DNA from: an uncultured cyanobacterium
GTDB lineage: Bacteria; Cyanobacteriota; Cyanobacteriia; Cyanobacteriales; CAWCAG01
DNA: 64,000 nucleotides
Assembly (NCBI GenBank): GCA_963803805.1
Contig: CAWDOD010000002.1
Span: forward strand, 992,001 to 1,056,000
Direction of reading: 5' to 3'
Shown: one piece after another, positions 1 to 64,000 of the stretch
How the letters are laid out: each line of letters opens with the position of its first letter
Numbering within the stretch: the stretch's first letter is position 1
Notes under the pieces: generated by a model
What the model saw: the letters and a program-made list of their open reading frames with translations, nothing else
Told to the model about the DNA's origin: nothing
Database searches by the model: none
Made by a program: the position numbers and the translations under genes

Positions 1-1
1 A

Positions 2-283
2 GAAACAACCTCAAATGCAAGTTCTTATCCCTCTGTTGAACCTGACCAAACAATTACATCTCCACCTATCAATAATCAACCAGAAACGAAGCAAGACAAA
101 GAAGATGTTGAACTAAAATTTCCTTCAAACAATTCCTTCGACTCGGTTGATGTTCCCCCTCAAGACAAGACTAACTCTCCTAAAGTAGATAAAATTCATG
201 ACGCTAACTATCGCGTTATTGAACCCCCTACCAGCCCCAATGGAGAGGTGGGAAAAGATGATGATGATGAAGAATGGATTTAA
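2..283 (+). CDS. 3' part of a hypothetical protein running in from the window edge
   Basis: Frame 2 is open from base 2 to TAA at 281-283. It ends ...IHDANYRVIEPPTSPNGEVGKDDDDEEWI*, resembling the acidic 'DANYRVI' tail of a cyanobacterial membrane-protein family. Confidence 0.6.
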   Translation, partial: ETTSNASSYPSVEPDQTITSPPINNQPETKQDKEDVELKFPSNNSFDSVDVPPQDKTNSPKVDKIHDANYRVIEPPTSPNGEVGKDDDDEEWI

Positions 284-483
284 TCTTTACAGCCTGAAAA
301 AATCAACTCTCGCGACTGTTGCCTTACCCTACCCAGCATCGCTGCTTGCTGCAAAGTCATGAAGGCTTCAAAATCCTCCTGACAATATTTTTTCCTGAGT
401 AATTGTCTTAATATTTCCTCCGCTTCCACTGTTAAATAACCAGTTTCCAAAGCCTGTCTAACCACATCACGAATGAATTCCAT
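280..483 (-). CDS. Small conserved cyanobacterial hypothetical protein
   Basis: 67 aa ORF with the IRDVVRQALETGYLTVEAE...LQQA..GRVRQQSRE pattern typical of a small cyanobacterial family. Confidence 0.7.
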   Translation of the reverse strand: MEFIRDVVRQALETGYLTVEAEEILRQLLRKKYCQEDFEAFMTLQQAAMLGRVRQQSRELIFSGCKD

Positions 484-913
484 TTTCTTAAACTCTACTT
501 TTAGTAAAAATGCACCTTGAAAATACTGAAGCAGTTTTGCCTTTAATTATGTATTTCCCAGTAATTGGACTGGGAATAAAATTTACTAACAAAACGTAAT
601 AAGAGAAAGACCTTGGGTAATATCACTAGTAATTATTAAAATTACTATGAAGATACTGCAAAATGTAAAAGAAATACCAGCTAAATGTCAATAGCCTTTG
701 GTGTAAATTAAGTACTTGTCTTATAGTTTCTCTCAAAAGGCACTTTTGTTAATTGCGGTGCAGAGGTCGGAACGAAGCGCCACCTATGGGTGCATTCACA
801 AGCTAACAAGCGCAAGGGAACGCGCACCGGTTGACAATTAATAATTGACAATTAATAATTATTTGATTTGGTTGAAAACTTCTCCTTGAAGAAAAAAAGA
901 AAACCAGATATAA

Positions 914-1468
914 ATGATGATGATGAATAACCCTTTAAAAGGTATTAATGTTTTCCTCATTGGTATGATGGGGGCAGGAAAAACTAGTGTTGGCAAGAGT
1001 TTAGCCCAAAAGTTAAGTTACCGTTTTTTTGATACAGATATTCTGTTAGAAAAAGTTGTAGGTCAAAGTATCGAAGAAATATTTGCAACCCAAGGAGAAG
1101 AGGTTTTCCGAGAGCTAGAGAGTAAAGTCTTAGGACAACTATGTGCCTATACCAAAAGCGCGATCGCCACAGGGGGAGGCATTATTTCAAAACAAGAAAA
1201 CTGGGGCTATCTTCACCACGGTTTGATTGTTTGGTTAGATGCCCCTGTGGAACTTTTGGTTCAGCGTCTGGCTACAGATACCACCAGACCTTTATTGAAA
1301 GAAACAGATCCCACCCAAAAATTAACATCCCTACTTGCCAATAGACAATCTCTTTATTCTCAAGCCGATTTGCAAATCAAAATTAAGCCAGACCAATCTC
1401 CAGAGCAAATTTCTGAGCAAATTTTGGCTCAAATTCCGACAGTCTTGAAAAATAAAGTTCATTCTTAG
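914..1468 (+). CDS. aroK: Shikimate kinase
   Basis: Walker A GMMGAGKT, DTD, FRELE, ATGGG and RPLL motifs. Confidence 0.95.
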   Translation: MMMMNNPLKGINVFLIGMMGAGKTSVGKSLAQKLSYRFFDTDILLEKVVGQSIEEIFATQGEEVFRELESKVLGQLCAYTKSAIATGGGIISKQENWGYLHHGLIVWLDAPVELLVQRLATDTTRPLLKETDPTQKLTSLLANRQSLYSQADLQIKIKPDQSPEQISEQILAQIPTVLKNKVHS

Positions 1469-1542
1469 GAATAGCCAGCTATAATGATAAATTTGGGTTA
1501 GATTTTATTACCTAAAAGTAAATGTAGGAGAAAGAAAGTTAT

Positions 1543-2151
1543 ATGTCTCGTTATAGAGGCCCGCGTTTGCGGGTTATTCGTCGTCTAGGAGAACTACCAG
1601 GCTTAACTCGCAAAAATGCCCGTAGAGCTTATCCTCCCGGAGAACATGGCCAAGCACGCCGTAAGCGCTCAGAATATGCTATTCGCTTAGAAGAAAAGCA
1701 AAAACTACGCTACAACTACGGTGTAACGGAAAAGCAACTGATTAGCTATGTTCGTAAAGCGAGACGGGCTACAGGTTCTACGGGGCAATCTTTACTACAA
1801 TTACTAGAAATGCGCCTAGATAATACAGTGTTTCGTTTAGGAATGGCTGGTACAATTCCTGGAGCGCGACAATTAGTAAGCCATGGTCACGTTACTGTTA
1901 ATGGCAGAGTGCTGAACATTCCTAGCTATCAATGTCGTCCTGGAGATGTCATTAGTGTTAAGGATAAAGCGGCTTCTCGCAAGCTTGTAGAAGCGAATAT
2001 GGAATATCCTGGTTTAGCAAATATTCCCAGTCACTTAGAATTTGATAAAAATACTTTGACGGGTAAGGTTAACGGTGTTGTGGATCGCGAATGGATCGCC
2101 CTACAAATCAACGAACTACTCGTGGTTGAGTACTACTCCCGTAAGGCTTAA
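1543..2151 (+). CDS. rpsD: 30S ribosomal protein S4
   Basis: [10 protein letters not shown] start, [23 protein letters not shown] end. Confidence 0.99.
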
Positions 2152-2164
2152 TTATTTGTTCCGA

Positions 2165-2229
2165 GTAATTAAGTAATAAGTAATAAGTTCAAGAATATAC
2201 TATTACCTATTACTTATTACTTATTACCT
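2165..2229. repeat. Heptamer tandem repeats (STRR-type), TAATAAG followed by inverted TTATTAC units
   Basis: Visible between rpsD and ureF. The same heptamer recurs near 57135, 58403, 59690 and 61245. Confidence 0.8.
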
Positions 2230-2231
2230 TT

Positions 2232-2918
2232 ATGGTACTACGCCTACTCCAACTAGCCAGTTCAGCCTTACCAGTTGGGGCTTATAATTATTCTGAAGGA
2301 TTAGAATTCTTAGTCGAAAAAGGCGCGATTACAACTCCAGAAAGTTTAGAATCTTGGTTAGAACAAGAATTAGTTTTTGGAGTTATTCGTCTAGAAACTG
2401 CCGTTATGGTGCGCTCTCATAATTGTTTGACTACAGGTAATTTAGCAAAACTAAATTATTGGAATAACTGGCTTAGTGCCAGTAAAGAAACGGCAGAATT
2501 GCGTCAACAAAGTTGGCAAATGGGAAGTACTTTGATGCGTTTGTTGGGAGATATGCCTCTTGGTCAGCAAGACAAAAATCTTCCTACTTGGCAACAAGTT
2601 ACCGCTAATTTAGATAAGCCCTCTAATTACGGAATCGCCTTTGGAGTAGGGGCAGCTTACTGGCAAATAAGAATTGAAGAAGCAATCCTTGGTTACTTAC
2701 AAAGTTGGGCAACTAATCTTATTGGTGTCGGGGTTAAGTTAATTCCTTTAGGTCAAACAAAAGGTCAGCAATTATTATTTAAGCTTGACTCTCAAATAAG
2801 TGATATAGCAAAGGAAGTAATAACTTTGGAAGATGAGGATTTATGTAGTTGTGGTTGGGGCTTAAGTTTAGCAAGTATGGCTCATGAGACTCAATATACG
2901 AGGTTATTTCGTAGTTGA
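2232..2918 (+). CDS. ureF: Urease accessory protein UreF
   Basis: LQLASSALPVGAYNYSEGLE start, KLIPLGQT, and terminal HETQYTRLFRS. Confidence 0.95.
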   Translation: MVLRLLQLASSALPVGAYNYSEGLEFLVEKGAITTPESLESWLEQELVFGVIRLETAVMVRSHNCLTTGNLAKLNYWNNWLSASKETAELRQQSWQMGSTLMRLLGDMPLGQQDKNLPTWQQVTANLDKPSNYGIAFGVGAAYWQIRIEEAILGYLQSWATNLIGVGVKLIPLGQTKGQQLLFKLDSQISDIAKEVITLEDEDLCSCGWGLSLASMAHETQYTRLFRS

Positions 2919-2964
2919 TAAATAAAGTATCACTATTGCAGAAAAAGCCAACTATTTTGATTAC

Positions 2965-2977
2965 ACGTGAGTTCGAC
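2965..2977. mobile_element. Solo IS982-type terminal inverted repeat
   Basis: ACGTGAGTTCGAC is identical to the first 13 nt of the IR at 15615-15627 (reverse complement). Confidence 0.55.
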
Positions 2978-2991
2978 ATTCCCAGCAATCA

Positions 2992-4140
2992 TCAATTATC
3001 AATTATCAATTCCTTCTCATACATACGATACTTTTTATATAAATAACTACCGCTAGCTTCAATTATTTTACGAGAAGGAAAATTGTCTTCCCAAACCCAA
3101 GATGAATCTGTTCGTTTGTAAGGCTTCCCTTTTTTTATGCCCCCCTGCAAAGACAAATACATCAAAGCTAGAGGAATTAGCTTACGACGATGTTCTGGTA
3201 AAGAACAAATAACAATTACCCTCGCTTGATCAATTTGACGACGATACCAAAGAAACTTGAGAATACCAAGCCAATTGAGCTTGCCATTAACTTGTTTGAG
3301 GGGAATATTATAATCTGGTATAGCCATGAGAAAACCTACCATTTCCCCTTCATATTCAGCGATTGGAAAAATATCCGGGTCTATTAACGGTTGTAACTCC
3401 TTTGCTTCTTCAAAAAACTCTTCCTCGCTACGGGGGGTAGAACTCCAGTTATCAGCAAAAGTTTTAGTGAATAATTGATAGATACTACGGCAATCCTGTT
3501 CAAATTCTGCCCCTTTGGTATGAACAGGGCGGAAGTTTACACCTGACTTACAAGCAATGCGATAAGACTTAACGTACTTTTCCGGTACGAACTTTTCTAA
3601 AGGCATATCATAAGCATAAGCATCTTTAGCTTTGTGCAAACCAGCTTGTTCAAAAAACTGGGGGTAATAGGTAGGATTGTAAGCTGTCATGATTACAGGA
3701 GGAGAATCAAACCCTTCAATTAAACATAAACAGTTATTGTGGGTAGATAAGTCAATTGGCCCCCTGAGTAGGTTTATATTGCGATCGCGCAACCATTGGG
3801 AAGCAGCATCTAATAACCCTTGGGCAATAGAAAAGTCTTCAATACATTCAAAGTAACCAAATAAACCAATTGATTCACCTGTTTTTTCAATTAATCTGTT
3901 ATTAATGGCAGCAACAATTCTGCCGATAGGTTTTCCCTCCGTTAGGGCAATAAACTGTTGAAACTTGCCATACTCCAAAAAAGGATTGCTAACTGATAAA
4001 GCTAACTGCTTGGCAATACTGCTACGAATAGGAGGAACCCAGTTAGGGTCATTTGCATATACCCTAGCTGGTACGTCCAAAAACATTTCCCTGTCTGCTG
4101 GGTTGACAACAGCTTTAATTTTGAAATTTGTTTCGCTCAT
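2992..4140 (-). CDS. GNAT-fold acyltransferase-like protein (YghO-like)
   Basis: DPNWVPP, GRIVA, GLFGYFEC, LRGP, YNPTYY, SWVWEDN..SRK, YKKYRMYEK motifs. Confidence 0.75.
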   Translation of the reverse strand: MSETNFKIKAVVNPADREMFLDVPARVYANDPNWVPPIRSSIAKQLALSVSNPFLEYGKFQQFIALTEGKPIGRIVAAINNRLIEKTGESIGLFGYFECIEDFSIAQGLLDAASQWLRDRNINLLRGPIDLSTHNNCLCLIEGFDSPPVIMTAYNPTYYPQFFEQAGLHKAKDAYAYDMPLEKFVPEKYVKSYRIACKSGVNFRPVHTKGAEFEQDCRSIYQLFTKTFADNWSSTPRSEEEFFEEAKELQPLIDPDIFPIAEYEGEMVGFLMAIPDYNIPLKQVNGKLNWLGILKFLWYRRQIDQARVIVICSLPEHRRKLIPLALMYLSLQGGIKKGKPYKRTDSSWVWEDNFPSRKIIEASGSYLYKKYRMYEKELIIDN

Positions 4141-4156
4141 CCTGGACTTTATTTAA

Positions 4157-5446
4157 TTAAGCACTGATTGTTCTAGCTGTTGGTTTATACAAAGCCTCTC
4201 TGGTGGCGATTAAAGCTTCTACCAAACGATCCATTTCTTCTTGGGTATGGAGGGCATTAGCGGTGATCCGGAGGCGAGGCTTGGCAATAAACCAAATGGG
4301 AGATACCCAAATACCATGTTTTTCCATGAGATGGGTGGCAAATTCTTTGGGATTTAATTCTTCTGGCAGGAGGACAGGAATCACATTAGTTTCTCCGATG
4401 GCCGCAAAATCATTTTCCAACAGATGAGATCGCAAGTAACGGGTATTTTCTTGGAGAGTAGCTACAAGTTGGGGTTGGGAACGAACTTGGCGAATACTTG
4501 CTAAAGCTGCTGCTGTTGTGGGTGGTGGCAAGGAAATAGTACCAATGGAAGTAGGGCAAACATCTAACAAATCGATTAATTCACTAACATGACTGCTAAT
4601 AGCTGCCCCCGCCGAAGCTGCAAACTTAGAAAAAGTTGTCATAATCAAAGGCACTACCCCTTTGTCAATAACCTGTTGGGGCAAGATACCAAAATGTTCA
4701 TAAATGCCCCTTCCCGTAGCGCCAATTGCCCCACTAGCATGGGCCTCATCCATGACAATCACACTACCAGGATAATCCGCTAAAACCTCAATCATCTCTG
4801 GTAAAGGGGCAATATCTCCATCCATAGAAAATACCGCATCAGAAACCACCAAAATACGATCATCAGGACGGGCATAGCGACGCAGTTTTCGGGCTAAATC
4901 CTGAACATCACAATGGCGATAGGGCTTAACCCTCACCCTGGGGCTATGACCATAAACCTTACCCGAACGAGTTCCGGCATTAACCACAGCAGAAAGGATA
5001 CAACCGTGGTTAAGGACATCGGTAAGAATCAAAGTTTCGCGGGTATGTTTAAAACCAGGAACCCTAGCAGCTAGGTGGCAAAATCCATCCATCAATGCTT
5101 GCATAGCCATCCAAGCATTGAGAAACAGGTGGGTATGGGGTAAATGCTTAAAATCAGAAATTTCTTGTTCTAGCTGTCTGTGGAGGTCAATGCGACCGCT
5201 CAATACAGAACAAGAACTATTGGAAGTGCCGTATTGATAAATAGCATCAATGGCTGCTTGCTTCACAGATTCTGATTGTACTAAACCCAGAACATCATTA
5301 GTACAAAAGGTCAAAACCGTCCTTAATTTACCGCTCTTATCTTCTTCAATTTCAACTAAATTACCTTTCTTGTGATGGCAGATAAATTTATCGGGATAAA
5401 GTCCACTTTCATGGAGGCCTTGCATATAATCTTTGACAACTTGCAC
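4157..5446 (-). CDS. PLP-dependent alpha-oxoamine synthase (BioF/serine palmitoyltransferase family)
   Basis: NHGCI, DAVFSMDGDIAPL, DEAH and TFSK (Schiff-base Lys) motifs. GTG at 5446 is preceded by AGGAG, so I prefer it to the TTG at 5542. Confidence 0.85.
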   Translation of the reverse strand: MQVVKDYMQGLHESGLYPDKFICHHKKGNLVEIEEDKSGKLRTVLTFCTNDVLGLVQSESVKQAAIDAIYQYGTSNSSCSVLSGRIDLHRQLEQEISDFKHLPHTHLFLNAWMAMQALMDGFCHLAARVPGFKHTRETLILTDVLNHGCILSAVVNAGTRSGKVYGHSPRVRVKPYRHCDVQDLARKLRRYARPDDRILVVSDAVFSMDGDIAPLPEMIEVLADYPGSVIVMDEAHASGAIGATGRGIYEHFGILPQQVIDKGVVPLIMTTFSKFAASAGAAISSHVSELIDLLDVCPTSIGTISLPPPTTAAALASIRQVRSQPQLVATLQENTRYLRSHLLENDFAAIGETNVIPVLLPEELNPKEFATHLMEKHGIWVSPIWFIAKPRLRITANALHTQEEMDRLVEALIATREALYKPTARTISA

Positions 5447-5605
5447 TTCTTCTACTCCTGGTGACCTTTTCCTAAATAACCTTTTGGCTCTGCTTGTAAT
5501 GATGCTGTGCGCTCTAGCACCTAATGTCTCCTCTACATCCAAGAACTAAATAATGACTATCTTTAATGACTGATTTGCCCAAGAGCAAGTTTCAAAGCAT
5601 TATAC

Positions 5606-6712
5606 TCAGTTTAAAGATACCGAGTCATTGGCATTCTTATTAAGATTAGGAGACGATTGACTAGATTGTTGCACAAATTTTTCATATTGCCGGATAATTA
5701 GTCGCTGAAGAGCAATAATAGCAGGATTTATTTCCACATATTTTCTCTGAGGATTAGCAAGATAGTTTTTTTGTTCGCTTTCAATCATGGCAATATCTTG
5801 AAGCAGGAATTTTTTGAGTAAAAAGCGCCAAATAAATTTACTGAGTAAGGGTTTGCATTTAGCGATTAACCACTGAGGTAAGGGTAATTTCAAGAACAAT
5901 AGGGAAAAGGAACGGGTTTCTTGTGGCCCCACAGGTAAACGCATTAAATACATCGAAGAAACCCCTTCTAAGGAACTGTAGTAGTGGGGATAACGATAAC
6001 GGATAGAGATATTTTTAGTTGTGACTTGATTGGCTTGGCTACTAAGTCCAAGAATCTTGGATAGAAAGCCCCGATAAGAAATTTGATAATCCGCTTGCAG
6101 TTCCCCTGAACTTTGCTGCAAATTAAGTAAAACCGGATCGAACCAGCCTTGTATATCCTGATGCAAGAAACCATGGAAAACATCCATCGTATTTTCATTA
6201 CAGATGGAAAAATGGGCTTGAAAATGAGCTGGTATAGGAATGGCAATTAATTGAGGATCACTATACTCTGGTACTTCTGGGGGCTGAGATTGGGCTGCTA
6301 AAGTAGGTTCTCCAGGAAAAACCCAAATTATGCCATATTGATCTAAAGTTGGATAGCTACGGGCTTGGGCGCAGGGCAATTTTTGTTCTGGGGGTAAATA
6401 AGGGATTTTTACACATTTACCATCTTCGCCAAATTCCCAACCGTGATAGGGGCAAACAAGATTGTCACCATGTACAGCACCATTATGAAGGGCTACACCT
6501 TTATGGGGACAAGCATCTGCCAAAGCGTGAACTTTTTTATTCTGGTCACGATAAACAGCGATCGCCTCTTGCCAAATTACAACACGGAGAATTTTCCCTG
6601 CTTTAATTTCATGGCTCCAAGCTACAGGATACCAATGGTTAGGGTCTATCCCAACTTCTCTAATTCTCTGAATTTGAACATTCTGGCTTTGTAAGGTGGG
6701 AGCCAGTTTCAT
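5606..6712 (-). CDS. Rieske non-heme iron oxygenase, alpha subunit
   Basis: CPH...CPYHGW Rieske ligands and ENTMDVFHGFLH mononuclear iron motif. ATG at 6712 follows AGGAG. Confidence 0.9.
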   Translation of the reverse strand: MKLAPTLQSQNVQIQRIREVGIDPNHWYPVAWSHEIKAGKILRVVIWQEAIAVYRDQNKKVHALADACPHKGVALHNGAVHGDNLVCPYHGWEFGEDGKCVKIPYLPPEQKLPCAQARSYPTLDQYGIIWVFPGEPTLAAQSQPPEVPEYSDPQLIAIPIPAHFQAHFSICNENTMDVFHGFLHQDIQGWFDPVLLNLQQSSGELQADYQISYRGFLSKILGLSSQANQVTTKNISIRYRYPHYYSSLEGVSSMYLMRLPVGPQETRSFSLLFLKLPLPQWLIAKCKPLLSKFIWRFLLKKFLLQDIAMIESEQKNYLANPQRKYVEINPAIIALQRLIIRQYEKFVQQSSQSSPNLNKNANDSVSLN

Positions 6713-7049
6713 GCGCAACTCCTATCTTCAATAATAATTTAGTGACAATCTATTTAGAGTCGCATAATACCAGACTGGGCAACTATAGTAGCCCATAAGT
6801 TTAGGCCCGCATCAATGCAATAACTGTCACAAATATAGCGAAAAGTAGAAAAATAGCGCTTTTACTAGGGGATAAATGTCGCATTTAAAGCTGATATCAA
6901 GCTTAATACCTCCTAGAGAGCAACTATGATTTCAACTTTTCGCGCCAAGATGTTGTTTATTTGTCATATTGATTTGTGGTGCAGTAACCTCTTAAGACAA
7001 CTTTTGAGCATTTTTTCTGTATAGCAGTTTATTTTTTTAGAATCTTATA

Positions 7050-8225
7050 ATGTTAAGCGATCGCAAAATCATGGGGCAGGAAAACTTAAGACTGCCTTTA
7101 GTTCTGCTGGCTGGTTCGTTGATTACTATGGCAGGAGGAGTTTTAGCGCCAATCTTACCAGAGTTGGCACAACAGTTAAATCTCAACCCCGTTTTAGTAG
7201 GAAATTTAGTTAGTATTCATTGTTTAACCCTAGCTTTATTTTGTTTGCCCTTGGGGATATTAACGGATCAACTCAGCCCTTCTAAAGTATTAATTCCTTC
7301 TCTTGCTCTCTATAGTATTTTCGGCTGTGCAGGTGCTTTGATGACAGACTTTTGGCCTTTACTGGCTACAAGGGCTTTATTAGGTGCTGCTAGCGGCGGT
7401 ATTGCAGCAGCCAGTTTGGGTTGGTTGGGGCAAGAATATGAAGGGGAAGAACGTTCCCAGGCTATTGGTTATGCTACAGCAACTTTAACTATCGCTGGCA
7501 TTATTTGCCCTTTACTAGGGGGTTGGTTAGGCTCTTGGAACTGGCGATGGGCTTTTTGTTTATATGGAGTAGGTTTACCCCTAGCTTTTCTTACTGCTTG
7601 GATTATTGCACCTAGTGAATCCCGCAGCCGTGGCAAAGCCCACGCTGTACCTGATCTTGATAAAACTTTCAGAAAGCTATTGCGTCATCGGGCTTTTTGG
7701 CGACTCTTAGTAAGTTTAGGGATGGCTTCTTTGGTTATGTATGCTGTATTTATTTATTTACCTCTTTACCTCAAACAAACCAGCAATACTACCCCGACTT
7801 TAAATGGCTTGTTGCTAGCTTGTGAATCCCTTGGTGCAGCCCTAATCTCAGCTTTTGGTGTTCAACCCCTTGCTCAAAAAATTGGTCGCGATCGCTCTAC
7901 AGCTATAGGTTTTACCCTCATGGCAGGAATGTTAGCAATTATTCCCCTATTTCAAGATTATGTTGCTCTACTTTTTGTCGCGATCTTTTTTGGGATCGGG
8001 CTGGGGTTAGTTATTCCCAACACCTACAATACCCTAGCTAATTTAGCACCACAAAAACTACAAGGAAGTATTCTCGCCACAGGAACTGGAGCTAGCTTTC
8101 TGGGGCAATTTCTTAGTCCCATCCTCTTAGGGCCAATTCTTGGTATTGGGGATATAACCTGGGTTTTTTATACTGCTGCGGCTGTAGCTTTGACTGGAGG
8201 ATGTATTTTATTCTACAAGACCTAA
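7050..8225 (+). CDS. MFS transporter
   Basis: About 12 hydrophobic segments, GILTDQLS motif-A-like loop, GWLGSWNWRWAF. Confidence 0.9.
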   Translation: MLSDRKIMGQENLRLPLVLLAGSLITMAGGVLAPILPELAQQLNLNPVLVGNLVSIHCLTLALFCLPLGILTDQLSPSKVLIPSLALYSIFGCAGALMTDFWPLLATRALLGAASGGIAAASLGWLGQEYEGEERSQAIGYATATLTIAGIICPLLGGWLGSWNWRWAFCLYGVGLPLAFLTAWIIAPSESRSRGKAHAVPDLDKTFRKLLRHRAFWRLLVSLGMASLVMYAVFIYLPLYLKQTSNTTPTLNGLLLACESLGAALISAFGVQPLAQKIGRDRSTAIGFTLMAGMLAIIPLFQDYVALLFVAIFFGIGLGLVIPNTYNTLANLAPQKLQGSILATGTGASFLGQFLSPILLGPILGIGDITWVFYTAAAVALTGGCILFYKT

Positions 8226-8378
8226 GCATTTCTCCTAGCCAACCCCTAATTATCCCACTTCATTTATCTCTCTAAATTGCCCAACTCACCAACTTTCCCA
8301 TTTTCCCTTGTCCCCCTCCTCTCCAAATGGGAAGATAAAAACTAGGAAGCCTACATTAAATTAATAATTTATCAATTT

Positions 8379-9512
8379 ATGAAACTTACAGAAACTTTTT
8401 TCGGCAAGCAATGGCGGCGTTTGCTAAAAACCAGTCTAGTTGCCCTTCTGATGGTTAGTCTTTCCGTAGGATTGAGTGGTGCTTGGTGGAACTTTGGCGA
8501 AGAGGAAAATTCTTACCGTGAGAGTAGGTTGCCCCAAGGTAATGCCATTACTGATCCGACAGCTATTTTGCGTTACGCCCTACCGATTGAAAACGATACC
8601 ATTAGGAAATTACAACAAAGCTTAGAAGATATTGCTAATGAGCTACGAGGCAAGCGTTGGAGTCCCATTAGTCGAGATGTCAAAGAAGCTTCTAGGTTTT
8701 TGGGTAGTAGCGACAAAATTTTAGCTAGTATTCCTGTGGAGTATCAACCCCAAGCAGAATCTTTACTTACTCAAATGAAGGATGAAGTTAGTCAACTTCG
8801 TGAAGCAGTTGAGGCACAAGATAAAGAATTAGTTTGGACATTACGGCGAGAAATATTGGCGCAAATAACAGATTTAGAAGAGTTTATGGTAGCAGAATTT
8901 CCTTTTGAAGTTCCTGCTGAATATGCTAATTTACCTCAACTAAAAGGTCGTGCCACTGTAGAAATGAAGACCGATAAAGGTGATTTAGTATTAGTGGTAG
9001 ATGGTTATAATTCCCCAGTTACCGCCGGAAATTTCGTTGATTTAGTCGAAAAAGGTTTTTACGACGGCTTACCATTTATTCGCGCTGAAGATAATTATGT
9101 TCTGCAAACAGGAGATCCTAATGGACCAGAGGAAGGTTATGTAGATCCTAAAACTGGAGAATATCGCGCTATTCCTTTAGAAATTAAAATCAGAAGTGAA
9201 TTAGAACCGATTTATGGCAATACTCTAGAAGAACTTGGTTTATATCGCGAAGAAACAGTATTACCTTTTTCTGCCTATGGCGCTTTAGGTATGGCCCGTC
9301 CTGGCAATGAACCTAATGGTGGTTCTTCCCAATTTTTCTTCTTCTTATTTGTACCAGAATTAACCCCTGCTGGACTTAATCTTTTAGACGGTCGCTATAC
9401 AGTTTTTGGTTATACAGTGGAAGGCAAAGAAGTATTAGAGCAACTCAGAGCCGGAGATGAAATTATCTCAGCTAAAGTAGTAGATGGTTTGGATAATTTG
9501 GTGAAAAGCTAA
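8379..9512 (+). CDS. Cyclophilin-type peptidyl-prolyl isomerase (TLP40/CYP38-like, exported)
   Basis: N-terminal signal, LRYALPI helical domain, LPQLKGRATV, PVTAGNFVDLV, LDGRYTVFGY. Confidence 0.9.
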   Translation: MKLTETFFGKQWRRLLKTSLVALLMVSLSVGLSGAWWNFGEEENSYRESRLPQGNAITDPTAILRYALPIENDTIRKLQQSLEDIANELRGKRWSPISRDVKEASRFLGSSDKILASIPVEYQPQAESLLTQMKDEVSQLREAVEAQDKELVWTLRREILAQITDLEEFMVAEFPFEVPAEYANLPQLKGRATVEMKTDKGDLVLVVDGYNSPVTAGNFVDLVEKGFYDGLPFIRAEDNYVLQTGDPNGPEEGYVDPKTGEYRAIPLEIKIRSELEPIYGNTLEELGLYREETVLPFSAYGALGMARPGNEPNGGSSQFFFFLFVPELTPAGLNLLDGRYTVFGYTVEGKEVLEQLRAGDEIISAKVVDGLDNLVKS

Positions 9513-9596
9513 TTGCTATTAGCTAGTCGCTAGTTGCTATTGGCTAGTTGCAAAACATCAGACTTCAAAGGATATTTTGTTTTGGGAATGTTCTGA

Positions 9597-10577
9597 GTGG
9601 AAACCGTTCAAGATATTGGCGAACAGGGATTGCTGAAAATCCTACAAAAGTTCTGTCCCCAACATATTGTTGGAGATGACGGAGCCGTTGTAGAAACACA
9701 GAATAATCAATCTCTGGTTGTCACCACCGATGTTTTAGTTGATGGAGTCCATTTTAGCGATCGCACCACTAATGCAGAAGATGTTGGTTGGCGTTCAGCA
9801 GCCGCTAATTTATCAGATTTAGCTGCAATGGGGGCAACTCCTGTAGGTATTACCATCGGTTTGAGTTTGCCTGGAGAAGTCCCAGTTGATTGGGTTATCA
9901 AGCTTTACAAAGGAATTAATAGTTGTTTAAGCAAATATAAAACAGTAATTCTTGGTGGTGATATTTGTCGGTCTTCTGTCATCACTATTTCTATCACTGC
10001 CTTTGGTCAAGTTTCACCTCACCAAGTTATCCGTCGCCAGACCGCTAAACCAGGAGATGCCATCATGGTTACTGGTTTTCATGGTGGCTCAAAAGCAGGG
10101 CTAGAACTCCTGCTTAATCCAGAATTAGGTCAAGGACTCACCGAGGTAGAAAGAAGGGGGTTAATCGCCTTTCATCAAAGACCTCAGCCCCGATTAGATG
10201 TCTTACCTCACCTCCAATTTCCTGTCGCTGGGATGGATAGTAGCGATGGTTTGGCTGATGCGGTTATACAAATTTGTAACTGTAGCCAAGTGGGGGCAAA
10301 ACTTGAGCGCAATCTGATTACTTTTCCTGAAGCTTTACTCAAGTTAGTTTCTCCTCAACAGGCTCTAAATTGGGCTTTGTATGGAGGAGAAGATTTTGAA
10401 TTAGTACTTTGTTTACCAAAGCAAAATGCTAAAGAGTTGCTTAGTGAGTTAAATGTGGGAGCCGCAATTATTGGGGAAATAACTGACAGAAAAGAGGTTG
10501 AGTTAAGAGATAGTACTCAAGCTTTTCCCTCAGAAATTTTGACTATCTCCCAAGGCTTTCAACATTTTTCAAACTAG
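9597..10577 (+). CDS. thiL: Thiamine-monophosphate kinase
   Basis: GDDGAV, DVLVDGVHF, NLSDLAAMGA, MDSSDGL, GGEDFEL. Confidence 0.95.
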   Translation: METVQDIGEQGLLKILQKFCPQHIVGDDGAVVETQNNQSLVVTTDVLVDGVHFSDRTTNAEDVGWRSAAANLSDLAAMGATPVGITIGLSLPGEVPVDWVIKLYKGINSCLSKYKTVILGGDICRSSVITISITAFGQVSPHQVIRRQTAKPGDAIMVTGFHGGSKAGLELLLNPELGQGLTEVERRGLIAFHQRPQPRLDVLPHLQFPVAGMDSSDGLADAVIQICNCSQVGAKLERNLITFPEALLKLVSPQQALNWALYGGEDFELVLCLPKQNAKELLSELNVGAAIIGEITDRKEVELRDSTQAFPSEILTISQGFQHFSN

Positions 10578-10589
10578 TTGTTTTCTGTT

Positions 10590-10664
10590 TTATAAGAACT
10601 CACCAACGGCTTGTAAAACCTCTACATAAAGCTCTTCGTTTACCCAAAAGCCTGCTTCCTTTGA
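10590..10664 (-). pseudogene. C-terminal remnant of a DUF3368-like (PIN-type toxin) gene
   Basis: Manual translation gives SKEAGFWVNEELYVEVLQAVGEFL*, matching the GF..s..ly..vL...GE tail of DUF3368. There is no start codon. Confidence 0.55.
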
Positions 10665-10829
10665 TTATCTAATTTTAAGATTCCATATTTTAATTGTATT
10701 GTCTTGACTTCCACTAATTAAAGTTTTGCCATCAGGACTAAATACTAAAGACTTAATATAATTTGCATGACCGTACAAGGTTTTCACAACATTTCCGACA
10801 TTCAAATCCCAACTCTTGATTAAGGAATT
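10665..10829 (-). pseudogene. C-terminal remnant of a WD40-repeat gene
   Basis: Manual translation gives IKSWDLNVGNVVKTLYGHANYIKSLVFSPDGKTLISGSQDNTIKIWNLKIR*, a canonical WD40 repeat without a start. Confidence 0.85.
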
Positions 10830-10965
10830 AGCCGCTCGCTTTTAGACAAGTTTTTTCTCGGTTCTTCTTTATTATTTTAGGTGGTAAAGTATTAACAATC
10901 TCTCCAAGTCAAGATCCAAACTCAACATCTAGAGCAATATTCTACCAACCATCTGAAAGGTAATT

Positions 10966-11917
10966 ATGGGAAGTTACAAGCGGATCAAAAAGCCTAGTTT
11001 TCAACCATCTAAAGTTTCACAAAATCCCAATCTACAACAAAAGCGTGAGCTATAGCCACCACAGCAACAACCAAAGGGGCAAACCCTAGAAGAGATGGAC
11101 ATTGCCAGGAAAAATGCTGAACGTCTGGGCGACCATATGTTTGATTTTTCTTCAACCCCTTCTCCAGGAGTCCAAGCGAAATTAAATGTAGGGGAAGTTG
11201 GGGATAAGTATGAACAAGAAGCGGATTCTGTCGCTGGTCAAGTAGTAGAAGAGATTAACTCTCCCCAAGGACAAGTTGAGCCAAATGTCATGCGCCAATG
11301 TTATGCTTGTGAGGGAGAAAAGGAGGAATCTTCAACTTCTTTGCAGCGTCAAGGAGACGAATTATCAAATCACAGTGCAAGAGCAACACAAGATGTTTTT
11401 GTTCGTCAGGGAGCTTATGCGTCTCAAGGTAGGCAAGTACAAAAGAAGCCAGCTAATAGCCAAAACCAAAACTCTAAGCAAAGCAGTGTATGGGAAGAGG
11501 CAGGAGGCGCTTTTTGGGGGGTTATCTGGTGGTTCGGTGCAACCTACATTGTCAATCCTACTGCTGAGTATATTGGCGATGTTTTAAGGATTGAGGAAAA
11601 TCAGGATAAAGCTCCTCAAAATCCTGACGTTGTATCTTAAGTCTTATGCCTATGAATGCACTCCTCAAGGCTTTGATCCAGATACCTGGAAGACTCTTAA
11701 CGACATGATTAGTTTGTTGAGAAAAGGCAACTCAAAAACAGTTATGAGAATAATAGAAGCTCTCAGCAATGTACCAACAGGGCAGGAGGGTTTACGCAAA
11801 CTTCATAGTCTTATATCATCCCTGACTGGGTGTGATAATTTCACAGGCGAGGAAGAAAATGCTCAACAGCTCAGTGAGCTGGCTACACTTTTAAGAATGA
11901 TCGGACCTTTCTTATAG
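10966..11917 (+). pseudogene. Disrupted paralogue of the 39390-40370 putative effector (DUF4157/eCIS-type N-terminal motif)
   Basis: ATG at 10966 (MGSYKRIKKP), in-frame TAG at 11053-11055 and a +1 frameshift near 11637. The joined pieces align along the whole of the 39390 protein (…MIGPF). Confidence 0.8.
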
Positions 11918-11942
11918 ATATTGTAATGTAACAACATTAAGC

Positions 11943-12917
11943 ATGAAAGACAAACTTTTAAGAGTAAAACAGAATGGTGAAGTTGGTTATATTGACACCC
12001 AAGGAAAGATAGTTATACCTTGCCAATTTGATGGGGGTTCAGGCTTTTCTGAAGGATTAGCAGCAATAAAAGTTGATGGCAAATATGGTTACATCAATAC
12101 AAAAGCAGAGTGGGTTATCCCTGTTCAGTTTGAAAGAGCAGCAAGTTTTTGTGAAGGATTAGCGTTATTTGTAGTTGATAATCAATATGGTTACCTGAAC
12201 AAGAAAGGGGACTTAGCCATACCACCACAATTTGCCTATGAAGATAATCTCTTTTCTGCTTTAGAAGATCAGAGATTTCATCAAGGAAGGGCGTTATTCA
12301 AAGTAGATGGTAAGTATGGTTACATTGACCCTAGTGGCAATCAAGTTATCCCACCACAGTTTGATGATGCTTCTCCTTTTTCTGAAGGTTTAGCTGCCGT
12401 TAGGAAAGGAGAGAAAGTTGCCTATATAGATAAAAATGGACAAATAGTTGTTCCTTACCAATTCGAGAATCCTGGGTTCATGAGTACGATTATCGAAGTC
12501 TTCGGTACAAGTTTTTTTGAAGGGCTAGCGAAGGTGATAATTGATGGTAAATCAGGCTACATAAACCCTTCAGGAGAAATAGTTATAGAACCGAAATTTA
12601 ACGAGGCTCTAGCCTTTCGTGAGGGGTTAGCAGGAGTTCAAGTTAGAGATAAATATGGGTTTATAGATAAGACAGGGAAAATAGTTATAGAACCACAATT
12701 TATCTTAGTTAACTGTTTTTCTGAAGGATTAGCCAGTATAACCACAAGCTATACAGGTAAAGGTCATGGCTATGTAGATCAAACAGGGGAGATAGTTATA
12801 CCTCCACAATTTGATTCAGCAGTAGACTTTAAAGGTGGAGTAGCATCAGTATTAGTTGATTCAAAGGAAGGATACATCAACAAAAAGGGTGAATATATTT
12901 GGGAACCAACTAACTAA
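11943..12917 (+). CDS. WG-repeat (KWG) protein
   Basis: Repeated GYID..G.IVI.PQF.....F.EGLA units. Confidence 0.92.
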   Translation: MKDKLLRVKQNGEVGYIDTQGKIVIPCQFDGGSGFSEGLAAIKVDGKYGYINTKAEWVIPVQFERAASFCEGLALFVVDNQYGYLNKKGDLAIPPQFAYEDNLFSALEDQRFHQGRALFKVDGKYGYIDPSGNQVIPPQFDDASPFSEGLAAVRKGEKVAYIDKNGQIVVPYQFENPGFMSTIIEVFGTSFFEGLAKVIIDGKSGYINPSGEIVIEPKFNEALAFREGLAGVQVRDKYGFIDKTGKIVIEPQFILVNCFSEGLASITTSYTGKGHGYVDQTGEIVIPPQFDSAVDFKGGVASVLVDSKEGYINKKGEYIWEPTN

Positions 12918-12943
12918 TGTTAAATGTTAGAAATAAAATAAAA

Positions 12944-13095
12944 AGTAGAGTGAGCAAAAAGTAAGAAAGTGGTTAGTTAAATTTGTTTGATGATATTTGC
13001 TCACCTTTACTCAGGAATTCCTCAATCAATTATGGTGGGCAAACAAGATAGATAAACTTTTGATGCTAATTTTAAACTCAACTTGCCCACCCTAC
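12944..13095. repeat. Two REP-like inverted-repeat elements (GTAGGGTGGGCA...TGCCCACCCTAC type)
   Basis: AGTAGAGTGAGCAAA...TTTGCTCACCTTTACT at 12944-13011 and GGTGGGCAA...TTGCCCACCCTAC at 13034-13095. Confidence 0.6.
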
Positions 13096-13107
13096 AAATT
13101 TGGCTAT

Positions 13108-13135
13108 TATTTAGACTGCTATGGCACTCATATCT
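13108..13135 (+). repeat. 28-bp direct repeat, copy 1 (spans the HEAT gene start codon)
   Basis: TATTTAGACTGCTATGGCACTCATATCT is identical to 13953-13980. Confidence 0.9.
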
Positions 13136-13942
13136 AAATTAATAGAACAGTGTACCTCTTGTGAACCTCAACAGCAAGCACCTGCAATTATGGAGTTAGT
13201 AGAAATTGAAGCCTACTCTGCTGTGGCGGTTTTACTAGAATTACTGCAATCAGCAGATCAGTCAATTCGCCCAACAATAGCATATGCCCTTGGGCGTTTG
13301 GGGGAACAGGAAGTTGAGTCTGTCGGACCCGCTCTGATAGGCTTACTAAAAGATCCCGAAGTTATGGTCAGGTCAGATGCTGCGGAGTCTCTTGGCTTAC
13401 TTGCTTATCAGCCAGCAAGAAAGGCGATAGAATTATTATTGCAAAATGAGCTAGAGCCATTTGTTCGTGCTGATGCGGCTGAGACACTTGGGGATTTAGG
13501 AGATACCAAAGCCATAGATTCTTTAAAACTAGCTATGGAAGATCCTGACTCGGCTGTGCGTTCCTACACAGCAAATTCTCTGGGTTTATTAGGTTCATCC
13601 GAATTAATACCACAACTCCAAGCTTACCTGGACTCAGAAGATTATTTAGAAGTAAAAGCGGAATTGTGGGGCGCTCAATATAGGTTAGGGCGAGAAAAAG
13701 CCCTGGAAGAATTTTTGCAAGTTTTAAGGGATACTGACGAGGATTTAGCAACAAATATGTTGAATGTTTTAGATGATTTATTATCTCGTAATTTACCTCC
13801 AACAATTACTAGGGATGCAGAACATATTGATAATATTTTGAGTTTAGTTCAAAATCGTTTTTCATTGTTGTCTCCTCATGTTCAGAAGCTCAGGAATAAA
13901 TTGATTGATATACAAAGAGACAATGCTATAGCAGAGACTTAG
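13121..13942 (+). CDS. HEAT-repeat (PBS lyase-like) protein
   Basis: Repeated D....VR..AA..LG.LG units. Confidence 0.9.
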   Translation: MALISKLIEQCTSCEPQQQAPAIMELVEIEAYSAVAVLLELLQSADQSIRPTIAYALGRLGEQEVESVGPALIGLLKDPEVMVRSDAAESLGLLAYQPARKAIELLLQNELEPFVRADAAETLGDLGDTKAIDSLKLAMEDPDSAVRSYTANSLGLLGSSELIPQLQAYLDSEDYLEVKAELWGAQYRLGREKALEEFLQVLRDTDEDLATNMLNVLDDLLSRNLPPTITRDAEHIDNILSLVQNRFSLLSPHVQKLRNKLIDIQRDNAIAET

Positions 13943-13952
13943 AGAGTACAAA

Positions 13953-13980
13953 TATTTAGACTGCTATGGCACTCATATCT
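13953..13980 (+). repeat. 28-bp direct repeat, copy 2
   Basis: Identical to 13108-13135. Confidence 0.9.
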
Positions 13981-14006
13981 CCCTGGGACGATTCAGAAAG
14001 TATGGA

Positions 14007-14228
14007 TTGTTTGCCAGCCCTATCTTTACCAACTCTAGAATGGACACAACCCTTTATCCCTCTATTAGGTTGGCCTCAAGAATTATTAGAACAACCGTAG
14101 TTATAGCTGCTACAGCTATCATCATAGGAGTTGGTGTCACACTTCCTGCTTGGGGCTTAGGCGCACTGACCGCAATTGCCGCTTATCTAGGAATAACTTT
14201 GATTGACAATAGGCGAAACGCTCATTAA
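14007..14228 (+). pseudogene. Orphan hydrophobic C-terminal fragment (possible toxin tip remnant)
   Basis: No good start codon. Two hydrophobic helices (TTVVIAATAIIIGVGV; WGLGALTAIAAYLGITLI). Confidence 0.35.
14025..14085 (+). repeat. 61-bp direct repeat, copy 1
   Basis: Identical to 15628-15688. Confidence 0.9.
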
Positions 14229-14239
14229 ATCGATCTGAA

Positions 14240-14615
14240 GTGGAGAGCTTTGAAAAAATTTCAATTGTTTTAAAGGAATTGATGAGCAAACAAATCCAAA
14301 TAAAAATTCAACAAGCTATCACTGAAGGTAACTCTAAAAAACTCAGGGAATGCTTTTACACCCTCAGAAACTTAATGTCAGCAGGAACTGATTTTAGTTC
14401 AGAAGACCTGGATTTTTTAGCTAGCCTGGTTGAACAGCAAAAATTTCTTGACTTAGGAGGAGGATGGTATTTTGTCATGCTTTCCCAAGTTAATGGAAAA
14501 GACTTGTCCTTCAAGAAATCGAAGAAAATTAAATCTGTAATTTCTACTGCCTATGATGCCTTGAACGAAACTCCTCCAGAAATATTTTCCGAAGCTATTG
14601 AGCAAGCCATAGACC
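14240..14615 (+). pseudogene. Hypothetical helical protein truncated by IS982
   Basis: ORF 14240-14662 reads into the IS terminal repeat at 14616, so its last ~15 codons are IS-derived. Confidence 0.5.
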
Positions 14616-15627
14616 ACGTGAGTTCGATGAAGTTAAAAAACAGCAGAAGGAAGTTCAGCTAGGCCTTTGGGGTCAAGGTCAAGGGAAGGCTTTTTGGGCA
14701 AGAAAGTATAAGCGATTAGACCAGCTAAGAGATTAACCAAAAAATTCCAAACGCTACGGTGTCTTGAATGCTGAATCTGACAGATATTCTTGAGCTGGTC
14801 ATTAACAGTCTCAATCAGAGAACGCTTACGTAGGAGAATCTTATCCTGAAGACGCATTAACTTCGGCTTCATATTTTTCTTGCGGTGTGTAATCAGTTGT
14901 AGTCTTTGTTCATAGAGTTTCTCAAACAAATCCTGAGAAATATAACCTCGGTCGCCAAATAACTTACCAATCAAGCCATCAGCCATATCTGGCACAGGGT
15001 TACGGTCATCAGTATTACCCTCTGTAAGTTTGAAAGCAAGCAGCTCACCTTTGTCATTAATAATTAGATGTAGCTTGAAGCCATAATGCCATCCCATAGC
15101 ATTTTTGCCCCAACCTACCAAACCTTCAAAAACACGGTGGCTTTTGGAGCGATTCGGGTGGCAGACCTCAATGGGGGTAGAATCAATAAAGCTGATGCCG
15201 GTAATTTCTCCTCGAAGAGTATGTAGAAAACAGCAAAGAAGCATTAAGCTCCACGGCATTAGCTCTACGAATCGAGTGTAACTGACCAAGTTGGGAAAAG
15301 CTTTCTTCCAGTAAGGCAAGACTTGTAGAGTGTAAAATTCTTTAAAAGTGCGAAATCCCGAACCATGAAAGGCAATGACAATGGTCATCACTTCGCTTAG
15401 GCTTAGGCGGGAGCGACATAGACGCTCTCCACAAGTTGCTGTTAACATTGGCTGTTGTTGCCAATGCCTCTCAAACCTTTGATAAAAGTCATCTACCTGA
15501 CAGAATATTTGGGTGATATCGAGACGAGATACAATATTGGACATAGCATCAGATTCTGATTAAGATTCATTTTCAGCATACCTCTGATGCTTTTCTTTTC
15601 TCTCTTTTTCCTCCGTCGAACTCACGT
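14616..15627 (-). mobile_element. IS982-family insertion sequence (1012 bp)
   Basis: Terminal IRs ACGTGAGTTCGATGAAG and ACGTGAGTTCGACGGAG enclose one DDE transposase. No target-site duplication is visible. Confidence 0.9.
14633..15544 (-). CDS. IS982-family DDE transposase
   Basis: SFIDST, YGFKLHL, FGDRGYIS, RKRSLIETVNDQLK, HSRHRS. Confidence 0.95.
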   Translation of the reverse strand: MSNIVSRLDITQIFCQVDDFYQRFERHWQQQPMLTATCGERLCRSRLSLSEVMTIVIAFHGSGFRTFKEFYTLQVLPYWKKAFPNLVSYTRFVELMPWSLMLLCCFLHTLRGEITGISFIDSTPIEVCHPNRSKSHRVFEGLVGWGKNAMGWHYGFKLHLIINDKGELLAFKLTEGNTDDRNPVPDMADGLIGKLFGDRGYISQDLFEKLYEQRLQLITHRKKNMKPKLMRLQDKILLRKRSLIETVNDQLKNICQIQHSRHRSVWNFLVNLLAGLIAYTFLPKKPSLDLDPKGLAELPSAVF

Positions 15628-15688
15628 TTTACCAACTCTAGAATGGACACAACCCTTTATCCCTCTATTAGGTTGGCCTCAAGAATTA
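15628..15688 (+). repeat. 61-bp direct repeat, copy 2, abutting the IS end
   Basis: Identical to 14025-14085 and starts at the first base after the IR. Confidence 0.9.
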
Positions 15689-15755
15689 AAAGAATAGAAA
15701 AAAGCTTTGGTAACTCACCTTATCCTGGTGACAATAACATTTTTTTATAAAATGA

Positions 15756-17384
15756 CTAAGAACTTTTAACCACAAATTCCAAAGCTTGCCCATAAGTACT
15801 ACCAAACTTAATCTGTACCCCAGAATTCAAAGCTACTTCTTGATGATGAATTCTTTGCCAACCTTGGGGTGTAGACAAAAAAGTTCCATAGCGGGAAAAA
15901 TCCCTGAGAAAATAATTCTTTTCCAAATCTTGCCCAGCAAAAATTTCTCGACAGATGATTTGGGCATGATTTTGGGAAACCCATTTTTCTTGAATTACTA
16001 AATCATTTTCCCGACGACGACCTACTCGCATCAATCCACCACGAATATTCCAAACTTTACTAGTATTATCTACAGCACGAATTGAGGCGACTAGTTTGGG
16101 TTGGGAAGATGACTTACTAGAGGCAGGCATCACAGGAAGTTCGGTAATACCTTCGTCCACAGCTTTAATCAGCTTGCCATCAAACTCCGGGTGCATATAG
16201 AGAATGGGTAAAGTCCAGGCAGGTTGATTAAACTTATAAAGAGTCAATAGCTGCTGTCTCGCCACTGCTACTGCTTGATCAATAGCCATTCTTTCACAGA
16301 GGGCTTCTGTGAGGACCTGTATAAAACTCAGGGCTTCGTCATCGGCAATAGGATCTCTCATACCTAAAACAGCCGGAACACCATGGTGAATCAATACCTC
16401 TGCTAAGCTACTACGCTTGATGGCTAATTTACCAATACGATCTGGTTGAGCGCCCCAACAAGCATTGAAAACGGCTAAAGTGACCTTATTCCTTACCAAT
16501 ACTTGGGCCAATTCTGTGCCGTTAATGGTGGCATCAGAGCGGAGAAAAAGTAGTCCCCCATCTGGGGCAGGAACACAATGTCCTGCATAAATTAAAACAT
16601 TATATTTTTCTGTTTCCAAGGCTTCAATTAAAGTAGCTGGGGTGGGCTGAATCAAAGAATCAACACAAGCAGGTACAGGATAAACAAATTTGTTTGAATC
16701 CGGCTGAAATTGATTTTCTTGTTCAATCACCTTAGCTAAGGTTGCTGCTTCTTGCTCTAGTTTGAGGGGATTAAATTGCTCATATTTTTGTTCGTCATGA
16801 CCTAAGACTAAAAGGATATTCAACACTTCTTGGGCTGGATATCGCCTCAGAGGATCAACATCATTGGTAGTACGACTAAACAAAAGCTGCTGGTTTAAAG
16901 AAATTGCTTGCTTACCTGCTTCTGGTTGCATAATTTCCCAAGGTAAGGAAATTAAATTAGGATCACGCAATTCTAGACGCAGACGAAGGGGCTTGTTTTG
17001 GCCAATGGCAATACCTTGGCTTTGAGCTAAGCTATTGCGTATTAGACCTTGAAACAGCCACTGCCACAAATTAATACCAAAGTCTTGCATTAATCGGCCG
17101 CCATACCCCTGGGAAGAATCTCCATTAGAAATATATAACTCCGGAGGGGCTGGCAGTGTAGAATTTTGGTCTAGCGGGTAAGGCAAATAGAGGTCTTCTT
17201 CAATAGAGAACATTTCTTGCCAAGCTAGCCATTTTTGGCTCAACTCTTGTGACCAAATACAGTCATGGTGAACATAACCCCCTGGAAAAGGAGCTTTGAG
17301 AACCCAAATAGCAAAGTTTTCTGACCCAGCCTGAGTCAGGCGAGCGATCGCTAGACTGAGGCTGGGAGTAAAGCCTGAAGACAT
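15756..17384 (-). CDS. CHAT-domain protein with C-terminal FHA domain
   Basis: LPWE, YAGH and VFNAC CHAT motifs. FHA signature VGRRRENDLVI...VSQNHA...DFSRYGT. Confidence 0.85.
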   Translation of the reverse strand: MSSGFTPSLSLAIARLTQAGSENFAIWVLKAPFPGGYVHHDCIWSQELSQKWLAWQEMFSIEEDLYLPYPLDQNSTLPAPPELYISNGDSSQGYGGRLMQDFGINLWQWLFQGLIRNSLAQSQGIAIGQNKPLRLRLELRDPNLISLPWEIMQPEAGKQAISLNQQLLFSRTTNDVDPLRRYPAQEVLNILLVLGHDEQKYEQFNPLKLEQEAATLAKVIEQENQFQPDSNKFVYPVPACVDSLIQPTPATLIEALETEKYNVLIYAGHCVPAPDGGLLFLRSDATINGTELAQVLVRNKVTLAVFNACWGAQPDRIGKLAIKRSSLAEVLIHHGVPAVLGMRDPIADDEALSFIQVLTEALCERMAIDQAVAVARQQLLTLYKFNQPAWTLPILYMHPEFDGKLIKAVDEGITELPVMPASSKSSSQPKLVASIRAVDNTSKVWNIRGGLMRVGRRRENDLVIQEKWVSQNHAQIICREIFAGQDLEKNYFLRDFSRYGTFLSTPQGWQRIHHQEVALNSGVQIKFGSTYGQALEFVVKSS

Positions 17385-17477
17385 TCCTCGCCTATATTAA
17401 GTAAAAAAGCAAGCCCATATTAATTATGAAGTATGAAGTATAAGTTTTTAAGGGACTACACCCAAATATCTATATTT

Positions 17478-19790
17478 TCACTGCGTTTCTTTAGGAGTTA
17501 TCGTAGCAGGTTTGCATTGACCTATTACTCCTTGGGCAGATAAGTTAGTTAAGCTAGTGACTTTTGCTAGTTGTGACGTTTTCACCCACCCTGTCCCTTC
17601 GGTTAATGAAGTTAGAGAGTTAGGAGATGGTGAAGGGTTAGGAGAAACTGGTTGGGAAACTTGGCAAATCTGTACTCCTGACCAAGGGGAAGATGAGGAA
17701 GAAACTGAATTGATTTGTATAATACTTCCTGAAGGAATTTCTCCAATCGCTTTAGTTTGCTCTGGGTTTTCTTGGTCTTGGGAGTAAAGAATAACTGCTT
17801 GGGAGAGTTGAAGCCGTGTTCCTACTTGCCAAGTAGATGTCTCAACCACAGGAGGAGGAGTTGCTTCTGGTGTGGGAGATACCGTAATTGTCGGAGTGGG
17901 TGTTATTTCTACTTCTCTGCTTAAAAGCCTACCTACTCTATTTTTGAAGTTGGGGTTGAAAAAATACAAAGCCATTGCCCCAACTCCAGATGCCAGAATA
18001 AACAACAGTAGTAATAAGCCGGCAAGATAGGAACGACGTGGTTGAATTTCTCTTTCTTGGGAAGTAACTGTTGGAGGAGTTTGTAAGGTGGTAGGGCTAG
18101 AAGATTGTACTTGAGTAGCTGCTCCTTGAGTATTTACTTCTTCTACCGAAGCTTTTTGGGGGACATAGGGGGCAGTAGATTTGAGGTTATTGGGGAAAGC
18201 TAAAGCTGTTTGATTAGACTCACCACTTGTTGCTTTTACTTGGCAGTAAACCAAAGCAACAGTAGCATTATCATGGCCATTTTTTTCATTGGCAATTTTG
18301 ATCAAACGCTTCGTTGAGGCGGCAACATCACCATTTTTAAGTATAGGTAGGATTTCTGTTTCCCAATACTGCTCTACTCAATCGGAATCGCTCAACCCAT
18401 CGGAACAAAGGAGAAAAATACTATCTTCATCTAAGATGACTCTTTGTACCGTAGGATGAAGGGTTTTTGAAGAACCCATACCTAAAGCTTGAACCAAAGA
18501 GCCAGAAGAAGGATTTTGTGTCGCATCCCGATAAAAAGAATAACCTAGGCGTACTTCCCTAGAAGCAACATCATCATCTATTGTGAGCTGATAACAACCT
18601 CCTGAAGTGATTAAGTAAATTCGTGAGTCTCCCACATGGGAGATGTACATTTCGTGGTAATGGGCAAAGGCAGCTACTAAGGTTGTCCCCATCCTTTGCC
18701 TTTCGTGACGCTGTTCACGATCATTAACTTCGCTAACAGTATCATTCGCCTCAGCAATAGCATTTTCCAACGAATGTACTATTTTATAAGGGTTCCAATG
18801 TTCTGGGTCAAAGGATAAATTTTCTACCCCTTCCCGCATTTTTCCAATTGCTAAAGCCGATGCCACTTCCCCCCCTTCATGGCCACCAATACCATCACAA
18901 ACAATCGCTAAAGCATCATGGTTCTGTTCCGGTATTACTAAGCGTTCAGCAGGGGGATAACAAGCATCTTCGTTGCGATCGCGGCTAGGGCCAGCATCGG
19001 TACTAGTGAAAATTTGATAACTTCTTTCCTGGGAGCGTCCGCATTTCAACCCTGCCCGGTCTAAAATGCTTACCAATTGTAGTGAATCTACTAATATTCC
19101 TTCTGTTAGTTTTGAGCAAAGTTGCTGTAAGAAATTCTCTAATATGGGGGATGCTCCAGGTAGCCAAGATTGCCATAAGTTACCCAACTCAGCTAAGGAT
19201 GGTTCTCTAGTTTTTTGCTCTAAATTTAACTGACGCAGCTTGAATACAGACCCATTCACCCTAAGTAATTCAGGAATAAGCAAGCTAGAAGCAACACCTT
19301 GATTTTTTAGGGGCAGCCACAACCTTGCCATCTGCCACAGCCAATTAATCTGTCTTAGGGCAGTTGCACCTTGCCATGCTTGTTCAATAGGGACGAAAAA
19401 ATCCCATAAAGATTGGTTAGGAAAAGTTTGTGTGGCTAAGAAACCGTACTCCAATAGCCAAATTGGTTCTTTCCCTTTGCGAGTTTGTTCTGGGAGTAAG
19501 CCATAAATTTGAGGTACATTGAAACGAAAAGGAAATAATTTCAGGTAAGGAATAACCTGACTAGGAATTTCTGTAATTGTCACAGGAGCTAGTTTTGGTT
19601 TCGTCTCTATTACCACCCCTTCTTCTTTAATCAAATAGCGGTTGGCAATTAAGGTTCCTGGTTGGTAACTTTTTATGCCTTCCCCCAAAGCATAAAGATG
19701 GAGTTTCCCAGAAGGGCTATCTTCCTTGGCACCGGACCTACTGTTTGGATTATTGGGAGAATTGAACATGGGATTACTCGATATATTCAA
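17478..19790 (-). pseudogene. Membrane-anchored PP2C-family Ser/Thr phosphatase with one in-frame TGA
   Basis: RDRNED, VCDGIGGH, MGTT and HVGDSR motifs, then LCSDGLSDSD*VEQYW...GHDNAT continues in the same frame across the TGA at 18378-18380. Confidence 0.85.
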
Positions 19791-19844
19791 CCATCACCTT
19801 TAGGGGTGCTGGGGGTGGAACTGGAATGGTGTTTATGGCAGTTC

Positions 19845-20069
19845 TCATTTTTCTATTAATTGAGGCCAAATTAACAAAAAGTAAGTCCACCAGAGCAAAA
19901 TCGGCAAAGAAATTAGTAGGGTCAACCAAATAACTTTTGCTAATAACCAACTTCCAGTTATTACTACTGTACCAGTTAATAAAATTGACCAAGGTTGACA
20001 CCACCAAGGTTTGTAATTCCAAGGACTTGGGGAGTCTTGATTAAATTTCTGGTTAATATTTTCCTTCAT
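19845..20069 (-). CDS. Small cyanobacterial membrane protein (DUF6737-like)
   Basis: [18 protein letters not shown] motif and two TM segments. Confidence 0.75.
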
Positions 20070-20406
20070 CTTCAGGACTCTCTATTCTGGGTAGCCCCAT
20101 ACTATAGTTAAGAACACGACTATTGAGGTTATAGCTAAGTTGGCCACTCTGTAAAAGAGAACGGATAAAATGTTCTAAATCAGAACCAATGCGGCGTAAG
20201 TTATATTCTGTCAAATCCTGACCCCCACAGGACTGGACTAATTCATCAAATTTACGATACACCCCCTGTAGTACTTCTTCACTCCAATCAAACTCATTAT
20301 CTGGATCAACATCTAAAGTTAGTACTCCATCACTTTCATGAAGCTCATTATCCTTAACCTCAGCAGCAAAAATTCTGATGTGACGGGTAGTGGATTTCAA
20401 CAGCAT
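20053..20406 (-). CDS. ndhM: NAD(P)H-quinone oxidoreductase subunit M
   Basis: [43 protein letters not shown]. Confidence 0.95.
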
Positions 20407-20461
20407 AGTAACTTCCTGCTTCTTTATATTTATAAATTGTAGGTGATTATTTATGGTTAAT

Positions 20462-21013
20462 TTAGCGCGAAATCATCCCTGTTTGGCGAGCGTAGGCAAA
20501 TATTCCCCCTGCATCAATTACTGGTCCTACTTCACCCAAGGATTTGAGGGCATAAACTGCTTCTTTTAAAGAGTGATTAATAATCTGATTTTGTTCAAAA
20601 TCGATGGTGACTTCCTGACCAGTTAGAAATTCTGAGGATAATAACTTAGTAGATTCCCAAGGATATAGTTCTCCTGTAGCTGAACAGTTACGGAAGAAAA
20701 TACGGGCATAGGAGACAGCAACCACTGCTTGAACTCCCGCAGCCCCTAAAGCAATGGGAGCGTGTTCACGAGAAGAGCCACAGCCAAAGTTGTTGCCAGC
20801 GACGATGATGGGATACTCGGTTTTCATTGCTCCTGGCTCAATAAACCGAGGATAATTATCAGGTAAACCAATCAAAGCATAACTACCTAATTTGGCATAT
20901 TCATCAGGTTTGGAAGGAACCAAAGTTAAGTACTCCGCTGGGATGATTTGATCAGTGTCGATATTATCTCCTACCACAAAAATTTTGCCTCTAATTACCT
21001 TACCCATAGCCAA
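20462..21013 (-). CDS. leuD: 3-isopropylmalate dehydratase small subunit
   Basis: [28 protein letters not shown]. Confidence 0.9.
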
Positions 21014-21152
21014 GTCTCCTGATTGGTATTTTTTTTACATAGCAGCTTTTAATATTAAAGTCTTAAGGATAAATCTTCAAATTTGGCAAGGTGAGATTAA
21101 AATTGTTGTCATGCTTCAGGGCTAATGTTAGATCTAAATTGCTAGACCAAAA

Positions 21153-22034
21153 ATGGTACATACACTAGAAAACATAGATAACATCAAACGACAAGCTCAT
21201 CAGGGGAGTGTTGCCGCAATTATCCAAATCTTGAATGAGCGTCTTGCAAATCGAGGAGTAAGAACTAGAGCGGTTTTGGCTGAGGGGGTTTTGCAACTGC
21301 TATGTGAAGCAGCACAAGTAGAACAACTCGAACAGACCTCATTAACTCAAGAGGTTAAGCACATTTTAGAAGATCTTGCTCCCCATAATATTCATCGGGT
21401 TAACATCAACAGTCGTATAGTTAGGGAACAGCAGTTACTTTGGCTAGAAGAAATTAACCGAGATCCAGAAAACCAGTTACTCTGGTCAGAAGAAATTGCT
21501 TTGGCTAGACCCAATTTTTTCTACAGTTTCATACAGCAGGTTCAAGAATTTCAACTCCCTAGTCTCCAGAATCGCCATTCACCCCAACCAGATCGTTCTA
21601 ATCAACCAGCTAAACGTTCTTTCCGGCGTGGTTTATTAGGAGGTGTCACTATCACAGCTTTGGTATTTGTCCTTGGTACAATTCTGGCTAGTCGTCAGCT
21701 AGAGAGAATTGTAAACCCCAACTGGAGCGCTTTGCTTAAATCCTCCTCTAAGCCATCTCCCCAGACTGTTAGCTCTCCCCAAGTGATCACCGAAGATCCT
21801 TTTGCTGAGGCAGTTAGGTTAGCGGAAACGGCTTCTGCTGACGGCAAGAAGGCTCAAACTACGGCAGAATGGTCAGATATATCCCTTAAATGGCAGCAAG
21901 CATCTAATCTGATGGCAGCAGTACCTACAGCTCACAATCGCTATGTTACTGCTCAAGATAGAATGATTCGCTATCGTCAAAATAGTGAAATTGCTCAACA
22001 GCAAGCACAAACAACGGCTAACAAGGTTGAATAA
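21153..22034 (+). CDS. Conserved cyanobacterial membrane protein
   Basis: QAHQGSVAAIIQILN N-domain, one TM segment, DPFAEAVRLA...W..A..LM helical C-domain. Confidence 0.75.
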   Translation: MVHTLENIDNIKRQAHQGSVAAIIQILNERLANRGVRTRAVLAEGVLQLLCEAAQVEQLEQTSLTQEVKHILEDLAPHNIHRVNINSRIVREQQLLWLEEINRDPENQLLWSEEIALARPNFFYSFIQQVQEFQLPSLQNRHSPQPDRSNQPAKRSFRRGLLGGVTITALVFVLGTILASRQLERIVNPNWSALLKSSSKPSPQTVSSPQVITEDPFAEAVRLAETASADGKKAQTTAEWSDISLKWQQASNLMAAVPTAHNRYVTAQDRMIRYRQNSEIAQQQAQTTANKVE

Positions 22035-22178
22035 CTTTAATAATTTTTTGATAGCTAGAACTAAGGAGGGGGCATTCTAAGAACAATATAAATTAGTGAA
22101 ATCGCTAATTTATGTTAGTAAGAATAAAGAATTGAGAAAGCTCTTTGATTACTTTGAATAAATCACTTTTTAGCAACC

Positions 22179-24212
22179 ATGCTAAGGTCTTTTTCCGCCA
22201 ATCACCATGACTCCCCTAATTTAATGGCTCCACAGGAGAAAGTTGCCAGTAAGATGAAGCACAACCATGAAGCTAGCGAGATCGGCTTTGAGATTCTTGA
22301 TAATATCAGCCATAGTCAAGACTCTCAGAGTATTCTGCTCAATCTTGCTAGAACTTTAGGCAAAAGCTTTCAAGCCAATAGTTGTTTAGCGATCGCTGGT
22401 ACTAGTCCTAATGCCAATGTCCAGGTAGCTTTGTGGGAAGACGGGGTTTCTAGTATTCCGATACTTACTCACCATGAACTACTTTCCCAGCCATTTTTCA
22501 AGAAGATTTTAGGTCAAAAGGAAGCTTTGGTGGTTGCTGATTTAACCACTGACGAGCATTTTTCAGCTCTTCGATTTTCTTGGACTTCTCTTCGGCTCAA
22601 AGCTATTTTGGCTATTACTACCTATTTCCAGGGTAGTGCTAATGGCATAATTGTTCTGGGTAGCTTTCAACCCCAAAAGTTTAGTAACCAAGATCAAGGT
22701 TTACTTACTGAAGTTGCTAAATTTATTGCCGTTGCTATTTCTCAGTCTTACCTTGGCCAACAAACACGCCTTAGTACCAAATACCAAAATTTGGTCAAGG
22801 AAATGAGCAAAACTATTAGTAAGGCCTCTGATCCAGAAGCTATGCTCAGTAACACCCTAGCTGAAGCTGCTCATACTTTGCAAGTGGATCGAGGCTGGCT
22901 TTTGATGCTCAAATATGCTGACCCCCTCTCCAAAACCCAAGCTAAAGCTAAAGTGACTTATCATTGGTCAGCAGATACTAATGCTATTGAGTCTCCCAGT
23001 GGTCCTACAAGCATCACTAATTACTCTTTTTGGATTACAGATTGTTTTTTATGTCAAAAAGCCCTAGAGAATGCACCACAGTTAGTTACTGTGGCTAACT
23101 CTACCCAGTTGCCTCAGCTTCAACAATCAGAAAAGCCATCTTGCTTTTTTGATTTGAAAGCTTTGCCAGCCCTATTAATAGCCCCTTTAATGGGGCGCGG
23201 CAGCAACAATTCTAATCAAAGAGTGGTTTTAGGCTTTTTTGTTCTCCAACATCGCCAACCTAAAGTTTGGCAACCAGAAGAAGTTGAGTTAGTTAAGTGG
23301 GTAAGTACTCAAGCTAGCACCGCAGTAGTTCATGATCAAACCTTGCGTCAGGTACAATCTTTGGTAGAAGAACGTACCCTCCAACTCAGAAGAAGTTTGG
23401 AGGTACAGGCAATGTTATACGATAAAACCAGGCAGCAAGTAGAGCAACTTCGGCGCTTAAATCAGCTTAAGGATGAATTTGTGACGAATATGAGTCATGA
23501 GTTAAAGACTCCTTTAGCAAGTATGAAAATCGCCATTAGGATGCTCAACCAGCCCCAATTATCTTCTGAGCAACAAGGAAGATATTTGGGTATCTTAGAA
23601 CAGGAGTGGAATCGAGAATACAATCTCATTCAAGATTTTCTGACTCTTCAGGATGTAGAATCTAACCAATTTGTTATCCATCCACAACAGTTTGAACTTC
23701 AACCGGTTATTAATGAATTAGTTCAAGGGTTTGCTCAGAAATGGCAGCAGGATAGAAAGCTGAATTTAGAGCTTAACTATATTTCCCCAATATCCCCCGA
23801 TAGTTCTTGGCTGATGTATACAGATTTATCTAGCTTTAAACGTATTTTCCAGGAACTCCTCACCAATGCCGGGAAATTTGCCCCGAAAAATAGTACGATT
23901 AGCTTCGGTATTGAACAAAAAATTCAAGGAGAAAAGCCAAAAACTACTTTTTCTCTAACCAATACAGGCTCTGGTATTTCCCCTGAAGAACAAACCTACA
24001 TATTTGACCCTTTTCGTCGGGGTAAAGGGGCTACAGAGGGAGCCGTACCTGGTACAGGTTTAGGTTTAGCTTTAGTTAAGTGTTTAGTACAGCATCTCAA
24101 TGGCACAATAAATGTATCTAGTTCTGTTGCTCAAGATAGTCTTCAGGGTAAAAGTTCTTTTATTGTCACTCTACCTCACCTCAATAAGCAGCTAACTAAT
24201 CTTGATGGATAG
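22179..24212 (+). CDS. GAF-GAF sensor histidine kinase
   Basis: H-box MSHELKTPL, N-box ELLTNAGKF, G-boxes NTGSGI and GTGLGL. Confidence 0.92.
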   Translation: MLRSFSANHHDSPNLMAPQEKVASKMKHNHEASEIGFEILDNISHSQDSQSILLNLARTLGKSFQANSCLAIAGTSPNANVQVALWEDGVSSIPILTHHELLSQPFFKKILGQKEALVVADLTTDEHFSALRFSWTSLRLKAILAITTYFQGSANGIIVLGSFQPQKFSNQDQGLLTEVAKFIAVAISQSYLGQQTRLSTKYQNLVKEMSKTISKASDPEAMLSNTLAEAAHTLQVDRGWLLMLKYADPLSKTQAKAKVTYHWSADTNAIESPSGPTSITNYSFWITDCFLCQKALENAPQLVTVANSTQLPQLQQSEKPSCFFDLKALPALLIAPLMGRGSNNSNQRVVLGFFVLQHRQPKVWQPEEVELVKWVSTQASTAVVHDQTLRQVQSLVEERTLQLRRSLEVQAMLYDKTRQQVEQLRRLNQLKDEFVTNMSHELKTPLASMKIAIRMLNQPQLSSEQQGRYLGILEQEWNREYNLIQDFLTLQDVESNQFVIHPQQFELQPVINELVQGFAQKWQQDRKLNLELNYISPISPDSSWLMYTDLSSFKRIFQELLTNAGKFAPKNSTISFGIEQKIQGEKPKTTFSLTNTGSGISPEEQTYIFDPFRRGKGATEGAVPGTGLGLALVKCLVQHLNGTINVSSSVAQDSLQGKSSFIVTLPHLNKQLTNLDG

Positions 24213-24224
24213 TCCATCACCTTC

Positions 24225-25907
24225 ATGCTCACCACCACTGCCTCTAAGCCATTACATTGGCAACGCACTCGTTATTCGACTTGGCAACGTCAAGTTGAAG
24301 TTTTTGGTGTAGCAAGTAAATTTTCCTTTTTTGTGTTTTGGGATCAACTTTTCGGACGTAACTCCCCTCAACAAAGGAATAATCGCGCTCATTGGTTAGT
24401 TAATCAGTTACTTAATTTAGGGCCAACTTTTATTAAAATCGGTCAATCCCTTTCGACCCGTGCAGACCTTTTACCCCTAGAATATATCCAAGTTTTAAGT
24501 AAGTTACAAGATCGCGTTCCACAGTTCGATTCAGTCGATGCTATTAATGTTATTGAAACTGAATTAGGCAACTCTCTACATACTTTGTATCGAGATTTTG
24601 ATCGCTTCCCCATCGCTTCAGCTAGTTTGGGACAGGTACATAAGGCTAAATTACATACAGGAGAAGATGTTGTTGTTAAGGTACAACGCCCTGGTTTAAA
24701 AGAATTATTTAACCTCGATTTTGAAGTTTTGCATCGTTTAGTACGTTTTGCTAATCGTTATTTACCTGGGACAAGAAAGTACGATTTAGAAGCTATTTAT
24801 CAAGAATTTTTTCAGATTCTTTACCAAGAAATTGATTATGTTCATGAAGGGAAGAATGCTACTCGTTTTCGAGAGAACTTTCTCGATTATCCTCATATTT
24901 TAGTTCCCGAAGTTTATTGGCGCTACACCACGAAAAAGGTTCTCACTTTGGAATATTTGCCGGGGATTAAAATTGATGATCGCCCAACTTTAGAATCTTG
25001 TCAGATTAATACTAAAGAGATTATTCAATTAGGTATTTGTTGTTATCTCAAACAACTACTTCAGGATGGCTTTTTCCAATCTGATCCTCATCCCGGTAAT
25101 ATGGCGGTGAGCGAGGAAGGAAAGTTAATCTTTTATGATTTTGGTACTATGGCAGAGGTTAAGCCCATTGCTAAAGAACAAATGGTGAAAACTTTTTTTG
25201 CGGTGTTAAAAAAGGATACAGAAGAGGTGGTTGATACTCTCACCTACATGGGCTTAATTGAACCAGTGCCGGATATGACTCCTGTTAAGCGTTTAATTGC
25301 TTTTATTTTGGAGAAGTTTACCGAAAAACCGGTGGATATCCGAGAATTTGATGCTCTACGTAACGAAATATACTCTATGTTTGAGCAGCAACCTTTTCGC
25401 TTGCCAGGGCAAATGACTTTAATTGTTAAATCCCTAACTACTTTAGATGGTATTGCTCGTCGCCTCGATCCTGAATATAATCTCGTTGCTGCTAGTCAGC
25501 CTTTTATTCGCAGCCTAACCATTTCTGGGGGTGTTAAGGGGAATCTGGTGGGAGAATTGGCTCGACAAGCTAAGGATTTTATTACTTACAAGCTTAAGCA
25601 GCCTAGCAAAACAGCGAGGATTTTAGAAAGCTTACAATCTCGCTTGGAAAGGGGAGAAATTGAACTTCGTGTTCGCTCCCAAGAAAGCGATCGCCTTCTA
25701 CAACGTAATTATTTAGGTATCAAATGCCTAATTTATGCCTGTATTTCTGGTTTTACTTTGGTAGCAGGAACAATTTTGTTACTGGGTTCCTATAAAGTGA
25801 GTGGGATCGCCTTTTTAATTTTCTCAGGGTTGTGGTTGGTGATTTTCTTACGCTCTTTACTGAGGTTGAAGGTAACAGAAAGGTTAGACCGTTTAGGGAA
25901 GCTTTAA
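24225..25907 (+). CDS. ABC1/AarF/UbiB atypical kinase
   Basis: LGPTFIKIGQ, ASASLGQVH, VKVQRP, DPHPGN, YDFG. Confidence 0.95.
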   Translation: MLTTTASKPLHWQRTRYSTWQRQVEVFGVASKFSFFVFWDQLFGRNSPQQRNNRAHWLVNQLLNLGPTFIKIGQSLSTRADLLPLEYIQVLSKLQDRVPQFDSVDAINVIETELGNSLHTLYRDFDRFPIASASLGQVHKAKLHTGEDVVVKVQRPGLKELFNLDFEVLHRLVRFANRYLPGTRKYDLEAIYQEFFQILYQEIDYVHEGKNATRFRENFLDYPHILVPEVYWRYTTKKVLTLEYLPGIKIDDRPTLESCQINTKEIIQLGICCYLKQLLQDGFFQSDPHPGNMAVSEEGKLIFYDFGTMAEVKPIAKEQMVKTFFAVLKKDTEEVVDTLTYMGLIEPVPDMTPVKRLIAFILEKFTEKPVDIREFDALRNEIYSMFEQQPFRLPGQMTLIVKSLTTLDGIARRLDPEYNLVAASQPFIRSLTISGGVKGNLVGELARQAKDFITYKLKQPSKTARILESLQSRLERGEIELRVRSQESDRLLQRNYLGIKCLIYACISGFTLVAGTILLLGSYKVSGIAFLIFSGLWLVIFLRSLLRLKVTERLDRLGKL

Positions 25908-26133
25908 TACTACTTTAAACTAACAGCTTAATATTGCGTATGGGAATTAGCTTAAATATAGCCAATTTAGTTAGGGTAGTTGTTGCCCATCATTTAGCAC
26001 CTATTTCATATTAGTAATTTTCTCTAGTGGTAACAAACTTGACTAGCGTGCAATAATAATTTTAGCTCATCATCAAAGGTCTTAATTCATCATCTCTACC
26101 ATACTTTTTAGATAATGGGATAAGAGTGGAATT

Positions 26134-26595
26134 ATGTCATACCTATCAATGACGAGGTTGAAGCTTAAATCTCCTCGCCACTTAATTCCTTTTTGGATCT
26201 ACAACGAGAAAGTTGTGTGGCAGGTTAGGAAAGCTGAGGGATTTTTACGGGGTAGATGGCTAGCAAATTATAGTCTTTCCATGTGGACAACAACTCTTTG
26301 GGAATCGCAACAAGTAGCGAAGAAGTTTTATCTCCAAGGTTCTCACCGGGAGGCCATGACAAGACTCAGTAAATGGTCTTCTGAAGCGGTTTTATGTTCT
26401 CAAGATATTAATACAACCGAGTTACCTTCTTGGCAAAAAGTTGGTGATGAACTTGCTCATCAAGGTAGATTCGTTGCCATAGAAGAGCCGTCCTTTAATC
26501 ACCAAAATAAGGTAGTAGAAGCACCTAATTTTGTGAGTTTAACGAGAGAATTTACTGCAACTCACAGCCAATACTTTGTCCTCATTAATAAATAA
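26134..26595 (+). CDS. DUF3291/ABM-like dimeric alpha-beta barrel protein
   Basis: TRLKLKS, AEGFLRG, WTTTLWES, HREAM pattern. Confidence 0.6.
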   Translation: MSYLSMTRLKLKSPRHLIPFWIYNEKVVWQVRKAEGFLRGRWLANYSLSMWTTTLWESQQVAKKFYLQGSHREAMTRLSKWSSEAVLCSQDINTTELPSWQKVGDELAHQGRFVAIEEPSFNHQNKVVEAPNFVSLTREFTATHSQYFVLINK

Positions 26596-26619
26596 AGCTC
26601 AACTTAATCTGCTGGAAAG

Positions 26620-27510
26620 ATGGAAGATAGAACTTTAAATCAAGAGTTGATTGTTAATATTGCTAATCAGTTTTTTCCTGAAAAAAAGCCTCTTTTGATG
26701 AGTCAAGGTTATACATTAGAAAATCTATTTGTGGTGCGTTATCAATACCCTGCCCATGAAATTCCTGAACATCTTGTTCCCTACACTATTTTGGAGGTGA
26801 TTGAAGATGGTAATTCTATCCCCCATAAGCGGCGTTTAGTAGATAACTTGTATAATGAACCATTGCATGGCGGTGAGTTGTTTTTTTATCCCCAGCATTG
26901 TGATCATGCTGTCAGATGGGAAGGGGAAGTTGCATTTACATTACTAATGTTTAGACCACAACTTTTTGAGCAAGAATTTGGCTGTAGTAGCTTTGCTGAC
27001 ATCTTTCCTTTTTTTGATAAATATGACCGTGATATTTATACCTTAGTGCATCTGATTATTCGAGGATTAAAAAGAGATGATCAGGATCTTGACTACATTG
27101 ATTATTTAGCCTTACCCCTTGCCAAGCGTCTTGTTTCCTTAATGGGATTAAAACATAAGGTTATTCAAGAAGGCCAATCACCGGAAAAGAGGATCAAAGA
27201 AATAACAGATTTTATTGAAGCAGAAATTGAATTAGGGCGCAAACCAACATTAGGAAAATTAACCAGACAAGCAGGCTTTCAAAGTCAATCCTACTTCAGT
27301 AAGCTCTTTAAAAAAGAAATGGGAATTGCCCCAAGTAAGTTTGTTAACCAAAGAGCTATAGAAAAAGCTAAATATCTACTAAAAAAAACAGATACCAATA
27401 TTACGAAAATATCCCAGCAATGTGGTTTTGATTCAATTAGAGCTTTTAATGAAACCTTTAAAAGAGTAGTAGGAGTTACACCTAGTAAATTTCGCGCAGA
27501 GTTTAAATAA
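26620..27510 (+). CDS. AraC-family transcriptional regulator
   Basis: C-terminal double HTH: YFSKLFKKEMGIAP and CGFDSIRAFNETFKRVVGVTPSKFR. Confidence 0.92.
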   Translation: MEDRTLNQELIVNIANQFFPEKKPLLMSQGYTLENLFVVRYQYPAHEIPEHLVPYTILEVIEDGNSIPHKRRLVDNLYNEPLHGGELFFYPQHCDHAVRWEGEVAFTLLMFRPQLFEQEFGCSSFADIFPFFDKYDRDIYTLVHLIIRGLKRDDQDLDYIDYLALPLAKRLVSLMGLKHKVIQEGQSPEKRIKEITDFIEAEIELGRKPTLGKLTRQAGFQSQSYFSKLFKKEMGIAPSKFVNQRAIEKAKYLLKKTDTNITKISQQCGFDSIRAFNETFKRVVGVTPSKFRAEFK

Positions 27511-27817
27511 GAGAGTAAAAATCCGCTACATTGAGAGCAAAAAGTCGCGAGACTACCCTTTATTTGTTTGTTATTGTTGGTCTTGTCATCATCTCAATCA
27601 ATCCCTGTGTAGCAAATATTGGTTATCACTTAGGGAAATATATCAGCGAAACTTAACTCATTCAGTTACTAAAAATTATTCGTTCTTTAACTTCTGGGTT
27701 AATGGTCACATACCCTAAGATTTTTTGCCATTGGGGGCATTACCGAAGCAAGTTTTCCTAGAAAGAATATTTATCCTTTTTTGTCAACTTTTAACACCAA
27801 AGAGTGGAGGTTTTCCC

Positions 27818-28408
27818 ATGTCTAAAAAGTTTGTCTCCAGTATGATCGCTAGTACATTAGCCCTTGGCAGTATTGCCCTAACAAGTCAACCAAGCCAAGC
27901 CCAAAGCGCTCGTTTTTATTGTGGTGTCAGCCAAGGTGTACCAACCACCATTGCTACTACTCCTAGGGGGAATGTCCCTGTAATTCGCTGGGTTTCTAGC
28001 TATTTTTCCGGTTCCGGATATGACCCCCAAACCCGTTGTCAGGAAGTATCAGGACGTTTCCAAACTTATTATAACAATGGCACTCTCAGCTACATTACCA
28101 CAGGAATTATGAATGGTTTACCCGTAGTTTGCGTTACTGGTACTAATGGTGGTTCCTGCAATGGTTTGTTGTTTACCTTGAAAAAAGGTCAAAACGCTAG
28201 CAAAACAGTACAACAGTTATTTGATGTCCGTAGCGGTGCTAGTGGCCCTTTATATGAAAGTTCCAATGGTGATAGTGAGCAAATCTACATTGATGTTAAC
28301 AACTACCTTAACACCAGTCCTGTGGAGGAAGCTACAGAACCTAACCAAGCAAATCCAAATCCTGTTCAGCCAGAAACTGGTAATGCTGAAGGTGGTTCGA
28401 TTTGGTAA
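27818..28408 (+). CDS. COP23-domain secreted protein
   Basis: ATG at 27818 follows GGAGG. Signal peptide, then FYCG, VIRW, PQTRCQEVS.RFQ, PVVC, LLFTL. Confidence 0.85.
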   Translation: MSKKFVSSMIASTLALGSIALTSQPSQAQSARFYCGVSQGVPTTIATTPRGNVPVIRWVSSYFSGSGYDPQTRCQEVSGRFQTYYNNGTLSYITTGIMNGLPVVCVTGTNGGSCNGLLFTLKKGQNASKTVQQLFDVRSGASGPLYESSNGDSEQIYIDVNNYLNTSPVEEATEPNQANPNPVQPETGNAEGGSIW

Positions 28409-28565
28409 ACAAATGTTGCTTTGTGCATAAAACTAACATTTGCAACCAGAGATCAAAGTAGAGAATTACTTGCAAAAGAAATATGCTTATGTCTCTTAAA
28501 TTGTCGTCCCGATTAAGCGCCATTGTCACCTTTACCTGCATCATTTTGCTAGCACCCTTGTACCT

Positions 28566-29348
28566 ATGAACTGGCGTGAACTAGTTTTGATTAGCATTAT
28601 TACTACTGCAATTCCAGTAGAAGCCGAGGTTTTAAAAGAAAGGGGTTTTGCTGCAACAGAAAATTATGCTTTTCTGCAACAACAAGCCCAAAATATCACC
28701 GTTAAGGTTATGTCTGGGCCTACATCGGGTTCTGGCATTATTATCAACCGGGAAGGACAAACATATACGGTTTTAACTAACCGCCATGTTTTAAATCCTA
28801 GTGATAATCACAAAATACAAACCCCTGATGGCTTAGTTTATCAAGGCACTGTGTTAGAAAAATCTAACTTCAGGGGTCATGACTTAGCTTTATTGCAGTT
28901 TCGTAGTCGGGGTGCAGTCTACACCGTTGCTTCTTTAGCAGATTCTTCTCAATTGGGGCAAGAAGAAACTGTTTTTGCCGCCGGTTTTCCCCAAGAAACG
29001 ATAGGAGAAGGTTTTGCTTTTGCGCCAGGGAAAATCTTCCTAGTTCTAGAAAAACCCCTACAACAAGGTTATCAGGTAGGTTACAGCAATGATATTCGTA
29101 AAGGAATGAGTGGGGGGCCTTTGCTTAACAGCCTGGGAAAAGTCGTTGCCATCAATGGTATGCACGCCTACCCCCTTTGGGGTAATCCTTATATTTACGA
29201 AGATGGTTCTCGCCCCAATCCCAATTTAAGTAGGGAAATGCAGCATTACAGTTGGGGCATTCCCATCAATACTTTTCTACAAGCCAAGGGGCAAGTAGCT
29301 ACATCAGTTACACCTGAAGCCCAATCACCACCGGAATATTTGTGGTGA
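28566..29348 (+). CDS. Secreted trypsin-like serine protease
   Basis: Catalytic triad motifs TNRHV, DLALL, GMSGGP. Confidence 0.9.
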   Translation: MNWRELVLISIITTAIPVEAEVLKERGFAATENYAFLQQQAQNITVKVMSGPTSGSGIIINREGQTYTVLTNRHVLNPSDNHKIQTPDGLVYQGTVLEKSNFRGHDLALLQFRSRGAVYTVASLADSSQLGQEETVFAAGFPQETIGEGFAFAPGKIFLVLEKPLQQGYQVGYSNDIRKGMSGGPLLNSLGKVVAINGMHAYPLWGNPYIYEDGSRPNPNLSREMQHYSWGIPINTFLQAKGQVATSVTPEAQSPPEYLW

Positions 29349-29384
29349 AATTAACTTCTCAAAATTGATTAAAGGAAAATAATT

Positions 29385-30311
29385 ATGAATATATCTCAGC
29401 AATTTCCTGCTATTTTCGCTGGTACAGCAATTGCCAGTGCTTTAGTAATTTTGCAACCCCAAGCAGCCCAAGCTTTAACGGGGGAAGAGATTAGTGATAT
29501 CTCTCGCGAGGTTACTGTTTTGATTAAAGGTGAGGAAGGCGGCCATGGTTCTGGAGTTATTGTCTCTCAAAATGGTAATAGCTATTATATTCTCACTGCT
29601 AATCATGTAGTTTCCCAACAGCAGAAGTATAATATCGTCACTGCTGATAAACAAGCTTATGTCGTTGAGTACAGTAAAGTCACAAGTCTCCCTGGTGCTG
29701 ATTTAGCAGTGATAGAGTTTGGCAGCGATAAAGATTATCAAGTTGCTAAGTTAGCTAATTCTGACCAAGTTAAGGAAGGTAAACCAGTTTTCGTTTCCGG
29801 TTGGCCTCGTTTAACCACTGTTGGTAAAGCTTCCGGAACTCAATTAGTACGACAGTTTACTAATGGTCAAGTTTCAGGTTTCCTCGATGCACCTTTGAAT
29901 GGCTATGAAATGATTTATACCAACACTACTCTTGGCGGTATGAGTGGTGGCCCAGTATTAGATGCTGGAGGGCGTGTAGTGGGCATCCATGGCTTGGGGG
30001 ATACGGAAGATTCAGAAAGATTACAGCGAGAAGGATTAAGCGAAGAGTCTGCTAGCAGCATTGCTGGTTTGATTAAGCCCGGTTTTAATTATGCGATTCC
30101 CATCAACACCTTTTTAAGTCTTGCGCCGCAACAGGGACTCTATTTAAGTTTACAGGTGGATAATTCTGCTGCACCTCCATTAGGTGCGCCCTATGTAGCT
30201 AGTGGTGAACCTGATCCTCGCGACACTATTTCTGATATTAATGAGACTTTGAATACCGTTAACGGGGCAGTAAATACTCTGCGGAATATTTGTGGTTTGT
30301 TTGGTTGTTAA
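29385..30311 (+). CDS. Secreted trypsin-like serine protease
   Basis: Signal peptide; TANHV, DLAV, GMSGGP. Confidence 0.9.
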   Translation: MNISQQFPAIFAGTAIASALVILQPQAAQALTGEEISDISREVTVLIKGEEGGHGSGVIVSQNGNSYYILTANHVVSQQQKYNIVTADKQAYVVEYSKVTSLPGADLAVIEFGSDKDYQVAKLANSDQVKEGKPVFVSGWPRLTTVGKASGTQLVRQFTNGQVSGFLDAPLNGYEMIYTNTTLGGMSGGPVLDAGGRVVGIHGLGDTEDSERLQREGLSEESASSIAGLIKPGFNYAIPINTFLSLAPQQGLYLSLQVDNSAAPPLGAPYVASGEPDPRDTISDINETLNTVNGAVNTLRNICGLFGC

Positions 30312-30370
30312 AGCTTTTTCGGGGTGGGCTATGCTCACCTCTTTTTTAGTTATTTATTGTCGGTGAAGTT

Positions 30371-32653
30371 ATGGGTCGGTTTAGGCTTTTAGTTATTGCT
30401 TTAACTAGCTTGTTGTTAGTTATTTGTAGTTCTTTTTTTAAGAGAGTTATTGCTGTTTCTCTTTGTGGAGTTTTGGGGATAAATTCTCCTGCTTGCTATT
30501 TTTTAGGACAAGGTAGAGTAGTTGCATCGGTTCCTCCTGGTGGTGAGAAAGAAACTATCTTTGCTCAGGATATTGATATTTTCAGAAATGATGATAGTAA
30601 TAGTTCTGGTAACAGTGATATTGATATTTTTCGTAATGATGGAGGTGATAATACTCCTTCAAATTCTGATATAAATATTTTTAGTAATCCTAACCCTTCT
30701 CAGCAAGATACTACTATCAATAATTCTCAAGTATCTACAGCAAACGCCATAGTCTTTGGATTACCTTCTATAGAAAAGTTATCTTCTGATTCATTTGCGC
30801 TTACGGTACCTAGTAATAAAGGATGTAAGTTTAAGTCTACGGTAAAAAGTAATGAAGATAGTATTTATCAAGAATCTATAAGTTTTTTTCCATCCAACAC
30901 TGAAGAATGCGGGTCTAAACCTTTTATAGCTCAAATTGTTCGAGGAGGTAAAGTAATTGAAATCCAACAAGAAGATCAACCAGGATTATTTGTTATAGAA
31001 CAGATAAGTAATGAATCTATCAAAATAACCCATCAGTTAATAAATAATTCTACTAATTTAGTATTGACTAGAGTGACTAGTGATCAGGTAAAAGCTGTTT
31101 ACCAAAATGCTCAAGGCAAAACAGAGCTTGGCACTTTTCCAATTCCTAATGAAAGAATTTCTGAACTAGAGCAAAATAAATCTCTTTTTTATAAAAACAC
31201 TAAACCTCAAGGCAAAAGCTTAAAAATCAACCAAGAAAAAATTGACAAACTATGCAATTTTGGCAAAGGTGTTTGTAATCAGTTGTCTGCTCTCAGTAAA
31301 TCAGTACTAATTTACACAGCAGGTTGGGCAGCAGCAGGAAATTTGGTTCCTGCTATAGGTGCAGCTCTATCAAATCCAGCGACTGCGGCTGCGCTTACTA
31401 CCCTTACTGGAGCAATGGCAGCAGGAGGAGCAGCAGCTACGTTAGCAAATTTTGGTTGCTGGTTTATGTTTGGAGGTGGATTACCTGATATACCTCTACT
31501 TCCAAAAGGGCCACAGCAATTAAATGAAGTAGCTTATACATTGTCTAGTGATTTAGCAAGTGAGACAGGCGTAGATAAACCCATAAATGAAGGTTTGGCC
31601 AAAATACGTGAAAAACTTAATCTTGACTTGTGTGACAAAGATGATGAACCCGAAATTGCTGAAACTCCTCGCTCTGGCGATCTAACCACAGGTACAAGCT
31701 ACGGCGATCCCCACCTCATCACCTTTGATGGCTTCCGCTATAGCTTCCAAACCGTAGGAGAATACATCCTCGCCAAATCCCTTAGTGGTGACTTTGAACT
31801 GCAAACTCGTCAGGCCCCTGTACCTGGAAGACAACTTTCCCTCAACGCTGGTGCAGCAATGAAAGTAGGAAGCGATCGCATCGCCTTCTACGCCAAATTC
31901 TTCCCCGACTCCGACACCTCAACTCCTTTACGTGTCAACGGTGTACCTACAACAATTCAAGGAGAATCCCTTTCCTTACCAGGAGGAGGCACAATCTATA
32001 AGCAGGGTAGCAGAAGTTATTTGGTGCAATGGGCGACAGGAGAACAGGTAGCCATCAAAGAAATTAACGTTGCTGGTTCTCAATATATGAATGTTACCCC
32101 CGCAGCCCTTAACTCGCCAGGCGGTCAATTTACGGGACTTTTGGGTAATTTGGATGGCGATCCTGGTAACGATTTGCGGACTCGTAGTGGTAGCGTCATC
32201 CCTTCTAAATCTACCTACGGAGACATCAAAAACTTGGTTAACCGTATTGTTCCCATTCCCGGTGCAATTGGTCAAATTGAAAACGTTGTTTTTGACCAAC
32301 TCTACAAAGACTTTGGTAATAGCTGGCGAGTCTCTCAAGAAGAGTCCCTGTTTGACTATGCACCAGGACAAACCACAGCCACATTCACCGACACAAGCTT
32401 CCCTAGTCAGTACCGTACTTTGAACGCCCTCTCACCGCAGCAGGTAGAGCAAGCGGAGGCAACGTGTTTAGAAGCAGGGGTAGAACCAGATTTACTAGAA
32501 GGTTGCATCTTTGATGTTGGTTTTACCGGGGAAGCCAGTTTTGCTCAAGCTGCGGCGAATGCCTTTAGTGTTATTGAGCAATTCGACAGGTTAATTCCTG
32601 GTGGTCTTCCTATTCCTAAACCACCTATTCGTATCCCTGGTTTGCCTTTCTAA
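30371..32653 (+). CDS. VWD (von Willebrand type D) domain protein
   Basis: GDPHLITFDG, GLLGNLDGDPGND, FGNSWRV, CIFDV. Hydrophobic N-terminus. Confidence 0.85.
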   Translation: MGRFRLLVIALTSLLLVICSSFFKRVIAVSLCGVLGINSPACYFLGQGRVVASVPPGGEKETIFAQDIDIFRNDDSNSSGNSDIDIFRNDGGDNTPSNSDINIFSNPNPSQQDTTINNSQVSTANAIVFGLPSIEKLSSDSFALTVPSNKGCKFKSTVKSNEDSIYQESISFFPSNTEECGSKPFIAQIVRGGKVIEIQQEDQPGLFVIEQISNESIKITHQLINNSTNLVLTRVTSDQVKAVYQNAQGKTELGTFPIPNERISELEQNKSLFYKNTKPQGKSLKINQEKIDKLCNFGKGVCNQLSALSKSVLIYTAGWAAAGNLVPAIGAALSNPATAAALTTLTGAMAAGGAAATLANFGCWFMFGGGLPDIPLLPKGPQQLNEVAYTLSSDLASETGVDKPINEGLAKIREKLNLDLCDKDDEPEIAETPRSGDLTTGTSYGDPHLITFDGFRYSFQTVGEYILAKSLSGDFELQTRQAPVPGRQLSLNAGAAMKVGSDRIAFYAKFFPDSDTSTPLRVNGVPTTIQGESLSLPGGGTIYKQGSRSYLVQWATGEQVAIKEINVAGSQYMNVTPAALNSPGGQFTGLLGNLDGDPGNDLRTRSGSVIPSKSTYGDIKNLVNRIVPIPGAIGQIENVVFDQLYKDFGNSWRVSQEESLFDYAPGQTTATFTDTSFPSQYRTLNALSPQQVEQAEATCLEAGVEPDLLEGCIFDVGFTGEASFAQAAANAFSVIEQFDRLIPGGLPIPKPPIRIPGLPF

Positions 32654-32673
32654 AAAAGTGTATCTACCGAAAT

Positions 32674-32704
32674 AGTAGTAGCAACTAATTGAGTTGCTAC
32701 TACT
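32674..32704. terminator. Perfect 13-bp hairpin after the VWD gene
   Basis: AGTAGTAGCAACT-aattg-AGTTGCTACTACT. No clear U-tract follows. Confidence 0.5.
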
Positions 32705-32748
32705 GACTCCGATTAATTATTATTTCAACTTGTTTCAAAACTAGAAAA

Positions 32749-33222
32749 ATGAACAATCATAATCTTGCTTTTTTAGGTCTAGGTATTGGCGCTGTAACAA
32801 TTGGTGGAATTGTATATGCCAATTTGAATGGTGAACTTAAAGATACTAAAGCTCAACTCGAAAGCGTAGAAAAGGAGAGAAATAGCCTTCTTAATCAAGT
32901 AGAGGAAAAAGATAATGACATTGACAATCTTGATGAAATAATTAAAGGAAATAGTAAAGATTTAGAGACACAGCTAGAAGAAGTTAGACGTTGGAAACAA
33001 CAAACTGAAATAGTAGGAACTTGCTTACAAGGAGTCGCTGAAGCAATGAGTTATGTATCAGAAGATGATGCAGGCAGTTTTCTAATCACTCTTGGGCGAG
33101 TTGAGGATGAATGTAACCAAGCTGAAGAGATTTTAGAAGAAATGGAAAAAGAGCAAAGTAGTACTTTTTCTGAAGGAGCATCTTCTATCAGCACAACAGA
33201 GCCGCCTGCACAATTTTTTTGA
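32749..33222 (+). CDS. Membrane-anchored coiled-coil hypothetical protein
   Basis: N-terminal TM segment followed by an acidic heptad-rich region. Confidence 0.7.
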   Translation: MNNHNLAFLGLGIGAVTIGGIVYANLNGELKDTKAQLESVEKERNSLLNQVEEKDNDIDNLDEIIKGNSKDLETQLEEVRRWKQQTEIVGTCLQGVAEAMSYVSEDDAGSFLITLGRVEDECNQAEEILEEMEKEQSSTFSEGASSISTTEPPAQFF

Positions 33223-33291
33223 GAGTAAACCAAGACAAAAGTTTTTCTGATTTAATCTTCAGCTTTTTACAAATACCAAGGAGTAATAAAT

Positions 33292-33774
33292 ATGGACTAC
33301 GACGACTACCAAAGTTCGCCCGAAATATACCAAGAATATCTCTTTGAAAAAGCTATAGAAGATTTGCCAGAGAGGGAAAAAAGAGCTATGAAGGGTGCAA
33401 AGCTAGGAAAAGATATAGGAGAAATAATAACAGATGGTAGTCTTTGGGGGAGTGTAGTAGGAGCCGTATTAGGGTGGGGTGCTGCTGAGATTGTCAACGA
33501 AGCAATGAGTGATAATGATGGTGCAGGTTATGAAGAAACTCAGTCTGAAAGCCAAACACCAGACTCGGCAAGAGTTTGTGACACTTGCTTATGTGATGAT
33601 GAAGAGCTTGTATCTGATTGGAAAATAACTAAAAAAGGGAACTGGAAATGTAAGGAATGTGAGGAAAAGAATGATTTTGCTGAATGCAGTAAATGTGATT
33701 CTATTCACTTTAGGATTACTAAGAAAGGGAATTACAGATGTATAGCTTGTGATAAAAAACTGAAAACTGATTAG
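33292..33774 (+). CDS. Hypothetical protein with a glycine-zipper segment and tandem Zn ribbons
   Basis: AGGAG RBS; GSLWGSVVGAVLGWGAA; four CxxC pairs. Confidence 0.7.
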   Translation: MDYDDYQSSPEIYQEYLFEKAIEDLPEREKRAMKGAKLGKDIGEIITDGSLWGSVVGAVLGWGAAEIVNEAMSDNDGAGYEETQSESQTPDSARVCDTCLCDDEELVSDWKITKKGNWKCKECEEKNDFAECSKCDSIHFRITKKGNYRCIACDKKLKTD

Positions 33775-33815
33775 AGTATGCCAGTTGTTTTACAAAAACT
33801 TATTTTGATTTAACT

Positions 33816-34508
33816 ATGTTGAAACTAAAACTAAGTGCAACTACGGTAGGCCTTGCCTGCGCCCTTGCTACAACCCTCTCTTCTGGGAATGCAATCGCTC
33901 AAAACGAATTCTGTCGCGGCAACGAAGTCCTAACAGCAAGCTATTGTGCTGGGGATGACTTAGAATCAGAAGAAGCTAAACTTTATGAACAAACAAGCAA
34001 TTCTCCCCAAGAAAACATTTTAATTGCTCAAAGTACTTATGATGCCGAACTCTTAGAACTAACTAATGCTCAGCGCACCCAGAATGGTATGCGAGCATTG
34101 CAATACTCTCCCCTTTTAGGACAAGCAGCCCAACTCCATGCCGAAGACATGGCCCGCAATGACTTCTTTGATCATACAGGTTCGGATGGTTCCAGCATTA
34201 GCCAACGGATCAGCCGTACTGGTTATAGTTTGATAGCCGTAGGAGAAAATATCTATTATCAAAATCCGCAAGGTAATCCTGTTGATGCAGTAGTCGGTTG
34301 GATGAATAGTCCTGGACATCGGCGTAACATTCTTGACTCTAGTTTCACTGAAGTAGGTTTTGGTTATGCAACCGACGGAAACAACCATTACTTTGTTCAA
34401 GTATTTGCTGCACCAGACAATAGACAAACACAACCCTCACAAAGCCAACAACCTCCTAGTAACCAACAGCTACCCCCTCGTTCTCATCCTATAGATTGGC
34501 TGTGGTAA
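33816..34508 (+). CDS. CAP/SCP-domain secreted protein
   Basis: TNAQR, AAQLHAEDM, FFDHTG, GENI, WMNSPGHRRNIL. Confidence 0.9.
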   Translation: MLKLKLSATTVGLACALATTLSSGNAIAQNEFCRGNEVLTASYCAGDDLESEEAKLYEQTSNSPQENILIAQSTYDAELLELTNAQRTQNGMRALQYSPLLGQAAQLHAEDMARNDFFDHTGSDGSSISQRISRTGYSLIAVGENIYYQNPQGNPVDAVVGWMNSPGHRRNILDSSFTEVGFGYATDGNNHYFVQVFAAPDNRQTQPSQSQQPPSNQQLPPRSHPIDWLW

Positions 34509-34561
34509 GTATTACTAAGAGAACTCCAATAAATAAAATATCCTCACCAACTATAAGATTG

Positions 34562-34593
34562 TAGCAACTAGCAACTAGCAACTAGCAACTAGC
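34562..34593. repeat. Heptamer tandem repeat (TAGCAAC)x4
   Basis: Directly visible. Confidence 0.85.
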
Positions 34594-34663
34594 TTATCGC
34601 TTTTGGATAAGTCTTTTCTTGGCTCTCTCTAATTACCAATCTTTAACTTTTTAATTTTTAATT

Positions 34664-35788
34664 TCAACTTAACCAACCCCTCAGCCTACGGGCAACTTGA
34701 GGACGACGTAACTTACGCATGGCTTTACTTTGAATTTGACGTACCCTTTCCCTAGAAAGGTTAAACATACAACCTACTTCCTCTAAGGTATGAGGCTGGC
34801 TGGTAGATAAACCGTAGCGTAGGGAAATAACATCTTTCTCCCTTTCGGTGAGAATATCGCTCAAGACATCAGAAATTTCTTGGCGCATCATTGTCTCGCT
34901 CATTTGCTCTTCTGGCAGAGCCATGTCATTATCTTCGAGCAAATCCACAAGTTCGGTATCTTCTCCTTTACCAACCCGGTGGTTAAGGGAGAGAGATTGG
35001 CGACGCAATTGCATTAACTGGCGTAGCTGCGGTGGAGAGACTTCTAATTCTGCGGCTAATTCGTCTTCTGTGGGGTTACGCTGTAACCTTTGCTTGAGAT
35101 TGCGTTGAGCTTTTTTAAGTTTGTTAAGTTTTTCGACAATATGAATGGGTAAACGTATTGTCCGAGCATCATTAGCAATGGTGCGGGTGATAGCTTGGCG
35201 AATCCACCAATAAGCATAGGTGGAAAATTTGTATCCTTTGTTAGCATCAAACTTTTCGGCCGCCCGATTTAAACCGATGGCTCCTTCTTGAATTAAATCA
35301 AGAAAAGGCACTCCCCGATTTAAGTAGCGTTTGGCAATGGAAACTACTAATCTGAGGTTGGAGCGAATCATTTTGCGTTTTGCTACCCGCCCTTGATATA
35401 ACTGATATTCCAACTGACGTAGAGTTAAGCCTAAAGCCTCAGCTATTTCTGCTTTGGTGGGATTTCTTTCTAATTTTTCTTCTAGCTTAAATCTTTCTTC
35501 TTCTACTGCAACAACAAACTTAACACAATTAGAAAGCTGAACCTCTTCTTCGGGTTTCAGCAAGGGGTAGCGAGACATTTCTTTGAAGAATGCTCCTACT
35601 GTATCGTCTGAATCTGTTTTGCTGTATCCTGAAAAACGCTTGCTTCCTTGCTCCGATTCTGGACTGGAAAATTCGATATCAACTGTTTTCAAGTCCAACT
35701 CCAGATTTTCACCGTCAGCTTCATAGGGATTATTTGTACTAACCTGAGATGGGGAATTTTTATTAGGGTCGAGTTCAGCAATACTCAT
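34664..35788 (-). CDS. sigE: Group 2 RNA polymerase sigma factor (SigE-like)
   Basis: NLRLVVSIAKRY, DLIQEG, KFSTYAYWWIRQ. The C-terminus RKLRRPQVARRLRGWL resembles Synechocystis SigE; the subtype is less certain than the family. Confidence 0.8.
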   Translation of the reverse strand: MSIAELDPNKNSPSQVSTNNPYEADGENLELDLKTVDIEFSSPESEQGSKRFSGYSKTDSDDTVGAFFKEMSRYPLLKPEEEVQLSNCVKFVVAVEEERFKLEEKLERNPTKAEIAEALGLTLRQLEYQLYQGRVAKRKMIRSNLRLVVSIAKRYLNRGVPFLDLIQEGAIGLNRAAEKFDANKGYKFSTYAYWWIRQAITRTIANDARTIRLPIHIVEKLNKLKKAQRNLKQRLQRNPTEDELAAELEVSPPQLRQLMQLRRQSLSLNHRVGKGEDTELVDLLEDNDMALPEEQMSETMMRQEISDVLSDILTEREKDVISLRYGLSTSQPHTLEEVGCMFNLSRERVRQIQSKAMRKLRRPQVARRLRGWLS

Positions 35789-36308
35789 AACGTTTGACTT
35801 TAATAAAGAATAGGGGAGATTAATGTTTTGCTAAAAAGATGCAGGTTTATTAGTACTTAAAATATCTGGCGATTTTACTCTATGGTACTCAGGCAAGAGG
35901 TGAAGATTTTGTTACGTTGACTACCAGAATACTTTAATGATAACTTACCCAAAAAAACGGATAAACCTAATTTTTAGACCAAAGAAGAAAATTGCTGTTT
36001 AGCTTGAGGGACTAACACAGTTAATTAGCAAGCTGGTTGAAAATTGATTTCCCCCAAACTTAAATTAACTACATAAATCAAGCTAGCTTTTTTGAAGCAA
36101 GAGATTAGAAATATTTTTTTATCTCATGTTGATTGAGTCGCCGAAATAAGAAAGTGGGCTTAAAAACAGGATCTCACAAATAATTGAATTTCCTCTCTAT
36201 CAAGAGTGAGAAAAGCTAGGATTTTTTCCATTTAACCTCTAGTAAGAAGTTCTAAGCTGGGTTAATCAAGTTAATATAAAACTTATATCTTGCTGCTTAA
36301 TTTCTCCT

Positions 36309-38789
36309 ATGTCCATTTCCGTAGCAGAGCCTGGAGCTTTTTACCAAGGGCGCGATCGCTTCAAATCACAAAAGTTTATTGAAGTATTAGTAGATTGTCC
36401 TGGGGTACAAGAGTTATATACCTACAAGCTAGCTGATGATTTGGTAGTTAAACCAGGGGATATTTTAAGTGTTCCTTTCGGGGCGCAAACCATAGGAGGC
36501 ATAGCCATTCGCTCCTTCGATTATCCTCCCCCAGATATTGCTCTCCAGCGTATTCGTGAAGTAGAGGAGGTAATTAGCTCAGGATTTTTCCCTCCTTTTT
36601 ATTGGGAACTACTCCACCGCGTTGCTCAATATTACTGTACTCCTATAATTGAGGTAATTCGCGCAGCTTTGCCCCCTGGTTTACTCCGGAGTTCTCAAAG
36701 GCGCATTCGCTTACAAAAAGCGGCACTTCCTCCAGGATGGGAAGATTTTTGTAGCAACGCAGCACAAAAGATTCTGCAACTTCTCCAGTCTCAAACTAAG
36801 GGAGATTACAGCGCTTTATATCTATATCGCCAGGTTAGGGGATCACGTCAAGGGCTTAGGGAGTTAATTAAACGAGGTTGGGTAGAAAGTTATCTTGAAC
36901 CCCCCAAACCTCCTCGCCCGAAAGAACAAAAAGCAGTTACCTTAATAGCCAATTCCCTCCCCACCAAATTAACTACTAAACAAAGAGAAGTTTGGGAAAT
37001 ACTGCGGCGTAGAGGAGGAGAACTTTGGTTGCAGGAATTACTACAAATTTGCCATACCAGTTCTTCTGTGGTTGAGAATTTAGAACGTAAAGGCTGCGTT
37101 GTTATTCAAGCTAGGGAAAGATTACGTACCTTGCAAGAATTAGCTCCGGAAAGGGACAAAGAGAAAAACTTAACCCCAGAACAGTTCCTCGCTTTAACAG
37201 CCATTTCCAGCTTAGAAAATTATACCCAAATACTCCTCCACGGAGTCACAGGTTCCGGGAAAACAGAAGTATATTTGCAGGCGATCGCACCATTATTCAA
37301 AGCAGGTAAATCTGTTTTAGTTTTAGTGCCAGAAATCGGTTTAACTCCCCAATTAACAGATCGTTTTCGCGCTCGTTTTGGTAACAAAGTTTGGGTTTAT
37401 CATAGTGGGCTTAATTCAGGGGAACGCTATGACACCTGGCGTAGTTTAATTAACCAAGAAGCCCACATTGTTATTGGCACTCGTTCAGCTATTTTCGCAC
37501 CCCTAAGTAATTTGGGTTTAATTATCCTTGATGAAGAACATGATTCTAGTTATAAACAAGATAATTTTACGCCAACTTACCATGCCCGTACTGTGGCGAA
37601 ATGGCGGGCAGAATTGGCAGATTGTCCCTTAATTTTGGGTTCTGCAACTCCTTCGGTTACAACTTGGGTAGAAGTACACTCCCAGGAAGAGGAGAAAAAT
37701 TTGTACCTTTCCCTACCCAAGAGAGTGCAATCTCGCCCCTTACCCCCAGTGGAAATTGTCGATTTGCGGCGAGAACTTCACCAAGGCAACCGTTCTATTT
37801 TTAGTCGTTCCCTACAAAATGCCCTAGAAAGGTTGCAACCACGAGGAGAACAGGGCATACTCTTTATTCCTCGTCGTGGCTATAGCACCTTCGTTTCCTG
37901 TCGTAGCTGTGGTTATGTCATCGAATGTCCCCATTGTGATGTCTCCCTTTCCTATCACCACACCCACCAACAAGCGACAGAATTACTACGTTGCCATTAC
38001 TGCAACCATACCAAAGTGCAACCGAGAAGTTGTCCTGAATGCAATTCTCCTTATTTCAAACATTTTGGTACTGGTACACAAAAAGTTGCTCAAGAATTAA
38101 GTAAAAGTTTCCCTGAATTGCGTTTCATCCGCTTTGACAGCGATACAACCCGTACCAAAGGCGCACATCGCATTCTCTTAAACCGTTTTGCTAAAGGAGA
38201 AGCAGATTTATTAATTGGAACACAAATGCTTACCAAGGGCTTGGATTTAGCCCAAGTTACCTTAGTAGGAGTGGTTGCCGCAGATGGATTATTACACCAA
38301 GAAGATTACTGTGCCACCGAAAGGGCTTTCCAGAGTTTAACCCAAGTGGCAGGGAGGGCAGGCAGAGGAAGCGAACCGGGTAAAGTGATTATCCAAACCT
38401 ACTCTCCTCATCATCCGGTAATAGAAGCGGTTAAAAACCATGATTACCATAGTTTTATCACAGATGCCTTAGCCCAGCGCCAAGATTGTAATTATCCTCC
38501 CTACGGGCGTTTAATACTCCTCAAACTAAAAGGTTTGTCAGCTTCAGAGGTGGCTCAAACTGCGAATTTAATTGCTAATTCCTGTAAAGAACTTTTGACT
38601 TCAAACTACGAAATTCTTGGCCCCGCCCCAGCCAGAATTATGCGAGTTGCCCGCCGTCATCACTGGCAAATTCTCCTTAAGTTTCCTCCTGAAACAGATA
38701 TTGCTGTTTCTAAGTTGAGTCAGTTGCGTAATTTGTGTCCAAAAGGAGTTAGTTTGACGATTAATGTTGATCCTTTAAGTATGGAGTGA
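36309..38789 (+). CDS. priA: Primosomal protein N'
   Basis: HGVTGSGKTEVY, DEEH, two Zn-finger CxxC clusters, QVAGRAGR. Confidence 0.97.
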   Translation: MSISVAEPGAFYQGRDRFKSQKFIEVLVDCPGVQELYTYKLADDLVVKPGDILSVPFGAQTIGGIAIRSFDYPPPDIALQRIREVEEVISSGFFPPFYWELLHRVAQYYCTPIIEVIRAALPPGLLRSSQRRIRLQKAALPPGWEDFCSNAAQKILQLLQSQTKGDYSALYLYRQVRGSRQGLRELIKRGWVESYLEPPKPPRPKEQKAVTLIANSLPTKLTTKQREVWEILRRRGGELWLQELLQICHTSSSVVENLERKGCVVIQARERLRTLQELAPERDKEKNLTPEQFLALTAISSLENYTQILLHGVTGSGKTEVYLQAIAPLFKAGKSVLVLVPEIGLTPQLTDRFRARFGNKVWVYHSGLNSGERYDTWRSLINQEAHIVIGTRSAIFAPLSNLGLIILDEEHDSSYKQDNFTPTYHARTVAKWRAELADCPLILGSATPSVTTWVEVHSQEEEKNLYLSLPKRVQSRPLPPVEIVDLRRELHQGNRSIFSRSLQNALERLQPRGEQGILFIPRRGYSTFVSCRSCGYVIECPHCDVSLSYHHTHQQATELLRCHYCNHTKVQPRSCPECNSPYFKHFGTGTQKVAQELSKSFPELRFIRFDSDTTRTKGAHRILLNRFAKGEADLLIGTQMLTKGLDLAQVTLVGVVAADGLLHQEDYCATERAFQSLTQVAGRAGRGSEPGKVIIQTYSPHHPVIEAVKNHDYHSFITDALAQRQDCNYPPYGRLILLKLKGLSASEVAQTANLIANSCKELLTSNYEILGPAPARIMRVARRHHWQILLKFPPETDIAVSKLSQLRNLCPKGVSLTINVDPLSME
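38759..38788 (+). repeat. 30-bp direct repeat, copy 1 (3' end of priA)
   Basis: GATTAATGTTGATCCTTTAAGTATGGAGTG is identical to 41435-41464. Confidence 0.92.
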
Positions 38790-38866
38790 TTGGTGATTGG
38801 TTATTTGCTAATGGCTAATAGCTAATGGCTACAATTCTGGACTTCAAGTAGTAAATGGATTAAATT

Positions 38867-39220
38867 ATGGACTATTTTCGAGAAGGCGTGAGAGCTTTTC
38901 AGGGTGGAGATTATCAAAAAGCCTTTCGGTTACTACAACCAATTGCAGAAACTGGCAATGCCGAAGCACAATGTGTCATCCCTAATATGTACGAGTTAGG
39001 AATGGGTAGAAATAGAGATATTGCTCAGGCAATTTATTGGTATAAAAAAGCTTCTGGAAATGGTTATGGAGTAGCTTCTAATAATTTAGGGGGAATTTTC
39101 TTGGCAGGTGACGAAGGAATTGAAGTAGATGCAGCAAAAGCCAAGCAATGGTACTCCCTCGCGAGGAAGCAAGGGTTTACTCACACACCAGCCTTAGACA
39201 AATTGTCTTCCCTTGTCTAA
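38867..39220 (+). CDS. Sel1-repeat protein
   Basis: AETGNAEAQ..., A..WYKKAS.NG...ASNNLG, AKQWY..A..QG. Confidence 0.85.
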   Translation: MDYFREGVRAFQGGDYQKAFRLLQPIAETGNAEAQCVIPNMYELGMGRNRDIAQAIYWYKKASGNGYGVASNNLGGIFLAGDEGIEVDAAKAKQWYSLARKQGFTHTPALDKLSSLV

Positions 39221-39389
39221 AAAATCTAACTACTAGCGACTAGCCGTTAGCAATTAGCTAATCGCTTTTAAATAAGCCTTTTCTCGGATCTTCGTTATTA
39301 GTTTTAATGGTAAAGTATTGGCAATCTCTCCAAGTTAAAATCCAAGTCAACATCTGTTCGATATTTTACTAACCATCTAAAGAGTAATC

Positions 39390-40370
39390 ATGGGAAGTTA
39401 TAAGCAGATCAAAAAGCCAACTTTTCAACCATTTCAAGTTTCACAGATTTCAAGTTTGCAAAGAAAGCATAACCTAGGACTGCCACAGCCAAAACCAAAA
39501 GGGCTAACCTTAGAAGAGATGGAAATTAGTAGGAAAAATGCCGAACGCCTGGGGGATTATATATTTGATTTTTCTTCAACCCCTCCTCCAGGAGTCCAAG
39601 CGAAGTTAAATGTAGGGGAAGTTGGGGATAAGTATGAACAAGAAGCGGATTCTGTCGCTGGTCAAGTAGTAGAAGAGATTAACTCTCCCCAAGGACAAGT
39701 TGAGCCAAATGTTATGCGCCAATGTGATGCTTGTGAGGGAGAAAAGGAGGAATCTTCAACTTCTTTGCAGCGTCAAGGAGAGATTGGGGAAGGTAAAGTT
39801 TCTGAGGGATTATTACATCACAATGAGAGGGTAGGACAAGACGGCTTTGTTTACCAAGGGGATTATGCACAAGGGTTGACCCCTATGGTGCAGCAACCTA
39901 GTAAGCAAGTACAACAAAAGCCAGCTAATAGCAAAAACTCCAAGCAAAGCGATGTAGCTCCTCACCCAGGAGGAGGGGGAGTTTTGATGATTTTCTACTT
40001 CTTCGGTGTCCTATTTAGCATTAGCCCTGCTGGCATGATTCTTGATCGTGTTTTGAGTAGTTCTCCTAAAGACAAGATTCCTAGAGTAAATGCTATATCT
40101 AGGTCTACTGCCTTCGAATGCAGTCCTAAACCACCTGATCCAAAAGCTATCAAAACCTTTAACGATCTAGTTAGTCTTCTAAGAGCAGGTAAATCAGACG
40201 CTATTCTTAACCTAATGCGTGGGCTTAGCCAAGTAGATGGGGGACAGGATGGTTTGCGAAAACTCCATGACATTTTAGGCTTTTTCACTACTTGTACGAC
40301 TATAGACGACAAACTACGAGCAGACGCAGATACTCTTTTAAATATGATAGGACCTTTTATAGGGCGTTAG
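39390..40370 (+). CDS. Putative secreted effector with DUF4157/eCIS-associated N-terminal motif, a TM segment and an unknown C-domain
   Basis: VQAKLNVGEVGDKYEQEADSVAGQVV motif; GQDGFVYQGDYAQGLTPMVQQ looks like an eroded DUF4157 core; TM segment VLMIFYFFGVLFSI. Confidence 0.6.
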   Translation: MGSYKQIKKPTFQPFQVSQISSLQRKHNLGLPQPKPKGLTLEEMEISRKNAERLGDYIFDFSSTPPPGVQAKLNVGEVGDKYEQEADSVAGQVVEEINSPQGQVEPNVMRQCDACEGEKEESSTSLQRQGEIGEGKVSEGLLHHNERVGQDGFVYQGDYAQGLTPMVQQPSKQVQQKPANSKNSKQSDVAPHPGGGGVLMIFYFFGVLFSISPAGMILDRVLSSSPKDKIPRVNAISRSTAFECSPKPPDPKAIKTFNDLVSLLRAGKSDAILNLMRGLSQVDGGQDGLRKLHDILGFFTTCTTIDDKLRADADTLLNMIGPFIGR

Positions 40371-40389
40371 AAACTATAAAGTATTGAAA

Positions 40390-41367
40390 ATGAAAGACAA
40401 ACTTTTGAGTATTAGACAAAATGGAAAAAAGGGTTATATCGACACTACAGGAAACATAGTTATTCCTTGCCAGTTTGATGGAGGTTCAAGTTTCTCTGAA
40501 GGCTTGGCCGCAGTGAAGGTTGAGGGCAATTATGGTTACATCAACACAAAAGGAGAATGGGCTATTCCTGCCCAATTTGGAAAAACAGTAGGTTTTAGTG
40601 AAGGATTAGCTCTAGTTGCCGTTGGTGATAAATATGGCTACATCAACCAGCAAGGAGAGCTAGTTATACCACCACAATTTGCCTATGAAGATAGTGTACT
40701 CTCTGGCATAGAAGATAATAGATTTTGTCAAGGAAGAGCTTTAGTTAAAGTCAATGATAAGTATGGCTATATTGACTATGAAGGTAACTTAGCTATTCCA
40801 GCACAATTCGATGATGTCTCTTCTTTTTCTGAAAGTTTAGCTGCTGTTAGAAAAGGAGAAAAAGTTGGCTATATAGATAAAAGTGGGCAAGTGGTTATTC
40901 CTTACCAATTTGATAACCCTGGAGTTATCAGCACCATAATAGAACATATTGGTTATAGTTTTCATGAAGGATTGGCTAAGGTAGTCATTGACGGTAAGTC
41001 AGGCTATATCAACCCTCAAGGGGAAATAGTTATAGAACCACAATTTGATGGCTCTTTAGCCTTTTATGAAGGGTTAGCAGGAGTTCAAGTTAGAGATAAA
41101 TATGGTTTTATCGACAGAACAGGGAAAATAGTTATAGAACCAAAATTTGACTCAGTTGCCTATTTTTCAGAAGGATTAGCAGGTGTAAGTACAGGTAAGT
41201 ATAGACGTAAATGTAGTGGCTACATTGATAAAACAGGGGAGATGGTTATACCTGCAAAATTTGATATAGCAGTAGGCTTCAAGTCTGGAGTAGCATCGGT
41301 GTGGATTGATTCAAAGGATGGATATATTAACAAGAAAGGTGAATATATTTGGGAACCAACGAATTGA
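40390..41367 (+). CDS. WG-repeat (KWG) protein, paralogue of 11943-12917
   Basis: MKDKLL start and GEYIWEPTN end are shared with the paralogue; repeated GYID..G..VI..QF...F.EGLA units. Confidence 0.92.
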   Translation: MKDKLLSIRQNGKKGYIDTTGNIVIPCQFDGGSSFSEGLAAVKVEGNYGYINTKGEWAIPAQFGKTVGFSEGLALVAVGDKYGYINQQGELVIPPQFAYEDSVLSGIEDNRFCQGRALVKVNDKYGYIDYEGNLAIPAQFDDVSSFSESLAAVRKGEKVGYIDKSGQVVIPYQFDNPGVISTIIEHIGYSFHEGLAKVVIDGKSGYINPQGEIVIEPQFDGSLAFYEGLAGVQVRDKYGFIDRTGKIVIEPKFDSVAYFSEGLAGVSTGKYRRKCSGYIDKTGEMVIPAKFDIAVGFKSGVASVWIDSKDGYINKKGEYIWEPTN

Positions 41368-41434
41368 AATAAGCTAAATGTTAAGCACATCAGCAATATT
41401 AGAAATCAAATTCGCTTCTGAACAAGTCTGAGAT

Positions 41435-41464
41435 GATTAATGTTGATCCTTTAAGTATGGAGTG
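41435..41464 (+). repeat. 30-bp direct repeat, copy 2 (duplicate of the priA end)
   Basis: Identical to 38759-38788; contains the stop codon of the cysteine desulfurase. Confidence 0.92.
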
Positions 41465-42638
41465 GTAACATTGGCGAGATTTGCTCCACTGCCTCAGAGA
41501 GAATTGCGGCTGATGTTGCTATTTCTTGTTCAGTAGTAAACTTTCCTAACCCTATTCTTAGGGAACCTTCAATTAAATCCTCTGCTAAATTCATTGCCCT
41601 GAGAACATGAGACGGGGCTACTAATCCAGAAGAACAAGCTGCACCAGTAGAAATAGCAATTTTGTCGCGAACTCTTGCAATGATAGCACTGTTGGGAATT
41701 TCAGGAATGGAAATATGGAGATTTCCGGCTAAGCGAGAATTAGTATCGCCATTAACAACTAAGTTAGGTATTTTTTCTTTTAACAACTGCTGTAATTTAT
41801 CTCGTAAAGTTGCGATCGCCGCTTCATCATCTTTCATTTCTAAGCCTCTTAACCGACAGGCTTCTCCTAAAGCAACAATACCAGGTACATTAAGAGTTCC
41901 TGCTCTTAAACCTTTTTGATGACCACCACCAAATATAATTGGTTCTAAATGGTTCCCTTTTTTGATAATTAATGCCCCTACTCCTTTCGGTGCATACAAT
42001 TTGTGACCAGAAATTGCTAGATAAGTAATTCCCCACCTTGCAAAATCAAGGGGGATTTTTCCTGCTGCTTGAGAGGCATCACAGAGGAAAGGAATGTTAT
42101 ATTCTTGGGCTATTTCAGCAATTTCTTGAACCGGGTAAATATTACCAATCTCATTATTGGCTGCCATGACGCATAACAGAGATAATCCTCCTTGGCAGGT
42201 TTGTTCAAGATGTTCTAAGTCTAATCTGCCTTGAGAGTCAACCTGGAGGCGAATAGTTTGAGCTAATCCTCTTTTTGCGAGGGCCTCGCAAGTGTCTAAA
42301 ACAGCTTTATGTTCCAGGGGAGACAAAGCAATGCGAGGTTTGTTCTTATCACTAAGACGTTTAAGAATAGTTCCTTGAATAGCTAAGTTAATACTCTCTG
42401 TTGCCCCAGAGGTGAAAACAACTTCTTTTGATGATGCCCCGACTAATTCAGCAACTTGGCAACGTGCCTCAGATACAGCCTTTGCTGCTTCGCCACCGTA
42501 AAGATGATCTATGCTGTTAGCATTACCAAATGCAGTAGTCATATAATATAGCATTCGGTCTGCCACTCTAGAGTCTACCGGAGTTGTAGAGTGATAATCA
42601 AGGTAGATTGGGGAATTTTCAGCAACGGTAGAAGTCAT
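41451..42638 (-). CDS. Cysteine desulfurase (IscS/DndA/SspA-like)
   Basis: YLDYHSTTP, FTSGATE, SGHK (PLP Lys), STGAACSSG (catalytic Cys). Confidence 0.93.
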   Translation of the reverse strand: MTSTVAENSPIYLDYHSTTPVDSRVADRMLYYMTTAFGNANSIDHLYGGEAAKAVSEARCQVAELVGASSKEVVFTSGATESINLAIQGTILKRLSDKNKPRIALSPLEHKAVLDTCEALAKRGLAQTIRLQVDSQGRLDLEHLEQTCQGGLSLLCVMAANNEIGNIYPVQEIAEIAQEYNIPFLCDASQAAGKIPLDFARWGITYLAISGHKLYAPKGVGALIIKKGNHLEPIIFGGGHQKGLRAGTLNVPGIVALGEACRLRGLEMKDDEAAIATLRDKLQQLLKEKIPNLVVNGDTNSRLAGNLHISIPEIPNSAIIARVRDKIAISTGAACSSGLVAPSHVLRAMNLAEDLIEGSLRIGLGKFTTEQEIATSAAILSEAVEQISPMLPLHT

Positions 42639-42662
42639 AACTTGATTTATCCTAGCTTTGGA

Positions 42663-43625
42663 TTAGCGTCCTTCAGTTTTGATTCGATAGAAAACTTCTG
42701 AATAATTAGGTACAGATAAAGCATAGCGATTAGGAAGAAAATAGAGTAGCCAACGCATCAAAGTTTGCCAAGCTCTTTCAGCATTAAACTCAGGAATACT
42801 CGCACAAGGAAGTAATCTTAATAAATCTCTTACTGCGCCAAATCTCTGGGGAGTTTCAACCAATACATCTACCTTTTGGACAATGGGTTTCTGAAGTAAA
42901 AGAGTGGCGATATAAGCCTCAAAAACTTCTCTGGATAAAGCAGGAATAAGTGGTAGAGATCGCAAGTCTGTTAAGGCTGCTGTTTTAGAGGCTGTAGATA
43001 ATTTTTCTGTCAGTCCAGAATAAGCCAAATATAAGTCTTCGGGATTACGGAGTGTAGGCAACCAAGCATTAGCTGCTACCAAATTGTCAGTAGGTAAAAC
43101 ATTGTTTAAAATTTCTAATTCGCTATGACCTTTAGTTTTGAGTTTAGGATATTTTTCTACTAACAACTGAACCCTATCATAAACTTGTTCATAAATATTT
43201 TTATCAACCAAAAGGCAGTTTTTTAGTAACTCATTTTCAAAGTTCTTGATAGTTGTTTCTTGAGTTGATACAGTTACTAAAACCTCTAAGTTCGGTTGAT
43301 TTGAAATTCCTAAAGCTTTAGCTGTTAAATTAGCTGAACCCACTAAACATTGCTCATCTGCTCGATAATATTTAGCGTGTAAATCGTTTCTTAGCCATAA
43401 AGAGCCATAACGATAAGATTGAATTATCAACCATACTTCTAAATCACTAACTCCAGTTACAATTTCTTCCGGCAACCAACGAGTAACACATTTGATCGTA
43501 ATTTCTGGCTTGATGTCATTGAGAATATTTTTTAAGACCGGAGCTTTGATAAAAGGAGCAGCAAGAACAATTTCTGTTTGGGCAGTTTCGCATAGTTTTT
43601 TGATTTCTAGTCCTATTGAATTCAT
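42663..43625 (-). CDS. Phospholipase D-superfamily (HKD) nuclease-like protein
   Basis: Single LHAKYYRAD...VGSANLT motif, with N-terminal APFI as in PLD-type restriction nucleases. Confidence 0.85.
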   Translation of the reverse strand: MNSIGLEIKKLCETAQTEIVLAAPFIKAPVLKNILNDIKPEITIKCVTRWLPEEIVTGVSDLEVWLIIQSYRYGSLWLRNDLHAKYYRADEQCLVGSANLTAKALGISNQPNLEVLVTVSTQETTIKNFENELLKNCLLVDKNIYEQVYDRVQLLVEKYPKLKTKGHSELEILNNVLPTDNLVAANAWLPTLRNPEDLYLAYSGLTEKLSTASKTAALTDLRSLPLIPALSREVFEAYIATLLLQKPIVQKVDVLVETPQRFGAVRDLLRLLPCASIPEFNAERAWQTLMRWLLYFLPNRYALSVPNYSEVFYRIKTEGR

Positions 43626-43683
43626 TGGCTTATTTCAGGTAATTTTGAGTATTTTACAATCAATAATCAAAAATAGGAGCTAA

Positions 43684-45507
43684 CTATTCATTATCTAAAA
43701 ATCTCCTCGCAATTCTCCCCCAATCTATCCGAGCATCTTGAGCATCATTTTTACGCTTATTATCTGGTTGTTCATCTTCATATCTAGCCCATGCCATTAA
43801 TAATAATTTTAAGCCATCTAAAGAGTTAATTAAGCGAGAACGTAAAGTATCTATATCGCCTTTTTCTACATCTTCTTCCAAAATTTCAACTAAGTTTTTA
43901 TAAGCAGGGTGATCAGTATTTAAAGTAACGATGATTGCTCCTCCTCTAGGTTTAACGGAGAAGAAAGCCGGACTATCAAGAGGAGCCGCAGCAAAGCTAT
44001 ATTTCAAGCCATTTTCTACTATTGTCGCTGCCAATAATTCCGCTTCTTTCTCAGTAACTCCTTCTTCCTTTAAAGTTTGTTGAATTACCTGTTTTCGCTC
44101 TTCTTTCGGTAGTTCTTCATCTTGATCGCTTTTACCTTTGTAGCCTTGTGATTTGCGTTCTCTAGTAACACTGGTAGCTGTTTTGATAGGCTTGTAAGGG
44201 TCATGACGTTTCTCGCTGGTACGAGTACCTTGAGTTTGTGCTTTGAGTAAGCGGCGAATAATGCTTAGTTGACTATTAATTTTATGAGCAAGTTCTAACA
44301 GGGGAAGTTTAGGATCTTCATCTTGGAGCAAGTCTCCTTTAAGTTGAGCAACTGTTTTTCCTTCCTCTAATAAAGATTCAATATCCAGTTGTAAAATTTC
44401 TGCAAAATTACGGGCTGATTGCTTGTTATTCGTCACTCCAAAAATATCATCGAGTGATGGAGGAAACTCAATTTCAATTCCCCACCATCGTTCTGTAGGA
44501 TCATAATTATTAACTAAGTTTTGGTCTAATTCTAATTCTCTTCCGGCACGGACAACAGAAACTCCAATGTTTTTAGAAGCGTGTTGTCCATGAGGCATAC
44601 TTCCAGGATTTTTCCCTGATTCTACTTGACGTGCTTCTTCTTTAGCGTAAGAGAAACGAACTTTTACATCATGTTCTTTCTCTTTAAATTTAATAGTAAA
44701 AGTTGCTTCGTAAGATGTCTCGCCCTGCCAAGGTTGAAACATGGCTTGATTATTAAAAGGTGCAGGGCAAGAGGTATTTTGGATTAAATAACCGGGATCA
44801 TTAGGAAGAGCATTTTTTTCATTAATGACACTGTATAACGCCTCTACATCAAATGTCACCATGCGAATTTTGACCTCATCGCTATTCAGGAATTTGCGGT
44901 ACATTCTACCAATCACAAATTCAGAATTATCAATTATTGCTTTTCCAGTTCGCCAAATGCAACGGTCTATTTTTGACCAAATTACTAATGTGCCGCTATC
45001 ACCAAAATTCTGACTTACTCTTGTCCAAATAGTCGGAATTTGTTTAGTAATAGGTTCAGGAACTTCAGTCATCCGACGACTTTTAATTTCATCTAAGTCA
45101 AGGTAAGTATAAAGAGCCTTTTCTATTCCACTTTGCCATGACCACACATCTACTCTTTGACATTGGGAAATAGAAGAAGATGGTAAACCCATACCAAAAC
45201 GTCCTATTCCAGTATGTTTATTTTCATCTAAATAAGTACCATTGCCGAATTGCAACGCTAGACGCAAAACATCAGCATTCATTCCGCTACCGTTATCTAA
45301 AACTGCTATTTGATGAATGCGAGATCGCCTTTGTTGTCCTACTTGCTGTTTCTTCTCACCGCATAAAAGTTCAACTTGAGCAGCACCTGCTTGAATGGCA
45401 TTATCCATTAATTCGGCGATCGCATAAGCCGCATTTTTATAGCCGTTATCTCGCATGGCTTGAACTGCAAGATGAGCCGGAACGATATCATGGGGGTTGG
45501 TAGTCAT
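43684..45507 (-). CDS. GHKL/MORC-type ATPase (HATPase_c_3)
   Basis: AIAELMDNAIQA, DNGSGM, GRFGMGL, SGT motifs. ATG at 45507 overlaps the helicase stop (ATGA). Confidence 0.85.
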   Translation of the reverse strand: MTTNPHDIVPAHLAVQAMRDNGYKNAAYAIAELMDNAIQAGAAQVELLCGEKKQQVGQQRRSRIHQIAVLDNGSGMNADVLRLALQFGNGTYLDENKHTGIGRFGMGLPSSSISQCQRVDVWSWQSGIEKALYTYLDLDEIKSRRMTEVPEPITKQIPTIWTRVSQNFGDSGTLVIWSKIDRCIWRTGKAIIDNSEFVIGRMYRKFLNSDEVKIRMVTFDVEALYSVINEKNALPNDPGYLIQNTSCPAPFNNQAMFQPWQGETSYEATFTIKFKEKEHDVKVRFSYAKEEARQVESGKNPGSMPHGQHASKNIGVSVVRAGRELELDQNLVNNYDPTERWWGIEIEFPPSLDDIFGVTNNKQSARNFAEILQLDIESLLEEGKTVAQLKGDLLQDEDPKLPLLELAHKINSQLSIIRRLLKAQTQGTRTSEKRHDPYKPIKTATSVTRERKSQGYKGKSDQDEELPKEERKQVIQQTLKEEGVTEKEAELLAATIVENGLKYSFAAAPLDSPAFFSVKPRGGAIIVTLNTDHPAYKNLVEILEEDVEKGDIDTLRSRLINSLDGLKLLLMAWARYEDEQPDNKRKNDAQDARIDWGRIARRFLDNE

Positions 45508-47141
45508 GGGTTTTTCCTCCAAACGTCTTCCCAATTGTGAAAAGCTGATGCTACTGAAGCAAAACCAGGGAGTTGATTGTCAACAACGGTAACAATTTCA
45601 GCAGTAGCATTTCCCCCAGCTTTAACTCCTCGAATAGCTCTTCCTACCATTTGGCTGTATAGTACGAGGGATTTAGTGGGGCGGGCAATAACTGCTGCAC
45701 TGATTTTTGGGGCATCGAATCCAGTGGTTAAAACGCCGTAGTTACATAAAACCTTGGTTTGAGAGCAATCACTTTTAAAGCTTTGAATCAGCCGTTCCCT
45801 TTCTGGTTTTGGAGTATCCCCGGTAATCGCCTCAGCATTCAAGCCCCTTAAACGCAAAATTGAGGCAATGAGTTGAGTATGGGCAACGGAAGTATTAAAA
45901 ACGATGATACGTTGATGATGATGGGCAAGTTTTTCTAGTTCGAGGATGATGCAGAGGTTTCGTTGTTCATCATCTGCTAGACGATTAAGAATAGATTGGG
46001 GAATGTCTAATTCGGTGTTAATCCGATTTAAGTCTTGGCTACTTAGTTCAATACCTGTTTCATAAAATAAGGAACGATAGTTAGCTTTAGCAAGGTATTG
46101 TTGATCAACTAAATAATCAATGGGGTTGTCATAACCTTCAATTTCTAAGGTAACTTTCTGTTGAGCGAAAAATTTAGCTAGTTGGGCATCGGTGTCAATA
46201 TCTGCCCAGGTGCGTCCTGGTGTGGCGGTTAATCCTAACAAAGCAGTATTTTCGTAGGGAACTACTAATGTATCTAATACCAGTTTATAAGTTTGGGCGA
46301 TCGCTTGATGAGCCTCGTCTATGATTACCAACGAACAACCTACACCTAATTGATTTATGAAGCGAATACTTTTTTTGGCAGCATTATAAACTTTCGCTAA
46401 TCCTGCTACTACTAAGCCATCTTGAGCCTGTTCTAAGTTTAAATCATGGCTACCCCAAAAGCGATAAGTTGAGATGGGGCGATTACCTAAATAATTCCAG
46501 GCTTTTTGAAATTCTGTAACGGCTTGTTCACAAAGTTCTTCGCTGTATGCTAACCAAATAACTAAAGTTGGTTCATTGTTTCTGAGGTGAGTTGCAATAA
46601 TATTCATTGCTGTGCGGGTTTTTCCTGCACCTGTAGGCATATGTAGTAAAACTCGCCGAGGTTCTTGTTGCAGATATTGTTCAACTTTTTTAGCTGCATG
46701 GCGTTGGTGAGTAAATAAAGAGTATTTAGGAGTATTTTCAATAGTTGAAGGAGTTTCAATTGTCTTTTTCTTTCTGGAAGGAAGGGGAGATTCAAAGAAG
46801 TTGAAAAGACATTTTCTAACTTCGTAATTGCCGCCAATTCTAATCTTTTTTAATGCTTGATAAGGGTCTCTATGTTCCGGTGCTTCTAATACAATAGTAA
46901 GGATTTTTGCTTGTTCTGGGGTGATTAAGTCAAATATTAAATTGCGTTTTTCTTTAGATAGTAATAGTTCTTCTGGTTTGTGGAGGCTTAAGAGAATTTC
47001 TCTGAGTTTACTAGGATGAATTAATTTAGGTTCCAAGAGTTTGAGCAATTGAAAGGTGGCACTACCTAATAATTGTTGTAGTGTTTTTTCATCTGCTTTT
47101 GATAGTAAGTCTTTGAAGTTCAAACTTAAAAATAATCCCAA
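45504..47141 (-). CDS. SF2 DEAH helicase (ResIII-like)
   Basis: MPTGAGKT, IIDEAH, GLTATP, TTGFDAP, QMVGRAIRG. Exact start uncertain. Confidence 0.92.
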   Translation of the reverse strand: MGLFLSLNFKDLLSKADEKTLQQLLGSATFQLLKLLEPKLIHPSKLREILLSLHKPEELLLSKEKRNLIFDLITPEQAKILTIVLEAPEHRDPYQALKKIRIGGNYEVRKCLFNFFESPLPSRKKKTIETPSTIENTPKYSLFTHQRHAAKKVEQYLQQEPRRVLLHMPTGAGKTRTAMNIIATHLRNNEPTLVIWLAYSEELCEQAVTEFQKAWNYLGNRPISTYRFWGSHDLNLEQAQDGLVVAGLAKVYNAAKKSIRFINQLGVGCSLVIIDEAHQAIAQTYKLVLDTLVVPYENTALLGLTATPGRTWADIDTDAQLAKFFAQQKVTLEIEGYDNPIDYLVDQQYLAKANYRSLFYETGIELSSQDLNRINTELDIPQSILNRLADDEQRNLCIILELEKLAHHHQRIIVFNTSVAHTQLIASILRLRGLNAEAITGDTPKPERERLIQSFKSDCSQTKVLCNYGVLTTGFDAPKISAAVIARPTKSLVLYSQMVGRAIRGVKAGGNATAEIVTVVDNQLPGFASVASAFHNWEDVWRKNP

Positions 47142-47192
47142 TTAACCATGAATTAATGAACCTGGATTTCAAATTTATTGTATAAAGTGCCT

Positions 47193-48803
47193 CTAACCAG
47201 AGAGAAACTCTAGAATTTCAGCTATTGCTACATTTTGAATTCTTCTTGCTTTAACTTCTCCGATTCCAGAAATTTTGTTAATAATTTCCTGCTCAGGAAC
47301 ATTTAAAACATCTTTTATTAAGTTGAACCCGTTTTCTGTGAGTTTTCTTTTTTGCCAATCTGTTAAACTCAAATCATTAATGGACTTTTGAAGTAAACCA
47401 TTAATAATTTCTTGTATTTTTGAATCGGATTCTAAACTTATTGGATTTGGTAGATTGAGAAAAGCATTGTTATTACGACTATATTCAGTAAATAAATAAT
47501 TATCTAAGTAATCAATTATTTGATTAACAAATTCTTTGGATTTTTCAAGAGCTAAAATACATCCTAACTTGATCTCGTAGCGTGTGCCTATGTTAGATGC
47601 AGTTGCTTTTATTCTTTCTCCGTTTTTTCTGACAATGCCTGTGTATTCTAAAAGTCTTAAAGACTCTTTGACAACTTCAGGCACATCTCTATGAATCCAG
47701 AAATAACAGGTTGATTTTTTATCACTTCTTCTGCGATCGTTCTTGTTCCGAGTTTCAGGAATTACTTTTTCTTCGATAAAGTTTCTTCCCCAATCGACAA
47801 TTTCTCTATGTCCTGTGTATCTTTCACCTAAAGCTGAATGTTCCGACCAAATTTCTGCAATATAAAAGTCCTTAATGAATTTTGATATTGTCTCCCATTT
47901 CAAATTGCTACATTTTTCTAATGCTCTTAATAATATTCTAGGATTTCCACTAGCAGAATAAGCAAGAATTTTAAAATTGCCTTTTTGCTCTTCTATTTTT
48001 TTTATTTTTTCTTGACTCGCTTGTTTATAAACAATCTCCTGCATTATATCTAAATAATCATTGTCTTTATTATTTCTCTCAAGACTTATTAAATCTGCAT
48101 CATGAGATATCTCAAATGAATCACCGAACGAAGTTACCCCAGGATAAACTGCTGCATTGCAATCTATATAAGGGGTTCTGAGTTTTCTAAAGAGAGAAAA
48201 AAACTCTCTTTGTTGTTGTGGTCTAAACATATGAATAGCTTCATCAAAAAGAAAGCATATTCTTTGAATTTTATAAAATTTACATATTTCTTCAATGATT
48301 GACAAAAAGTCTTCAGTTTCAGGGATATCAGAGATTACAGAACTATCAATCTCTTTATCTGAGTTTCGATAAGATTTTTCATATTTTTGCATTATATTGT
48401 TGAATTTCAACTCAAGAGATTCAGTACTTAGATTACTACCAAAGAGTAATTTTGTAGTGGGGACATTTTCTACTAGTAGCCCTTTATATGCAAGCTGCCG
48501 GTAAAGTTCTTTGCAAATTTTAGCCATCATCCAATTCGTAAATTGATCTGGATCATTTGTTTGGATAAGTGTAGTCCTTGATAAACTTAGATATATAGGT
48601 AAAACTTTTTCTGTACTATAATTTTCATTTAACTCTATTTGGCACATTTTTAACAAAAAAGTTTTACCAGTTCCTCTGCTACCTTCCAGAACAGTAGGAT
48701 TTTGTGATTTCAAAGCATGAATAATTTTTTTTTCTAAATCAGTCGAGACAAAAATTCGCTTTATTTCTTCATCTCTAATACTTTCAGTTCTAAGATACAA
48801 CAT
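47193..48803 (-). CDS. P-loop ATPase with C-terminal helix-hairpin-helix (alpha-CTD-like) region
   Basis: EGSRGTGKT, FLFDEA, SGNPR; C-terminal SINDLSL...ISGIGEVKA. AT-rich gene. Confidence 0.75.
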   Translation of the reverse strand: MLYLRTESIRDEEIKRIFVSTDLEKKIIHALKSQNPTVLEGSRGTGKTFLLKMCQIELNENYSTEKVLPIYLSLSRTTLIQTNDPDQFTNWMMAKICKELYRQLAYKGLLVENVPTTKLLFGSNLSTESLELKFNNIMQKYEKSYRNSDKEIDSSVISDIPETEDFLSIIEEICKFYKIQRICFLFDEAIHMFRPQQQREFFSLFRKLRTPYIDCNAAVYPGVTSFGDSFEISHDADLISLERNNKDNDYLDIMQEIVYKQASQEKIKKIEEQKGNFKILAYSASGNPRILLRALEKCSNLKWETISKFIKDFYIAEIWSEHSALGERYTGHREIVDWGRNFIEEKVIPETRNKNDRRRSDKKSTCYFWIHRDVPEVVKESLRLLEYTGIVRKNGERIKATASNIGTRYEIKLGCILALEKSKEFVNQIIDYLDNYLFTEYSRNNNAFLNLPNPISLESDSKIQEIINGLLQKSINDLSLTDWQKRKLTENGFNLIKDVLNVPEQEIINKISGIGEVKARRIQNVAIAEILEFLSG

Positions 48804-48822
48804 GTATTTATATACTCATAAA

Positions 48823-49542
48823 CTATAAAGGTCTTCCTAGTACAACTCTAGTGACTTTTAGATCATCAATATTATTAATTAAACATTCTTCTACCTCTCT
48901 GAGATTCTCTGGAGACAAATCTTGAGAAAATCTAATTACCAGTGAATAAAGTATTATTCTCGAAGTGTTATCACACAACTGTTTCCATGAATTAAATTCA
49001 TCTTGGTTGAATTTTATATGGGATTGATGAGTTTCCCAAGTATAATTACCTCCATGAATATACCCTGACAACTTACGATACGTATCCCTAGCTAATTTGG
49101 CTATAGTTTCATTTTCTTTTTTGCCTTTTTCATCAGGTTCTAAATCTGAGAATGCTCTTAACCAAGTGTCAGAAAAGATACCAATATCTTGGTCTATTAT
49201 CCTTTTCCAGGATATGTCTGCTAAACCTTGTTTCCATTTACGGAAATAAAACTCATCCGAGGAAAACAATATTCCAGATAAAGCCAATTCTAATACTAAC
49301 CTTAGTGAAGCAAATGCTTGTCTATAAAGTCCAGATGATGCTAAAAAAGCTGAGAATTGTAGCTCATACGCTACATTCTCTAAAACTTTCATTCCATTTC
49401 TTTGTGTTTCTAAAATGTTAGACCAGGTTAACAAATCACTTGACAGAACATGATATTTACCTAAGTCTACTTGAGTATGTGAGTCATTAATAATTGAGTT
49501 CAAGTTTTTACAAATTTCAAGATGATAATTTTTTAAATCCAT
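48823..49542 (-). CDS. Helical hypothetical protein, possibly HEPN-like
   Basis: YRQAFASLRLVLE and YRKLSGYIHG (Rx6H). AT-rich gene. Confidence 0.55.
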   Translation of the reverse strand: MDLKNYHLEICKNLNSIINDSHTQVDLGKYHVLSSDLLTWSNILETQRNGMKVLENVAYELQFSAFLASSGLYRQAFASLRLVLELALSGILFSSDEFYFRKWKQGLADISWKRIIDQDIGIFSDTWLRAFSDLEPDEKGKKENETIAKLARDTYRKLSGYIHGGNYTWETHQSHIKFNQDEFNSWKQLCDNTSRIILYSLVIRFSQDLSPENLREVEECLINNIDDLKVTRVVLGRPL

Positions 49543-49914
49543 AAATTATTTTAAACTAGACAAAAGAACTACCAAGATGTGTTTTACTTCAGGTTTATAG
49601 CTTTGAAATTCAACTTTTATTGAGTATCTGTAACACCCTTCTCTAATTGCTTCAAAATTACTACAACTTGATAAGCCTTATTCGGTAAAGGTAAGAGGCA
49701 AAAGAGGCGAGAAGTATTGTATTATGGTATTCCCTAGGAAATTAGCTTGAGAAAAAAGAACTCTCTCATTAGTTACCATAGTAAAGATAGGCCTTTCAGT
49801 ATCAGAGTTAGCCATTATCTAAGCTAAACTTGGCAGCCATTCAGAAAAAGAAATTAGCATCAGCAGTGCAAACCAAATGAAATTACCACTTTGAACATTT
49901 CAATTAGAAAGAAC

Positions 49915-50715
49915 TTACAAATGGCAAGCTAAACAAGGCAACTCCTCATCTTCTTCATCTAAAACCGACTCCAAAGCTTCAGATAAAGGCCGGTTAGGAG
50001 CAGCTTTTTTGTTCCTGCTCATTGCCTTTTCATGATTAGCAATAATCTCATCTTTGCGCTCCAAAAGTTGTAATAAAGTCTCTCCTTCTGTCCAAGTATA
50101 AGTTCTACCATCTTCATGATTTTGTTCATACTCAATAGCCTTAGCAAACAAATCTGGATGTTCTTGGGCTAGCATCACCCACTCATATTTACGCTGAAAA
50201 AAGCAAAAGAAACAGCCAGATCGGCTACGCCAGCGATAATAGTCTGGTAAGCCAATACCACTATCTTCTAAGATGTTAATAATATCTGCTTTAACCAATC
50301 CTCTTTCCTTAAAAGGAAACACAGGTTTAATATTCGGCTTAGTGGATAAATACCCTTCACGATTTTCATCGGCGCGAATGCCGACATAACTAATTGCTTG
50401 ATCATTGCCGACAAAATCTTCAAAAGGTTTGATTTTCATCTTCACCGTACACCAACGCATTTGAGGTGAAGGTAATAACCCATCATGGATCGTTAACCAA
50501 TGATCAAAACCCCTTTTTGCACTTAAATAGTGGATTTTAATACCTAAGCGGGCTTTAATACGCTCTAAGTATTCGTAAGTTTCTGGTAATTCCTTGTGGG
50601 TGTCACAAAAGAAATATTCCATCTCAGGGATTTCTCTATGTAACAAAATTGCTAAAGCTGTTGAATCTTTGCCCCCAGATAAACCCAGAATATGTCTAAC
50701 TTTTTTTGACAACAT
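49915..50715 (-). CDS. PAPS-reductase-family protein (SspD/DndC-like)
   Basis: PP-loop SGGKDS, RWCT..MKI.P, RSGCFFC, C-terminal CLAC. Confidence 0.9.
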   Translation of the reverse strand: MLSKKVRHILGLSGGKDSTALAILLHREIPEMEYFFCDTHKELPETYEYLERIKARLGIKIHYLSAKRGFDHWLTIHDGLLPSPQMRWCTVKMKIKPFEDFVGNDQAISYVGIRADENREGYLSTKPNIKPVFPFKERGLVKADIINILEDSGIGLPDYYRWRSRSGCFFCFFQRKYEWVMLAQEHPDLFAKAIEYEQNHEDGRTYTWTEGETLLQLLERKDEIIANHEKAMSRNKKAAPNRPLSEALESVLDEEDEELPCLACHL

Positions 50716-50806
50716 TGCGGTTGATTTTTATTTCAGAGCTATTACTTATTTTAAAGGTTATTTGCTTGTTTTTTCCTCAATTTTCTTTATTAATGATATT
50801 TTGTAT

Positions 50807-50966
50807 AATAGAAGAACTTAAGGAAGACTATACTATTTATGAGATAGCAGATGAGATTCTACCAATTTTAGATAAATTAGAAAAAGATGATCCAGATAAG
50901 GAGATTCGTACCAAAGTATCTCAGCTTTTAGAAATAATAGAACCTGATGAATGCTGGCATGACTAA
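50807..50966 (+). pseudogene. Opposite-strand C-terminal gene remnant (HEAT-like)
   Basis: …ILPILDKLEKDDPDKEIRTKVSQLLEII…* looks protein-like, while the upstream part of ORF 50706 does not. Left coordinate is approximate. Confidence 0.4.
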
Positions 50967-50978
50967 AGATTTATAAAC

Positions 50979-53900
50979 TCATCCTTGGAGTTCTTTATCT
51001 ATTTTGAAATCACGCTTTGTTTCAAGGTGAACAATATTTTCATTTGAACTAGTAGAGCCATTTAAAATTCTTTCTGTGAGCTTAGTAATTACAGCTTGTT
51101 GCAATTGGGAGTTTTCAGGTAATACATCTAAAACCTTTTCGACTAGTTTATTAACCTGGTTTTCTTGTTCATTATCAACCCAAACTAAGCGATGGGTTTC
51201 TTGCCCATCAGCGTGAGTTACGGTAAGGCGACGGGCTTCAAACCCAACTCCATTAACCGTTGCTTCTTTTTGTAAGGCTTCAAGATTTTGAAACCGTCTT
51301 ACCAAATCTGCAAGCTTACTCTCAAACTGAGTTACGTCTTTATCTGTCCAAGATTCGGCGGGTTTATCGGCTACAATCATCACTAAAGCTTCTAACCACT
51401 CTTTATCTCCTGGCTTCTGATCAGCAGCAGCTTTAGTAAAACGCCGTAAAGTAGGTTCAAGACAATTTTCGACTAAATAATTAGCTCTAACTCGTAAATC
51501 TTCCCGTAGTTTTTGCTCACCTCGACGAACGCCAAAAGCATTGTATAGTAAACTTTGACAATCATTCAACAAACTATCATAAGCTGTGTGTAATTCACGG
51601 ATAACTTGCCCCAGTTTTGCCCGTAATTTTTTGGCAATTGTGCCATCATCAACCTTCTCTGTACTAATAGCAGGTAAACCACAAGCTTGAGGTAGACTAG
51701 TGAACAAGAGTTCATCTGGTTCTACAGTTTCCTGTAAAGCTTCTAAAACAGCTACGGCTTCTGGACTTAATTGTTGCTTAGTTTGTTTTGTGTATTTAGG
51801 AAGTTTACTGGCAAACTGATACAAAGGTGTAACTACCGTTAGTAGAGTAGCATTACGCAGCTTTCTAGATTTTTTAGCTTTGGGATTGCGTAAAATAGTT
51901 TCTAGTTCTTTAAATACTTGAGATCGCAATCCTACAACTTCAAAATATTTGACTGCAAAACGAGAAGGGTTCTTTAGTAGTAATTCAAAATGCTCTATTC
52001 CTAAAATAGGAACAAAAGTACCATCTTGATAAATCCCAACATCATCAAGATGATATAGCAAGATTGCAGCTAATAAAATAGGAATTACCCCCTGTTTTAC
52101 TCCGTAGGGAGGAGCAGCTAAAATTTCATAAAGTTGAGCTAGGTTTTGAGGTTTATCTTTGGCAGCTAAACAAAACTTTTCAATAGCTTGCCACAATGTT
52201 TCTACGCCTGACTGTTTGCTGGGTGGATAAAAATTCTCTTGTTTATGAATTCCTGTTTCAGCTAAAAGAGAATAATAAATGGTAACTTCGGGACCATATC
52301 CTACTAACCCTAATTTCTCTTGATTAGAACACTCTATCATTGCTTCAATGAGTTGTCGCCTCGCCTTTGCTCCTTGGGAAGTAAGCTCTCTACGATTAAT
52401 TAGCTCATTTTGAATAATGGGAGTCTTGTGATAAATGCGATCACAAAGTTGAGAAAGTTTGGCGTTAAATTCGGTAATGTTATTAATGCTTTCCTGTTGT
52501 CCTTCAAACCAACAAATATTACTTTTAGCTGTTAATTTAAAAGCATTTTGTAGGGTTTCATAAAGTAAGTTTTCTGCTCCTACTAAGCGATAACGTACTT
52601 CTCTTCTTGCCACACCATCAGTTTGCAATTCTGAAGCAGTATTCTGAATTTCTTGCAGTGCTGCATACTCTCTAGTTCGGATACGTAGCAAATCTAATTT
52701 AGCAGCAGACAAGATAACTAAGGGCTTGCTATCAGCAGTAAATTGAGGAACAGAAGTAGGTTGATTATCATCTAGCCAATAAACAATTAATCCGTCACTT
52801 TCAGTATTAGAACAGGATAAATCTTTCAAATTACTAGAACTATCTAAGTAACAACGCTCAAAATAACGTAGAGTTCCTATTTGATAACTATGGCGCTGGA
52901 CTACTAAAGGTTTTAAAGGTCTAATTGAAGATAATAAACTGAATAAAGATGAGGAATTTTTATCACGATATTGTGATAGTTTACTGTCTATATTAAAATC
53001 AGAACCTTGCCAAATACGTAGTTCATTTAACTGACGACGGTGGGTAATTAAACCTTTGTGTAGTAGGTTATCAATGATTTGCTCCCAATATTTACGACTG
53101 TCGCTATCATCTGGACTATCACACATTGCTAAAGTAACTACATTACGGCTTGCCCTAGTTACCCCAGTAATTGTAACTAGGTTTAAGATGCCGATAGTTT
53201 TAAGAACTTTGAGAATATCAGGTTCAAGGTATTTAGCATCAGCAATTAAATCCTGAATTTCCACCCATCTTTGTAGATTAGGACGAGATGCTAACCCTAT
53301 TCCTGCTGCTTCTATAAAATAGTCATAAACTCTATCTAATTTCAAAGAAGGTAGAGCATTTGATTCTACTGTAACTTCTTCTAAAAACTTCTTAAATGAG
53401 TAGGGTTCCGAGCTAGTTAAAAAGGTAAACAGAGAGCGATCATTTTGAGCATAGCGATGACAAAGCGTGGGCAAAACCAAGGCAGTAATAGGATGTAATG
53501 GGTAGACTTTCTCGATTATTTCCCTACTTAATTCTTCGCTAACAAGAAGATTGTTCAGGGTGAAACACCATTCTTGGGCTTGATTATTAATAGCACAAGA
53601 GAGAGCTTCTACGTTTTTCTGATTAATAGCTTGGCCAATTAATCGCATCATTTGTCCTGCTGATTCAGTAAAAGCAATATCCTCAAATCTACCCTGAATC
53701 TTTGCCCATTCGTTGAGTTGAATAGAAGCTAATCTTTGACTATAATCAGCAAAAGCTTGATGAAGTATTCCTAAAATATAAATAGGAGTTTGATGATCTT
53801 TTGGTAGTTCAGCAAGTTGCTGCAATAAATATAAGTCTTCTGCCCCTTGATTATAAGCTGCATATTCTAAGTTTTTACCTAACTCATCAATTATCAAAAA

Positions 53901-54488
53901 TATGCCTGTCTTAGAAACTTTCGCTAGTTCTTGTACTAAAGCAGAAACTTCTTTGCCATCAATCTTATTTCCCCTCTCAATTTCTGCTTCTAAGTCTTGA
54001 ATTCGTGAAACAACTGCTAATTTATCACGCTTTGTAGGAGTCCAATATGTTTCTACTCCTCGAACTAAAGCCCGAATAATTGTCTGACTAACTGGTTCCC
54101 TTTGGGCAACACCAACTGCCTGAATATAACCTTTCGTGGGGATATTTAAGCTTAAAGCAAGATATTCAGAACTTTCTTTACCTAAAGCCGTTGCAGAGAT
54201 TTCTAATGCTAGCGATCGCATCTTGCTTTTTGAAGCTGCACATAAAGAAGCTAGATATAGGGCAAAGGCAGATTTACCAGTGCCATAAACGCTAGTTAAA
54301 GTCCACGCATTACTAGCACCTTCTTCTTGTCCCAGCCCTGGTAAAATGCGTCTTAGAGCATCAACAGACCTTTCAGTAAGGATATATCCTGCTAAGGCAT
54401 CTAATTGTTCTAAATCTCGCTCTAAATTAACCGAACGAGAGTAGCGACGATTGAGGCTGAAATATTGAGAAAGTGCTTTATTAGCCAT
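50979..54488 (-). CDS. Large P-loop ATPase (SspC/BrxC-like)
   Basis: RSVNLERD, YGTGKS Walker A, LIIDELGKNLEY Walker B, EWAKIQGRF, YPLHP, PPYGVK. Confidence 0.85.
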   Translation of the reverse strand: MANKALSQYFSLNRRYSRSVNLERDLEQLDALAGYILTERSVDALRRILPGLGQEEGASNAWTLTSVYGTGKSAFALYLASLCAASKSKMRSLALEISATALGKESSEYLALSLNIPTKGYIQAVGVAQREPVSQTIIRALVRGVETYWTPTKRDKLAVVSRIQDLEAEIERGNKIDGKEVSALVQELAKVSKTGIFLIIDELGKNLEYAAYNQGAEDLYLLQQLAELPKDHQTPIYILGILHQAFADYSQRLASIQLNEWAKIQGRFEDIAFTESAGQMMRLIGQAINQKNVEALSCAINNQAQEWCFTLNNLLVSEELSREIIEKVYPLHPITALVLPTLCHRYAQNDRSLFTFLTSSEPYSFKKFLEEVTVESNALPSLKLDRVYDYFIEAAGIGLASRPNLQRWVEIQDLIADAKYLEPDILKVLKTIGILNLVTITGVTRASRNVVTLAMCDSPDDSDSRKYWEQIIDNLLHKGLITHRRQLNELRIWQGSDFNIDSKLSQYRDKNSSSLFSLLSSIRPLKPLVVQRHSYQIGTLRYFERCYLDSSSNLKDLSCSNTESDGLIVYWLDDNQPTSVPQFTADSKPLVILSAAKLDLLRIRTREYAALQEIQNTASELQTDGVARREVRYRLVGAENLLYETLQNAFKLTAKSNICWFEGQQESINNITEFNAKLSQLCDRIYHKTPIIQNELINRRELTSQGAKARRQLIEAMIECSNQEKLGLVGYGPEVTIYYSLLAETGIHKQENFYPPSKQSGVETLWQAIEKFCLAAKDKPQNLAQLYEILAAPPYGVKQGVIPILLAAILLYHLDDVGIYQDGTFVPILGIEHFELLLKNPSRFAVKYFEVVGLRSQVFKELETILRNPKAKKSRKLRNATLLTVVTPLYQFASKLPKYTKQTKQQLSPEAVAVLEALQETVEPDELLFTSLPQACGLPAISTEKVDDGTIAKKLRAKLGQVIRELHTAYDSLLNDCQSLLYNAFGVRRGEQKLREDLRVRANYLVENCLEPTLRRFTKAAADQKPGDKEWLEALVMIVADKPAESWTDKDVTQFESKLADLVRRFQNLEALQKEATVNGVGFEARRLTVTHADGQETHRLVWVDNEQENQVNKLVEKVLDVLPENSQLQQAVITKLTERILNGSTSSNENIVHLETKRDFKIDKELQG

Positions 54489-54494
54489 TACGAT

Positions 54495-55430
54495 TTATAC
54501 CCACTGCCTCTGAAGACGATAATACTTATCTAGAATATCGTCTGCTAGTTGTTTTGGATTGCTTTTAAAAGAAAGTTGAATTAATCCTGCCGATTCAGAA
54601 ATATCAAGGAAATCATGAGACTGTGCTACTTTTTCTATAGCCTCACAGAGAACAGTTTCAGAAAGTTTGAATGCCAAACCGGGACTACCTATATCGTATA
54701 AGAGTCTCGATATTGCCACTTCTTCTGCACCTTTACTTGCCCAGCTAGCATATTCTAAGCAAGCCGCAACAATAATTTCGGGGGGTAAATTTGCTTTTGC
54801 CCCAGTTTTGAAACTATAACGTTTACTGCTTCGGGCATTTTGGATAATGCCTAATTGTTGAAAAGGACAATCAATAGAGTCTTCTTTAAAACTTGTTTTG
54901 CTCTCTTGTGAACTATACATCCGTAAAATACAAGAAATATCTTTTTTTAAAGAAGATTCAACTACGGTTTTACCTAAAGTGTTTTGCCATTCACTAATTT
55001 CTGTAAGTAACTCATCTGAAGTGAATTCGAGTTTCTTAGATATAAAAAAAGTAAAATACCAAGCAGCAGCTTCACAGGTTGGTTTAAGTAGATTCCAATG
55101 TAATAACCATAAAGAAGCCGGATCTTCAAGAAATGAATCCCAACCATGTTCACCAAAAAGCTGCTTGCCAAATTCAGTCGGGCGCTCTGCTTCTAAAACC
55201 TTAAAACTTCTGCACCAATAACGAATAGAACGTACCATGTTCTTACCCACTCCTAAACGAATAGGTGCATCTTCCCTTTGAAAGATATTTCCATCTTTTT
55301 CTGCCCAGTCAAATCCTTTTTTTAACCAACTAAAACGAGGATGAAAAGTTTCATGCCGAGCAAAGATAGGCTCTACTGGTGCAATTTCTAGAATATCACT
55401 ATCGGTTTGGGAAACAGTTGATGGGGGCAT
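54495..55430 (-). CDS. DUF4007-family protein (SspB-like)
   Basis: FARHETFHPRFSWLKKG, LGVGKNMVRSIRYW, D.FLED..SLWLLHW. Confidence 0.9.
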   Translation of the reverse strand: MPPSTVSQTDSDILEIAPVEPIFARHETFHPRFSWLKKGFDWAEKDGNIFQREDAPIRLGVGKNMVRSIRYWCRSFKVLEAERPTEFGKQLFGEHGWDSFLEDPASLWLLHWNLLKPTCEAAAWYFTFFISKKLEFTSDELLTEISEWQNTLGKTVVESSLKKDISCILRMYSSQESKTSFKEDSIDCPFQQLGIIQNARSSKRYSFKTGAKANLPPEIIVAACLEYASWASKGAEEVAISRLLYDIGSPGLAFKLSETVLCEAIEKVAQSHDFLDISESAGLIQLSFKSNPKQLADDILDKYYRLQRQWV

Positions 55431-55531
55431 TAAATTATAAGGCGTTCATAACTTAGTACTATGATACTAAATTCTCTCAAGCAAATATTTCTAATGCTTT
55501 CTTTCTTAATTAGAATTAATCTAAAATATTA

Positions 55532-56287
55532 CTACACAGCTAAAAAGCGATCAATTACTTCTTGACTCAACTCGCTTGTGGAACCAGAAGCGACAATTCC
55601 TCCTTTTTGCATCGCGTAATAATAGTCAGCTTGACGGACAAAATGTAAATGCTGTTCTACTAATAAAACCGAAATTCCGGTACTTTCAATAATACGACGT
55701 ACTGCCGCTTCAATTTCTAGGATAATGGAAGGTTGAATCCCTTCTGTAGGTTCATCCAAAACTAATAACTGAGGTTTCCCCATCAAAGCACGGGCGATCG
55801 CAAGTTGTTGTTGTTGCCCACCGCTTAAGTCTCCTCCTCGTCGAGAAAGCATGGTTTTAAGCACAGGAAACAAAGCAAAGATTTCTTCTGGTATTTCTTG
55901 CTTACCTTTCCTGCCTTGAGGGCGGGCTTCTAATCCTAATAATAAATTTTCTTCTACTGTCACGCGAGGAATTATTTCTCTACCTTGAGGTACGTAACCA
56001 ATACCCAATCTTGCTCTTTTATCAGTAGCAAGTTTGTCAATAGGTATGCCGGAAAAACTAATAGTTCCTATACGCTGTTTAAGTAAGCCAATAATTGTTT
56101 TTAATAAGGTTGTTTTTCCCACTCCATTACGGCCAATTAAACAAACCATTTGTCCTTTAGGAACACTTAAATCAACATTACGGAGAATATGACTTTCCCC
56201 ATAATAAACGTTCAATCCCGAAACTTGCAGCATCGGCGCCTGCGAAACTTCATCACTTACTGGAACATCAATATTAGTTTGAGTCAT
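55532..56287 (-). CDS. urtE: Urea ABC transporter ATP-binding subunit
   Basis: GRNGVGKT, LSGGQQQQLAIARAL, DEPTEGIQPS; last gene of the urt operon. Confidence 0.93.
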   Translation of the reverse strand: MTQTNIDVPVSDEVSQAPMLQVSGLNVYYGESHILRNVDLSVPKGQMVCLIGRNGVGKTTLLKTIIGLLKQRIGTISFSGIPIDKLATDKRARLGIGYVPQGREIIPRVTVEENLLLGLEARPQGRKGKQEIPEEIFALFPVLKTMLSRRGGDLSGGQQQQLAIARALMGKPQLLVLDEPTEGIQPSIILEIEAAVRRIIESTGISVLLVEQHLHFVRQADYYYAMQKGGIVASGSTSELSQEVIDRFLAV

Positions 56288-56381
56288 TTTATTTGCTATT
56301 TGCTAGTTGCTAATTATTTTTTCCCTGAAGTAGCAAGAAATATACTCTTAAAGCTAATAGCTAATAGCTAACAGCTAATTG

Positions 56382-57128
56382 CTATGTTTCTTCCCCTAAA
56401 TAAACCTCAATTACACGAGGATCATTTTGTACCTCATCCATGTTGCCTTCACAAAGTACTGAACCTTGATGTAAAACGCTTACTTGACGAGCAATTTGTC
56501 GGACAAATTCCATATCATGTTCAATAACAATGATAGAATGACTTTCCGCTAATGCTAATAGTAGTTCCCCCACATTTTCTGTTTCTTCATCAGTCAAACC
56601 AGCAACAGGTTCATCTACTAATAATAAGTCGGGGGATTGAGCAACTAACATTCCTATTTCTAAGCGCTGTTTTTCACCATGGGAAAGTAAGTCTGCGAGT
56701 AAATCAGCTTTGGATGTTAAACCAATAGTTTCCATTAAGCCAGTAACATTACGTTGTTCACTAGCTGAAGGACGACCAAAAAGAGTGCCAAAAACGTTTT
56801 TTTTGCGGTTACAAACTAAATCCAAATTTTCCCTGACTGTTAAGTTTAAAAGCACTCGCGGAGTTTGAAATTTACGACCAATACCTAAGCGAGAAATCTT
56901 ATCTTCTGAAAGCCGTTTTAAGTTGCGCCCTTTAAATAAAACTTGTCCTTCTGTAGGTTGAACTTTTCCAGTAATGACATCTAAAAAAGTAGTTTTTCCC
57001 GCCCCATTAGGACCAATAACCACTCGCAATTCTCCAGTATTTAAAGCAAGATTCAAGTTGTTAAGGGCTTTAAAACCATCAAAGTTAACTGTAAGATTTT
57101 GTATTTCTAAGATTTTTTCATTAGCCAT
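56382..57128 (-). CDS. urtD: Urea ABC transporter ATP-binding subunit
   Basis: GPNGAGKT, LSHGEKQRLEIG, VIEVYLG. Start placed at MANEK because the longer N-terminus is translated repeat DNA. Confidence 0.93.
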   Translation of the reverse strand: MANEKILEIQNLTVNFDGFKALNNLNLALNTGELRVVIGPNGAGKTTFLDVITGKVQPTEGQVLFKGRNLKRLSEDKISRLGIGRKFQTPRVLLNLTVRENLDLVCNRKKNVFGTLFGRPSASEQRNVTGLMETIGLTSKADLLADLLSHGEKQRLEIGMLVAQSPDLLLVDEPVAGLTDEETENVGELLLALAESHSIIVIEHDMEFVRQIARQVSVLHQGSVLCEGNMDEVQNDPRVIEVYLGEET

Positions 57129-57134
57129 TGGAAA

Positions 57135-57176
57135 TAATAAGTAATAAGTAATAAGTAATAAGTAATAAGTAATAGG
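57135..57176. repeat. Heptamer tandem repeat (TAATAAG)x5 plus one variant
   Basis: Directly visible between urtC and urtD. Confidence 0.9.
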
Positions 57177-57238
57177 TAACAACTGATAATTATTCATTGA
57201 TGCTTAACGGCAACGGCAAGCCGTACAATGATCATTTA

Positions 57239-58393
57239 TCATTTATCATTTATCATTGATTCCCGTTCTTTTACTACTTCTGGATCTTCTTCTAAACTAG
57301 GATAGGTAAAAGCTTGTTTGCGCCGGAAAAATAGCGATCGCAGCTTTTTAAATAAGCCGACTATACCATCCGGTAAGACGGTAACAACTATTAAAAATAA
57401 TGCCCCTTGGAAAAATAGCCAGATTTCAGGATATTTTTCGCTTAAAAATGTTCTTGCCCAGGTAACTAATAGAGTACCAATTATTGCTCCTACTAAAGTT
57501 CCTCTGCCTCCTACTGCTACCCAAATTACCATTTCAATGGAGAAGGCAACTTCCATGAAACTGGGGGTAATAATTCCTGATTGTACTGTGTATAAAGCCC
57601 CGGAAATTCCGGCGATCGCACCAGAAATAGCAAAGACTAACACCTTGAATCCAGTGGGGTTATAACCAGAAAAACGTACCCGATTTTCATCATCACGGAT
57701 AGCAATCAACATCCTACCAAAACGACCACTAGTTAACCACCGGCAAAATAAGTAAGTAAGCAGAAGTACGAAAATAGTAATTTCATAAAAAGCTATTTGG
57801 GCTGATTGGGAACTAATGACAGCACCAAAGAAAGTTGCTGTATCCGTTTTTAGTCCGTTAGTACCGTTAATTAGTTTTTGTTGACCGTTGAAAAAGTTGA
57901 AAAAGACCAGTAGTGCTGCTTGGGTTAAAATTGAAAAGTAAACCCCTTTAATTCTGTTACGAAATACCAAATAACCCAACAAACCTGCCACAATTGCGGG
58001 GATCAGGAAAATAGCAATTAAGGTGAAAGGAAAAGAGTAAAAAGGTTGCCAGAAAAAAGGCAGCTTATCAACGCCGTATAAACTAAAAAAGTCAGGTAAC
58101 TCTCCAGGGGGAATTTGTAGTTTGAGGTGCATCGCCAAAGCGTAGCCCCCAAGGGCAAAAAAGATGCCATGACCTAAACTAAGCAAGCCAGTATAGCCCC
58201 AAATTAAGTCGATTCCTAAAGCAACTATAGCTAAGGAGAGAAACCTTCCGAACAGTCTCAGGCGAAAATCTCCTAAAACTAAGGGCATTACTACAGCAAG
58301 CAAAAGAAGAGTCGCGACTAGAGCAGCAACTTCAATAGCGAGCCTACGCCGTTTTTTATGCTTAATGTTACGATTGACAAGAGATGTTTCCAC
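57239..58393 (-). CDS. urtC: Urea ABC transporter permease
   Basis: DLIWGYTGLLSLGHG, KGVYFSILTQA, AIRDDENRVRFSGY. Confidence 0.93.
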   Translation of the reverse strand: METSLVNRNIKHKKRRRLAIEVAALVATLLLLAVVMPLVLGDFRLRLFGRFLSLAIVALGIDLIWGYTGLLSLGHGIFFALGGYALAMHLKLQIPPGELPDFFSLYGVDKLPFFWQPFYSFPFTLIAIFLIPAIVAGLLGYLVFRNRIKGVYFSILTQAALLVFFNFFNGQQKLINGTNGLKTDTATFFGAVISSQSAQIAFYEITIFVLLLTYLFCRWLTSGRFGRMLIAIRDDENRVRFSGYNPTGFKVLVFAISGAIAGISGALYTVQSGIITPSFMEVAFSIEMVIWVAVGGRGTLVGAIIGTLLVTWARTFLSEKYPEIWLFFQGALFLIVVTVLPDGIVGLFKKLRSLFFRRKQAFTYPSLEEDPEVVKERESMINDK

Positions 58394-58426
58394 TTTTCAA
58401 GTTACCTATTACCTATTACCTATTAC

Positions 58427-59596
58427 CTAATTCTCTACCGCACGTCCTTTTTGAGGAAAAATACCGGAAGGTTTTACTTGTAAAAAGGCAATAATTAAAG
58501 CAAAAATCATTACCTTTGCCATACTTGTAGTTGCAAAGAAAGTAAAAAAGTCAGCGATAGGTTTCAATGAATCAGTAGCAGGAAGAAGAAGGGCGATAGT
58601 TCCTGTACCAATCAAATAAGTAATGATACCAATTGCTAAAGCAGCCAAGATTGTTCCGAGTAAATTTCCTACACCACCAACTACCACCACCATGAAAGTA
58701 TCAACAATATAAAGCTGACCAACATTAGGCCCTACCGATCCCAGAAGAGTAATGGCACAACCCGCTATCCCGGCTAAACCAGAGCCTAAAGCAAAGGTGA
58801 TAGCATCTACTTGTTCGGTGGGAATTCCTAAGCAAGCACTCATGGTGCGATTTTGAGTAACAGACCTAATTTTTAGTCCCCAAGTAGTGCCATTCAAAAA
58901 CCAATAGATAGCAGCGACACAAATAATGGTTAGAACAATGATAAATAATCTTGTATAGGCAAATTGCAAACTACCTAAAGATAAGCCCTCTTGTAGCCAT
59001 TTTGGGGCGCTAACATCAACGTTTCTGGTATCAAACCAAGGCTTTGTCCAGGTTTGGCTATCGCTTTTGTTGATTAATATTCCCAGTGCGATCGCAATTC
59101 CCCCGGAGATAGTTAATAGCAAGGCGATCGCTTTATCCTTAATGCTTTGCCAATTACTACGGCGTTTGAGAATAGCAAGTCCCCCCAAAAAAAGTAAACA
59201 AAAGACTCCTAAACAAAGGGCTAACATTCCACTAACACTACGAACAAACTGTCGTAATATCAGGCTAACGCCCCAAGTCGCAAGTAATGTTTCTAATGGT
59301 CTGCCATAAAGGAAGCGGATCACACTTTTTTCTAAAAGTAGCCCTACTATTGCCGCCACGATAAAAGCACAGGGAATAGCAAAGAAAAAGTAGTAATTAT
59401 ATAAAGACTCCGGTAAGTAAGCTTTGAAGGTATTTTGGACTACAAAAGTTGTGTAAGCCCCCAACATCATTAACTCTCCATGGGCGAGGTTAATTACTCC
59501 CATGAGTCCAAAAACAATGGCTAGCCCTAGTGCAGCAAGCAACAGTACAGAACCAATACTGATGCCATCAAAAAGTCCTTGTATTAGTGGTAACAC
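58427..59596 (-). CDS. urtB: Urea ABC transporter permease
   Basis: GLMGVINLAHGELMMLGAY, YGRPLETLLATWG, PSGIFPQKGR. Confidence 0.93.
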   Translation of the reverse strand: MLPLIQGLFDGISIGSVLLLAALGLAIVFGLMGVINLAHGELMMLGAYTTFVVQNTFKAYLPESLYNYYFFFAIPCAFIVAAIVGLLLEKSVIRFLYGRPLETLLATWGVSLILRQFVRSVSGMLALCLGVFCLLFLGGLAILKRRSNWQSIKDKAIALLLTISGGIAIALGILINKSDSQTWTKPWFDTRNVDVSAPKWLQEGLSLGSLQFAYTRLFIIVLTIICVAAIYWFLNGTTWGLKIRSVTQNRTMSACLGIPTEQVDAITFALGSGLAGIAGCAITLLGSVGPNVGQLYIVDTFMVVVVGGVGNLLGTILAALAIGIITYLIGTGTIALLLPATDSLKPIADFFTFFATTSMAKVMIFALIIAFLQVKPSGIFPQKGRAVEN

Positions 59597-59768
59597 TTCA
59601 GTTAAGGGATTTTAGTTTCAATTTTGGCTTAGATTGTAGAGTAGAATGTGGCTTCCCCTGAAACTGTTCGCAGTAAGCACTTTGGCAAAAGTAATAAGTA
59701 ATAAGTAATAAGTTTTGAATGTAATTTAGTCTGATTACCCATTACCTATTACCCATTACCTGATCCCT

Positions 59769-64000: not shown

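Follow-up and report, generated by a model that had tools for sequence, protein, structure and literature searches.

Which restriction module is coupled to phosphorothioate (PT) marking by SspABCD when no known partner is encoded beside the modification genes? In a published survey of 2,678 sspBCD loci, SspE, SspFGH or both were reported in about 16%, most loci being without a known restriction partner (PMC8092258). The question arises for an island of nine co-oriented minus-strand open reading frames (ORFs; 41451..55430) in the window, a 64,000-nucleotide stretch of DNA from an uncultured cyanobacterium. A sequence-only reading had described it as an SspABCD-like island that carries an unfamiliar helicase-MORC-PLD module. 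This trio of helicase, GHKL ATPase and PLD nuclease appears to be a restriction partner for PT marking that had not been described before. A named, testable module of this kind would account for a sizeable share of the 'orphan' PT systems.

The gene order, span and orientation first given for the island agree with the ORF listing of the window; in operon order, the ORFs encode 311, 1169, 266, 239, 536, 545, 616, 320 and 395 residues (Table 1). The original domain labels (DUF4007, PAPS reductase, helicase, GHKL, HKD, desulfurase) hold up against Pfam, PADLOC, motifs and folds, as does the assignment to the SspABCD set. All four components, namely the DUF4007 protein SspB, the large ATPase SspC, SspD and an in-locus SspA, are present by profile, and all match their PADLOC models at E 1e-115 or better. 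The 1169-residue SspC protein, for which a Pfam search gave no match, also matches PADLOC BrxC, but more weakly (2.2e-141). As had been proposed, the operon ends with its own desulfurase, which scores below the NCBIfam cut-offs for NifS and IscS; SspA (coverage at least 50%) also occurs in 44 of 72 related loci. The trio lies between sspD and sspA, with gaps of 24-58 nt and one ATGA overlap. Neighbouring genes, assigned by Pfam, are those for Liv-type ABC ATPases (55532-57197) on one side and one for a WG-repeat protein (40384-41367) on the other.

Table 1. Features of the island, in operon order (window coordinates).
Feature	Position	Strand	Description	Profile or sequence evidence
sspB	54495..55430	-	Ssp modification subunit for DNA binding/target recognition, DUF4007 family	Pfam DUF4007 6.7e-100; PADLOC SspB 2.9e-121
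sspC	50979..54488	-	BrxC/PglY-related large ATPase of Ssp modification	PADLOC SspC E=0, 1535.9 bits, model 1-1104
sspD	49915..50715	-	PAPS-reductase-type sulfur transferase	PADLOC SspD 1.2e-115; Pfam PAPS_reduct 8.4e-14
sspD-side junction of variable slot	49543..49914	-	372-bp non-coding gap	No minus-strand ORF of at least 80 aa
orf239	48823..49542	-	First gene of embedded cassette; possibly HEPN-like	Invariant YR..S...HG (R156-x6-H163)
orf536	47193..48803	-	ORC/Cdc6-like AAA+ ATPase, second gene of embedded cassette	Pfam PF24389 1.7e-14
hel	45504..47141	-	SF2 (RadD/Rad25-like) DEAH helicase of the conserved trio	ResIII 1.8e-24; Helicase_C 4.1e-15; DEAD
ghkl	43684..45507	-	MORC/MutL-like GHKL+S5 ATPase	Pfam HATPase_c_3 3e-21
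pld	42663..43625	-	Nuc-type HKD nuclease (residues 1-150) with C-terminal winged-helix DNA-binding-like domain (about 180-318)	
sspA	41451..42638	-	Dedicated cysteine desulfurase, last in operon	PADLOC DndA 3.8e-138, SspA 2.4e-137; Aminotran_5 5e-72

The catalytic motifs of the trio are intact. The helicase keeps Walker A, DEAH, TPGR and QMxGRxxR unchanged in all 23 sequences compared, and the closest solved relatives are RadD (PDB 6jde, 2.7e-22), Rad25 and XPB, with SauUSI (7clg) also among the PDB sequence matches. The open frame of ghkl (43684-45534, 616 aa) extends to a TTG at 45534; public gene calls give 607 aa. The probable start is the ATG at 45507, whose overlap with the stop codon of hel (ATGA) suggests translational coupling. 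The GHKL protein has a mean column identity of 60% among 35 sequences from seven phyla. Over residues of about 10-437, its predicted model (pLDDT 82.4) matches the folds of SMCHD1 (Z 20.4), MORC3 (19.2), MutL (18.3) and MORC2 (17.8). The third protein reaches Pfam PLDc_2 at 3.5e-5 and 24.1 bits, under the cut-off of 27. Its HKD assignment follows from the invariance of the catalytic-set residues H83, K85, S97, A98, N99, N112 and E114 in 24 relatives, and from the match of its model (pLDDT 90.6) to the folds of SauUSI (Z 15.8), NucT (15.2), Nuc (14.9), BfiI (13.8) and NgoAVII (12.1). The C-terminal part resembles ArsR-type winged helix-turn-helix (wHTH) domains (Z 7-8), N.BspD6I (7.2), FokI (6.7) and BrxA (6.6). 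When sequences are clustered at 50% identity, the PLD-wHTH family has 1,063 representatives with E 1e-30 or better, and GHKL and PLD are fused in one ORF twice (L037, 885 aa, and P0142).

Does the trio correspond to a system that already has a name? No catalogued system matched the SF2 helicase, the GHKL+S5 ATPase or the HKD nuclease beyond weak domain-level similarity in Pfam, NCBIfam or PADLOC-DB v2, which dates from 2023, so that a newer catalogue name could exist. The matches in PADLOC-DB v2 are weak and partial, namely part of the helicase of PbeA (1.1e-29), the N-terminus of MzaB (8.9e-19) and ZacB/DrmC (2e-7); in NCBIfam, every score lies far under its cut-off. The same PADLOC models recognise true SspE elsewhere at 3.2e-274, and true SspF, SspG and SspH at 2.8e-237, 5.9e-219 and 0. 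The nine island proteins gave no match to PglZ, BrxL, DUF262 or DndB/D/E in Pfam, PADLOC or NCBIfam, and for none of them is a methyltransferase family the best match, in line with the first impression of the locus. SspE can be rejected as the partner, there being no DUF262 (GmrSD_N) plus DUF1524 (GmrSD_C) match in the island; three DUF262 genes occur in the genome, all outside it. SspFGH is likewise rejected, with SspF/G/H unmatched by the island proteins (for the helicase, among the best 25 of 40 families). PbeABCD does not fit either, since PbeA is matched at model positions 235-627 of 672 alone and HKD is a separate gene; PbeB, PbeC and PbeD have no PADLOC match in the island. BREX type 4 is rejected because the island has no PglZ or BrxL, and PglZ gave no match in the whole 97%-complete genome. 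An Mza system is dismissed on an MzaB score of 76.9 bits against a cut-off of 850, confined to the N-terminal 200 residues, and DISARM on a DrmC score of 24.7 bits against 133 (both NCBIfam), with DrmA and DrmB unmatched in PADLOC. The claim that the trio differs from catalogued systems is upheld, and no description of it was found in the literature.

The closest known systems share parts of this make-up. Like SspABCD-SspE and SspABCD-SspFGH, the island combines the same modification core (SspB, SspC, SspD and SspA, by PADLOC) with a partner, following a logic of one PT writer and exchangeable partners, at times two together; relatives of the locus also carry SspE or SspFGH. The difference lies in the partner, which here consists of an SF2 helicase, a GHKL/S5 ATPase and an HKD-wHTH nuclease, with neither DUF262/DUF1524 nor a homologue of SspF/G/H. 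Also similar are the prokaryotic MORC/paraMORC operons (Iyer, Abhiman and Aravind 2008, PMC2292703). Predicted to mediate ATP-driven restriction coupled to an epigenetic mark, these combine MORC-type GHKL+S5 ATPases with Rad25-like SF2 helicases and nucleases, HKD being a recorded option. All three features are present here: the GHKL+S5 ATPase, the linked Rad25-like helicase and the adjacent HKD nuclease. As described there, such operons pair with DNA methylases and have HKD fused to the helicase; in the island there is no DNA methyltransferase as self-marking partner, SspABCD would take that role, and HKD, which carries a wHTH domain of its own, is encoded separately. PbeABCD, a CxC ABC-ATPase system beside dnd genes, likewise combines an HKD nuclease and an SF2 helicase in a module linked to PT. 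In the published accounts, PbeA unites HKD and helicase in one protein and acts together with PbeC, a CxC ABC ATPase, and PbeD, which is DndE-like (PMC10853773, PMC6459918), whereas the island lacks these partners and has GHKL in the place of the ATPase. The nuclease shares its fold and catalytic set with SauUSI, BfiI and NgoAVII; as in BfiI, the HKD domain precedes a DNA-binding domain, and as in SauUSI, it is accompanied by an SF2 motor. Here, however, motor, clamp and nuclease are three proteins, with no known modified-base target-recognition domain. Hma and other embedded-gene systems (Payne et al. 2024 preprint) are also multi-gene operons with helicase and ATPase, and have variable foreign cassettes nested between their genes.

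The helicase-GHKL-PLD trio is a conserved Ssp partner. Seventy-two loci around GHKL relatives were surveyed, 41 of them with good flanks (8 kb or more on each side); kinship among loci and genomes means that these and the following counts and correlations overstate the support. SspB/C/D occur in 44 of the 72 loci and in 28 of the 41 with good flanks, where 33 carry at least one Ssp gene; the helicase adjoins GHKL in 65 of 72. The loci with SspB/C/D span seven phyla, several gene orders and plasmids, and the trio accompanies the Ssp core in other genomes, which favours the sequence-only reading. Compact SspB-C-D-Hel-GHKL-PLD-SspA operons are found in L036, L046 and L058; L060 and L067 share this order but lack SspA, and rearranged yet still linked arrangements occur in L014, L015, L062, L064, L069 and L070 (Bacteroidota, Ignavibacteriota, Proteobacteria). 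On the Roseobacter plasmid pROLI83, Hel-GHKL-PLD faces SspABCD, and on the Agrobacterium plasmid pAtCFBP7129b, Hel-GHKL-nuclease adjoins SspFGH and SspABCD; GHKL identity in these plasmid loci is just 41-42%. Co-divergence points the same way, with a Spearman rho of pairwise identities between GHKL and SspD of 0.88, SspC of 0.76 and SspB of 0.74; published values for comparison are 0.582 (DndCD-DndFGH) and 0.107 (DndCD-PbeAC) (PMC6459918).

The PLD gene was found only together with Ssp genes. Of the 12 good-flank loci with PLD, 11 also contain SspB/C/D; in the remaining one (L037), a fragment of SspD lies where the locus is cut off. Intact Hel and GHKL ORFs occur with neither SspBCD nor PLD in seven good-flank loci (Microcoleus and one Nostoc), which indicates that this pair can be retained without PT; PLD is absent from all seven of these full-length-helicase loci, and no SspD was found anywhere in three Ssp-less genomes searched. 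Conversely, SspBCD and GHKL occur with PLD undetected by tblastn in 17 of 41 good-flank loci. The helicase is incomplete or absent in 11 of these 17, so decay is common. An HTH+HNH_4 gene is present in 18 loci, its insertion taking the place of the 5' part of hel; in the one such locus read (L009), Walker A is gone. Seen from the modification side, the GHKL gene is present in 9 of the 21 cyanobacterial genomes sampled whose SspD is canonical (E at most 1e-100), and in 4 of 364 genomes without any SspD match, two of the four being fragments. A reverse survey covered 48 SspD loci near the SspD clade of this locus, each with 8 kb or more of downstream sequence; the commonest partner there is the helicase-GHKL module (18 loci, versus 9 with SspE).

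From family membership and published Ssp biochemistry, SspA-B-C-D would place a single-strand PT mark, expected for this module as C-ps-C in CCA, on the host chromosome, with SspA supplying sulfur, SspD transferring it, SspC providing ATPase activity and SspB binding DNA. The trio may form an ATP-driven restriction complex with antiphage activity that discriminates self from non-self by this mark. The helicase would translocate on DNA, the GHKL dimer would act as an ATP-gated clamp or switch linking mark recognition to the nuclease, and the PLD dimer would cleave DNA that carries no PT mark. We infer PT dependence from genomic linkage, and the direction of discrimination (PT protects rather than PT activates) from one indirect pattern: because the nuclease gene is retained only alongside Ssp genes, PT would protect self, in keeping with restriction-modification logic. 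We give roughly even odds to this reading, in which the trio and SspABCD form a PT-coupled, ATP-driven restriction module alongside an independent nested cassette. The earlier idea of a PT-type self mark paired with a different restriction module is supported at the genomic level, by an uncatalogued trio and its co-occurrence with the Ssp core. If it is true, the module would offer a tractable bacterial model of how MORC-type ATPases couple an epigenetic mark to DNA processing.

The trio might instead sense PT, with the host mark stimulating the ATPases so that the nuclease attacks incoming DNA, and the module inert when PT is missing. SspE, from the same family of systems, is reported to act like this (PMC8092258, PMC12707154), the module adjoins SspE in one operon in L003, L005, L007, L027 and L018, and the survival of Hel and GHKL in Ssp-less Microcoleus fits a harmless inactive state. 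A harmless module should, however, retain its nuclease without Ssp, which none of the seven loci does. Moreover, among SspD loci with GHKL, PLD occurs in 0 of 4 with canonical SspE versus 8 of 14 without SspE, which suggests alternative nucleases and not one shared mechanism; PT sensing seems unlikely to us.

Slightly less probable again is an autonomous restriction or abortive system of MORC type that travels with Ssp and is independent of phosphorothioation. Defence genes do cluster and nest mutually (10.1101/2024.01.29.577857), the PLD protein has its own DNA-binding-like domain, and Hel-GHKL is present in the seven Ssp-less good-flank loci. Yet the trio sits inside the modification operon with tight spacing, its linkage persists through inversions, on plasmids and in seven phyla, no PLD was found where Ssp is missing, GHKL co-diverges with SspB/C/D, and neither a methyltransferase gene nor any other self-marking gene lies with the trio. 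The resemblance of the GHKL+S5 fold to MutL and the embedding of the trio among modification genes could also be read as a role in modification itself, the trio working like MutL/UvrD/MutH to process nicks or to load SspBCD. This is improbable: GHKL is absent from 12 of the 21 canonical-SspD genomes and from 30 of the 48 SspD loci, such genes are reported to be dispensable for DNA modification in E. coli by sspBCD with iscS or sspA (PMC8092258), and the nuclease is exchangeable (PLD, HNH, other endonuclease), as is typical of effectors.

The PT-protected restriction module can be placed in a wider picture, for and against which we see the case as evenly balanced. Helicase, MORC/MutL-like GHKL clamp and exchangeable nuclease (HKD-wHTH, HNH or other endonuclease) may form a further widespread PT-dependent restriction class beside DndFGH/SspFGH, SspE and PbeABCD. 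Bacterial MORC-like ATPases would in that case read an epigenetic mark in the DNA backbone. The sspD-hel junction would also be a swap slot that recruits other defence cassettes, among them an undescribed pair of ORC/Cdc6-like ATPase and Rx6H (HEPN-like) protein, which occurs from cyanobacteria to Methanosarcina. This would place the Ssp operon among systems whose nested genes hint at new defence cassettes.

In relatives, the slot contains SspE, DndB-like proteins or other nucleases. In the island it holds orf239 and orf536, a separate mobile two-gene cassette and probably an additional line of defence. The sequence-only reading was right that two AT-rich genes lie within the operon (GC 0.298-0.326 in 1-kb windows at 46500-49499, versus 0.34-0.42 elsewhere in the island); the neighbourhoods of relatives show them to be an independent nested cassette and not part of the conserved module. 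A promoter-like match in the sspD-side gap (49575-49548) is no better than chance. Homologues of orf239 lie directly upstream of those of orf536 in 11 of 11 loci, and the cassette has no match to the PADLOC HEC/PDC models. The orf239 protein itself matches nothing in Pfam, PADLOC or NCBIfam; its family gives weak DUF5677 and DUF6988 matches alone. The R156-x6-H163 motif, invariant in 15 sequences, is possibly HEPN-like, although a search of all 15 members against the HEPN families of Pfam gave no match at E up to 1. The orf536 product scores 53.9 bits against the ORC-CDC6-like family, over the cut-off of 27, and its nearest ESM Atlas clusters are ORC-CDC6 family ATPases (score 0.99), with PF24389 in 88-96% of their members.

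Beside an ordinary SspABCD modification core, the island carries three genes, a helicase (hel), a GHKL ATPase (ghkl) and an HKD nuclease (pld), which together are a candidate for an additional restriction partner of Ssp phosphorothioation (PT). The ORF listing gives nine co-oriented genes in the order that the sequence-only reading had claimed, namely sspB, sspC, sspD, orf239, orf536, hel, ghkl, pld and sspA. The SspABCD set recognised in that reading is borne out by PADLOC matches to SspB (2.9e-121), SspC (E=0, 1536 bits), SspD (1.2e-115) and SspA/DndA (about 1e-137); the corresponding Pfam families are DUF4007, PAPS_reduct and Aminotran_5. Among the middle genes, Pfam identifies ORC-CDC6-like (536 aa), ResIII plus Helicase_C (545 aa) and HATPase_c_3 (616 aa) proteins. 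The 320-aa PLD protein has a sub-threshold PLDc_2 match, and the 239-aa protein has no match in Pfam, PADLOC or NCBIfam.

The flanks are of housekeeping type according to Pfam: upstream lie genes for ABC ATPases of the Liv type, and downstream one for a protein with WG repeats. No tRNA gene and no flanking repeat was found at the island borders, and scans for promoter-like sites (41 observed, 45.3 expected) and terminator-like sites (9 observed, 9.5 expected) remained at chance level. A DUF262 gene lies further upstream; as it is not adjacent, it is not counted as SspE.

Positions of the island, its surroundings and selected features of homologous loci
Feature	Position	Strand	Description
Island	window 41451-55430	-	Nine ORFs, read from 55430 down to 41451
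Likely ghkl start codon	window 45507	-	ATG; ATGA overlap with the helicase stop codon; GGAGG eight bases upstream
AT-rich stretch	window 46500-49499		The two genes after sspD; GC 0.298-0.326 in 1-kb windows
WG-repeat gene	window 40384-41367	+	Downstream neighbour; eight repeat matches in Pfam; direct-repeat families D1 and D2 correspond to its internal repeats
DUF262 (GmrSD_N) match	G000:C2:1057127-1057594 (own genome)		In a 606-aa open frame, about 1.1 kb past the window end; about 10 kb upstream of sspB, with ABC-transporter genes between
Second DUF4007/SspB-like gene	G000:C1:108564-109361 (own genome; locus L079 9424-10386)		Divergent; PADLOC SspB 1e-36
Region of the HTH + HNH_4 gene	L009 7563-10028		376-465 aa in cluster c1 (this locus and 17 others, mostly Nostocales)
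DACNK + DAC gene	L052 (Xenococcus sp. PCC 7305) 8821-9981		Diadenylate-cyclase-like; in the usual helicase place between sspD and ghkl, and followed by GHKL, PLD and SspA
Region with an insertion between hel and ghkl	L037 (Pleurocapsa MAG) 3888-12661		Insertion of 6.3 kb, with a gene for a TPR-CHAT protein of 1328 aa and two further genes of unknown kind
Cassette locus	L082 (Allocoleopsis MAG) 1-15599		SspC-SspD-SspE-Fic-orf239-orf536, head to tail; BrxL and a PglZ-like gene just downstream on the opposite strand

The association of the trio with Ssp genes extends to other genomes. With each species represented by one genome, a scan returned 193 GHKL relatives, from which 72 loci were kept and compared by local tblastn with the nine window proteins, an Ssp gene being counted as present at a coverage of at least 50%. 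The helicase adjoins GHKL in 65 of the 72 loci; SspB/C/D are present in 44, and SspA is likewise present in 44. When loci flanked on either side by 8 kb or more are considered (n=41), SspB/C/D occur in 28, at least one Ssp gene in 33 and none in 8. The trio co-occurs with the core in other genomes, the point that the neighbourhood survey suggested in the sequence-only reading was meant to check. The compact order SspB-SspC-SspD-Hel-GHKL-PLD-SspA, with sspD directly before hel, is seen in L036, L046 and L058, and without detected SspA in L060 and L067. The blocks are inverted or permuted but still adjacent in Bacteroidota, Ignavibacteriota and Proteobacteria (L014, L015, L062, L064, L069, L070).

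GHKL relatives are also found on 13 plasmids. Planktothrix agardhii p2 has the gene order of the window, including the two extra genes, as far as the end of the record after the PLD gene; the record covers no SspA, and an extra nuclease-like gene stands between GHKL and PLD. On Roseobacter litoralis pROLI83, Hel-GHKL-PLD (42% identity) faces SspA-B-C-D and a DGQHR protein, and on Agrobacterium pAtCFBP7129b, Hel-GHKL(41%)-endonuclease is located directly upstream of SspF-G-H, which faces SspA-B-C-D.

Across 401 sampled cyanobacterial genomes, the GHKL gene is present in 13 and an SspD match in 37. Cross-tabulation places GHKL in 9 of the 21 genomes whose SspD is canonical (E at most 1e-100) and in 4 of the 364 without SspD, two of these four being fragments. 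Sixteen genomes of the cyanobacterial phylum (family f35; 1.7-2.3 Mb) lack a GHKL gene and carry 1-6 SspD-like PAPS-reductase genes each (E 1e-57 to 1e-90), which constitute a multi-copy paralog family. In the converse survey, which started from the 80 closest SspD loci, 48 extend for 8 kb or more downstream; GHKL occurs in 18 of these 48, SspE in 9, DndB-like proteins in 11, and neither GHKL nor SspE in 25. In pairwise identity, GHKL varies together with the core proteins: rho is 0.88 for SspD, 0.76 for SspC and 0.74 for SspB. The linkage counts include related genomes and hence overstate independence; the stronger argument is the spread across phyla, plasmids and gene orders. In a quick tree, nearly all cyanobacterial GHKL sequences group together, and the proteobacterial ones are scattered. 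Among 301 Bacteroidota genomes, a full-length GHKL ortholog was found in one, the seed itself, which is too few for a second co-occurrence test.

Public annotation describes the trio proteins as 'DEAD/DEAH box helicase', 'ATP-binding protein' and 'phospholipase D family protein'. In the helicase, the Walker A, DEAH, TPGR and QMxGRxxR motifs are invariant in 23 relatives; its nearest solved relatives are RadD, SauUSI and Rad25/XPB. The GHKL protein is strongly conserved (mean column identity 60% over 35 sequences), and its close homologs have 607 aa in public gene calls. In its model (pLDDT 82.4), residues about 10-437 match the GHKL+S5 modules of SMCHD1, MORC3, MutL and MORC2 (Z 17.8-20.4), with Foldseek in agreement; the C-terminal part, about 440-616, has no outstanding fold match, which says nothing about its fold.

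The PLD protein has H83, K85, S97, A98, N99, N112 and E114 in common with each of the 24 relatives aligned. Its model (pLDDT 90.6) has two parts: a predicted Nuc-type nuclease domain (residues 1-150), similar to SauUSI (Z 15.8), NucT (15.2), Nuc (14.9) and BfiI (13.8), and a predicted winged-helix region (about 180-318) with moderate likeness (Z 6.6-8.0) to regulators of the ArsR type and to the arrays by which N.BspD6I, FokI and BrxA recognise DNA. The likeness to these arrays (Z 6.6-7.2) is moderate and at the level of the modelled fold, and may reflect a common arrangement. Homology of this C-terminal domain to SspB was rejected, as hhalign profile comparison gave a probability of 0.2%. PDB sequence searches with GHKL and with PLD returned nothing useful. 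GHKL and PLD form a single ORF in L037 (885 aa) and in P0142; from these two natural fusions, the separate proteins are predicted to bind each other stably. The candidate restriction partner is widespread, to judge by the 1,063 representatives of the PLD-wHTH family (clusters at 50% identity) at E 1e-30 or better. In the 886-aa metagenome protein P0141, a Prim-Pol domain (PF09250) precedes a fused, full-length PLD-wHTH homolog (residues 571-882).

As far as PADLOC-DB v2 and NCBIfam release 20 go, the trio corresponds to no catalogued system. PADLOC yields partial matches alone (PbeA in its helicase part, MzaB in its N-terminus, and ZacB/DrmC over the HKD motif), and nothing in NCBIfam comes close to cut-off. 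This is in line with the different restriction module proposed in the sequence-only reading, which had allowed for a match to SspFGH or another catalogued system. These blanks are meaningful because PADLOC models detect genuine SspE and SspF/G/H in related loci. Assignments to SspFGH, SspE, PbeABCD, BREX type 4, DISARM, Mza, Zorya and Hachiman-type systems were rejected, as matches are weak and partial or absent and partner genes are missing. PbeABCD requires a DndE-like protein together with a CxC ABC ATPase (PMC10853773, PMC6459918), SspFGH comprises an FtsK-like protein and one with a Walker A motif (PMC8092258), and BREX type 4 requires PglZ and BrxL (PMC12839542); a genome-wide search found no PglZ in the window's genome.

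MORC-helicase-nuclease restriction operons were predicted in 2008, and their predicted mode of working resembles that proposed for the trio; their partners there are methylases, whereas PT genes take this place here (PMC2292703). The portion available of a 2025 review names dndFGH/sspFGH, sspE and pbeABCD as the only PT restriction branches (PMC12707154), and in that of a 2026 study of sspD neighbourhoods BREX genes are the sole mention (PMC12914056). A literature search, with subscription papers and supplements outside its scope, found no earlier account of the module and no paper tying Ssp genes to a GHKL ATPase.

The distribution of the nuclease points to a mode of action. SspB/C/D accompany PLD in 11 of the 12 well-flanked loci that carry it. 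In the remaining one, L037, a fragment of SspD lies at the locus edge, because the insertion separates hel from ghkl. Seven well-flanked loci (Microcoleus and one Nostoc) have full-length Hel and GHKL without Ssp genes, and none of the seven has PLD; three of these genomes lack SspD altogether. PLD accompanies GHKL in 0 of 4 cases with canonical SspE versus 8 of 14 without SspE, and its position is taken in other loci by HNH or another endonuclease. Hel and GHKL would thus form a motor-plus-clamp core with an exchangeable nuclease that is tolerated only in the presence of a PT writer, and it is from this dependence that restriction-modification logic is inferred. The earlier proposal of a PT-type self mark paired with a different restriction module is supported as a candidate reading, with linkage in several phyla, plasmids and gene orders.

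The slot between sspD and hel varies among relatives.

Content of the sspD-hel slot
Slot content	Loci
SspE	L003, L005, L007, L027, L018
DndB-like proteins and a small partner	L022, L035, L038, L031, L045, L063
Another GHKL ATPase, accompanied at some loci by a GIY-YIG protein	L008, L072, L054, L041, L061
NsnA and a HEPN protein	L037
Mrr-type nuclease	L066
DAC-domain protein	L052
HTH+HNH gene, replacing the 5' part of hel	cluster c1, 18 loci

In L009, the sole cluster c1 locus read, the helicase has lost its Walker A motif and what is left of it lies behind stop codons. In most loci of this cluster, the downstream GHKL gene is intact and PLD is absent.

In the window, the slot holds the two AT-rich genes, which lie outside the conserved module. 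The sequence-only reading of the island stands, amended in that these two genes are a nested cassette; an orf536 homolog is present in one of the 72 GHKL loci, L034. Searched for separately, orf536 relatives turned up at 11 loci (L081-L091), in cyanobacteria, Acidobacteriota, Planctomycetota, Verrucomicrobiota, Myxococcota, a deltaproteobacterial MAG and a Methanosarcina MAG. In all 11, an orf239 homolog is located directly upstream; orf239 and the ORC/Cdc6-like ATPase are a conserved two-gene cassette. The cassette directly follows SspD in two loci (L081, L082), and the others have integrases, recombinases, HsdM genes or Y-family polymerases nearby. By its sequence, orf536 is classed as a predicted ORC/Cdc6-like AAA+ ATPase. 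The orf239 family has invariant Y155, R156, S159, H163 and G164, which include an Rx6H pattern reminiscent of HEPN nucleases; HEPN profiles gave no match to this family, and PADLOC models gave none to the pair. The arrangement in L082 places Ssp-type and BREX-type-4-type parts side by side.

The second DUF4007 gene of the window's own genome adjoins a C5 cytosine methyltransferase and a protein that matches MzaA in its C-terminal part (6.2e-51); neither SspC nor SspD is nearby. This locus may represent a methylation-based system that re-uses the DUF4007 DNA-binding subunit. A TnpB/Cas12f-like gene lies downstream of the cluster.
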